A stretch of DNA of 29,574 bases, from positions 1 through 29,574 of IMG/VR virus record IMGVR_UViG_3300038321_000170. One strand, 5' to 3'. Source of the stretch: a virus (Duplodnaviria; Caudoviricetes). The notes under the pieces are model-generated. The model searched no databases and was not told the DNA's origin. It saw only the letters and a program-made list of their open reading frames with translations. How positions within the stretch are numbered: position 1 is the first letter of the stretch; the number at the start of each line of letters is the position of its first letter. Of this stretch, positions 1 to 29,574 are shown piece after piece. The position numbers and the translations under genes are program-made.

Positions 1-105
1 TGTGCACATTTTCTCATGGAACATTTTATAAAGAGGGGGTAAAATTATGAATAAACTAAAAATAGAATATATAAATGATGTGTCATACAATAAGGAGGTG
101 ATGCA

Positions 106-465
106 GTGGTAGATAAGTACATCAAGGAAATTAAAATGAAAATGAGAGCAGTAGGCACTTATAACATTAGCTTTAGCTACACTATTGAAGTATTAGCGAA
201 GGTGTTAGTTGACTATCAAACCACTGTAGAAACCTTTGAGAAAACAGGTGGCAATATTGTCGTTAAGCACACCAATAAAAATGGGGCTACCAATATAGTA
301 AAAAATCCACTGTATTTAGCCCTTGAAAAACTAAGGGACGATATAATCTCATACTCCAGAGAACTAGGCTTAACGCCAGCAGGTCTAAAAAGGATAAATC
401 AAGATGGTAACAAATCGCAGGAAAAATCAAACCTTGAAATGATACTAAATGAATTAAAAGATTAA
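106..465 (+). CDS. Terminase small subunit, P27-like family
   Basis: C-terminal motif VKNPLY...YSRELGLTPAGLKRI typical of P27-family TerS; SD AAGGAGGTG upstream of the GTG start. Confidence 0.8.
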   Translation: MVDKYIKEIKMKMRAVGTYNISFSYTIEVLAKVLVDYQTTVETFEKTGGNIVVKHTNKNGATNIVKNPLYLALEKLRDDIISYSRELGLTPAGLKRINQDGNKSQEKSNLEMILNELKD

Positions 466-486
466 CACACCTGAAAGGAGGATAAC

Positions 487-1707
487 ATGCAAGGTATAGA
501 ATATTTAAGAAAAAAGCTCCAAAGATACAGACGAGGAGCATTAAGTAGGCAATTAAGATATGACATGAAAAATACCGAAATAGAACCAAGCATAGCAATC
601 CCACCAGCATTAAGAATGCAGTACCGAGCCACTCTAGGTTGGTGTGCAAAGGCAGTTGATAGTATAGCAGATAGATTAGTCTTTAGAGAGTTTGCAAATG
701 ACAACTTTAATATAAATGAAATTTTCCGGATGAATAGTTCTGATGTTTTATTTGATGATGCCATGTTATCGGCTTTAGTAAATTCATGTAGCTTTGTATA
801 TATCAGCGAAGGTGAAGAAGATATCCCAAGATTGCAAGTCATCCAAGGGAGTGAAGCAACTGGAATATTAGACCCAATAACAAGATTGCTAACAGAAGGC
901 TATACAGTCTTATCAAGGGATGATTATGGCAATCCAATAGAGGAATTATACTTTATAGCAGGTAGAACTGATTATTATGTAGATGGTAAATTGGCAACTT
1001 ATACAGAAAATAACGCACCTTACCCATTACTAGTTCCAATTATTCACAAGCCAGATTCAAGCCGACAATTTGGAAGGTCACGAATAACCAAATCAGCTAT
1101 ATATTGGCAGAGATACGCAAAGCGAACATTAGAAAGAGCAGATGTAGCATCAGAATTTTATTCATTCCCTCAAAAGTATGTAGTAGGGTTAAGCCAAGAC
1201 GCTGAACCAATGGATGCATGGAAAGCAACTATATCGGCCATGCTCCAGTTCACAAAGGATGAAAATGGCGATTCTCCAAAGCTGGGGCAATTCCAGCAAC
1301 AGTCAATGGCTCCGTTTACCGAGCAACTAAAGAATGCTGCAAGTGGGTTTGCTGGGGAAACAGGCTTGACACTAGATGACTTAGGATTTTATACAGACAA
1401 TCCATCAAGTGCCGAAGCGATCAAGGCGAGCCACGAAGCATTGAGGCTAGCAGCAGAAAAGGCCCAAAGAGACTTTGGATTAGGGTTTTTAAATGTTGGA
1501 TATTTAGCATCTTGTTTGCGAGATGACTACCCGTACAAAAGAAATCAATTATACCTAACAAAGGCAAAATGGCAACCAGTATTCAAGCCAGATGCTTCTA
1601 CAATTTCACTTGTTGGTGATGGAATTATAAAGGTAAATCAAAGTGTACCTGGTTACTTTGGTAAAGAAAACTTACATGATATCACAGGAATAGAAGGTGA
1701 AGAATAA
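487..1707 (+). CDS. Portal protein (SPP1 Gp6-like, r1t type)
   Basis: 406 aa; GWCAKAVDSIADRL, FGRSRI, EFYSFPQKY and NPSSAEAI motifs; position in head module; SD GAAAGGAGG. Confidence 0.9.
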   Translation: MQGIEYLRKKLQRYRRGALSRQLRYDMKNTEIEPSIAIPPALRMQYRATLGWCAKAVDSIADRLVFREFANDNFNINEIFRMNSSDVLFDDAMLSALVNSCSFVYISEGEEDIPRLQVIQGSEATGILDPITRLLTEGYTVLSRDDYGNPIEELYFIAGRTDYYVDGKLATYTENNAPYPLLVPIIHKPDSSRQFGRSRITKSAIYWQRYAKRTLERADVASEFYSFPQKYVVGLSQDAEPMDAWKATISAMLQFTKDENGDSPKLGQFQQQSMAPFTEQLKNAASGFAGETGLTLDDLGFYTDNPSSAEAIKASHEALRLAAEKAQRDFGLGFLNVGYLASCLRDDYPYKRNQLYLTKAKWQPVFKPDASTISLVGDGIIKVNQSVPGYFGKENLHDITGIEGEE

Positions 1708-2390
1708 TGATTGATATAGCACCTAAACTATTAGCAAAGTTGAAAAAGTCATTTAATGAAAAGTACAATAAGAATAAAAAGGTAGAGAAAATACTATCTA
1801 CAATAAAAGACGGAAAGCCGACTTATTCCGAGGTAAATGATTTATCAATTGAGGTTGGGGATATTCTAGCAGAAGTATTTCAAGGAAACCTATCCCAAGA
1901 TATGCTACCCGATGGAAGAATGTATTATAATATTGCAAAACGAACAGTAGAGCCAATGATGGTTAATAATTATAATATTGTCTCGGACAATGCAGTGATG
2001 GTTCAAGAAATCCTAAACAAGCAAGCGGGTATGAGAATTAAAGCACAAGTTCCAGATTTAAATCAAAGTAGAATAGATGGAATAATTAATAGGTTAGATG
2101 AAGCAGAATCATTTGACGATATCAAGTGGATATTAGACGAACCAGTTAGAAACTTTACACAAGCAGTAGCCGATGATGCAGTAAAAAAGAATACAAAATT
2201 CCATAAAGGGTTAGGACTAGTACCAAGTGTTACACGAATAGTAAAAGGAGATTGCTGTGATTGGTGTAGGGAAGTAGCAGGTACTTATTATTCCCCAGAT
2301 ATTCCTGATGACGTCTACAGAAGGCATAGGTATTGTAGATGTACAGTAGAGTATGACCCCGGCGGTGGAAAAAAGAAAAGAATTGGATAA
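1707..2390 (+). CDS. Minor capsid/head morphogenesis protein
   Basis: Coupled to portal (TAATG); CCDWC...RRHRYCRC Cys/His motif typical of this family. Confidence 0.75.
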   Translation: MIDIAPKLLAKLKKSFNEKYNKNKKVEKILSTIKDGKPTYSEVNDLSIEVGDILAEVFQGNLSQDMLPDGRMYYNIAKRTVEPMMVNNYNIVSDNAVMVQEILNKQAGMRIKAQVPDLNQSRIDGIINRLDEAESFDDIKWILDEPVRNFTQAVADDAVKKNTKFHKGLGLVPSVTRIVKGDCCDWCREVAGTYYSPDIPDDVYRRHRYCRCTVEYDPGGGKKKRIG

Positions 2391-2434
2391 AATAACTTAT
2401 TCCCTAGCTAGGAAAAGGCGAAAGGAATGACGAT

Positions 2435-3826
2435 ATGACTAAAAGAATAGGCTCACAAGAACCTACACAATCATTAATATTACCATTTAAAAAAACATTA
2501 GGGAATAAAGCCATTAAACTATATTCATTTACAGGTAACACAGTTATAGAATGGCAAGAAAATCTATTAAACCCTATAATGGCAATAGACGAGGATGGTT
2601 TATGGGTACATACTAAATTCGGTTATTCGTTACCCCGTAGAAATGGGAAAAATGAAGTTTTAGCTCAAAGGGAATTGTGGGGATTGGTAAGCGGCGAGAA
2701 AATACTTCATACGGCGCACAGGACTACTACAAGCCATATGGCATGGGACAGATTATGCAGGTTGTTAGATAAGGCAAAAATTGAATATCAATCCATAAAA
2801 GCCACAGGGGTAGAAAATATAAGGCTTGAGACTGGCGGGAGGATAGACTTTAGAACAAGGTCATCTAAGGGTGGTTTGGGGGAAGGGTTTGACCTACTTA
2901 TAATTGATGAAGCCCAAGAATACACCGATGATGAAAATTCTGCATTGAAATATGTCGTATCCGACAGCTCTAACCCTCAGACGATTTTTTGCGGAACACC
3001 GCCAACACCGCTATCATCAGGTACGGTATTTACCAATCTTAGAAAAACCGCCTTGAACGGTTATGCACTCAATACAGGATGGGCTGAATGGAGTGTTGAA
3101 GAAGAAGCCAAGGACATACGAGACAAAGAACTATGGTATGCAACCAATCCATCATTAGGCTTTCATTTGACCGAAAGAAAGATAATGGATGAAGTTGGCG
3201 ATGATATTATCGACTTCAACATCCAAAGATTAGGCTTATGGATTCGTTACAACCAAAAGTCAGCTATATCAGAAAACGAATGGAACGAATTAAAAGTTGA
3301 TATGCTTCCAAAATTAAAAGGAAAATTATTCGTAGGTATTAAATATGGACATGATGGTACAAATGTAGCAATGAGTATCGCAGTAAAAACCGTAGATGGT
3401 AATATATTTGTTGAAGTGATAGATTGTCAAAGTGTAAGGCAAGGTAATGACTGGGTAATAGCATTTTTAAAACAAGCAGATATTCAAGAGGTTGTAATAG
3501 ATGGTGCAAGTGGACAAAACATTTTAGCGAATGAAATGAAAGATGCTAGAATTAAAAAACCTATACTACCTACAGTAAAGGAAATCATAGTTGCAAACTC
3601 CACCTTTGAACAGGGATTATTCCAACAAACCTTAAAACATAGAGGACAGCCTTCATTATCTCAAGTGGTTACAAATTGCGATAAAAGAAATATAGGAAGT
3701 AGTGGTGGATTTGGTTATCGTTCACAGATAGAAGAAAATGATATTGCACTTATGGACAGTATAATATTAGCTTTTTGGGCAGCCTCTAGCAGTAAACCAG
3801 TTAAGAAACAAAAGATTAGTTATTAG
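2435..3826 (+). CDS. Terminase large subunit
   Basis: Walker A LPRRNGKN, Walker B LLIIDEAQ, GTPP coupling motif, WYATNPSLG. Confidence 0.93.
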   Translation: MTKRIGSQEPTQSLILPFKKTLGNKAIKLYSFTGNTVIEWQENLLNPIMAIDEDGLWVHTKFGYSLPRRNGKNEVLAQRELWGLVSGEKILHTAHRTTTSHMAWDRLCRLLDKAKIEYQSIKATGVENIRLETGGRIDFRTRSSKGGLGEGFDLLIIDEAQEYTDDENSALKYVVSDSSNPQTIFCGTPPTPLSSGTVFTNLRKTALNGYALNTGWAEWSVEEEAKDIRDKELWYATNPSLGFHLTERKIMDEVGDDIIDFNIQRLGLWIRYNQKSAISENEWNELKVDMLPKLKGKLFVGIKYGHDGTNVAMSIAVKTVDGNIFVEVIDCQSVRQGNDWVIAFLKQADIQEVVIDGASGQNILANEMKDARIKKPILPTVKEIIVANSTFEQGLFQQTLKHRGQPSLSQVVTNCDKRNIGSSGGFGYRSQIEENDIALMDSIILAFWAASSSKPVKKQKISY

Positions 3827-3846
3827 CACTCGAAAGGGTGCTTTTA
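3825..3846 (+). terminator. Hairpin plus short U tract after terL
   Basis: AGCACTC-GAAA-GGGTGCT followed by TTT. Confidence 0.55.
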
Positions 3847-4019
3847 TGTTATAGCACATATCCTTAAAGGAATAATTTAAGGAGGTGATCCTATATCCCG
3901 TTGGTAGCATACGTTAGCTACTATTTTTCATGCAATAAATTCGCCTAGGGATGGCGTTAAAAGCTACCTAGCCCATCGGTGTCGTAGCACCGTAAACAAA
4001 TCGAAAAAGGAGAATGAGT

Positions 4020-4469
4020 ATGAATAGAGAGTTTTTAGAAAAATTAGGACTTGAAAAAGAAGTAATTGACAGCATTATGAAGGAACATGGAAAAACAATT
4101 CAATCAGTTAAGCCTGAGGACTATGACGATATAAAAGCAGAAAACAAAACCTTGAAAGATACAGTTGCTGACCTACAAAAATCAATGAAAGATTTTGAAG
4201 GATATGAGGATAAGCTAACTGAAAAAGACAATCTTATCAAGGAATACGAAACTAAAAACCTTAAATATCGCATAGCAAATGAAAATGGAATTCCACTAGA
4301 GCTTGCAAGCAAATTAACAGGCGAAACAGAAGAAGATTTAAAGAAAGACGCTGAAACTTTATCATCATTTATAACTAAGAAACAAACTTTACCATTAAGA
4401 ACCACAGAACCAAAAGCAGACGACGACACAGCACCCTATAAGGAGATGCTGGACAATTTAAAATTATAA
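4020..4469 (+). CDS. Capsid scaffolding protein (Phage_GP20-like N-terminus)
   Basis: MNREFLEKLGLEKEVIDSIMKEHGK start, coiled-coil, directly upstream of MCP; ATG 4020 fits SD AAGGAG spacing better than 4014. Confidence 0.8.
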   Translation: MNREFLEKLGLEKEVIDSIMKEHGKTIQSVKPEDYDDIKAENKTLKDTVADLQKSMKDFEGYEDKLTEKDNLIKEYETKNLKYRIANENGIPLELASKLTGETEEDLKKDAETLSSFITKKQTLPLRTTEPKADDDTAPYKEMLDNLKL

Positions 4470-4484
4470 AGGAGAAAAAACATT

Positions 4485-5384
4485 ATGGCAGCATTAGAAA
4501 AAGGAACATTATTTGACCCAAAATTAGTAACAGATTTAGTTAACAAAGTAAAGGGAGAAAGTTCACTAGCAACCTTGTCCAGACAAACACCAATCCCATT
4601 CAATGGGCAAAAAGAATTTGTATTCACTATGGATAATGAAATTGATGTAGTAGCAGAATCAGGAAAGAAATCTCATGGTGGAGTAACATTAACACCACAG
4701 ACAATCGTACCAATTAAAGTAGAATATGGTGCTAGAGTATCAGACGAATTTATATACGCATCCGAAGAAGAAAAAATATCTATATTAAAGGCATTTAACG
4801 ATGGATTTGCTAAAAAGGTAGCTAGAGGTCTCGACCTTATGGCTATGCATGGTGTAAATCCAAGAACTGGAACTGCATCAGCGGTAATCGGGACTAATCA
4901 TTTTGATTCAAAAGTTACTCAGGCGGTAGAATCAGCTCTTGGTATGGCTACCGCAAATGCAAATGTAGAAGCAGCGATCGCATTAGTAACTGGTTCAGAC
5001 GGAGACATTACTGGAATGGCTATTTCTCCATCATTCCGTTCAGCACTAGCAGGGATCACAAAGACAGACGGAAATCCAATGTTCCCAGAATTAGCATGGG
5101 GAAATCAGCCTTCAACTATTAACGGACTTGCAGTCAATGTTAATAAAACAGTATCAGACATGTCAACTTTAAGAGACCGTGTAATCGTGGGAGACTTCGC
5201 AAATTCCTTTAAATGGGGATATGCGAAACAAATTCCTTTAGAAGTTATCCAATTTGGTGACCCTGACAATTCAGGTCTTGACCTTAAAGGTTATAACCAA
5301 GTCTACCTAAGGGCAGAAGTTTACTTAGGTTGGGGAATTATGGACCCTGAAAGCTTTGCTAGAATCACAGAAGCTACAGCGTAG
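4485..5384 (+). CDS. Major capsid protein (HK97 fold)
   Basis: 299 aa after scaffold; VIVGDF...NQVYLRAEVYLGWGIMDPESFARI C-terminal pattern. Confidence 0.92.
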   Translation: MAALEKGTLFDPKLVTDLVNKVKGESSLATLSRQTPIPFNGQKEFVFTMDNEIDVVAESGKKSHGGVTLTPQTIVPIKVEYGARVSDEFIYASEEEKISILKAFNDGFAKKVARGLDLMAMHGVNPRTGTASAVIGTNHFDSKVTQAVESALGMATANANVEAAIALVTGSDGDITGMAISPSFRSALAGITKTDGNPMFPELAWGNQPSTINGLAVNVNKTVSDMSTLRDRVIVGDFANSFKWGYAKQIPLEVIQFGDPDNSGLDLKGYNQVYLRAEVYLGWGIMDPESFARITEATA

Positions 5385-5394
5385 GAGGTTTAAA

Positions 5395-5529
5395 ATTAGA
5401 TATAAAAATACCAAGACGGGGGCTGTCATTGACAGTCCTTGTGTTATTAAAGGCGAAAATTGGATTGAAGAAATTGAAAAAGTTAAAAAGCCAGTAAAGG
5501 CAACAACAAAATCTAAAGCAAAGGGGTAG
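5395..5529 (+). CDS. Small post-capsid protein (44 aa), probable ATT start; not in ORF track
   Basis: GGAGG at 5384-5388, 6 nt before ATT; reads (M)RYKNTKTGAVIDSPCVIKGENWIEEIEKVKKPVKATTKSKAKG and fills the gap exactly. Confidence 0.6.
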   Translation: MRYKNTKTGAVIDSPCVIKGENWIEEIEKVKKPVKATTKSKAKG

Positions 5530-5534
5530 ATTAA

Positions 5535-5921
5535 ATGGACTTTGCTACTATTCAAGATGTTACAGACTTATGGAGGCCACTTAAAAACGATGAAATTATT
5601 AGGGCGGAATCTTTGCTTGAAGTGGTTTCAGATTCGTTGCGAGTCGAGGCTACTAAAGTTGGTAAGGATTTAGACAAGATGGTTGCAGATAGTCCAACCT
5701 ACGCTACCGTTGTTAAGTCGGTAACGGTTGATATTGTTGCAAGAACATTGCTTACGTCGACTGAAAACGAACCAATGACACAAACAAGTGAATCTGCTTT
5801 AGGGTATTCCTGGTCTGGCTCTTATCTTGTACCAGGTGGTGGATTATTCATCAAGAACAGCGAATTAAGTCGTTTAGGGCTACGGAAACAGAGATACGGG
5901 GTGATTGACTTTTATGGCTAA
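5535..5921 (+). CDS. Head-tail connector (Gp19/Gp15/Gp42-like)
   Basis: FATIQDV...LWRPL start, SESALGYSWSGSY...GGLFIKNSELSRLGL; position after capsid. Confidence 0.85.
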   Translation: MDFATIQDVTDLWRPLKNDEIIRAESLLEVVSDSLRVEATKVGKDLDKMVADSPTYATVVKSVTVDIVARTLLTSTENEPMTQTSESALGYSWSGSYLVPGGGLFIKNSELSRLGLRKQRYGVIDFYG

Positions 5922-6252
5922 AATTAAAGGAATTACAGTTACCTTAATTAATAAAATTGAAACAGGAAAGGACCCATTCGGAAAGCCAATCTATGAAGAT
6001 TCGGAGATCCTAGTTGACAATGTGCTAGTTAGTCCAACATCTAGCGATGATATTGTAAATCAACTTAATTTAACGGGCAAAAAGGCAGTATATACGCTTG
6101 CAATACCGAAGGGGGATACCCACGACTGGAGGGATCGACGAGTTGATTTTTTTGGCCAGTCTTTTAAAACTTTTGGGGAACCGCTCCAGGGGATTGAATC
6201 CAATATCCCGCTGGATTGGAATATGAAGGTGAAGGTTGAAAAATATGATTGA
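5914..6252 (+). CDS. Head-closure protein
   Basis: GKDPFGKPIY, YTLAIPKGDTHDW motifs; synteny; ATG 5914 preferred. Confidence 0.7.
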   Translation: MAKIKGITVTLINKIETGKDPFGKPIYEDSEILVDNVLVSPTSSDDIVNQLNLTGKKAVYTLAIPKGDTHDWRDRRVDFFGQSFKTFGEPLQGIESNIPLDWNMKVKVEKYD

Positions 6253-6586
6253 AAAAATCGTATTGGATTATTTAAATGAAGCGCTGGATGTGCCATGTTA
6301 CATGGAGTATCCAGAAGAGAAGATTCTACCCTTTGTGGTAATTGAAAAAACCGGGTCAGGGGAATCCAATCATATAAAAAACGCAACATTTGCGCTTCAA
6401 AGTGTTGCCGAATCGTTGTATGCAGCGGCGGAATTGAATGGCGACGTAAAAGCAGCGATGGATGCCATAATTATACGGCCAGACATCAGTGCATCTAAAT
6501 TAAACGGCGACTATAATTTTACCGATGCGGCGACGAAGCAATACCGCTATCAGGCAATTTATGACCTGTATTATTGCAATGGTTAA
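6245..6586 (+). CDS. Tail terminator/completion protein
   Basis: MIEKIVLDYL...FVVIEKTGS...YNFTD..TKQYRYQAIYDL pattern. Confidence 0.7.
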   Translation: MIEKIVLDYLNEALDVPCYMEYPEEKILPFVVIEKTGSGESNHIKNATFALQSVAESLYAAAELNGDVKAAMDAIIIRPDISASKLNGDYNFTDAATKQYRYQAIYDLYYCNG

Positions 6587-6601
6587 AAAAGGGGAACACA
6601 A

Positions 6602-6859
6602 ATGAGTGTTATTAAAATAAGAATGAATTCCGCGGGGGCCAGAACAATTTTAAACAGTAGAGGAGTACAGCAGGACCTTTTGCGCAGGGCTGAACGTATA
6701 AAAGAAAAGGCCAATGGCATGGGGAAAGGGGTTTATGCAGCGGATGTAAAGGAAGGGAAAGTCCGGGCACATGCGATGGTTAAAACAACGGATGCCCATT
6801 CGATGGAATCGAATAAAAAACATAATTCGCTGCTGAAAAGTTTAAATGCTGGCAAATAA
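6602..6859 (+). CDS. Neck/tail-completion protein (HK97 gp10-like)
   Basis: Basic 85 aa, NSAGARTILNS...RAHAMV...NKKHNSLLKSL pattern. Confidence 0.6.
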   Translation: MSVIKIRMNSAGARTILNSRGVQQDLLRRAERIKEKANGMGKGVYAADVKEGKVRAHAMVKTTDAHSMESNKKHNSLLKSLNAGK

Positions 6860-6882
6860 GCCAGCGATTGGAGGAATAAACA

Positions 6883-7446
6883 ATGAGCAATAACTCAACA
6901 ACCAATGTATCTGCCGGCAAACCAAAGGTCGGTGGAGCGATTTTTGTGGCACCGTCGACAGAGACACTACCAACCGATGCGACGACAGCGTTACCTGAAA
7001 GTTTTGTCTGCGTTGGCTATATATCGGACGATGGTGTCAACAATAAAATTGAAATGAAAACCAGCGATATCCAGGCTTGGGGCGGGGATACGGTTTTAAG
7101 TGCACAGGAATCCCGGACGGAGACTTACGAGTTCACGATGATTGAGACCAATGAAGCATCGCTAAAGCAGGCATTTGGAGAGGAGAATGTAACGGTAGAT
7201 GGTGTAACAAAAGTAACTACTGTTAAGCATAATGGCCTTGAACGAAAAGCCTATGTTTATGTCGTGGAAATGATCATGACTGGAAACCGGGTGAAACGGA
7301 CGGTGATCCCCAATGGGAAAGTAACGGATATCGGCGAGATCAAATATGTGGATAAAGAGCCGATTGGTTACGATACGACGATTACGGCGCTGCCGGACGC
7401 AAGTGGCAATACAGCTTATGATTACATTGCAAGTACTGGAGCTTAA
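6883..7446 (+). CDS. Major tail protein
   Basis: NVSAGKPKVGGAIF.AP, GYISDDG, AWGGDTV motifs of r1t/TM4-like tail tube proteins; SD GGAGG. Confidence 0.9.
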   Translation: MSNNSTTNVSAGKPKVGGAIFVAPSTETLPTDATTALPESFVCVGYISDDGVNNKIEMKTSDIQAWGGDTVLSAQESRTETYEFTMIETNEASLKQAFGEENVTVDGVTKVTTVKHNGLERKAYVYVVEMIMTGNRVKRTVIPNGKVTDIGEIKYVDKEPIGYDTTITALPDASGNTAYDYIASTGA

Positions 7447-7450
7447 AAAG

Positions 7451-7729
7451 ATGGAAACAGAAGATAGAACAAGCATTCAAACCGTCGTGGTTGACGGGGT
7501 CCGCGTGACCCTGGACCCGGCGGTTTTTGACGATATGGACATTTTAGAAACCATTGTTGACATTGAAGACGGCAATGGGGCCCGGATTGTTACCCTGATG
7601 CGGCGGATTTTTGGAGACGATTATACTCGGATTAAAAGCGAACTTAAGGGGAACAAAGAGGTATTGACAGTTACAGCGATGGCCGAATGGGTTGAAAAAA
7701 TGATGGAGGAATTAGGCCAAAAAAACTGA
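7451..7729 (+). CDS. Tail assembly chaperone (gpG-like)
   Basis: Between MTP and TMP; start reassigned to ATG 7451; ends in slippery A AAA AAC. Confidence 0.8.
   Translation: METEDRTSIQTVVVDGVRVTLDPAVFDDMDILETIVDIEDGNGARIVTLMRRIFGDDYTRIKSELKGNKEVLTVTAMAEWVEKMMEELGQKN
7720..7726 (+). other. -1 programmed ribosomal frameshift site
   Basis: X XXY YYZ heptamer A AAA AAC immediately before TGA; next ORF is in the -1 frame and open across the site. Confidence 0.8.
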
Positions 7730-8136
7730 TGGTGCTCGCGGTGTTCAGGGCCCGGTATAGGGCGGAGCTGCGGGCGGATTTTAGGGCTTATTATAATGTG
7801 AGTGCGGACCAAATCGGCACGTCCATCAGCGTGAGCGAGGCAATGGATCTGGCAGCGCAACTGCCAGCCGGGTCCCGGTGTATGACCGCGACAAATCCCG
7901 CCAATAAGTGGGACGTTAAGGATATTCTTTTGAATAATGTTTCGAACACTGTAAGTTTGTTGGCGTGGGCATTAACAAGTACCGGCAAAACAGAGTGCCC
8001 TAAACCCTTTGTTTTACCGGGCATGGATGAGGCTCAAAAATCCGGGGCCAGTAAAACCCGGAGAAGTCCATCTTATACAGTAAAGGAATGCCAGAAAATT
8101 TTGAGTCAACCCAGAAAGGAGGCTTCTTATGGCTGA
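7729..8136 (+). CDS. Tail assembly chaperone gpT part (G-T fusion)
   Basis: -1 frame relative to gpG; ELRADFRAYY...LAAQLPAGSR pattern; precedes TMP. Confidence 0.75.
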   Translation: MVLAVFRARYRAELRADFRAYYNVSADQIGTSISVSEAMDLAAQLPAGSRCMTATNPANKWDVKDILLNNVSNTVSLLAWALTSTGKTECPKPFVLPGMDEAQKSGASKTRRSPSYTVKECQKILSQPRKEASYG

Positions 8137-10054
8137 GTTAGCAACAGCATATATTACACTGATTCCATCGCTAAGAGGCGCAGCCGCCAGTATAACAAAA
8201 CAACTTGGAGAGGTTGATACCAGCGGAGCCGGGAAAACGATGGGCGGAAAAGCGGGGGGCGGATTTGCCTCTGGGTTGCTTGGTGCTGGAGCCATTGCAG
8301 GAGCGGCGGCCGCAGTGACGTCAAAAGCGATGGGTGTGATTTCAAATTCCATGGGGGGTGCCATTTCACGTGTCGACACCATGAATAACTTTCCGAAGGT
8401 GATGCAGAATTTGGGGTATTCATCTGAAGATGCATCAAAATCCATAAAAAAGATGAGTGACCGACTGACCGGACTGCCAACATCCTTGGATAGTATGACT
8501 GGCATGGTGCAGCAGATTGCCCCACTAACCGGTGGGCTGGATGAGGCCACGAATATAGGGTTGGCTTTTAACGATATGCTATTGGCTTCGGGAAAAGGTA
8601 CGGCTGATCAGACGCGTGCCATGGAGCAGTACGCCCAGATGCTTTCAAAAGGGGCTGTTGATTTGCAAAGCTGGCGAACTCTCCAAGAAGTGATGCCGGG
8701 GCAGCTTAACCAGGTGGCCCAGGCGCTTTTGGGGCCGACGGCGAATAGTCAGTCTCTGTATGAGGCTATGCAAAATGGCACGGTATCGATGGATGATTTT
8801 AACAACGCCATGCTTAATCTGGATCAGAACGGGGCCAATGGCTTCGCGTCATTTAGCCAACAGGCTAAGGATGCAACCGGCGGGATCGCTACCGCTTTTG
8901 CCAATGTCAAGACATCCATTTCACGATCACTTGCGGGGGTTATGGATGCCATTGGGCAAACCAATATCTCCGGCGTGATTAACGGAATTAGCCCTATCAT
9001 ATCTGGGATTGGTAATGTGCTTGTTACCATGGTCAATATGGTAAAAGCCAGCGGACTAGGCGAAACCATCGGCAAAGCCTTTGATGGCATGAAGACGGCA
9101 CTCGGGCCGGTAGTTAGTCAATTGGCCCCAATCTTGATGCAATTCTTTGGGGCCGTCCTTAATTTCTTGAATTTTATCATCCCGCCGATTGTTAAGGTGG
9201 TTACTGTGATTCTTTCCATTGTAATCCCAGTTGTTGAGGGATTAATTTTTATCGTATCCGGCATTCTCAATGGAATCGTTGCCGTGTTCTCAGGAGCCGT
9301 AGCACTTATTCAGGCCGTATGGGGAGGCATTGTCGGATTTTTCCAAGGTATTTGGAATGGGATTTGTGCTGTGTTCTCAGCCGTTGGCGAATGGTTTGGA
9401 GGCGTTTTTGGTTCAGCAGCTTCTGCCATTCAAGGCATATGGAGCGGGATAACAGGGTTCTTCCAGGGCATCTGGGGCGGCTTAAGTTCTGCTGCATCAG
9501 GTGCAGTTGATGCCGTTGTTGGATTTGTATCTGGGCTACCAGGCACTGTGATGGGATTTTTTTCAGATGCCGGTTCCTGGCTTTGGGATGCCGGGTCCAA
9601 TATCATGAGCGGGCTGTTGTCTGGAATCAAGAGTGCTTTTGAAACGGTCAAGGATTTTGTTTCAGGCATTGGCACATGGATTGCGGAACATAAAGGGCCA
9701 AAGAGCTATGACTTGGCCCTGCTTATCCCTAATGGTCAGTGGATTATGCAGTCCTTGGCTACCGGCTTAAAAGCAGGCCTGCCGGGCGTGAAAAATGTGC
9801 TTGGCGCTATCACGGATGAGCTGGGAAACAGCCAGACTGCGCAAATCGCTGTGACGTCAGCGATGACAGCTCAGAGCACACCGGGACGGGCGAGTGAAGG
9901 CAATTCTCTGGCAATGATCATGCAACTGCTGGTCGATATCAAAGGGAAAGATAGCAACGTCTATTTAGACAAAGATAAAATAAACAAAAGCTTAGCTCCG
10001 GGCATGGATACGCAATTGGGCATCCGGCAGGCAGCCGCTTCTAGGGGGTTCTGA
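8129..10054 (+). CDS. Tape measure protein
   Basis: ELATAYITLIPS start, tape-measure domain (RVDTMNNFPKV...QYAQMLSKG), W/F-periodic Gly/Ala repeats, HKGPKSYD motif. Confidence 0.93.
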   Translation: MAELATAYITLIPSLRGAAASITKQLGEVDTSGAGKTMGGKAGGGFASGLLGAGAIAGAAAAVTSKAMGVISNSMGGAISRVDTMNNFPKVMQNLGYSSEDASKSIKKMSDRLTGLPTSLDSMTGMVQQIAPLTGGLDEATNIGLAFNDMLLASGKGTADQTRAMEQYAQMLSKGAVDLQSWRTLQEVMPGQLNQVAQALLGPTANSQSLYEAMQNGTVSMDDFNNAMLNLDQNGANGFASFSQQAKDATGGIATAFANVKTSISRSLAGVMDAIGQTNISGVINGISPIISGIGNVLVTMVNMVKASGLGETIGKAFDGMKTALGPVVSQLAPILMQFFGAVLNFLNFIIPPIVKVVTVILSIVIPVVEGLIFIVSGILNGIVAVFSGAVALIQAVWGGIVGFFQGIWNGICAVFSAVGEWFGGVFGSAASAIQGIWSGITGFFQGIWGGLSSAASGAVDAVVGFVSGLPGTVMGFFSDAGSWLWDAGSNIMSGLLSGIKSAFETVKDFVSGIGTWIAEHKGPKSYDLALLIPNGQWIMQSLATGLKAGLPGVKNVLGAITDELGNSQTAQIAVTSAMTAQSTPGRASEGNSLAMIMQLLVDIKGKDSNVYLDKDKINKSLAPGMDTQLGIRQAAASRGF

Positions 10055-10055
10055 T

Positions 10056-10901
10056 ATGGTTGATCAAATTTTTATTGATGGTGAAGGAACCTACGATACG
10101 TATGGGCTCATTCTAACCGAAGCGTCCGAGGAACCACCAGAACCTAAAATCTATACGGTGGATGTGCCCGGCGGGGATGGCCAGATTGATTTATCGGAGT
10201 TTGGTGGGGATCTGGTCTACAGCAACCGCAATATGACATACACATTCCTTCTAACCAGCCGGGAGAAATCAAAAATTGAAGGAGAAAAAACAAAATTATC
10301 CAGATTGTGGCACGGTAAAAACTTGCCATTTACCCTGTCCTGGGACACTGGATATACCTATACCGGACGGATTACGATTGATAAATACCCGAACAACTAC
10401 AGATATGGGACGATAACACTGAAGATTTCGGCTAAGCCGTATAAGTTTTATAAAATCCGCACCCTTTTGGTTAATGCCGCTGGGGGTGTGGTTGTAAGTA
10501 TTGAAAACGGCCGGAAGCGCGTTTGTCCGACGATTGAAGTGCAGCACACCACGCTGGTGGCATTTGAAGGTGAGACTTACACCTTGGAGCCGGGGACCTA
10601 TAAGATTAAAGATCTCTGGTTTCGGGGCGGAACCAATGAAGTGGTTTTAAACAGTTACCCTGAATACAATTATGCAACCTGGGAATACTACACGGGGAAA
10701 ATATGGGCCAATTATGCCGATAAATTGTTGAGTGTCTTGTGTGCCGGTGATCAGCCTCTACAGGCTTATGATCGATGGATAAATTACAGTGGTAAGACGT
10801 GGTGGGACCTGGAAGGGAAAACGTGGATGGATTTATCCCATCCTGCAACATCTGGCGATAAATACAGTGTTTATATACAATACGACATTTACGAACTTTA
10901 A
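10056..10901 (+). CDS. Distal tail protein (Dit) with Trp-rich insertion
   Basis: Follows TMP; PPEPK...VDVPGGDGQIDLSE..G.LVYSNR motif. Confidence 0.8.
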   Translation: MVDQIFIDGEGTYDTYGLILTEASEEPPEPKIYTVDVPGGDGQIDLSEFGGDLVYSNRNMTYTFLLTSREKSKIEGEKTKLSRLWHGKNLPFTLSWDTGYTYTGRITIDKYPNNYRYGTITLKISAKPYKFYKIRTLLVNAAGGVVVSIENGRKRVCPTIEVQHTTLVAFEGETYTLEPGTYKIKDLWFRGGTNEVVLNSYPEYNYATWEYYTGKIWANYADKLLSVLCAGDQPLQAYDRWINYSGKTWWDLEGKTWMDLSHPATSGDKYSVYIQYDIYEL

Positions 10902-10918
10902 ATTAAAAAGGAGCATAT

Positions 10919-11323
10919 ATGAGTACGAAAACAACCCTTATGAAAATGACCTGCCCGGCGGTGACCGATGATGTGCAAAGCACCATATCGGCGCTTGCGG
11001 CTAATTTTAATATTATTGACGCTTTGTATCCGATTGGAACGATCTATCAGAGCACAAAATCGACTAATCCTTCCACCTTTATTGGGGGGACATGGACGGC
11101 GATTCAGAACAAATTTTTGGTAGGTGCTGGATCTGACTTTGCGGAAGGGACCACCGGTGGGCAGAAAACAATGGGTGTTCATAAATCCGGCGATGAAGCA
11201 GACGGATACGGCCTATCTCAAGTTACGGGTTTTGCTAACCGGGTGATGGTGGCCAGTCAGGATTATTCTGGGAAGATTTTGCCACCTTATAAAGCGGTGT
11301 ATATGTGGGAAAGAACTGCATAG
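10919..11323 (+). CDS. Baseplate/fibre-associated protein (T4 gp10 C-terminal-like domain)
   Basis: YPIGTIYQS...NPSTFIGGTW...FLVGAG...GTTGG...LPPYKAVYMWERTA. Confidence 0.7.
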   Translation: MSTKTTLMKMTCPAVTDDVQSTISALAANFNIIDALYPIGTIYQSTKSTNPSTFIGGTWTAIQNKFLVGAGSDFAEGTTGGQKTMGVHKSGDEADGYGLSQVTGFANRVMVASQDYSGKILPPYKAVYMWERTA

Positions 11324-11344
11324 TATTTTTTAAGGAGACACACG

Positions 11345-13525
11345 ATGTATCGATTGTTTTATGATGGTGAGGTGCTCCATGATCCGCGGGACGATAAACG
11401 CCGGGTGACCGAGTGTAAGGTGGAGTTGGAGTCCAATACGGCGGGGACCCTTACGTTTAAAATAGCGCCAGCGCATCCGCTTTTCGGGAAGCTCCAGGCC
11501 ATGGATACGGGCCACGAAGTGACCGTGATGGATGATACTGTAGAGGTTTTTCGCGGCCGGATCAAATCCGACGGAAAAGATATGCAGACCGTAACGAATG
11601 TGACTTGCGAAGGCCAATTAGCGTATTTAAATGACAGCGTTGTGCGGGCCTATGGAACGTATGCGTCCGATGATGAAAACTGGACCGTTGTGAAGGGGGA
11701 TAATATCTTTCGCTGGTACGTCAGCCAGCACAATGGCCAGAGCGATGCGAATAAACAATTTGTCATCGGTAAATGCGAAACGGGATACGGATTGACCCGC
11801 AGCAGCACCCAGCACCCGACGACGGGACAGGAGATCAAGGAAAAATTACTGGATGCTCTGCCTTGTTACATTGACTGTTACATGGACAATGGTGAGCGCA
11901 TACTTGACCTGCTGGAGTTTGGCGGAGCAGATGCAGAACAATCCATTGAATTTGGAACAAATTTGCTGGACTATGCCACTACTCGGGACGCATCAAACAT
12001 CATTACTGATATCATCCCGACAGGGACAGATAACGACAACAATGCGATTGATATTACGTCCTTGCGCGATGGGGATTATGGGAGCTGCTACAAGGAGGGC
12101 GACCATGTATCGTTTTCTGCGGGCGTTAATTTGTACGGGCACATCACCGAAGCGCGCAGTTATGATGGGACAACACCATCAGAGTTGCTGAATGCTTCGA
12201 TAAATGATTTACAGACGTCTTCTGAGGTAATAGAGAGTGTCAATATCAAAGCTGTGGATCTGCATAATGTGGATCCGACGGTGAAACCGATTCGTCTAAA
12301 TGAATGGGTGCTAGTAAGTTCTAAGCCCCACGGAGTGTATCAGCCCATGATGTGCGTGAAGATGACGATTGATATAAATGATCCGACTCGGACAGTATAT
12401 ACCTTTGGTGCAACGCTTCCGTCGCTGACATCAGACAGTGCTATGAAGGTGGCGCAGAACAGGCAACGGCAGGAAGAAATGATTGTGGCGGCAGCGGCTA
12501 TAAGTGTAGATGCCAAGGCAGCGGCTGAATTGGCTACGACAGCACAGATGGCTGCGAATACAGCCCAGACTGCGGCTAACACAGCCCAAAGTACAGCCGA
12601 TACGGCAAAAACCACAGCAGACACGGCGCAAGGTACTGCTAATACGGCAAAAACCACAGCAGACACGGCGCAAACCACAGCAGACACGGCGCAAAGCACA
12701 GCCGATACGGCAAAAACCACAGCAGACACGGCCACATCTAATCTGTCCGCATTAACAACACGCGTTTCCACAGCAGAGAGTAAGTTGACTGCAACCGCCT
12801 TGACAACGACAATATCCAGTGCCCTTACCGGTAGCAATGCTATTTCCACCACCAAATTTGTCATGGATAAGGATGGCCTGCTCATCAAAAGTGGTGGATT
12901 ATCTATCCAAAACAATGCGGGGACGACGGTGCTTAGCGCAGACGTGGCGGGCAACCTGACATTTACTGGGGCGCTGAATGGGGCTACTGGTACTTTTCGT
13001 GGGGCACTTACTGCCTATAATTCCTCAGGTAAATTACTGATGCAGGCTAGTGCGGGTAGGATTAATTTTTATGATGGAGCCAACAATGTCGTTACTGGGT
13101 ATGTTGATTCGGATCTGACTGCCAACACCAATAATATAAGGATAAACGGGAACGGCCTGCTTGCTTTATCTGTTTCGGGTACGCAAGTTGTGGGTATTGC
13201 TCAAAATCGATGCAATATTTATAAACCAATTTTATATCAAGGGGCATTGGTGACGATGCCGAGAATCTATGCGGGGACTGCTGTGCGTGACGCCGGCGGA
13301 GGAAATAGTGTGCAACTTATATCACTCTCTCAAATCAATAGCTGGTTTGGGATTAATAATGCAAGTGCTGTAAACACAGCAGTTTTTGTATCGAATGGCG
13401 ATGGCGCGGCTTCTAATGCACACTGCCAAGATGCAACTTTTTTAGGTGGAGAATGGTGGGCAACGTTCGACAGAACGGGCGTTACGACAATCCGTATCAA
13501 TTATTTAGTTGTCTGTTGGGCTTAA
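11345..13525 (+). CDS. Tail hub/spike (Tal-like) with coiled-coil stalk and C-terminal extension
   Basis: N-terminal phage tail endopeptidase-like domain (AGTLTFKI, CEGQLAYLNDS, IEFGTNLLD), heptad repeats, beta-rich C-terminus. Confidence 0.8.
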   Translation: MYRLFYDGEVLHDPRDDKRRVTECKVELESNTAGTLTFKIAPAHPLFGKLQAMDTGHEVTVMDDTVEVFRGRIKSDGKDMQTVTNVTCEGQLAYLNDSVVRAYGTYASDDENWTVVKGDNIFRWYVSQHNGQSDANKQFVIGKCETGYGLTRSSTQHPTTGQEIKEKLLDALPCYIDCYMDNGERILDLLEFGGADAEQSIEFGTNLLDYATTRDASNIITDIIPTGTDNDNNAIDITSLRDGDYGSCYKEGDHVSFSAGVNLYGHITEARSYDGTTPSELLNASINDLQTSSEVIESVNIKAVDLHNVDPTVKPIRLNEWVLVSSKPHGVYQPMMCVKMTIDINDPTRTVYTFGATLPSLTSDSAMKVAQNRQRQEEMIVAAAAISVDAKAAAELATTAQMAANTAQTAANTAQSTADTAKTTADTAQGTANTAKTTADTAQTTADTAQSTADTAKTTADTATSNLSALTTRVSTAESKLTATALTTTISSALTGSNAISTTKFVMDKDGLLIKSGGLSIQNNAGTTVLSADVAGNLTFTGALNGATGTFRGALTAYNSSGKLLMQASAGRINFYDGANNVVTGYVDSDLTANTNNIRINGNGLLALSVSGTQVVGIAQNRCNIYKPILYQGALVTMPRIYAGTAVRDAGGGNSVQLISLSQINSWFGINNASAVNTAVFVSNGDGAASNAHCQDATFLGGEWWATFDRTGVTTIRINYLVVCWA
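12538..12735 (+). repeat. Imperfect 21-nt tandem coding repeats (TADTAQ/K heptads)
   Basis: ACGGCAAAAACCACAGCAGACACGGC at 12602, 12644 and 12707 (spacings 42 and 63). Confidence 0.9.
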
Positions 13526-13550
13526 GCAAACATAAAAAAGGAGAATAACT

Positions 13551-13748
13551 ATGGCTTTAAAAAACAAAAATCAATCAATTAGTTTATCGGCACAAAAAAA
13601 TATTAATATTGGCCGAACGATATCAAATAGCGCTGCATACCGGGAGCACCGGACGGAATGCCTAGAAGACCAAACGGCCCTTGAGGATGCGGTGTACGCT
13701 ATTGTGGACAGTATGGCGCCGAAGGAGTCAACAAATGAAACTATCTAA
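13551..13748 (+). CDS. Small hypothetical tail-region protein
   Basis: SD AAGGAG; 65 aa; overlaps next gene start. Confidence 0.65.
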   Translation: MALKNKNQSISLSAQKNINIGRTISNSAAYREHRTECLEDQTALEDAVYAIVDSMAPKESTNETI

Positions 13749-14085
13749 CGCCACACTCATCGCCCTAATCAATGGCATTGGCACCATTCAGGAGGTAGAC
13801 TTCCCCGTGTCGGCCTCTTTTGCATTGTCGCAAAACACGGAGGCCTTATTGGATGCGTATAAGCCCTATGCCACGGAATACGAAAAGATTAACGCCAAAT
13901 ACGGCGATAAGCCGGAGCTTACCGCAAAGGTTCGTGAGCTCCAGGGACTCGAGGTGGATGTTGAGCTTAAGACATTGCCGGCAGAGTACTTGGAGATTAT
14001 TGTGGCATCTCCGGTACGGATGGCGATGGTCAATCTTAATGCGCTGCGGCGGTATATTTTTAGTGAGCGGAGCGAAAATGAATGA
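13735..14085 (+). CDS. Hypothetical protein (DUF1617-like)
   Basis: SD AAGGAG before ATG 13735; MKLSN...FPVSASFALSQN...KINAKYG pattern common after tail genes. Confidence 0.6.
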   Translation: MKLSNATLIALINGIGTIQEVDFPVSASFALSQNTEALLDAYKPYATEYEKINAKYGDKPELTAKVRELQGLEVDVELKTLPAEYLEIIVASPVRMAMVNLNALRRYIFSERSENE

Positions 14086-14308
14086 TGAAAAATTAGAACA
14101 CATTGTCGCAACCCACGAAAAGCGCATCAATGACCATGGGGAGCGCCTGGATAAGTTGGAGCTGCAAAGCAGCCGATTGGAAGAGCGCATTACGGCGCTG
14201 TGCGACAAATTGGAGATGCAGACTCGAGCCCTTAACTGGCTGATTGGGTTGGCGGCGACTGGGCTTGTTGGATTTTTTATGTATGCACTACAAAATAGTA
14301 TTTTTTAA
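14078..14308 (+). CDS. XhlA-family membrane protein (lysis accessory)
   Basis: HEKRINDHGERLDKLE coiled-coil plus one C-terminal TM segment (WLIGLAATGLVGFF); real start ATG 14078. Confidence 0.8.
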   Translation: MNDEKLEHIVATHEKRINDHGERLDKLELQSSRLEERITALCDKLEMQTRALNWLIGLAATGLVGFFMYALQNSIF

Positions 14309-14332
14309 AGGAGCGTTAAAATGAGCACAAAA
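14306..14332 (+). repeat. Direct repeat copy 1 (27 bp, 1 mismatch to 16882-16908)
   Basis: TAAAGGAGCGTTAAAATGAGcACAAAA. Confidence 0.9.
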
Positions 14333-14426
14333 TATGTTTTTTTTGCTGAAAGAAACGGGAATCAAGGCAGTAAGAACAATGGCACAGACCTCCGCGCTAA
14401 TTGGGGATAACCATGAGATATATTGA
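14321..14426 (+). pseudogene. Degenerate, frameshifted 5' holin fragment
   Basis: Same RBS/start as the holin at 16897; removing one T from the T8 run (14337-14344) gives MSTKYVFLLKETGIKAVRTMAQTSALIG vs holin [29 protein letters not shown]. Confidence 0.75.
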
Positions 14427-16767
14427 CGTGAAGCTGGATGGGACTTCGGTTCAGATGGAGCCAGTGGTTATCCGGCAGTACAACAATTTGGTGGATACGG
14501 TAGCGGTGAAGCTGAAGAGCGATATGGATGGGCTTGTGGTGGAGGATTACAATGTGTTCATCCAGACGGACCTTATAAGGCGGGATAAAATACCACTTGC
14601 CCCGTGCCCCTCATCGGTGGATATTGTCGTGGAAGAGGGCTATCTTGGTTACACTTGGCCAATTGATTCGGCGGTTACACGGTATAAAGGCATTTTGCGA
14701 TTTGAGGTACAGCTAGAGCATAAAACCGATGCTGCCATCCCAATCTGGCAGTCTGAGGTGTGCGAGCTGATTACTGTGGCACCAAATATCTGCGATAATG
14801 CGAAACTTGGGGATGATGGGCCTGCGATTTTGCAGGAGGTCTACCAGCAACTGCAGACGCTGGGAGACCAAGCGGAACAGGCGGAGGCCAGTGCCACAAG
14901 CGCAGCAGCCAGCGAAACCAACGCCGCAACCAGCAACCAAAACGCAGCCACCCATGAGCAGGCTGCAAAAGGATACGCCGATGCAGCTGAGCAATTTGCG
15001 ACTGCGGCGGGAGACGGGACTATCCCAACGGAGCTGTCGGACATGCGGGTGGGGTCCGACGGGACGACGACATATGCCACGGCGGGGGCCCGGGTGACAG
15101 GCGAAATTAGTGAACTAAATGCGACAATGATGCCAAGAAAAAATATATTTAACAAATCAAAAGTAATAGATGGAAGTTATGTTTCTTATAGTTCCGGATA
15201 TGTTTTTTCAAATACTGGATTTACAAGATCCGATTACATACAGGTATCCGCGTCAACAGCATATGTTGTAAATAATTATACATCATTACAAATGGCATTT
15301 TATGATAACAGCAAACATTATATTTCTGGATTTTATTATGGAAATGAATCATTAACTTTTACAACTCCGTCAACAGCTGCTTACATTAGATTTAGTGTTC
15401 AAAAATATATGATTGATGATTTTCAAATAGAACTTGGGATAAAACCTACTTTTTACGAAGAATATCAATATAAAATAGACGGAGATAATATTGGTGATAA
15501 AACGATTGATCTTAGTGCTCCGAAATATATTGACTATTATACACAATTTATCGATACATCAAAAGCAACGATTGGAAAATATTACGATAGATTATCAGAA
15601 TCGTTACAAATATCATCTGATACCGCTTATATACCAAAAATAAAAATAGAATCAGGTAAAACTTATTACTATAAAGGTATTTTTAATTATTACTGCACAG
15701 TGATAAATTTGGATGGAACTAAATTTGCTTTGTCTGATGTTACATCTGATAATGGCGTCGCTGGAAATTTAACGGCAGTAAAAGATGGATATATTTATAT
15801 CACGTTAAATGTTTCGGGCGGGGAAATAATATGGAGTCCAATGTTTTGTGATGGATTTTTGCCAGATAATTATATTGATGGGCATATATTTAATTTAAAA
15901 ATTGACGGACAAGGAATAGATCTTGGACCGTCGGTTAGACAAGTAACTGTAAAGACGGATGGCAAAGGAGATTACACAGGTATTAGGCAAGCGATGGATG
16001 CAATAAGTCCAGATAAGTATAATAATTATATTATAGAGGTGTATCCAGGCACATACGATATTAAATCCGAGTACTCAGAAGAAGAATGGGTAGATGATGG
16101 AAGCTTTAAAGGGCTGGTAGTAAAAGATTTTGTAACTATTCGCGGGATTGGAAACAAAGAAGATATCATATTGACTGCAATTGACACGGAATATAAAGTT
16201 AACATATCAGCATTAAATCTTAAGAATACTTGTGGGCTTGAAAATATTACAGTGAAAGGAGAGAAATTAAGATATGTAATACATGACGATTATGCAGATG
16301 CAGGACAAGGCGAATATAAGCGAATATGCAAAAATTGCATATTCGAAGGAACAGATTTAAACGCCAGTTACAATGTGGTGTACGGATCAGGATTGAAGCA
16401 GGGAGCTAATTGGATTTTTGAACAATGTATATTTAGTTACACAGATAAGTCAAATGGAGGAACATTTAGCACACATAATAACACAAGATGGGAAAGAGGA
16501 GCAAAATTATGTTTTAAAAATTGTAGATTTAAAGCAGGTACTGATGGGACAGGTGGATTATTTATTTTAGGAACTCTTGTGACCGGAGCTAATGGATTGA
16601 TAACAAACATTGAAATAATTGGAAGCAAAATTAAAACAATATTATTTAACAATCAAGAAGGAATCGGAAATTTATTTACTATATCAGGCTACGGGAACGA
16701 TATTGAAAATTTTTCTTATCAAATTAATGATGGACATACCTATTTAGATTATGTGGACTTAATATGA
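14413..16767 (+). CDS. Receptor-binding/depolymerase-like protein: BppU-like N-terminus, Ala-rich stalk, CBM-like repeats, pectinesterase-like beta-helix
   Basis: WPIDSAVTRYKGILRFEVQ...IWQS (BppU-like); FYD...YISG...FTTPSTAAYIRFS; VTVKTDGKGDYTGIRQAMDAI...IEVYPGTYD. Confidence 0.7.
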   Translation: MRYIDVKLDGTSVQMEPVVIRQYNNLVDTVAVKLKSDMDGLVVEDYNVFIQTDLIRRDKIPLAPCPSSVDIVVEEGYLGYTWPIDSAVTRYKGILRFEVQLEHKTDAAIPIWQSEVCELITVAPNICDNAKLGDDGPAILQEVYQQLQTLGDQAEQAEASATSAAASETNAATSNQNAATHEQAAKGYADAAEQFATAAGDGTIPTELSDMRVGSDGTTTYATAGARVTGEISELNATMMPRKNIFNKSKVIDGSYVSYSSGYVFSNTGFTRSDYIQVSASTAYVVNNYTSLQMAFYDNSKHYISGFYYGNESLTFTTPSTAAYIRFSVQKYMIDDFQIELGIKPTFYEEYQYKIDGDNIGDKTIDLSAPKYIDYYTQFIDTSKATIGKYYDRLSESLQISSDTAYIPKIKIESGKTYYYKGIFNYYCTVINLDGTKFALSDVTSDNGVAGNLTAVKDGYIYITLNVSGGEIIWSPMFCDGFLPDNYIDGHIFNLKIDGQGIDLGPSVRQVTVKTDGKGDYTGIRQAMDAISPDKYNNYIIEVYPGTYDIKSEYSEEEWVDDGSFKGLVVKDFVTIRGIGNKEDIILTAIDTEYKVNISALNLKNTCGLENITVKGEKLRYVIHDDYADAGQGEYKRICKNCIFEGTDLNASYNVVYGSGLKQGANWIFEQCIFSYTDKSNGGTFSTHNNTRWERGAKLCFKNCRFKAGTDGTGGLFILGTLVTGANGLITNIEIIGSKIKTILFNNQEGIGNLFTISGYGNDIENFSYQINDGHTYLDYVDLI

Positions 16768-16836
16768 GTCAAATAGGGATTTATGCAAAAACATCAAAAG
16801 AGCGTACAAAGAATGATCATACACGGTGCATTATTT

Positions 16837-16858
16837 AAGAGACCTTCGGGTCTTTTTT
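16837..16858 (+). terminator. Rho-independent terminator
   Basis: AAGAGACC-TTCG-GGTCTTTT plus T run. Confidence 0.8.
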
Positions 16859-16881
16859 AATTGCGTTGAATTCATCAATTA

Positions 16882-16908
16882 TAAAGGAGCGTTAAAATGA
16901 GTACAAAA
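16882..16908 (+). repeat. Direct repeat copy 2
   Basis: TAAAGGAGCGTTAAAATGAGtACAAAA. Confidence 0.9.
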
Positions 16909-17121
16909 ACAGTAACATGGATTAAAGCGGCAGGCGTTAGAGCGGTTAAGACTGTGGCACAGACCGCCGTGGCAACCATCGGCACTGCCGCAGTGATGGG
17001 TGAAGTCAATTGGATTATGGTGGCATCCGCTGCTGGATTGGCCGGGGTGCTATCTATCCTGACCAGTGTAGCAGGGTTGCCAGAAATTAAGGGGGAAAAT
17101 GATGAGTTTAAACGGAATTGA
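16897..17121 (+). CDS. Holin, r1t family
   Basis: [22 protein letters not shown]...[11 protein letters not shown], two TM segments, precedes endolysin. Confidence 0.92.
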
Positions 17122-18508
17122 TATCGCGAGTTATCAGGCCGGGATTGATTTAGCTGCTGTCCCAGCGGATTTTGTCATCGTCAAGGCGACACAGGGGACG
17201 GGCTACGTTAATCCCTATTGTGATGAGCATTATCATGCGGCAAAAGCCGCAGGTAGGCTTGTTGGTGTCTATCATTATGCTGGTGGCAACGGCGCAGAGG
17301 CAGAGGCTGAGTTTTTTGTAAACAATATCCGCGGTTACCTGGGAGAGGCGCTACTCGTGCTGGACTGGGAAGCGGCGGAGAACAGTGCCTTTGGCAGTGT
17401 TGACTACGCCAAAGCATTCTTGGACCATGTGTTTGCGCTTACTGGCGTAAAGCCGCTGATTTACATGAGCTCCAGCGTTGTGACCGGCTGCGACTGGTCC
17501 GCTGTGGCCGCTGGGGACTACGGCCTATGGGTTGCCGGGTATTATAATGGCTACAACGCGATGTCGTACAATTCAGACGCGCCGATGCAAAATATTGCTT
17601 ATTGGGGCTGTGCGTCCATGTATCAGTACACGAGTTCGGGTCAACTGCCCAATTATGGCGGAAGCTTGGACTTAGATGTATTTTACGGTGATGAAAGCGC
17701 TTGGCGGGCCTATGCCGGCACAGCACAAGCCCCATCAGACCCCGAGCCGCCAACGGGAGATGTGCCTATCACGGATCGCCCAATCTGCAATGAGCAGCAT
17801 TTCGGCATTTGGGTGCGCAATGTCCATGACAATGTGGGCGTATCTAAAGTTATGGCAGCTGTATGGTCCGCTTTTGGTGGACAGGACGACCTGGTCTGGT
17901 ATGATATGGCTCCGGCCCCTGACGGTGAGGCAGATAGCTATGCGCTATCCATTGACGTGGCCAAGCATGGTGGCGTCAGCGACGGGAACAACATCATCGC
18001 GGATGTATACGCCTTTGACGCAGCTGGAAACAGGCGTTGCCTTGGCCGGTGTACAACAGAAATGACGACTCGGATTGATAGCCCACTAAAACCAATGGGG
18101 AACGTGATCAGTAAGGCGCACGTTCAAAATTTTGGCTGGCTGGATACCGTGGGCGAGGGTGAAACGGCTGGTACCACGGGCAAGGGGTTACGACTAGAGG
18201 CTCTAGCAGTGCGGTCCTGTATTGATGGGATTATGGTCAAACTGCAAGGCCATGTTGAGGATTACGGATGGATGCATACCATTAACCAGGACCAGGCAGT
18301 CGGGACGATTACACAGTCGAAACGACTGGAAGCGATCAAGCTTACATTGGAAGGCGAAAAGGCGGATCGGTACACCATTACCTACCGTGCCCACGTCCAA
18401 GGAATTGGCTGGATGGATTGGGTTTCCGACGGCACGATCGCCGGTACGACCGGCAAAGGCCTGCGCATGGAAGCCGTGCAGATAAAAATCGAAAAGAAAG
18501 CGGCTTAA
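17099..18508 (+). CDS. Endolysin: GH25 muramidase + Bsp-like domain + ChW repeats
   Basis: [24 protein letters not shown] (GH25); [15 protein letters not shown] (Bsp-like); three HVQ/E..GW...GT...LR(L/M)EA repeats (ChW). Confidence 0.92.
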
Positions 18509-18514
18509 AGCCCC

Positions 18515-18542
18515 TTGATTAATTTTGTGTATTATATAATAT
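18515..18542 (+). promoter_or_regulatory. Possible sigma70/sigmaA promoter for the ncRNA unit
   Basis: TTGATT 18515-18520 with TAATAT at 16-nt spacing (TATAAT at 14 nt). Confidence 0.45.
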
Positions 18543-18610
18543 AGAAGAAACGGAACGATACAACCCCATCCGCCAGAGCAGACAGGACATTGAAAGAAAG
18601 GAAGGACTAC

Positions 18611-18640
18611 ACAGAACAATAACACTAGGTGTATTTAAAT
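18611..18640 (+). CRISPR. Solitary 30-nt repeat resembling clostridial type I-B repeats (not an array)
   Basis: ACAGAACAATAACACTAGGTGTATTTAAAT vs remembered consensus GTTGAACNNTAACATNAGATGTATTTAAAT; intact 3' ATTTAAAT handle. Confidence 0.7.
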
Positions 18641-18689
18641 AAGTTGGAAAATAGTACGACTATTTTAAAACCGAACCATATTCCACATC

Positions 18690-18716
18690 CCCCTAGCTTC
18701 GGCTGGGGGCTTTTTT
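18690..18716 (+). terminator. Rho-independent terminator
   Basis: CCCCTAGC-TTCG-GCTGGGGG-C-TTTTTT. Confidence 0.9.
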
Positions 18717-18751
18717 ATTGCAAAAAATAAAAAAAATAATCTTAAAAACAC

Positions 18752-18780
18752 TTGACATTTGCCCTCTATGGGTATATAAT
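18752..18780 (+). promoter_or_regulatory. Consensus early promoter P1
   Basis: TTGACA-17 nt-TATAAT with A-rich UP region. Confidence 0.92.
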
Positions 18781-18832
18781 ATACTTAAAGATAAAGAGAG
18801 AGACAAGGAAAAGTCCAAAACACCAGAAAGAT
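18770..18832 (+). repeat. 63-bp perfect direct repeat copy 1 (-10 box plus leader)
   Basis: Identical to 19385-19447. Confidence 0.92.
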
Positions 18833-18838
18833 AAAAAA

Positions 18839-19306
18839 ATGAAAAGATTAGAATATAGCCAAGAAGTACACGATTTATTATTAGAAATAGCAGAAGAAGG
18901 GTCTTGTTATTGGAGATACCAAGGCTCCCATCACAACGGATTAATCCCCGTGGGACACAAATCCAACGAAAGAATTTTTGAAGGTGAAGAACCCGAATTT
19001 GAAGAAGAAGGGTGCTCCTGCTACGATAACCCTTGGCAGCTGCTAGAATACTTGGCAATCGACGGACAGGATTTAGACAAAACAGATGTGGTCCTGTTTG
19101 TTGGGGATCACGTGGGCTACGGAATCGTTGAAGAGGATGTAGTTGAAGTTACAGAAGAGTCCGACGTTATGTACTCTTTAAGTCTTAGAGATTTTTATAA
19201 ATTTGCTTTTAATGTTCCAGAAGACCTATATTGGAATACTTATAATGTAAAAGAAAAATTCTGCGATTATACAGAAGAGTTTATAAAAGAAGTTTTTAGC
19301 AAATAG
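18839..19306 (+). CDS. Highly acidic early protein (155 aa), candidate anti-defence factor
   Basis: Track start 18752 is the -35 box, so ATG 18839 is the plausible start; about 36 D/E vs 12 K/R by hand count. Confidence 0.75.
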   Translation: MKRLEYSQEVHDLLLEIAEEGSCYWRYQGSHHNGLIPVGHKSNERIFEGEEPEFEEEGCSCYDNPWQLLEYLAIDGQDLDKTDVVLFVGDHVGYGIVEEDVVEVTEESDVMYSLSLRDFYKFAFNVPEDLYWNTYNVKEKFCDYTEEFIKEVFSK

Positions 19307-19366
19307 GGGCAACTCATAATTTTAGGTAAAAAGTTCAATAATTTTTAAAAAAAATATAAAAAACTA

Positions 19367-19395
19367 TTGACATTCCCCCTCTAGGGGTATATAAT
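19367..19395 (+). promoter_or_regulatory. Consensus early promoter P2
   Basis: TTGACA-17 nt-TATAAT; spacer dyad CCCCT-CT-AGGGG. Confidence 0.92.
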
Positions 19396-19447
19396 ATACT
19401 TAAAGATAAAGAGAGAGACAAGGAAAAGTCCAAAACACCAGAAAGAT
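19385..19447 (+). repeat. 63-bp perfect direct repeat copy 2
   Basis: Identical to 18770-18832. Confidence 0.92.
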
Positions 19448-19793
19448 GAAGACAATGAATAATTACTACGAAAAATTGGACAAAGAACTTGGAAAAGAAT
19501 TACCAAGATTGGAAACGACAGAAATGTTTTACTTTACAGCCGGGCAAGTAGCCCGGTACATATTAAAGCAAGCACCGGCAGGACGGCATTACAATAAGAT
19601 TAATCCGTTGCTCGCTGCGAAAACGAGCGGGGAGCTAAAGAAAAAGATTTTAACAGCGTTTAAATCTAACAATAACATAGACCAAAATGAACGGTTTGAA
19701 CGTGCGCTTGCGATCGTCCTCGGATGGAAACAAGACGATCCGGTGGATGAAGAAACATTAATTTTGGGATACACGACAAAATCCGCATTTTAA
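19446..19793 (+). CDS. Stand-alone Cas8b(Csh1) C-terminal/Cas11b-like protein, candidate anti-CRISPR
   Basis: Collinear motifs FYFTAGQVARYIL, INPLLAAKT..ELKKKI...F, RFERALAIVLGW, VDEETLILGY match the remembered Csh1 C-terminal pattern; start could be ATG 19455. Confidence 0.72.
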   Translation: MKTMNNYYEKLDKELGKELPRLETTEMFYFTAGQVARYILKQAPAGRHYNKINPLLAAKTSGELKKKILTAFKSNNNIDQNERFERALAIVLGWKQDDPVDEETLILGYTTKSAF

Positions 19794-19854
19794 ACAAATT
19801 AAGCTGACCTACCGGCTACACGGGGAGAAAGATAAAACAATATGGGAGGAATAA

Positions 19855-20055
19855 TTGGACAACAATCTTATCCCGCTAACACAGTGGACAAAAATGAACG
19901 GTCTTAATCCACGCTATTGCCGTCGAAAGGCGGCACGCGGTGGATACAAAACAGCAGTTAAAATTGGTAGAGATTGGATGATCGACAAAAATGAAAAAAA
20001 TGTTGATCTAAGGGTAAAAAGTGGGAAATATAAAAATTGGAGGAACCGAAAATGA
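19855..20055 (+). CDS. Small basic HTH DNA-binding protein (HTH_17/excisionase-like), Aca candidate
   Basis: LIPLTQW...GLNPRYCRRKAARG..KTAVKIGRDWMID; SD GGAGG before TTG. Confidence 0.75.
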   Translation: MDNNLIPLTQWTKMNGLNPRYCRRKAARGGYKTAVKIGRDWMIDKNEKNVDLRVKSGKYKNWRNRK

Positions 20056-20363
20056 AGGTTAAAGGATTTGCAAATTATGGAATGTTGGCACACGAAAAGC
20101 AACCGGTTTTCACAATCGGCGGCATCCCGGCAGATTGTACAGTGTCGGATCGAGTGGAATTTGACATCCCAGACGATTGGGACGTGTTCGAGGGGTCGAC
20201 TGGCGACACCATTCTAGAAAACAAAAACAATGACAGATGGATCGCAAACCAGGTGCTGGAAAGCATCCACGGGGAACCCTATCTATCCGGTGTGGACGGG
20301 AACGGTAACAGCTTTAAAATTAAAATCGCCTATAAAAATTATAAAAATATTGAAGGAGAATGA
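20052..20363 (+). CDS. Hypothetical acidic early protein (103 aa)
   Basis: ATGA overlap with HTH gene; NYGMLAHEK motif. Confidence 0.7.
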   Translation: MKVKGFANYGMLAHEKQPVFTIGGIPADCTVSDRVEFDIPDDWDVFEGSTGDTILENKNNDRWIANQVLESIHGEPYLSGVDGNGNSFKIKIAYKNYKNIEGE

Positions 20364-20364
20364 G

Positions 20365-20532
20365 ATGAGCACACGAAAAGTAAAATATTTTGCGGCCACA
20401 GCTTTTGGGTTTGCAATTGCAACAATTGTTTGCTGCTCCCGCCCTGTTTCGGCGATTGGTGGAGAGTGGGCGCTCCCAATCTTATCGATTGGAGTTCTGG
20501 CGTTTAGGGACATGCTTAAGGTGCCAAGATGA
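20365..20532 (+). CDS. Small two-TM membrane protein (55 aa)
   Basis: SD AAGGAG before ATG 20365; hydrophobic segments around AIGGEW. Confidence 0.7.
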   Translation: MSTRKVKYFAATAFGFAIATIVCCSRPVSAIGGEWALPILSIGVLAFRDMLKVPR

Positions 20533-20705
20533 TTTATTGCGCTGAAATCGAACGCCCGTACAACACGGCGGGCGACCGCCACGGATGTTGCGCCAATTGC
20601 AGACACGTTTCGGCGTGCGGGGACGCGTGCCGGTACGTCGAAACGATTCAGGATGGATTTTGTGAGCACAATTTAAAAAATCAGGAGGGGGGGGGCAAAT
20701 CGTGA
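20529..20705 (+). CDS. Cys-rich small protein (58 aa), not in ORF track
   Basis: ATGA and GTGA overlaps on both sides; MIYCAE...GCCANCRHVSACGDAC...FCEH. Confidence 0.65.
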   Translation: MIYCAEIERPYNTAGDRHGCCANCRHVSACGDACRYVETIQDGFCEHNLKNQEGGGKS

Positions 20706-20887
20706 AGCGGATAAGTTTTGGAAAAGCGGGAGAGTTTGTTGACGCTCGATCCGATCAGGAAATTATGGAAAGGGAAGAGATGGAAAACATGGAATTTAAA
20801 CAACGGTATTATAGGGCGTATGGGATCAAAAATAAGCGGCTTAAAAAAATGCACGCGCGGCAGATCGGAGGGATGACCGATGATTAA
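20702..20887 (+). CDS. Hypothetical protein
   Basis: GTG start coupled to upstream stop; SD within a G9 tract. Confidence 0.55.
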   Translation: MKRISFGKAGEFVDARSDQEIMEREEMENMEFKQRYYRAYGIKNKRLKKMHARQIGGMTDD

Positions 20888-21206
20888 ACAATGTGACTGT
20901 AAAACGTGCGGGAACTTTTTCGAGAGCATGCTTAACAATTGCAGGGCGCTCAAGTTCATCGACAACGAGCCGGACCAGTGCCCAGCGAGAATGACAATCG
21001 AAAAAGCAAAGGCGGTGGATCGAATGGCCTACATCGACTACTGCAGCACGCAGCGCTGCATTATTTCGCCAAAGACATTCTTGAAGCAATTCGCCTGCAT
21101 TGTCATGAACAGGGACGAATTGGATGCAGTCTACAAGGAAATTGTTTTGCGTAAAGAAATAGAGTTGGGGCTTGCCCCAGAAAGCGCCTTAAAAAATGGA
21201 CGCTAA
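20880..21206 (+). CDS. Hypothetical Cys-rich protein
   Basis: SD GGAGG; CDCKTC...C...CPAR; overlaps neighbours. Confidence 0.65.
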   Translation: MIKQCDCKTCGNFFESMLNNCRALKFIDNEPDQCPARMTIEKAKAVDRMAYIDYCSTQRCIISPKTFLKQFACIVMNRDELDAVYKEIVLRKEIELGLAPESALKNGR

Positions 21207-21504
21207 AAAATTTGAATATTTTATCAATCTACTTTCAGACGTTCTGGATTATGCGGCGCTCAACAAACCGGACTCGCCGATCAACGTCCGGACCATCAAA
21301 ATCAACTTTCCAAAAGGCGGCGAACCTGAAATGATCGTTGAATTGAGGCGCGGCGTATCGGAATTGCAGAATTCCAGCGACATTTTTGGGCGGAACTCAG
21401 CGATCCCAACTTTTAGCTATGCGACCGTCGGGAGAAAAGAAGTTCTGGTGTCGCAAATCTATTCGGATGTGGAAATTAAGAATTACAGAAAGGAAAAAAA
21501 ATAA
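21196..21504 (+). CDS. Hypothetical protein
   Basis: Fills gap, coupled to next gene (TAATG). Confidence 0.6.
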   Translation: MDAKKFEYFINLLSDVLDYAALNKPDSPINVRTIKINFPKGGEPEMIVELRRGVSELQNSSDIFGRNSAIPTFSYATVGRKEVLVSQIYSDVEIKNYRKEKK

Positions 21505-21989
21505 TGAGTGAATTATTTGAGATTGCGAGGTGCTATTCGGACGCCGTAGAGGATGCCGAAACGGCGGTGGAAGCGCAAAGCGCGCTGGATCACATTGCCG
21601 AAAAGTTTAACACAAAAGCAGACAACATGGCCTGCCTGATTAAAAACTTAAGGGCAACGGCCACCGCAATGAAAGCTGAAGAAGCAGAAATGGCCAAGAG
21701 GAGAAAGGCGATTGAATCTAAAATCGAATGGCTAAAAATCATTTTAGCCGGCTCGATGAGACAGGCCGGTTGCAGGAAGATGGTTACCAACCGCAATGCG
21801 ATATCGTTTAGAAAATCAACTCGGCTGGTCGTTCCGTGCGAACAAGAAATCATCCAAAAATACCCAGAGTACGCCAAAACAAAAACGACTGTGACTCTGG
21901 ACAAAATTAAGCTGAAGGACGAATTGAAAAACGGCGTGATTATTGACGGCGCCGACCTGCAAGATTATCAAAATTTGCAGATTAAATAA
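21504..21989 (+). CDS. Siphovirus Gp157-family protein
   Basis: KADNMACLIKNL...EEAEMAKRRKAIE...ISFRKS...DKIKLKDELKNG..IDGA.L...NLQIK. Confidence 0.88.
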   Translation: MSELFEIARCYSDAVEDAETAVEAQSALDHIAEKFNTKADNMACLIKNLRATATAMKAEEAEMAKRRKAIESKIEWLKIILAGSMRQAGCRKMVTNRNAISFRKSTRLVVPCEQEIIQKYPEYAKTKTTVTLDKIKLKDELKNGVIIDGADLQDYQNLQIK

Positions 21990-22004
21990 GGAGGCTGTTT
22001 AAGA

Positions 22005-22613
22005 ATGGGATTACCCGTTTTAATTATGGGCAAGAGTGGATCTGGCAAGACCTTCTCGATCAAAGAGATGGATCCCGAATCGGTTGGAATATTTTCAGTC
22101 GAAAAAAGCCGGCTTCCGTTTCGCAAAAAGTTTCACGTAGCAGCCAACGCAACGTATACGATGATAATTAAGGCTCTCAGCGCGCCAAAGCTGAAGACTT
22201 ACATTATCGATGACTCGCAATACTTGATGGCCAACGATATGTTCGACAAGGCCAAAGTCACCGGTTATGGAAAATTCACAGATATGGCAAAAAAATTCCG
22301 GGATTTAATCCACTTCATCAACGCGCAAGTTCCGGGCGATGTGATTGTTTATTTTTTGCACCACACCGAAACGGATAGCAATACCGGAGAGGTGAAGGCC
22401 AAAACGTGCGGAAAAATGCTGGACAACCAACTGACAGTAGAGGGTTGCTTTAATATCGTGTTACTCGCAACAATAGAAGACAAAAAACACTATTTTGTTA
22501 CGCAATCAGACGGGACAACGACGGCAAAAAGCCCGGAAGATATGCTTGAAGAAAAGATTCCCAACGATCTAGCGGCGGTCGATTCCGCGATCCGCGAATA
22601 CTACGAAATTTAG
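22005..22613 (+). CDS. Sak4-like AAA ATPase (ssDNA annealing)
   Basis: Walker A GKSGSGKT, IIDDSQYLM, GYGKF, AKSPEDM...IPNDL; between Gp157 and SSB. Confidence 0.85.
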   Translation: MGLPVLIMGKSGSGKTFSIKEMDPESVGIFSVEKSRLPFRKKFHVAANATYTMIIKALSAPKLKTYIIDDSQYLMANDMFDKAKVTGYGKFTDMAKKFRDLIHFINAQVPGDVIVYFLHHTETDSNTGEVKAKTCGKMLDNQLTVEGCFNIVLLATIEDKKHYFVTQSDGTTTAKSPEDMLEEKIPNDLAAVDSAIREYYEI

Positions 22614-22623
22614 GAGGAAAACG

Positions 22624-23157
22624 ATGAAAAAAATTAATTGGAACGACGTGCAGGAAGCCAACGAGTTTGAATTATTACCAGCTGGAGGATATGAGTGCCA
22701 GATTTTAAGAGTTGATGACAACGAGGAAAAGGAATACTTAGAATTGGAATTTGATATTTGTGCCGGTCCGCAAAAAGATTTCTTCGTTAACTCATGCGCC
22801 GGTCTAGATTGGTGGCCGGGGTCGACGATCAAGTCGTACAAACAAAAAGCCTTGCCATTTTTTAAAGCGATGTTGACCGCCGTCGAAAATAGCAACGATG
22901 GATTCACGGCCAACACTTTTAGCGATCCTTCAGAATTGATCAACAAAAAAGTCGGCATGGTCATCGGACACGAACAGTATTGGAACGGAAACGGGCAGAA
23001 AAGAACGCGCATTCGGGTCGCGTCATTTAGGAGTCTGGACAAAATCCGCAAAGGCGATTTCAAGATTCCGGAACTAAAAATAAACGATTATAACAAGCCG
23101 GAAATTGACGGGTTTGTTGACGTCACCGACACAGACGATTCGGACTTGCCATTCTGA
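22624..23157 (+). CDS. Phage SSB (DUF669-like)
   Basis: LLPAGGYECQI start; acidic tail ending DDSDLPF. Confidence 0.8.
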   Translation: MKKINWNDVQEANEFELLPAGGYECQILRVDDNEEKEYLELEFDICAGPQKDFFVNSCAGLDWWPGSTIKSYKQKALPFFKAMLTAVENSNDGFTANTFSDPSELINKKVGMVIGHEQYWNGNGQKRTRIRVASFRSLDKIRKGDFKIPELKINDYNKPEIDGFVDVTDTDDSDLPF

Positions 23158-23603
23158 TGGCGGCTATTATCGAAGATACCCGGCAGCAGAAAGGCAAATA
23201 CAAAGAATCTCATAAATATTTTGCAGAAAATGGGGTGCAGGTCGTCCGGTCCAAGCTGGCCGTTGGCGACTATGCGCTCCCAGCACGCCGGGTGGTCGAC
23301 ACAAAAAAAGGTTTTGAAGAGGTCGTTGGCAATTTTTGCAGCGGCGACCGTGAAAGAGTAAAGCGTGAAATTATTAAATCTCGAGAAATTGGAACCGAAT
23401 TGATTTTTTTAATTATCGACAAGAAAGCAAAATCAATCGAGGACGCAAAAGATTGGAAAAATAAGTTCGGAAAAGTGAAAGGCATAACGCTCTACAAAAC
23501 GCTCGACACGTTTGCCAAACGATACGGAGTTCGGTTTGAATTTTGCACGCCTCAAGAAAGCGGGCGAAAAATATTGGAATTATTGGAAGGCGATGGAACA
23601 TGA
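23157..23603 (+). CDS. ERCC4/XPF-domain nuclease (probable resolvase)
   Basis: IIEDTRQQ, KLAVGDY, VVDTKK, RYGVRFEFC motifs. Confidence 0.85.
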   Translation: MAAIIEDTRQQKGKYKESHKYFAENGVQVVRSKLAVGDYALPARRVVDTKKGFEEVVGNFCSGDRERVKREIIKSREIGTELIFLIIDKKAKSIEDAKDWKNKFGKVKGITLYKTLDTFAKRYGVRFEFCTPQESGRKILELLEGDGT

Positions 23604-24136
23604 GGGCAAGATTGACAACAAAAGAAAAGGCAGATATCGCGAAGGCGACTGTCACGATGCCCGAACTGTTATGCGCGTTTGGGCTGGACGGCAACGCGCG
23701 GCACGGGCGAATCAAGTGCCCGATCCACAACGGTGCGAATGAAGGAAGTTTTGCATTCAAAGACCGCGTCTTCCACTGCTTTGCTTGTGGCGCAAAAGGC
23801 GGCGTCGTGTCGTTTGCCGAACAGTATTTGCATTGCGGTTTCGAGGACGCACTTCGGGAAATCAATCGCATGTTTCGGCTGTGGGAAGATGACCCGGACA
23901 AGCCGGTCAATATTGTCCGGCAGCAATCTCTTAGGAACCGCGCGCTTGAAGCCGAGAAGCGCAAAATCCAAGAGGCCAACAAGAAAAAAGCAGACTATGC
24001 GAAACGTCTTGAGCTTGCAAGGCTGGACGGCAACGCGATCCGATATGCGCCAAAATCTGAGTTGGACGAATTGGCGCCGGAATTTGTCGAAGCGCTGCAA
24101 AAAATAAGCGTACAAGAATACATTGCGGAGGCCTAA
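23600..24136 (+). CDS. CHC2 zinc-finger protein (DnaG-type zinc-binding domain without catalytic domain)
   Basis: CPIH...SF...FHCFACGAKGGVVSF; ATGA overlap gives start 23600. Confidence 0.85.
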   Translation: MRARLTTKEKADIAKATVTMPELLCAFGLDGNARHGRIKCPIHNGANEGSFAFKDRVFHCFACGAKGGVVSFAEQYLHCGFEDALREINRMFRLWEDDPDKPVNIVRQQSLRNRALEAEKRKIQEANKKKADYAKRLELARLDGNAIRYAPKSELDELAPEFVEALQKISVQEYIAEA

Positions 24137-24137
24137 A

Positions 24138-26087
24138 ATGGACAATTTTGAAATTGACAAAATAACGCCAGACGAAGCGACTTCCGAAAACATCTTCAGC
24201 GATGCGGTCTTCAATTATCTTTTCGGGCTGGATGACGTTAGCAGAGAACGCGAATACATCGCGTTTTGTGGAAAAGCCGAAAAACTTAGAAAAAAAACAG
24301 AGTTCATAAAGTTGTATAAACTTTTTGATAAGCAATACAAAAAAGCGGAACGCGACAGACAGGAGAGGATTCTTGAAGAAACTGGAGAGATTGAGGACCG
24401 CGGGCAGTTACAACACTTTTTTGGCAAAGAAAAGCCAAAGTACACGCCGCTCTATTGCGGGGCCGGTTGGAAGACAAGCCAAAACGGGATTTTTTTATCG
24501 ACGGCCAATGGGTTCCAACGGATCTGCCATCAGCCGGTTACGATTTTAAGTTTTTTTAAGAATGCCGAAACCGGGGAGGAAAAAGTCCGGATCGCATTTG
24601 CCAGACGAAAAAACCAGTGGGTCGAGATAACGCCCAACCGGAGCGTCATCGCCAGCAACGCCAAAATCGTTGGTCTGGCGGATACCGGTCTGGCGGTTAA
24701 CACAAACAATGCGAGAGAGTTTGTCAAATATTTCGCTGATCTGGAATCAAATAACACTAGCACAATTCAGACAAAGGTGTCGACGTCAAAACTCGGATGG
24801 ATAAAAAGTGGCGACGTCATGCAATTCGTCCCGTACGACACGAGCATAACGTTTGACGGAGCTGAAAAATTTAGAAATCTGTTCGCCAGCATTTCGGAAC
24901 ATGGCGACAAAGAAGCATGGGTCGAAAAAATAAAGACTATTCGGTCGGGCCGGATCGAACCGCGGATCGCGCTGGCCGCGTCCTTTTCGAGCGTGCTACT
25001 GTCGGTTTGCAATTTGCTCCCATATGTGCTCAATATCCACGGCCAAACCGAAGGTGGAAAAACAGTAACGCTCATGATGGCTGCTAGCGTCTGGGGCAAC
25101 CCGGACAAGGACGGAGGATACCTTGGAGACTTTTCGACAACGACCGTCGCGATCGAGACGAGAGCAGATACGGATAACAATTTGCCGTTGTTTTTGGACG
25201 ATAGTTCAAAAGTGTCCAAAAGAATCCAAGAAAACATGGACGAATTGGTCTACACGCTGTGTTCCGGGACTGGGAAGGATCGATCGAACCAAGACCTTGG
25301 ACTACGGCGGACAAACAATTGGACAAACTGCACGATTACGAACGGTGAACATCCGCTCGTTACGGACCAAGCGCCAGGTGGGGCAATCAACCGGGTACTT
25401 GAAGTTGAGTGCGATCCGGGCAAGCTGTTTGAGGATGGGCACGAAGCGGCCGAATTCTTCAAAGAAAATTATGGTTTCGGCGGAAGGATTTTTGTTGATG
25501 AACTCAAGAAAATCGGAAAAAAAGAATTAAAATTCCAGCAAGATTATTTTTTTAAAAAGCTGGTATCGGAGAATCCGGATGCCTTACAAAAGCAATGCCA
25601 TTCATGGAGCGCGATTATTCTAGCTGATCAAATTATGGATGCTACCGTTTTTCATGATGGCGCATCGCTGACAACCGAAGAAATTGCTCCGTATATAAAA
25701 AACACGACGGATGTTTCGGAAAACGAAAAATGTCTTGAATATCTGTACGAAAAAGTAGCGGCCAATGAAAACCGATTCGTAAAAGCCAATAACAAATTTG
25801 CAGAAACGCCACTGGAAGTCTGGGGGCGGATCGATACGGACGAGAATGGCCCGGCTGATAACATGGTCTACATTATAAAAAATGTTTTTGAAAAACTGTG
25901 CAAGGATGGCAACTTCTCAGCTCAAGCGTTTACTGCATGGGCAAAATTGCACGATAAAATTGTATGCAGCCCGGACAGACCGTACAAGCGCAAGCGGATA
26001 AACGGAAACGGATCGTCCAAACCGGTCTGGGCTTTGGCTCTTAAATATTCGGATCCGTTAGACGATTTTGAGGAAATTGTTGACTAA
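24138..26087 (+). CDS. DUF927-domain replication helicase/initiator (Cch-like ATPase)
   Basis: ICHQPV...ETGEEKVRIAF, SKLGW, Walker A GQTEGGKT, ASVWGNP, LPLFLDD, GGAINRVLE; SD GGAGG before ATG 24138. Confidence 0.85.
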   Translation: MDNFEIDKITPDEATSENIFSDAVFNYLFGLDDVSREREYIAFCGKAEKLRKKTEFIKLYKLFDKQYKKAERDRQERILEETGEIEDRGQLQHFFGKEKPKYTPLYCGAGWKTSQNGIFLSTANGFQRICHQPVTILSFFKNAETGEEKVRIAFARRKNQWVEITPNRSVIASNAKIVGLADTGLAVNTNNAREFVKYFADLESNNTSTIQTKVSTSKLGWIKSGDVMQFVPYDTSITFDGAEKFRNLFASISEHGDKEAWVEKIKTIRSGRIEPRIALAASFSSVLLSVCNLLPYVLNIHGQTEGGKTVTLMMAASVWGNPDKDGGYLGDFSTTTVAIETRADTDNNLPLFLDDSSKVSKRIQENMDELVYTLCSGTGKDRSNQDLGLRRTNNWTNCTITNGEHPLVTDQAPGGAINRVLEVECDPGKLFEDGHEAAEFFKENYGFGGRIFVDELKKIGKKELKFQQDYFFKKLVSENPDALQKQCHSWSAIILADQIMDATVFHDGASLTTEEIAPYIKNTTDVSENEKCLEYLYEKVAANENRFVKANNKFAETPLEVWGRIDTDENGPADNMVYIIKNVFEKLCKDGNFSAQAFTAWAKLHDKIVCSPDRPYKRKRINGNGSSKPVWALALKYSDPLDDFEEIVD

Positions 26088-26118
26088 AATATATAAATTT
26101 GTTGACAACTTTTGGAAA

Positions 26119-26436
26119 TGTCCCAAGATTCTGCCCAATTGTCCCAATTTGTCCCAAAGCTTTGGGACACTTTTTAAGCCCGCAAACCCGCATTAACAGT
26201 GAGTTTGAGAACATTTAAAAATAAATGTCCCAATGTCCCATGTTTTCGCGAGGGGACATATATATACGTAAAAATAAAAAAATAATTAAATTATCAAAAA
26301 ATAATATTTTTGCCTATATAGAAAGCTGTTTTTTATTGGGACATTGGGACATCTTAAAAATAACGGCTGTAACCCGCATGGTTAAGCCATTTAAAATGTC
26401 CCAATCATTTGGGACACGTTGGGACATTATGGGACA
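26119..26436. repeat. Iteron cluster, probable replication origin
   Basis: Six TGTCCCA and six TGGGACA around an AT-rich core, directly after the helicase gene. Confidence 0.8.
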
Positions 26437-26484
26437 TTTTAAATAATTAATAATTAAATATTTAAAATGTGAAAGGACGATAAT

Positions 26485-26931
26485 TTGAATAAACCTTCAT
26501 GTATTAACAGAGGACCGTATTTGTGCAATAACGAAAAGTGCAGGACGTGTGGACATTTGGTTGTTATCTCAACAAGGTCTACAATGCTGTGTAATTACAT
26601 TCTTGACACTGGACACTCCAGAGGGTGCGACGTTGAGAACTGCGACAAGTATATACCAACACGCGAAAAGCGAACATTCCCAAAGATCCCTGTCAAAAAG
26701 TTTGCGGTCATCGATAAGGATGTAGCGAAGAGCCTCAAGCGAGCGCGAGTCGAACAAAAAATATCCATAAAGACGATGAGCGTTAAAACGAAGATAAGCG
26801 ATTCGAAGTACAGACGATACGAAAACGGAGAAATCGGAATCCCGACAGATCGAGCTGTCAAGATGGCGGATATTTTGGGACTAGACGAAATACGAGATTT
26901 CTATAAAGAGCAGACAAGGGTGGGAATATAA
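26485..26931 (+). CDS. Cys-rich N-terminus fused to XRE-family HTH
   Basis: CRTCGH...CNYILDTGHSRGC...CDKY; LKRARVEQKIS...YRRYENGEIGIP....KMADILG. Confidence 0.8.
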   Translation: MNKPSCINRGPYLCNNEKCRTCGHLVVISTRSTMLCNYILDTGHSRGCDVENCDKYIPTREKRTFPKIPVKKFAVIDKDVAKSLKRARVEQKISIKTMSVKTKISDSKYRRYENGEIGIPTDRAVKMADILGLDEIRDFYKEQTRVGI

Positions 26932-26932
26932 A

Positions 26933-27073
26933 ATGACAAACGCACAAGCAATCGGAAGACTTAAAGAAATGTTGGACGCCAATATGGATTCCGAAGAAGC
27001 GGCGGTAATGCTTACCGAACAGGCGTTGTCTCGGACGGCGTCCGAAAGGAGCATTAACAGACATGAGATCTAA
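26933..27073 (+). CDS. Small hypothetical protein (46 aa), not in ORF track
   Basis: MTNAQAIGRLKEMLD...; fills gap between neighbours. Confidence 0.5.
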   Translation: MTNAQAIGRLKEMLDANMDSEEAAVMLTEQALSRTASERSINRHEI

Positions 27074-27473
27074 CGACTATCTAACAGACAAGCAAGTGGC
27101 AGAGCAGCGCCTCGACCGACTGCAGCGAAAACGTGAACGCATTCTGCGCAATGCTGGGCCATCGGGATTGGGGAGCGGGACGTCTTACACCGATTACGAC
27201 AACATCCACGGATCGTCTGGCCAGTGCGCCGAAACGGTGTTGGAAGAGCTCCTGAATGTCAACTATGATATTTCAGAAGCTCAGGCAGAGTTGTCAGACA
27301 TTAACCGATGTCTGACCGACATCTTTGATATTGTTCTGGTAGCAAACTCCAGCAAAACAAAGGTCAGATATCTTCGCGATACGGTTGGCATGCCGCTTAA
27401 AGATATCGCCATGGAAATCGGGCTGTCTTACCAGAGGGTAAAAACAATATCAGCTGAACTCAATAAGCCTTAA
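27063..27473 (+). CDS. Late transcriptional activator (RinA/ArpU-like)
   Basis: C-terminal HTH (YLRDTVGMPLKDIAMEIGLSYQRVK); position just before packaging genes. Confidence 0.75.
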   Translation: MRSNDYLTDKQVAEQRLDRLQRKRERILRNAGPSGLGSGTSYTDYDNIHGSSGQCAETVLEELLNVNYDISEAQAELSDINRCLTDIFDIVLVANSSKTKVRYLRDTVGMPLKDIAMEIGLSYQRVKTISAELNKP

Positions 27474-27502
27474 GAATTCACCGACGATACTCAAAAATAT
27501 AC

Positions 27503-27531
27503 TTGACTTTTTAATAATACAATGATATTAT
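27503..27531 (+). promoter_or_regulatory. Promoter with extended -10
   Basis: TTGACT-17 nt-TATTAT, TG at 27523-27524. Confidence 0.6.
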
Positions 27532-27606
27532 ATATATTGGATAATTAGATAAAGTACAATCTAATAATCTAAACTTAGCAAGGCAGATGGAAAATGGAGG
27601 ATAAGG

Positions 27607-27750
27607 ATGAACAATGAAGAAGCTATCCGAATCATAAATCGAATTATCGACCATGAGATAGTTACTGGCAATTGGAGCAAGATTGAAGCACTGGAGGATG
27701 CATTAAGAGCATTGGAATTTGAGACCGGCACAAACGCTGTGACCAAGTGA
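27607..27750 (+). CDS. Small hypothetical protein (47 aa), not in ORF track
   Basis: SD GGAGG; MNNEEAIRIINRIIDHE...EALEDALRALE. Confidence 0.6.
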   Translation: MNNEEAIRIINRIIDHEIVTGNWSKIEALEDALRALEFETGTNAVTK

Positions 27751-27844
27751 CATTACTTTGTGAGATAATATAAGTGTGGAAGTTAAGATAAATCCTCATT
27801 CACTTTGATATAAAATCTAAAAAGTAGAACGAATAATTAACACG

Positions 27845-27868
27845 AGGCATCCGAAAGGGTGTCTTTTT
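27845..27868 (+). terminator. Hairpin plus U tract before HNH
   Basis: AGGCATCC-GAAA-GGGTGTCT-TTTT. Confidence 0.6.
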
Positions 27869-27883
27869 ATATGGAGTGATCGA

Positions 27884-28243
27884 ATGAATTACAACACAAG
27901 ACCAGATAAGAAAGGGGCACACCGCGCTAATTACGAAAGGAATAAGAAACGTATACTAGCGACCCAAAATATATGTGGCATATGCGGTAAGCCTGTAGAC
28001 ATGAGTTTAAAGTACCCTCATCCCATGAGTGCTACAATAGACCACATCATACCTGTAAATGGAAAGAATGGAATTAGCGGGCATCCATCAGATTTGTCTA
28101 ATCTCCAGCTGGCCCATCTTTCTTGTAATCGTCAGAAGTCAGATAAGATATTTAAAGAGAAAAAAATATTTGAACCAATTGTATTGGGCAATAGGAATTT
28201 ACCACAAAGCATTAACTGGGCAACATATAGAGCAGAAAAATAA
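27884..28243 (+). CDS. Packaging-associated HNH endonuclease
   Basis: CGICG...IDHIIP...NLQLAHLSCNRQKSDK. Confidence 0.9.
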   Translation: MNYNTRPDKKGAHRANYERNKKRILATQNICGICGKPVDMSLKYPHPMSATIDHIIPVNGKNGISGHPSDLSNLQLAHLSCNRQKSDKIFKEKKIFEPIVLGNRNLPQSINWATYRAEK

Positions 28244-28248
28244 GCCTG

Positions 28249-28413
28249 CTATTTAGCAGACTTATCATACTCCTTTAATACCAACTCAATACCTCTATCG
28301 AGTAACTTAGACATTGGTATCATTGTATCTTTAGATAGTTGTTTCAATTGTTCAAATAAAACTGTATCGACTGCATTGGATATTGGAGTTCTATTCCTTA
28401 GACCTCTACTCAT
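28249..28413 (-). CDS. Ribbon-helix-helix protein (54 aa), not in ORF track
   Basis: SD GGAGGT; MSRGLRNRTPISNAVDTVLFEQLKQLSKDTMIPMSKLLDRGIELVLKEYDKSAK. Confidence 0.85.
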   Translation of the reverse strand: MSRGLRNRTPISNAVDTVLFEQLKQLSKDTMIPMSKLLDRGIELVLKEYDKSAK

Positions 28414-28432
28414 ATCTATCACCTCCAAGATT

Positions 28433-28484
28433 ATTATAACTTATAATGCTTATACTTGCAACTACAAGTAGTAGATGATATAAT
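28433..28484. promoter_or_regulatory. Bidirectional promoter sharing one palindromic -35 box
   Basis: ATTATA(28433-38)-17 nt-TTGCAA(28456-61)-17 nt-TATAAT(28479-84). Confidence 0.75.
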
Positions 28485-28504
28485 ATAAGTAGAAGTGTAA
28501 AGGG

Positions 28505-29482
28505 GTGGAGATTTTGGAAGAATATAAAATAATACCTGTAGGAAGAGCTAAGAACATCATAGGCGAAAGGTTTGGTAGATTAGTAATAGTGGCAAGAACA
28601 GAAAATAGCAACAATGACGTATGGTGGTTGTGTAAATGCGATTGTGGAAACATGAAAGTAGCAAGGACAACTTCTTTAAGGTCTGGAGATGTAGTCTCTT
28701 GTGGTTGCAGAAGAGCCGAACTAAATACTCCGCACGATATCAAAGGTCAAAAGTTCGGAAGATTAACAGCTATTGAATTAACAGATAGACGTAGTCCAAG
28801 TGGAGATGCTTATTGGAAATGTAAGTGTGAATGCGGGAGTGTAATAGAAGTTAAAAAGAGCAGTTTAAGTGGTGGCCATAGTAAATCGTGTGGGTGCATA
28901 AATAGAGAATTGACAAGCAGAAGACAAAGCGAGAGCGGTTATGACTTAACTGGAAAAAGATTTGGAAGATTGAAAGTAATTAAGCCTATCGGGAAGAGAG
29001 AAGGACAAGGCAGAGTTTGGTTGTGCGAATGCGATTGCGGTAATGTCATAGAAACGGTAGCATCCTCTTTGGTTAGAGGTAGGGCGACATCATGCAGTTG
29101 TAAAGCGGTAGAACACGTTACCCAATTAGGTTTAAGTAATAAAGGTAAAAACAACCCTGCATACAATCACGAGCTAACAGATGAACAGAGAAATAAAAAT
29201 AGATTTCAAAGAGGTTCTGATGAAGCAAAGAAAATAAGAAGAAAGACATACAAGAGAGATGGTTACAAATGTAACATCTGCGGTAAAGGAAGCAGAAATC
29301 TAAATGCTCATCACTTAGATAGTTTCGTAGATAATGAAGATAAGAGATTTAATCTTGATAACTTAGTTACATTATGCAAAGAGTGCCATATAGACTTTCA
29401 TAAAACATATGGATATGGTAACAACACTAAAGAACAATTCAAAGAGTTTAAAGAGTTTAAAGAAATTAAAAATATAATATAA
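28505..29482 (+). CDS. Free-standing HNH homing-endonuclease-like protein with three Zn-binding repeats
   Basis: Three G.(R/K)FGRL...W.C.C(D/E)CG...L..G...SC.C repeats then RDGYKCNICG...AHH...NLVTLCKECH..FH. Confidence 0.85.
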   Translation: MEILEEYKIIPVGRAKNIIGERFGRLVIVARTENSNNDVWWLCKCDCGNMKVARTTSLRSGDVVSCGCRRAELNTPHDIKGQKFGRLTAIELTDRRSPSGDAYWKCKCECGSVIEVKKSSLSGGHSKSCGCINRELTSRRQSESGYDLTGKRFGRLKVIKPIGKREGQGRVWLCECDCGNVIETVASSLVRGRATSCSCKAVEHVTQLGLSNKGKNNPAYNHELTDEQRNKNRFQRGSDEAKKIRRKTYKRDGYKCNICGKGSRNLNAHHLDSFVDNEDKRFNLDNLVTLCKECHIDFHKTYGYGNNTKEQFKEFKEFKEIKNII

Positions 29483-29493
29483 ATAACAATAAT

Positions 29494-29523
29494 AAATCCT
29501 ACTTAACTATGAGTGGGATTTTA
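29494..29523 (+). terminator. Probable terminator
   Basis: AAATCCTACTT-AACTAT-GAGTGGGATTT followed by T/A. Confidence 0.6.
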
Positions 29524-29574
29524 TGCTATAGAGAAAAATGTAATAGGAGATTAAAATACGCGTAAAGGGCCACA

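Follow-up and report, generated by a model that had tools for sequence, protein, structure and literature searches.

AcrIB4 is a stand-alone homologue of the C-terminal (Cas11) domain of Cas8b, carried by a mobile element outside the cas operon. A model in which it replaces Cas11 has been put forward, and Cas8b itself is reported to yield this region as a Cas11 subunit through an internal start (10.1101/2025.06.06.658234); the original account is reported to give homologues from Listeria only (10.1101/2023.06.24.545427). As for RNAs, a repeat, a spacer and a degenerate repeat upstream of cas genes make up the CreR layout (10.1101/2023.03.03.530964), and Cracr RNAs are described as phage copies of such host CreR-like units with a short spacer, the type I-B cases, Clostridium phages included, being predicted ones (10.1101/2024.10.29.618823; 10.1101/2023.03.03.530964). 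Cracrs were shown to occupy Cascade and to repress the cas promoter. The logic given for them is that inhibition of Cascade lifts CreR autorepression, which the viral guide restores; CracrIF, which pairs with AcrIF24, is reported to escape it through its shorter spacer (10.1101/2024.10.29.618823). Racrs are phage repeat mimics found near acr-like genes, with a promoter and a terminator of their own, and RacrIC1 with AcrIC5 represents a known pairing of an RNA and a protein anti-CRISPR (PMC10651486). Lastly, acr-aca islands hold strong early promoters, small acidic orphans and an HTH gene in a position after the endolysin.

Here we describe a phage island in which a Cas11b-like protein, likened to AcrIB4 on the basis of the description of the latter, is encoded close to a Cracr-like mini-array (Table 1). 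Both parts have precedents. The initial annotation knew of no description of their pairing in one locus, and we found no link between a mimic of Cas11 or of a Cas8b fragment and a mini-array in the literature searched, in which few subscription journals are represented; the novelty does not extend to RNA-plus-protein anti-CRISPRs as such, given RacrIC1/AcrIC5 and CracrIF/AcrIF24. Loci treated here may figure among the 219 tabulated Cracr candidates, among the 358 viral cas loci of Katz et al. or in the Racr data files.

The window, i.e., the whole 29,574-nt stretch of DNA analyzed, is an entire virus record with a completeness of 86%, in which head, tail and lysis genes are followed by the island and then by replication genes. 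A Pfam scan of 23 of its ORFs matched neither an integrase nor a repressor family. Among the prophages found, the closest relative is G439:C35, which is similar along the genome and shares 81% nucleotide identity at window positions 13735-14405. This temperate relative carries an integrase and a repressor in the slot equivalent to the island, which makes it likely that the window phage is a lytic derivative. G439 is a member of a 53-species clostridial family, in which a Cas8b model of the PDLC01507 type was matched in 15 of 53 genomes. All parts listed by the initial annotation, namely, the RNA unit, two 12/12 promoters, the acidic ORFs, the Cas11b-like ORF and the HTH gene, were found in their places.

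Table 1. Features of the island (window positions)
Feature	Position	Strand	Remarks
ORF-free RNA unit	18509-18720		Holds the CRISPR-like repeat and a terminator; from the sequence and the ORF listing
Candidate RNA-unit promoter	18535..18540	+	Perfect -10 box; no consensus -35 at 16-18 nt; putative function
Inverted segment	18560..18586	.	Opposite orientation in four related contigs (X3, X4, X6, X7)
CRISPR-like repeat 1, type I-B (Csh1 lineage)	18611-18640	+	4-bp stem, intact 8-nt 3' handle
Spacer-like guide, 29 nt	18641-18669	+	Shorter than 35-nt array spacers
Eroded second repeat	18670..18689	+	First 11 nt repeat-like; starts as host CreR second repeats do
Intrinsic terminator	18690-18719	+	Ends the RNA unit
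Promoter/leader copy 1	18721..18850	+	12/12 sigma-70 promoter at 18752-18780; conserved in L002
Acidic orphan, 155 aa, pI 4.3	18839-19306	+	Candidate anti-defense protein
Promoter/leader copy 2	19336..19465	+	12/12 sigma-70 promoter at 19367-19395
Stand-alone Cas11b-like protein, 112 aa	19455-19793	+	Corresponds to the Cas8b/Csh1 C-terminal domain; probable decoy subunit
Intergenic 29-nt motif	19803..19831	+	Precedes a ribosome-binding site; widespread in phages
HTH protein, Xis-like, basic, 66 aa	19855-20055	+	PHROG 629, E 0.0013 (weak)
Acidic orphan, 103 aa, pI 4.7	20052-20363	+	Dispensable cassette; absent from one X5 contig

The RNA unit had been taken to hold a solitary repeat in a window devoid of arrays. 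No regularly spaced CRISPR array is present in the window, but the repeat is followed by a 29-nt spacer and an eroded second repeat, which together form a mini-array. Judged by its sequence, the unit is thus CreR-like, with a repeat, a short spacer and a degenerate repeat, and lies outside a cas locus. It shares with Racrs a position near acr-like genes, a candidate promoter and a terminator of its own, and a repeat whose sequence and stem are host-like; unlike a single-repeat Racr, it has a spacer that varies as a guide would and a second repeat that is eroded here and intact in relatives. Repeat 1 belongs to a clostridial I-B array family that adjoins PDLC01507-type cas8b genes in hosts, so that the RNA and the protein both indicate one Csh1-type I-B lineage, much as had been proposed. 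Its likeness to repeat databases was borne out for the bases and the stem and not for the score: the match to Rfam CRISPR-DR3 was weak (26.2 bits for a gathering threshold of 41; E 1.8), with 23 of 27 aligned bases equal and the 4-bp stem preserved by a change on both sides. This compensatory change is shared with three other loci (L028, L033 and L036), and in relatives the repeat varies only at position 18616 and at loop base 18626. A regular expression for the repeat family, composed after the repeats had been inspected, matched the window once, compared with 0.005 matches per resampled window and none in 137 background phage loci. The exact repeat was absent from the viral contigs and a C-G stem variant from the genome contigs searched, and blastn of the RNA unit against phages and plasmids returned short matches only, clostridial arrays among them.

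Related contigs were compared over window positions 18500-18740, two of them (X3 and X4) from the study that yielded the window and two (X6 and X7) from others. X6 has the entire unit, in which repeat 1 and the spacer differ at two positions each and the second repeat is longer. The spacer of the window is retained with one or two changes in an X3 contig, where an intact CreR-type half repeat comes next, and in X4 repeat 1 is followed by another spacer. In all four, the counterpart of the inverted segment consists of a hairpin and a T-run after the endolysin, with 39 to 123 more bases behind it; its sequence suggests a terminator role in these relatives and a derived inversion and deletion in the window. 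A second type of repeat ending at 18597 was rejected, as the segment from 18560 to 18586 is inverted in these four contigs and terminator-like. The first spacer base is changed in the window, the spacer folds into an 8-bp hairpin of its own, and the predicted fold of the whole unit is unremarkable (z -1.1). The promoter scan of the window did not return the -10 box listed as a candidate promoter of the unit. The copy of the window may be decaying, since its second repeat is eroded and the region upstream rearranged.

The annotation of a Cas11b-like protein was upheld by a profile search of the ORFs, in which ORF 19455-19793 matched positions 435 to 550 of the 559 positions of PADLOC model PDLC01507 (E 5.7e-18). 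No other cas gene was matched among 42 window ORFs scanned with PADLOC, in keeping with the earlier statement that cas3, cas5, cas6 and cas7 are missing. Pfam, NCBIfam and PHROGs were blind to this ORF and a PDB sequence search was empty. A word search yielded no longer homologues; phmmer found them, giving 45 matches at 27 to 38% identity, mostly with the final 110 residues of proteins of 560 to 630 aa. All six long homologues tested were Cas8b, and one plasmid homologue is annotated as Cas8b/Csh1. Two matches (P0015 and P0036) proved on reading to be unrelated repeat proteins; a third, P0021, shows a multi-stretch match pattern that resembles theirs. Protein searches of viral contigs confirmed no Cas11b-like relative, and the homologue matches included no Listeria record. 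Type I-B systems of Listeria have another Cas8b lineage. In contrast to the AcrIB4 family, the proteins found here are clostridial and from Bacillales, of Csh1 type, include a fusion to an HTH domain and often lie beside a repeat-derived RNA.

Like AcrIB4, the window protein is encoded on a mobile element with no cas operon around it. Its homology is confined to the C-terminal domain of Cas8b, and the protein belongs to a diverged clade apart from true Cas8b. When 43 host Cas8b C termini were aligned, 29 columns were conserved in 70% of them or more; the window protein keeps 11 of these columns, the host median being 23 and the host minimum 16, and 11 other stand-alone proteins keep 7 to 16. 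In a phylogenetic tree, its clade of four stand-alone rows has as its sister the G442 Cas8b (support 97/96), and G442 falls in the same family as G439. The stand-alone state requires three changes on this tree, at least two of them forced, and sequence comparison thus suggests that Csh1-type Cas11b-like stand-alone genes were probably captured more than once, the placement of these proteins being unsure because of their long branches.

The structure predicted for the protein is all-helical (pLDDT 85.7). A fold search placed 3e0z, a protein with an unrelated name, at the top (Z 10.2, rmsd 3.1, 98 aligned residues), followed by a viral polymerase domain (Z 5.7); matches to I-C Cas11 and to Cas8c ends were modest (Z 5.1 to 5.3, rmsd 3.5 to 3.9, 90 to 102 aligned), that to Cas11 of an I-B CAST had a Z of 3.7, and Foldseek gave no match at E 0.001. 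The model agrees with Cas11 but adds little, because 3e0z and the polymerase domain outrank the Cas11 and Cas8c matches. A complex predicted with the C terminus of G442 Cas8b scored 0.55, the best control reaching 0.01, with a contact agreement of at least 76% and a pLDDT of at least 84; predictions pass in this manner for 18 of 157 solved pairs and for 2 of 215 mismatched ones. The prediction weakly supports binding to the Cas8b end of G442, and its score may reflect likeness to solved Cascades.

Association of the two parts was found in unrelated elements. When 399 Clostridia genomes were scored for Cas8b, a single stand-alone match emerged, L293, at the end of a prophage in genome G396. There, a 118-aa Cas11b-like gene lies beside an amidase endolysin together with a two-repeat mini-array, an HTH gene (HTH_17-like, E 0.0003, under the cut-off), acidic orphans and promoters present in duplicate. 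The search of the 53-genome family added one stand-alone locus, L327, on a contig that looks like an integrative element; it encodes an HTH_3-Cas11b fusion directly followed by a three-repeat array. Close kin of the window locus at contig edges, L002 (1.6 kb) and L003 (5 kb), have after the endolysin an HTH gene together with one Cas11b-like gene and with two Cas11b-like paralogues, respectively, and no repeat was seen in either; nor does a repeat accompany the stand-alone gene of the plasmid locus L366. Starting from the protein, a repeat is therefore present at 2 of 5 loci. Starting from the repeat, a Cas11b-like ORF lies within about 1.3 kb at 4 of 21 viral loci, compared with 0 of 137 background loci (Fisher p 2e-4), a count that is partly circular because the motif was chosen after inspection of L293 and because L357 is the same prophage and L355 its relative. 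The 21 loci comprise 6 single-match loci, 12 host-type arrays having been dropped, and 15 from a second search. The lineages new to this count, L352 and L354, have half repeats only, directly adjoining the gene, the Cas11b-like ORF being clear in L354 (E 1.4e-9) and weak in L352 (PADLOC E 0.021). The pairing is frequent, recurs across lineages and is not obligate, and either part can occur alone. Further samples of 351, 301 and 351 genomes, the 301 set largely repeating the first, contained no additional stand-alone gene. Short-frame matches in G482, G1013, G596 and G943 were contig-edge or split cas8b genes in operons or weak non-cas matches, L004 and L005 hold a gene remnant only, and the plasmid matches H75, H77 and H80 are full Cas8b (H72, H74, H78 and H79 were left out).

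Mini-array units lie upstream of cas6 in hosts as well, 17 having been found in 33 loci of Csh1-type operons. Eleven of them, with spacers of 23 to 34 nt, have a TCA-flanked site equal at 12 to 14 of the first 15 bases; the other six, five with 35-nt array spacers and one with a short spacer, score 6 to 9. The second spacer of L293 matches the cas6 promoter of its own host at 17 of 17 bases after the PAM TCA, the best of 2000 resamples reaching 10, and it is also similar to the CreR spacer of that host. The first spacer of L327 resembles the CreR spacers of the family, and in 4 of 7 promoters it equals the CreR site at 10 to 11 of 15 bases. The promoter target that defines a Cracr is thus present for L293, whereas in the loci examined none was found ahead of cas6 for the window spacer, the region upstream of G442 cas6 lying off its contig. 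In the genomes searched, neither CreR spacers nor cas promoters of hosts were found to match the window spacer over 9 or more PAM-proximal bases, and this spacer has no self-target. PAM-plus-seed scans of the 53 family genomes, which may not include the host, yielded five and one matches, not above controls, and none among five that were read lies at a cas locus.

These data lead us to favor, with slightly more confidence than doubt, a reading in which the Cas11 decoy and the mini-array disarm type I-B CRISPR as two additive layers, the guide acting on a cas promoter. As in the proposal made for AcrIB4, the decoy would replace Cas11 in Cascade and keep stable R-loops from forming. The phage RNA, if expressed, would be cut by host Cas6, and the short guide so produced would direct Cascade to a host cas promoter; the processed RNA would also occupy Cascade. 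Reprogramming, which the initial annotation had offered next to a decoy crRNA, fits better than the latter. CreR guides appear to repress cas6 in many hosts of the subtype, so that poisoning Cascade alone would lift this repression and lead to more Cas; the pairing would make sense because the phage guide would hold down cas6 once Cascade is poisoned. One objection is that the regulatory complex, too, could be disabled by a decoy that prevents DNA binding. The partner of the RNA would here be a Cas-derived subunit mimic, unlike in the Cracr report, the text of which mentions neither Cas11 nor Cas8 (10.1101/2024.10.29.618823).

A bolder form of this proposal, which we hold to be unlikely though worth stating, is that of a co-adapted module that arose repeatedly, both on phages and on integrative elements. 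Since Cas6 cleaves 8 nt from the end of the repeat and 6 nt are covered per Cas7, a 29-nt guide would give one Cas7 fewer than a 35-nt guide. The decoy would kill full-length Cascades, and the Cascade one Cas7 shorter, with its seed-length R-loop, would tolerate the decoy and lock the cas6 promoter. Such tolerance, which would parallel the escape of CracrIF from AcrIF24, is conceivable because repression would need only the seed, Cas11 acting presumably in stabilizing the displaced strand. If this were true, the host Cascade would be turned from a nuclease recruiter into its own repressor, the feedback alarm constituted by CreR would be silenced, and both anti-CRISPR parts would be stolen from the system that they target.

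Other readings of the same observations put the weight on one part. The RNA could be a target-free, Racr-like sponge for Cas6 and Cas7, with the AcrIB4-like gene next to it through clustering of anti-defense genes only. We rate this as unlikely: the hairpin-forming spacer without a target speaks for it, as do the guide-less half repeats beside L352 and L354 and at seven loci of one phage family, and racr and acr genes are reported to cluster and to act singly (PMC10651486), but against it stand a second repeat and a short spacer as in CreR, a spacer that is conserved in a contig from another study and exchanged in X4, and the promoter target of the analogous L293 guide. A further, very improbable reading is that in the window phage the protein cassettes alone function and the RNA unit has become a relic in decay. 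It would account for the eroded second repeat, the changed first spacer base, the inversion and deletion upstream and the lack of a canonical -35, whereas the stem and handle of repeat 1 are intact and the terminator can supply the 3' end.

An obligate pair that builds a single dead Cascade, a strong form of what the initial annotation had envisaged, has become very improbable. The common subtype, the recurrence of the pairing and the direct adjacency of the parts in L327, L352 and L354 agree with it; however, the parts are in separate transcription units, each with its own promoter and with a terminator between them, the gene is absent from 17 of the 21 repeat-selected loci, and cassettes shuffle singly. 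It is unlikely because no repeat was seen in L002 and L003 beside their one or two Cas11b-like genes, and L366 has no repeat either. We give equally little credence to the mini-array arming the Cascade of the host against phages or plasmids that compete with the window phage, with the Cas11b-like protein as a helper subunit or unrelated passenger. Viral mini-arrays are reported to target other viruses often (10.1101/2023.03.03.530964), and the first 17 spacer bases are common to 42 viral loci, but these loci represent only two near-identical contexts, from jumbo phage, in which 23 of 32 bases match and a TCA PAM is lacking, as by chance, and the sequence was rejected as a target. Moreover, the spacer is shorter than immune spacers and the protein has lost conserved residues.

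On the reading of two additive layers, Cas11-mimic anti-CRISPRs would widen from one Listeria family to several lineages of Clostridia and Bacillales and would be linked to phage copies of the RNA by which hosts autorepress cas genes. The pairing offers a test of how an inhibitor that poisons a subunit avoids triggering the CreR feedback loop, for which G396 is a natural test set, as it holds together the host operon, the host CreR, a perfectly matching prophage guide and the decoy gene. A possible use would be to switch off I-B tools built on the endogenous systems of industrial clostridia.

The remainder of the locus has, as previously noted, the look of an anti-defense island, with strong promoters, acidic orphans and an HTH gene after the endolysin. 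ORF 18839-19306 has no family in Pfam, NCBIfam, PHROGs or PADLOC, its closest Atlas clusters being unnamed viral proteins below the bar for recognition; ORF 20052-20363 matches neither these family libraries nor the Atlas. The HTH protein has no Pfam match and, in contrast to those of acr-aca islands, resembles none of the named Aca families present in the searched libraries; an HTH gene accompanies the Cas11b-like gene in L002 and L003 too, and that of the window is a candidate Aca-type regulator. Also unlike in acr-aca islands, a 130-nt repeat and the 29-nt motif delimit the cassettes. The direct repeat (84% identity between copies) contains both 12/12 sigma-70 promoters, each with a short inverted repeat between -35 and -10. 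The motif gave no Rfam match and is present at 119 viral loci, L003 alone having four copies. In related contigs, promoter 1 is joined to other cassettes, with position 18845 connected to 19674 through 301 other letters, and further junctions link 18850 to 19843 and 20047 to 20352. The sequence thus describes what is likely a strongly promoted, shuffling phage gene cassette. In the protein P0002, the first residues of ORF 18839 are fused to a Cas11b-like protein.

The best fold match of the predicted model of the Cas11b-like protein was 3e0z (EUBREC_1070; Z 10.2, rmsd 3.1, 98 aligned residues), a PDB entry titled as a putative imidazole glycerol phosphate synthase homologue. Judged from this model-based match, 3e0z may have a Cas11-like fold. 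Cas11b-like genes were also found outside the window phage, including one fused to an HTH_3 domain on a contig that resembles an integrative element; a mini-array with three repeats comes directly after this fusion gene. In two further loci, L004 and L005, a tRNA-like stretch together with an integrase gene comes directly after a remnant of the Cas11b-like gene and a 29-nt intergenic motif. L003, a close relative of the window locus, carries four copies of this motif, and a J-domain-like gene lies within its island related to that of the window.

Features mapped in the window and in comparison loci
Feature	Locus	Position (strand)	Remark
29-nt motif	Window	19803-19831	Almost always gene end, motif, ribosome-binding site
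784-aa gene	Window	14413-16767	Low-GC pectinesterase-like end
34-nt inverted repeats	Window	26140-26173 and 26393-26426	After DUF927 helicase
J-domain-like protein	L003	2978-3448	DnaJ match E 2e-5, below cut-off
Cas11b-like gene remnant + 29-nt motif	L004, also L005	1640-1960 (L004)	Element other than window phage
HTH_3-Cas11b fusion, 220 aa	L327 (G426:C49)	1480-2142 (-)	
Additional viral I-B mini-array	L361	1-130	Short spacers
Additional viral I-B mini-array	L365	3860-4022	Short spacers
Additional viral I-B mini-arrays	L024, L034, L028, L033, L036	Each near 3000	Short spacers

The 29-nt motif was present in 119 viral loci (L042-L160), with an estimated total of approximately 310 stretches. 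By eye, it could form a 4-bp stem and a small pseudoknot. It had no match in Rfam, and a text search of the literature found no paper containing both of its halves. The motif is a candidate for an undescribed phage RNA element.

Among the additional viral mini-arrays, one is located downstream of an endolysin gene. The I-B repeat motif also matched a single phage family (L351, L353, L358, L359, L360, L362 and L363), at a conserved gene for an acidic protein of 76 to 82 aa followed by the 5′ half of an I-B repeat and then a hairpin; the Cas11b-like gene is absent from all these loci. The acidic gene is a candidate Acr gene, and the half repeat is possibly a Cas6 site or a decoy. In Bacillus thuringiensis plasmids (L367 and L368), the gene order is cas6-cas8b-cas7-cas5b, in one case followed by xerS, and cas3 was not among the annotations of the 5 kb viewed.

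In the window itself, the GC content is 33 to 43% in the head module (1-6500), whereas it is mostly 44 to 55% in the tail and replication genes (7000-26000), which suggests that the head module was swapped. The 784-aa gene is flanked by two copies of a holin start (D9 and D14). Short iterated motifs accompany the 34-nt inverted repeats, and this region is likely the replication origin.

Follow-up and report, generated by a model that had tools for sequence, protein, structure and literature searches.

Gene setting of the locus

The window, which denotes the whole stretch of DNA that was analyzed (29,574 nucleotides), is the entire record, a 29.6-kb virus contig with a completeness estimate of 86%. 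Its genes for head, tail, lysis, and replication are of the siphophage type, and a scan of 31 ORFs showed neither an integrase nor a cas operon. The element under study sits between the endolysin gene and a small-gene block with two copies of a 12/12 promoter. Related contigs from seven different runs were aligned to this region, and four of them (X2, X5, X7, and X9) span the repeat. The features of the locus are as follows:

17099..18508, + strand: endolysin (GH25, Bsp-like repeat, three ChW repeats), the upstream landmark
18515..18542, + strand: candidate weak promoter TTGATT-16-TAATAT (8/12, found by regular expression, below the threshold of the promoter tool)
18560..18586, no strand assigned: rearranged segment; opposite orientation in X2, with which X5 and X7 agree apart from about 39 additional bases
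18611..18640, + strand: repeat 1, type I-B, with a 4-bp stem ACAC/GTGT and the 8-nt handle ATTTAAAT at 18633-18640
18641..18669, + strand: pseudo-spacer, 29 nt, with a 5′ part like an I-B leader inverted-repeat arm; swapped in X2
18648-18666, + strand: perfect 8-bp hairpin within the pseudo-spacer (spacer positions 8-26)
18670..18680, + strand: repeat 2 remnant, 11 nt, ACCGAACCATA; continues to repeat position 24 in X5
18690..18718, + strand: intrinsic-terminator-like hairpin (stem 18690-18709, cUUCGg with a UUCG loop, T-run); different in X5
18752..18780, + strand: sigma-70 consensus promoter (12/12), first copy within a 130-nt duplication
18839..19306, + strand: acidic 155-aa ORF of no family; closest Atlas clusters are viral hypothetical proteins
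19367..19395, + strand: second consensus promoter (12/12), directly 5′ of the Cas11-like gene
19455..19793, + strand: Cas8b C-terminus/Cas11b homologue, AcrIB4-like, 112 aa, stand-alone; 0.8 kb downstream of the repeat
19855..20055, + strand: small HTH-like protein, 66 aa, with HTH_17/HTH_59-like clusters and no Pfam match

The initial annotation had named a repeat, a hairpin, the ACCGAACCATA motif, and a cUUCGg terminator, and all of these parts were recovered at the positions listed above. No consensus promoter was called upstream of repeat 1. At the rearranged segment, X5 has a 64-base gap, and the arrangement in X2, X5, and X7 seems to form a terminator-like hairpin followed by a T-run, located between the weak promoter and repeat 1, as judged from piece lengths and loose ends. 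The window lineage has apparently lost this hairpin via a hairpin-loop inversion and a deletion between two GACAGG copies. Together with the promoter at 18515, the hairpin of X2, X5, and X7 could mark off a distinct RNA about 55 nt long. A CreT-like minigene upstream of the repeat was considered and rejected; an SD-like purine run is present, without a start codon at a usable distance.

The 130-nt duplication (84%) covers 18721-18850 and 19336-19465, each copy having a perfect promoter and an SD sequence. Joints in the related contigs skip or reorder genes between these duplicates, which suggests a shuffled early-gene cassette. Judging by its position as the first gene of the early block, the acidic ORF is a candidate for a further anti-defense protein, and the HTH-like gene downstream of the Cas11-like gene is possibly an Aca-type regulator of the cassette. 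Before this HTH gene, at 19800-19832, lies a short structured-looking motif common to many other contigs, where contig depth climbs and many pieces start or stop. Elsewhere in the window, a cluster of TGGGACA/TGTCCCA direct and inverted repeats follows the primase/helicase genes at 26140-26446 and looks origin- or operator-like, and a tail protein at 12512-12740 contains a 7-residue repeat derived from 21-nt tandem repeats.

The ChW-type endolysin points to a Bacillota host, and the host clue from a database search for lysin matches was mixed. Fermentation and digester metagenomes are the richest sources of matching DNA. Acetobacterium was tried as a host guess and found to be without support, and the A. 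woodii repeat belongs to another family. In IMG/VR, the Cas11-like protein retrieved no phage relatives; the lysin retrieved 18 distant loci (38-65%), none of which carries the element, and an exact 27-mer had no match; no close relative of the phage turned up in these collections. Rfam families likewise gave no match across the window.

Repeat family, layout, and spacer

The initial annotation had read the 30-mer at 18611 as a type I-B-like repeat and had proposed a search for natural relatives. Such relatives were found in type I-B arrays, the best identity among the array repeats collected being 25/30, and the main repeats of L026 and L027 reach 23-25/30. Array relatives retrieved by a relaxed-pattern search have spacers of 33-38 nt, and in plasmid records the arrays of this repeat family adjoin cas6-cas8b-cas7-cas5b-cas3-cas4-cas1-cas2. 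The family is clostridial type I-B with a PDLC01507-type Cas8b, combining a 30-nt repeat, I-B cas neighbors, and an 8-nt handle. With a profile built from 24 distinct array repeats, the 30-mer scored 28.9 bits vs 6.6 for the runner-up site in the window, and the best sites in 300 shuffled windows had a mean of 3.7 and a maximum of 17.2 bits; as the array repeats were found with patterns taken from the 30-mer, this test measures family membership rather than the outcome of an unbiased search. The adjoining cas operons and the margin over the shuffled maximum uphold the type I-B assignment.

Cleavage by Cas6 is predicted between 18632 and 18633, a position that we take from the canonical 8-nt handle. 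The handle proposed at 18633 is unchanged in all four related contigs covering the repeat, in which repeat 1 differs only at positions 6, 16, 17, and 22, mostly positions that also vary among array repeats. The outer stem pair is broken in X2 and X9 (T18632C), and the same change occurs in one L065 array copy.

The description of the repeat as solitary did not hold. The segment at 18670-18680, which had been noted to resemble the repeat 5′ end, matches the repeat start at 9/11, a score reached at 22 window positions (0.07%), and X5 keeps the second repeat to position 24. By hand reading, the substitutions and all 15 inserted letters of X5 past 18680 correspond to repeat positions 4-24, identical to the L060 array repeat; this extended second repeat is followed by a terminator that differs from that of the window. 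Only 11 nt of the second repeat are left in the window, X7, and X9, all of which therefore lack the 3′ handle. X2 matches through 18640, the last base of repeat 1, and then continues with 186 unlike letters including a TATAAT hexamer. Because X5 has a second repeat and the X2 sequence changes exactly at the repeat 3′ end, the element is regarded as a decayed two-repeat mini-array, whose ancestral form, as reconstructed from the aligned sequences, is a repeat, a 29-nt spacer, a 3′-broken repeat, and a terminator.

The pseudo-spacer is readable as an open frame. None of the 364 natural spacers compared with it, which measure 33-38 nt, is as short or contains a perfect 8-bp stem. A self-folding spacer had been thought to favor a decoy, a view that the comparison weakens: at least equal folding was found in 28/364 natural spacers and 7/200 shuffles, the closing pair of the hairpin is broken in X5, and X2 has another spacer altogether. 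The spacer hardly differs among the window, X5, X7, and X9; its first base is variable. Conservation of the element does not exceed that of the lysin gene (in X5, 4 changes in 18581-18680 vs 13 in 767 bases).

Target searches gave negative results in each data set. In the window, where the initial annotation had found no match by eye, 14 matches to the pseudo-spacer were counted vs 15.4 expected by chance, and the palindrome is single, leaving neither a self target nor a second operator. No exact 20-mer of the spacer occurs in IMG/VR, nothing better than E about 3 was found in phage and plasmid records, and the seed search in a C. butyricum record gave no match. Against seven cas-upstream regions of non-host systems, seed matches did not exceed 10/12, with mismatches within the seed. 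The match of the X2 spacer in a gene of a 167-kb phage ends after 19 bases, has no TC/TT-type PAM, and comes close to the chance expectation estimated for that database.

In the array leaders of this family, the two arms of an inverted repeat lie near -79 and -175, as found in 15/16 leaders by a detection that required TGG. A function of such arms in type I-B is assumed on general grounds and by analogy with type I-F. Bases 2-14 of the spacer reach 12.2 bits when scored against the arm, equaled by 1/364 natural spacers in this post hoc test and at 25/29,554 window starts. In the L065 leader, which is outside the profile, 1.2 kb contains a single 10/12 seed match, which is again an arm. Read in the leader-arm register, most sequences have AAT or ATT at the PAM position, resembling the end of the repeat itself, and TCT, TCC, or TTT occurs there in three true arms among 20 sequences; TC/TT PAMs are reported for these I-B systems. 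Plain alignment of the window spacer with leaders is unremarkable, since 61/364 and 166/364 natural spacers align as well, and the idea that the spacer originated as a collapsed leader was dropped for this reason. Given the PAM position and the plain alignment, leader targeting is not the main claim. No leader-targeting viral RNA was found in the literature under one narrow phrase.

Recurrence in other phages and the Cas11-like neighbor

A search with the second-repeat motif revealed a like RNA layout in an unrelated prophage family, at six loci on five contigs (L058, L059, and L061-L064), which follow directly on lysis genes wherever the contig extends far enough to show them. These loci have a consensus promoter, a first repeat with 24/30 identity to that of the window, a 36-nt AT-rich spacer, and a second repeat broken off after position 23, followed by a terminator. 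The spacer of this family aligns with leader-proximal ends, 3/362 natural spacers scoring as high, and no leader match was found for it in plasmid and phage records. No Cas11-like ORF was detected within 3 kb of the element in this family, which would offer a clearer test case for the design than the window does.

The stem of repeat 1 carries a C15-G19 pair, where array repeats have T-A. In a count based on two scans permitting either stem pair and on four plasmid loci, C15-G19 was seen in 0/347 array copies (31 variants, 21 loci) vs 3/6 non-array lineages, namely L039, L043, and the L058 group; L041, taken as a chance match within a gene, was not counted. The enrichment corresponds to a Fisher p of 0.007, which is overstated because many array loci are near-copies. 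A C-G-only pattern retrieved no arrays in 185,579 genomes. The single match among these genomes, in Arsenophonus and without an array, was read as chance, as were two single C-G-stem matches in metagenome contigs, of which one lies within an ORF and both lack a second repeat. The predicted stem pairing probability is 0.89 for the window repeat and 0.39-0.42 for the other C-G repeats; among the six commonest array repeats, it is 0.00-0.04 in five and 0.42 in one. The recurring C-G change may make the phage repeats better Cas6 substrates than the repeats of the host itself.

The product of ORF 19455-19793 aligns with positions 435-550 of 559 of the PADLOC PDLC01507 Cas8b (E 5.7e-18). The gene has its own start, an SD-like site, and a consensus promoter, and lies outside any cas operon. 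Five close homologues were found, and the profile of the ORF retrieves 59 proteins, about half of which are 560-630-aa proteins matched at the C-terminus; all 19 of the long homologues scanned are PDLC01507 Cas8b. The ORF aligns with the last 128 aa of a C. butyricum Cas8b, a segment that begins at an internal SD and ATG, and an internal start within Cas8b is the source of Cas11 according to the available part of one report (bioRxiv 10.1101/2025.06.06.658234). The GQ and GY motifs are kept. Both this protein and the ten other short homologues stop before the basic tail, a feature that 82% of 33 Cas8b C-termini retain. The proposal that the mimic is less basic than the host Cas11 was discarded, the mean net charge over the aligned span being 1.0 vs 1.8. 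Stand-alone proteins, a label that rests on protein length for most homologues, group together with support 39 in a quick tree from which four repeat-like or short rows were left out.

Recognized domain families did not capture this protein: Pfam and NCBIfam searches with the ORF, and a PDB sequence search, gave no matches, NCBIfam TIGR02591 matched 8/58 homologues, all under the cut-off, and no Pfam Cas family was found among 30 long homologues. A tblastn search of the phage collection returned a single match with E 1. Fold comparison used a second model (pLDDT 92.8), the first (pLDDT 47) being set aside. Foldseek gave no match at E 0.001; VIA comparison of the model with Cas8c C-termini gave Z 5.8 (rmsd 3.3, 98 aligned) and Z 5.6 (3.6, 93), and comparison with an I-B Cas11 gave Z 3.4 (4.1, 89). 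These modeled folds lend weak support to a Cas11 likeness. The top fold match was the uncharacterized PDB 3e0z (EUBREC_1070), with Z 10.2, rmsd 3.0, and 98 aligned; by this modeled comparison, 3e0z may be an unrecognized Cas11-fold protein.

The presence of a Cas8b-C-terminus/Cas11 homologue so close downstream gives independent support to an anti-CRISPR role of the element. The RNA element and the Cas11-like gene are linked in the window only; in X5 they are on separate contigs, and the X5 and X6 joints skip the Cas11-like gene.

Proposed action, alternatives, and known systems

The preferred reading, to which a probability of about one half is assigned, is that the decayed type I-B mini-array yields a Cracr-type, crRNA-like anti-CRISPR RNA that loads Cascade, competes with immune guides, and represses a control site. 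The mini-array would be transcribed on the + strand and cut by the host Cas6b at 18632/18633, and the product, bearing the 8-nt handle, would load into the host Cascade, diverting Cas proteins from immune crRNAs. A short seed match without cleavage would then repress a host CRISPR-cas control site, either a cas promoter or an array leader. The Cas11-like protein would take the place of the host Cas11 in Cascade, as proposed for AcrIB4 in the available part of that work (10.1101/2025.06.06.658234). The pairing of RNA and protein is likely to weaken host type I-B immunity on two fronts. As AcrIB4 blocks target binding by Cascade, the mimic would also disable the guide, unless the spacer length protects it. 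A regulatory guide against a host promoter had earlier been named as the alternative to a decoy; the layout fits such a guide better than a RacrIF1-type decoy. The preferred reading draws on the repeat family, the two repeats of X5, the exchanged spacer of X2, the invariant handle, the recurrence in the prophage family, the C-G pair, and the Cas11-like neighbor. Weighing against it are the weak promoter, the terminator-like hairpin that seems to precede the repeat in X2, X5, and X7, the missing 3′ handle, the outer stem pair broken in X2 and X9, the ordinary conservation, the seed matches of at most 10/12 in seven cas-upstream regions of non-host systems, and the linkage of RNA and Cas11-like gene in the window alone.

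A more elaborate version, in which the locus is a two-part cassette, is unlikely. Here, the leader-aimed, stem-reinforced mini-array would park Cascade on the host's own array, and the tail-less Cas11 mimic would disable full-length Cascades and spare the short-spacer complex. If this is true, a leader-aimed guide would block both pre-crRNA transcription and spacer acquisition, at an arm near -79/-175 for the window element and at the leader-proximal end for the second family, and the leader may then represent a new class of target. Should the argument from spacer length prove right, type I-B would show the same division of labor as AcrIF24 and Cracr.

A pure decoy of the Racr type, whose RNA only sequesters Cas6/Cas7 or the whole Cascade and whose spacer sequence is irrelevant, is rather unlikely. 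The firming of the stem predicted for the C-G pair, the perfect hairpin across the spacer, the exchanged spacer of X2, and the variable first spacer base are in keeping with it, as is the outcome of the target searches in the phage, IMG/VR, phage/plasmid records, and seven cas-upstream regions; a Cas11 mimic would, moreover, hinder any guide. The near identity of the spacer in four contigs and the two-repeat layout of X5 with its defined short spacer argue otherwise, and RacrIF1 acts via the part upstream of the cut, with a dispensable handle, whereas the handle is invariant here. This invariance, with changes falling mostly where array repeats vary, also tells against a decayed relic, i.e., a formerly working mini-array now functionless in the window lineage. 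The truncation of the second repeat in the window, X7, and X9, the weak promoter, the rearrangement at 18560-18586, and conservation not above that of the lysin gene would all fit such decay, but a new terminator has been acquired at the right place and the neighboring Cas11-like gene is intact under a consensus promoter; a relic is judged improbable.

The mini-array might instead borrow the host Cascade-Cas3 against a competing phage or plasmid, a use of viral mini-arrays that is described in the available part of bioRxiv 10.1101/2023.03.03.530964. The spacer swap at the repeat boundary, the open frame of the spacer, and the 19-base match of the X2 spacer in the 167-kb phage gene would suit this explanation. 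It is nevertheless very doubtful: at 29 nt the spacer is shorter than every natural one, neither an IMG/VR 20-mer, a phage or plasmid hit better than E about 3, nor a self target was found, the X2 match is near chance with no TC/TT-type PAM, and a neighboring anti-Cascade protein would counteract such a guide. A mini-array of this kind would be expected to have a spacer of full length and an almost complete, PAM-flanked match in another mobile element. A role at the DNA level, in which the repeat and its leader-like motif bind Cas1-Cas2 or record a past off-target leader integration, is least credible and highly improbable. The leader-arm likeness spans the repeat-spacer junction, the arm consensus starting with AAT like the repeat end; binding of Cas2 to the inverted repeats of the leader is described for type I-F, and the prophage-family spacer aligns with leader-proximal ends (3/362). 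Only one arm is present, at the wrong distance compared with natural arms, the plain spacer-leader alignment is unremarkable, and the terminator, together with the promoter in the prophage family, points to RNA.

Among known systems, Cracr is, in the available part of its report, a viral crRNA-like RNA that represses Cas/CreT and competes for Cascade (bioRxiv 10.1101/2024.10.29.618823). The element is Cracr-like by layout, as far as this comparison goes: a repeat-like unit, a short 29-nt spacer, and a degenerate last repeat with a terminator are found in a virus, outside a cas locus and beside a putative protein anti-CRISPR. It differs in that the partner is a Cas11 homologue, not AcrIF24, and in the likeness of the window spacer to a leader motif; "leader" is a word that the available Cracr main text does not contain (10.1101/2024.10.29.618823). 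The defining match of a Cracr would comprise at least 9 PAM-proximal bases, to a host cas or creT promoter or to the spacer of a host CreR/CreA. Neither a PAM-flanked promoter match nor a cognate CreR/CreA was found here, the regions compared being non-host ones. I-B Cracr candidates are predicted in the same source, whose table of 219 candidates may include relatives of the window element (bioRxiv 10.1101/2024.10.29.618823).

Type I-B regulatory mini-arrays are described in the Clostridium phages c-st, phiSM101, and phiCp-D and in a Fusobacterium phage (bioRxiv 10.1101/2023.03.03.530964, available part). They share with the window element the subtype, two repeats, a shortened spacer, and acr-like neighbors. 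Those mini-arrays match host mini-arrays 5′ of cas6 over 15 seed bases, whereas no such match was found for the window element, which belongs to another phage group and has a Cas11-like neighbor. As phage I-B regulatory mini-arrays are already in print there, the element is not a new kind.

The Racr/SRU elements, in the available part of their report (PMC10651486), are likewise repeat mimics, intergenic in phages, near putative acr genes, and predicted Cas6 substrates. The best identity of the window repeat to the repeats collected in this analysis is 25/30, in contrast to at least 90% for SRUFinder, and since a second repeat exists, the element falls outside the definition "solitary, no partial repeat within 100 bp". 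In RacrIF1 the active part is upstream of the cut and the handle is unnecessary, whereas in the window it is the handle side that seems to be the product under conservation; the available Racr main text names no I-B example (PMC10651486).

AcrIB4 is a Listeria homologue of the Cas8b C-terminus that blocks target binding by Cascade (bioRxiv 10.1101/2023.06.24.545427, available part). Compared by description, the protein of the window resembles it as a small stand-alone Cas8b C-terminal homologue that a mobile element carries 3′ of its lysin gene; it differs in that the reported homologues are all from Listeria, whereas this one is in a ChW-lysin phage beside a mini-array. According to the available parts of the three reports on RNA inhibitors, the phage crRNA-like inhibitors tested are of types I-F, I-E, I-C, and V-A, and those of I-B are predictions (10.1101/2024.10.29.618823, PMC10651486, 10.1101/2023.03.03.530964). 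Relative to these sources, three features appear new, namely the Cas11-like partner, the C-G pair in the stem, and spacers that resemble leader sequence, with the proviso of possible relatives in the Cracr table. For the Cas8b family used in industrial clostridia, the locus provides an RNA and a protein of type I-B that lie close together and can be tested as a pair.

Further non-array I-B repeat units were seen in virus records at L039:~3000, L043:~3000, L033:~3000, and L040:~110, with 23-42-nt gaps to degenerate repeats and with terminators. Degenerate CreR/CreA-like repeats lie 5′ of cas6 at L026:320-520, where they overlap a 40-aa ORF, and at L053:9600-9800. A long run of degenerate, short-spaced repeats follows cas3 at L053:16880-17950.

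Follow-up and report, generated by a model that had tools for sequence, protein, structure and literature searches.

The question raised by this locus is what a gene resembling the C-terminal part of the type I-B protein Cas8b does in a phage genome. The window that we analysed, 29,574 nucleotides in length, is the whole of an IMG/VR record estimated to be 86% complete, with terminase, portal, capsid, tape measure, holin, lysin and replication genes. No other cas gene was found among the 39 other ORFs or the 3 neighbours of the phage record, and no CRISPR array was found in the record; the statement of an earlier note on this DNA that the gene stands without a cas operon is thus supported. Elsewhere in the record, a 21-nt tandem repeat encoding a seven-residue Ala/Thr-rich unit (12512-12732) lies inside a 726-aa tail-region gene, and two HNH-domain genes (27884-28243 and 28505-29482) lie at the right end.

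The ORF at 19446-19793 (+) is open over 115 aa, within an open frame of only 127 aa, and contains all four motifs that had been quoted from it in the earlier alignment by eye. A start at 19446 adds 3 residues to the protein that starts at 19455. The true start is probably the latter, giving 112 aa, because the close relatives P0002, P0004 and P0052 begin at the matching Met and a purine-rich leader motif lies 9 nt ahead of this ATG, whereas it abuts the ATG at 19446. In a search with the PADLOC profile PDLC01507 (Cas8b, type I-B), residues 2-115 of the longer form matched positions 433-550 of 559, the last fifth of the profile (E 1.1e-18), and profile-profile comparison (hhalign) with host-type Cas11-sized proteins gave 99.75% (E 1.8e-27, 114 columns). 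A full HMMER scan found 45 remote homologues at E 0.001 or better, 42 of which match PDLC01507 and are Cas8b or pieces of it; 22 homologues are full-length proteins (562-632 aa) matched at their C-terminus. These results confirmed significant sequence kinship to the C-terminal region of type I-B Cas8b, as the earlier note had claimed. Its label 'Csh1-type' held only loosely: one plasmid relative is named Cas8b/Csh1 by RefSeq, but TIGR02591 (Csh1) was matched by 1 of 8 full-length relatives, under the cut-off (78 vs 104 bits). The phage protein had no family match in Pfam, NCBIfam or PHROG, so standard annotation hides such genes. No PDB entry was matched significantly by sequence, whether the query was the phage protein, its alignment or one of the full-length relatives.

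In other type I-B systems, Cas11 has been reported to arise by internal initiation (PMC11096372, PMC13199841, 10.1101/2024.10.02.616218). We compared 53 host cas8b genes, 51 from genome searches and 2 from plasmids. An in-frame start was present within 6 codons of the expected Cas11 boundary in 52 of them, in line with the earlier statement that type I-B Cas11 is a separate product of internal initiation, and GGAG or GAGG preceded the boundary start in 44/53 genes, compared with 18/526 other internal Met codons. This is sequence evidence that the Cas8b family makes Cas11 via internal initiation. The phage protein begins at the same boundary, about 4-5 residues shorter in front, and is therefore a stand-alone Cas11.

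The gene lies in an accessory region past the endolysin (Table 1). The two copies of the promoter-leader cassette are 615 nt apart, and the Cas11-like gene directly heads the second. The claim that it is first behind a perfect promoter holds for that cassette; an unrelated gene is the first after the lysin terminator, because the cassette of the Cas11-like gene is the second of the two copies. Between its two boxes, the promoter of this second copy contains a short inverted repeat (19376-19387) that may be an operator.

Table 1. Features of the accessory region past the endolysin gene of the phage record
Feature	Position	Strand	Basis or remark
Endolysin (GH25, Bsp-like, ChW repeats), left edge of accessory region	17099..18508	+	Pfam PF01183, PF08481, PF07538
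Intrinsic-terminator-like hairpin closing the lysis module	18690..18717	+	–
First copy of promoter-leader cassette	18721..18850	+	promoter 12/12 at 18752-18780
155-aa accessory gene in first cassette, Asp/Glu-rich by inspection	18839..19306	+	no family
Second copy of 130-nt promoter-leader cassette	19336..19465	+	84% identical to 18721-18850; also in L002
Sigma-70-type promoter, 12/12	19367..19395	+	related promoters in L002, L003
Stand-alone Cas11-like gene (Cas8b C-terminal homologue), 112 aa	19455..19793	+	PDLC01507, hhalign, model, starts of relatives
Short intergenic repeated element	19803..19830	+	copies: window 1, L002 1, L003 4, L004 1, L005 1
66-aa excisionase-like, probably helix-turn-helix protein	19855..20055	+	phrog_629, E 0.0013

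The 155-aa gene has no Pfam, NCBIfam or PADLOC family, and its look-alikes in the Atlas are viral hypothetical proteins recognised at a low level; by its position, it is a second candidate anti-defence gene. The 66-aa gene is kept downstream in the related loci L002 and L003 at 89-90% nucleotide identity (dN/dS 0.08-0.19), and its product is a candidate Aca-type autorepressor. Searches of Pfam, NCBIfam, PADLOC and PHROG named none of the neighbours as a known acr or aca. The element between the two genes had no Rfam match above threshold (one at E 0.34) and is likely to combine a ribosome site with a recombination module. Its kin stand ahead of accessory genes in related phages. The cassette is spanned by joins between contigs of the same study (likeness set at 80; the short side of one join is only 30 bases), and a scan of viral contigs with the promoter-leader pattern found no match. 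The post-lysin region is an exchangeable accessory locus. Acr operons frequently occupy such a place, past the lysin and next to a helix-turn-helix gene, and in Listeria, too, they often lie downstream of lysin genes (10.1101/2023.06.24.545427).

Related sequence was found at four metagenome loci (L002-L005). At L002, a copy 87% identical stands past a different cell-wall hydrolase-like ORF as the second gene behind the same kind of promoter, with the same 66-aa-type small gene downstream. L003 carries two Cas11-like paralogues past a lysin-like ORF, each near a 66-aa-type small gene; its segment 686-4944, with about ten small genes, five near-consensus promoters, two excisionase-like genes and a DnaJ-like ORF, is a candidate anti-defence island. 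L004 (1458-1712) and L005 (1729-1983), of a temperate phage, retain only the last 21 codons and the downstream element, which are fused to an unrelated ORF next to an integrase; identity to the window is 95% over 108 bases. N-terminal fusions are seen in P0003 and P0054, P0003 having at its front nine residues from the start of the upstream gene. A further stand-alone copy of 121 aa is encoded by a Paenibacillus larvae plasmid (L006:5998-6363) behind a 209-aa gene of no family, with no annotated cas gene within 6 kb.

No relative was found among IMG/VR viral contigs (queries P0001, P0008, A3 and P0007) or among GTDB genome contigs and GenBank phages by short-exact-word scans, which may miss near kin. 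The capsid-linked viral loci L009-L090, most of which stop short of the lysin region, gave no match at E 0.01. Relatives of the lysin and helicase occur in a Solobacterium phage (40% over 327 aa), a C. scindens phage (51% over 234 aa), and Ruminococcus phages (39%), among others, with lysin matches in Actinobacteria phages as well; these relatives point to an anaerobic Bacillota host. A lysin search of genomes found matches of only 28-55% in several taxa, and none of 5 such genomes matched the Cas11 alignment. The Cas8b family itself was present in 16/400 genomes of the class of Sellimonas, 36/401 of the order of genome G395 and 9/401 of the phylum, three of these nine being short and weak matches; all three sets were samples. 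Peptostreptococcaceae, Epulopiscium, Cetobacterium, Psychrobacillus and Clostridium butyricum are among the named relatives.

To what extent does the phage protein resemble the Cas11 of hosts? We aligned 75 host rows with 10 stand-alone rows and one weak match, with P0008, P0014 and P0026 classed as stand-alone by length and divergence only; P0017, P0022 and P0040 were omitted from the alignments for their non-Cas matches. A core of Gly-Gln, Asn-Pro, Arg-Phe and the last Gly is kept in the stand-alone rows. The Tyr of a Lys-Tyr motif, present in 95% of the 75 host rows, is missing in 10/10 stand-alone rows, although the phage protein has a gap at this column, which is alignment-dependent. In a smaller alignment, the motif occurred in 32/36 host-like rows and 0/8 stand-alone rows. 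A C-terminal Lys, found in 75% of host rows, is likewise missing in 10/10, the phage protein ending ahead of the C-terminal Tyr-x-Lys tail. The phage protein also lacks both Ser of the loop after helix 2 (Ser-x-Ser) and the Asp-x-Glu ahead of the loop. The earlier note had suggested a comparison of DNA-contacting basic residues; simple loss of these is not the explanation, because the net charge (+2) equals that of host copies (+2.2, sd 2.9) and the phage protein retains 4 of the 7 conserved basic columns. The idea of an acidic, DNA-repelling decoy was likewise not supported. Sequence searches of the PDB found no solved structure for this Cas8b family, so the role assigned to the lost residues is a guess.

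In a tree of 133 columns (L164, a weak match, omitted), nine stand-alone copies grouped with support of 93/96, with long branches and a bootstrap that had not settled. The copy from a prophage-like contig of G395 fell apart from the group of the window on a very long branch, which suggests two origins of stand-alone copies. The frame is intact and the length constant across relatives at 35-92% identity. The protein shares 65% of its residues with the L003 paralogue, and synonymous sites between the two are saturated; relative to the closest relative (L002), dN/dS was 0.42, a weak estimate on about 10 synonymous changes. These substitution patterns show purifying selection on the stand-alone gene.

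The phage protein was modelled as six helices (pLDDT 88), and the model of a host-type Cas11-sized protein, P0013 (known without gene context), showed much the same layout. With a host-type Cas11 from a stand-in host as the partner, the predicted docking of the phage protein scored 0.49 against 0.00 for the best of three controls, in a range (0.60 or under) that was given by 18/157 solved pairs and by both passing mismatches (2/215). Contacts agreed by at least 82% between runs, and partner pLDDT was at least 80. The docking of the phage protein on host-type Cas11 is thus weakly supported, and the pass may be due to family likeness.

The nearest known case is AcrIB4, a homologue of the Cas8b C-terminus from mobile elements of Listeria seeligeri that inhibits type I-B (10.1101/2023.06.24.545427). 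Common to AcrIB4 and the phage protein is that a homologue of this region stands alone outside a cas locus; both are about 30-38% identical to host copies and form their own tree group, and the phage gene shares the position downstream of a lysin gene that is frequent among Listeria acr operons (10.1101/2023.06.24.545427). AcrIB4, called 9.1 kDa in a review (PMC13131331), matches the last 90 residues and has homologues limited to Listeria, whereas the phage protein has 112 aa and spans nearly the whole Cas11 region. Relatives of the phage protein are clostridial-type Cas8b, unlike those of AcrIB4, and no Listeria record occurs among the plasmid or phage matches to its family. Because size and range differ, we do not file the phage protein as AcrIB4, although it likely works in the same way. 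Inhibition has been shown for AcrIB4 and is inferred for the phage protein.

A CRISPRi assay placed the block by AcrIB4 upstream of DNA binding, not at Cas3 recruitment; its incorporation into Cascade was never shown in that report, where no functional tagged allele was obtained (10.1101/2023.06.24.545427). Replacement of Cas11 by AcrIB4 has been proposed from prediction (10.1101/2025.06.06.658234), and the review calls the mechanism unclear (PMC13131331). We consider it probable that the phage protein is likewise a decoy of Cas11 that replaces the host subunit and blocks stable target binding. Expressed early and strongly from its own promoter, the protein would stack on the C-terminal domain of Cas8b and on Cas11 neighbours via its kept helical core and displace host Cas11 within Cascade. 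The R-loop would then not be held, because the protein lacks the Ser-x-Ser loop, the fourth-helix Lys-Tyr and the C-terminal Tyr-x-Lys tail, and a Cascade with the phage protein would no longer bind target DNA stably, which would make the protein an anti-CRISPR. The small 66-aa protein downstream may repress the cassette. A step before stable DNA binding is preferred because AcrIB4 left Cascade assembled and relieved CRISPRi. The earlier note had proposed a block of either R-loop locking or Cas3 recruitment; the AcrIB4 data argue against the second half (10.1101/2023.06.24.545427), and the first is the one retained here.

The same interaction could take place outside the finished complex, with the phage protein binding free Cas8b or Cas11 and starving or destabilising the assembly of Cascade. 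The weak docking fits such a block equally; in Thermotoga, Cas8b1 was not co-purified without Cas11 (PMC13199841), and fewer complexes were obtained in Haloferax without Cas11b (10.1101/2024.10.02.616218). Since the AcrIB4 pull-down still contained Cas8b, Cas7, Cas6 and Cas5 (10.1101/2023.06.24.545427), we regard a block of assembly as unlikely.

A different use of the protein is raised by G395, the genome of which has a run of cas6-cas8b-cas7-cas5-cas3 (ORFs assigned by inspection, together with a Cas8b match). Its prophage-like contig carries a stand-alone copy of 118 aa beside amidase (lysin) and tail genes. About 1.2 kb upstream of this copy is a mini-array with two host CRISPR repeats, with 2 and 4 mismatches of 29, and short spacers. 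The segments concerned are L127:289-389 and L128:1521-1710 (G395) and L178:2936-3050. A second phage contig keeps both the copy and the mini-array, and in the prophage and this contig the two lie about 1-1.3 kb apart. One spacer matched 17/17 bases just ahead of the ribosome site of host cas6, in the cas6 promoter region and next to TCA, as did 1 of 2000 shuffled controls; the same spacer matched 16/17 bases of a spacer-like piece within a degenerate mini-array that the host itself carries upstream of cas6. When G395 was searched with bases 1-15,000 of the prophage contig (27,901 bases), none of 10 matches was a self-targeting spacer. Viral crRNA-like RNAs have been reported to silence cas genes and act with Acrs (10.1101/2024.10.29.618823), and the G395 mini-array resembles these silencers; the main text of that report mentions neither 'Cas11' nor 'cas8'. 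The G395 locus ties stand-alone Cas11-like genes to anti-type-I-B loci, in a different lineage from the window, and counts in favour of the anti-CRISPR reading preferred above.

From this pairing of a stand-alone copy with a mini-array matching the cas6 promoter, and from the reported cooperation of silencing RNAs with Acrs (10.1101/2024.10.29.618823), one could suppose that the protein is a selective replacement subunit, with which Cascade represses via short partial matches and does not cut, so that phages use the Cascade of the host as a repressor. We hold this to be improbable for the window: the G395-host repeat, sought at up to 9 mismatches, was found neither there nor in L002-L004, no array was found in the record, the G395 copy is outside the tree group of the window, and AcrIB4 relieved CRISPRi on a matched target (10.1101/2023.06.24.545427). 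A broader version, in which mobile elements would have repeatedly excised Cas11 from clostridial-type Cas8b, each dropping the Lys-Tyr and the C-terminal tail, and the decoyed Cascade would repress via short matches, be unable to lock a full R-loop and work with cas-silencing phage mini-arrays, also has a rather small chance of being right.

The protein might also have left CRISPR biology, as a small helical protein of Cas11 descent that binds, for example, nucleic acid or another host protein. Many surface residues conserved in hosts are lost, and three short ORFs among non-cas genes of genome contigs, L163:1576-1860, L164:1255-1674 (-) and L165:1564-1851, matched the Cas11 alignment weakly (E 3e-4 to 9e-4); they are possibly a separate stand-alone family. 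Fold searches bear on this reading as well. Foldseek found no match at E 0.001 in the PDB or BFVD, and an exhaustive search ranked 3E0Z (EUBREC_1070) first (Z 10.5, rmsd 3.2, 101 aligned), followed within the first five ranks by three Cas8c C-terminal chains (Z 6.5, 5.6 and 5.3, a range common among helical bundles); a type I-A Cascade chain gave Z 4.7 and a type I-B CAST chain Z 3.5. The structural check that the earlier note had called for thus came out mixed, with high-ranked Cas8c chains on one side and an empty Foldseek search and a best match not titled Cas on the other. The host-type Cas11 model, run as a control, also had 3E0Z first (Z 10.7, rmsd 3.5, 105 aligned), with the same Cas8c chains in its first five ranks (6.7, 6.4 and 5.7). 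As the order is nearly the same, the non-Cas top match separates nothing, and we rejected it as a refutation of Cas11 kinship; nor would the Z values of the Cas chains in such model-based searches prove kinship alone. With the ties in sequence to Cas8b far stronger than those to anything else, and with the weak docking on host-type Cas11, a role outside CRISPR appears to be a poor prospect. EUBREC_1070, titled a putative imidazole glycerol phosphate synthase homologue, has 13% identity and no sequence match to the phage protein and may itself be a Cas11-fold protein.

That the gene is a captured cas8b fragment drifting without function, which the chimeric and truncated forms (the last 21 residues in L004 and L005, the fusions P0003 and P0054) and the dN/dS to the nearest relative would allow, is very hard to credit in view of its intact frame of constant length, the saturation of synonymous sites, the start at the Cas11 boundary and the well-supported group of nine copies.

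The reading that we prefer, replacement of host Cas11 by a phage-borne decoy, is also in keeping with what the protein shares with Cas11b and with what it lacks. Region, start boundary, predicted six-helix layout and fold-search ranking are the same; unlike Cas11b, which is made inside cas8b of a cas operon, the phage protein has its own gene and promoter, is shorter in front and is without the Ser-x-Ser loop, the Lys-Tyr motif and the Tyr-x-Lys tail. As a virus-borne cas homologue with neither an array nor a cas operon, it resembles the orphan viral cas genes, of which 358 loci have been predicted in IMG/VR (10.1101/2023.06.24.545427). Located on a mobile element, off arrays and cas operons, and diverged, it fits the setting of Cas-derived anti-CRISPRs of the AcrIB3/AcrIB4 kind. 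The idea of a Cas11 decoy is already in print (AcrIB4; EVADES), and the present family would be a further case of that kind. Our literature search, with subscription journals and bioRxiv supplements outside its coverage, found no report of this stand-alone Cas11 family.

Few type I-B anti-CRISPRs have been characterised. The family described here lies outside Listeria and is longer, and the repeated loss of the same residues offers a direct swap test of what the R-loop needs from Cas11. If inhibitory, the phage protein would serve as an off-switch for a type I-B family that several percent of the sampled clostridial genomes carry, and Cas11 decoys would be a recurring strategy.
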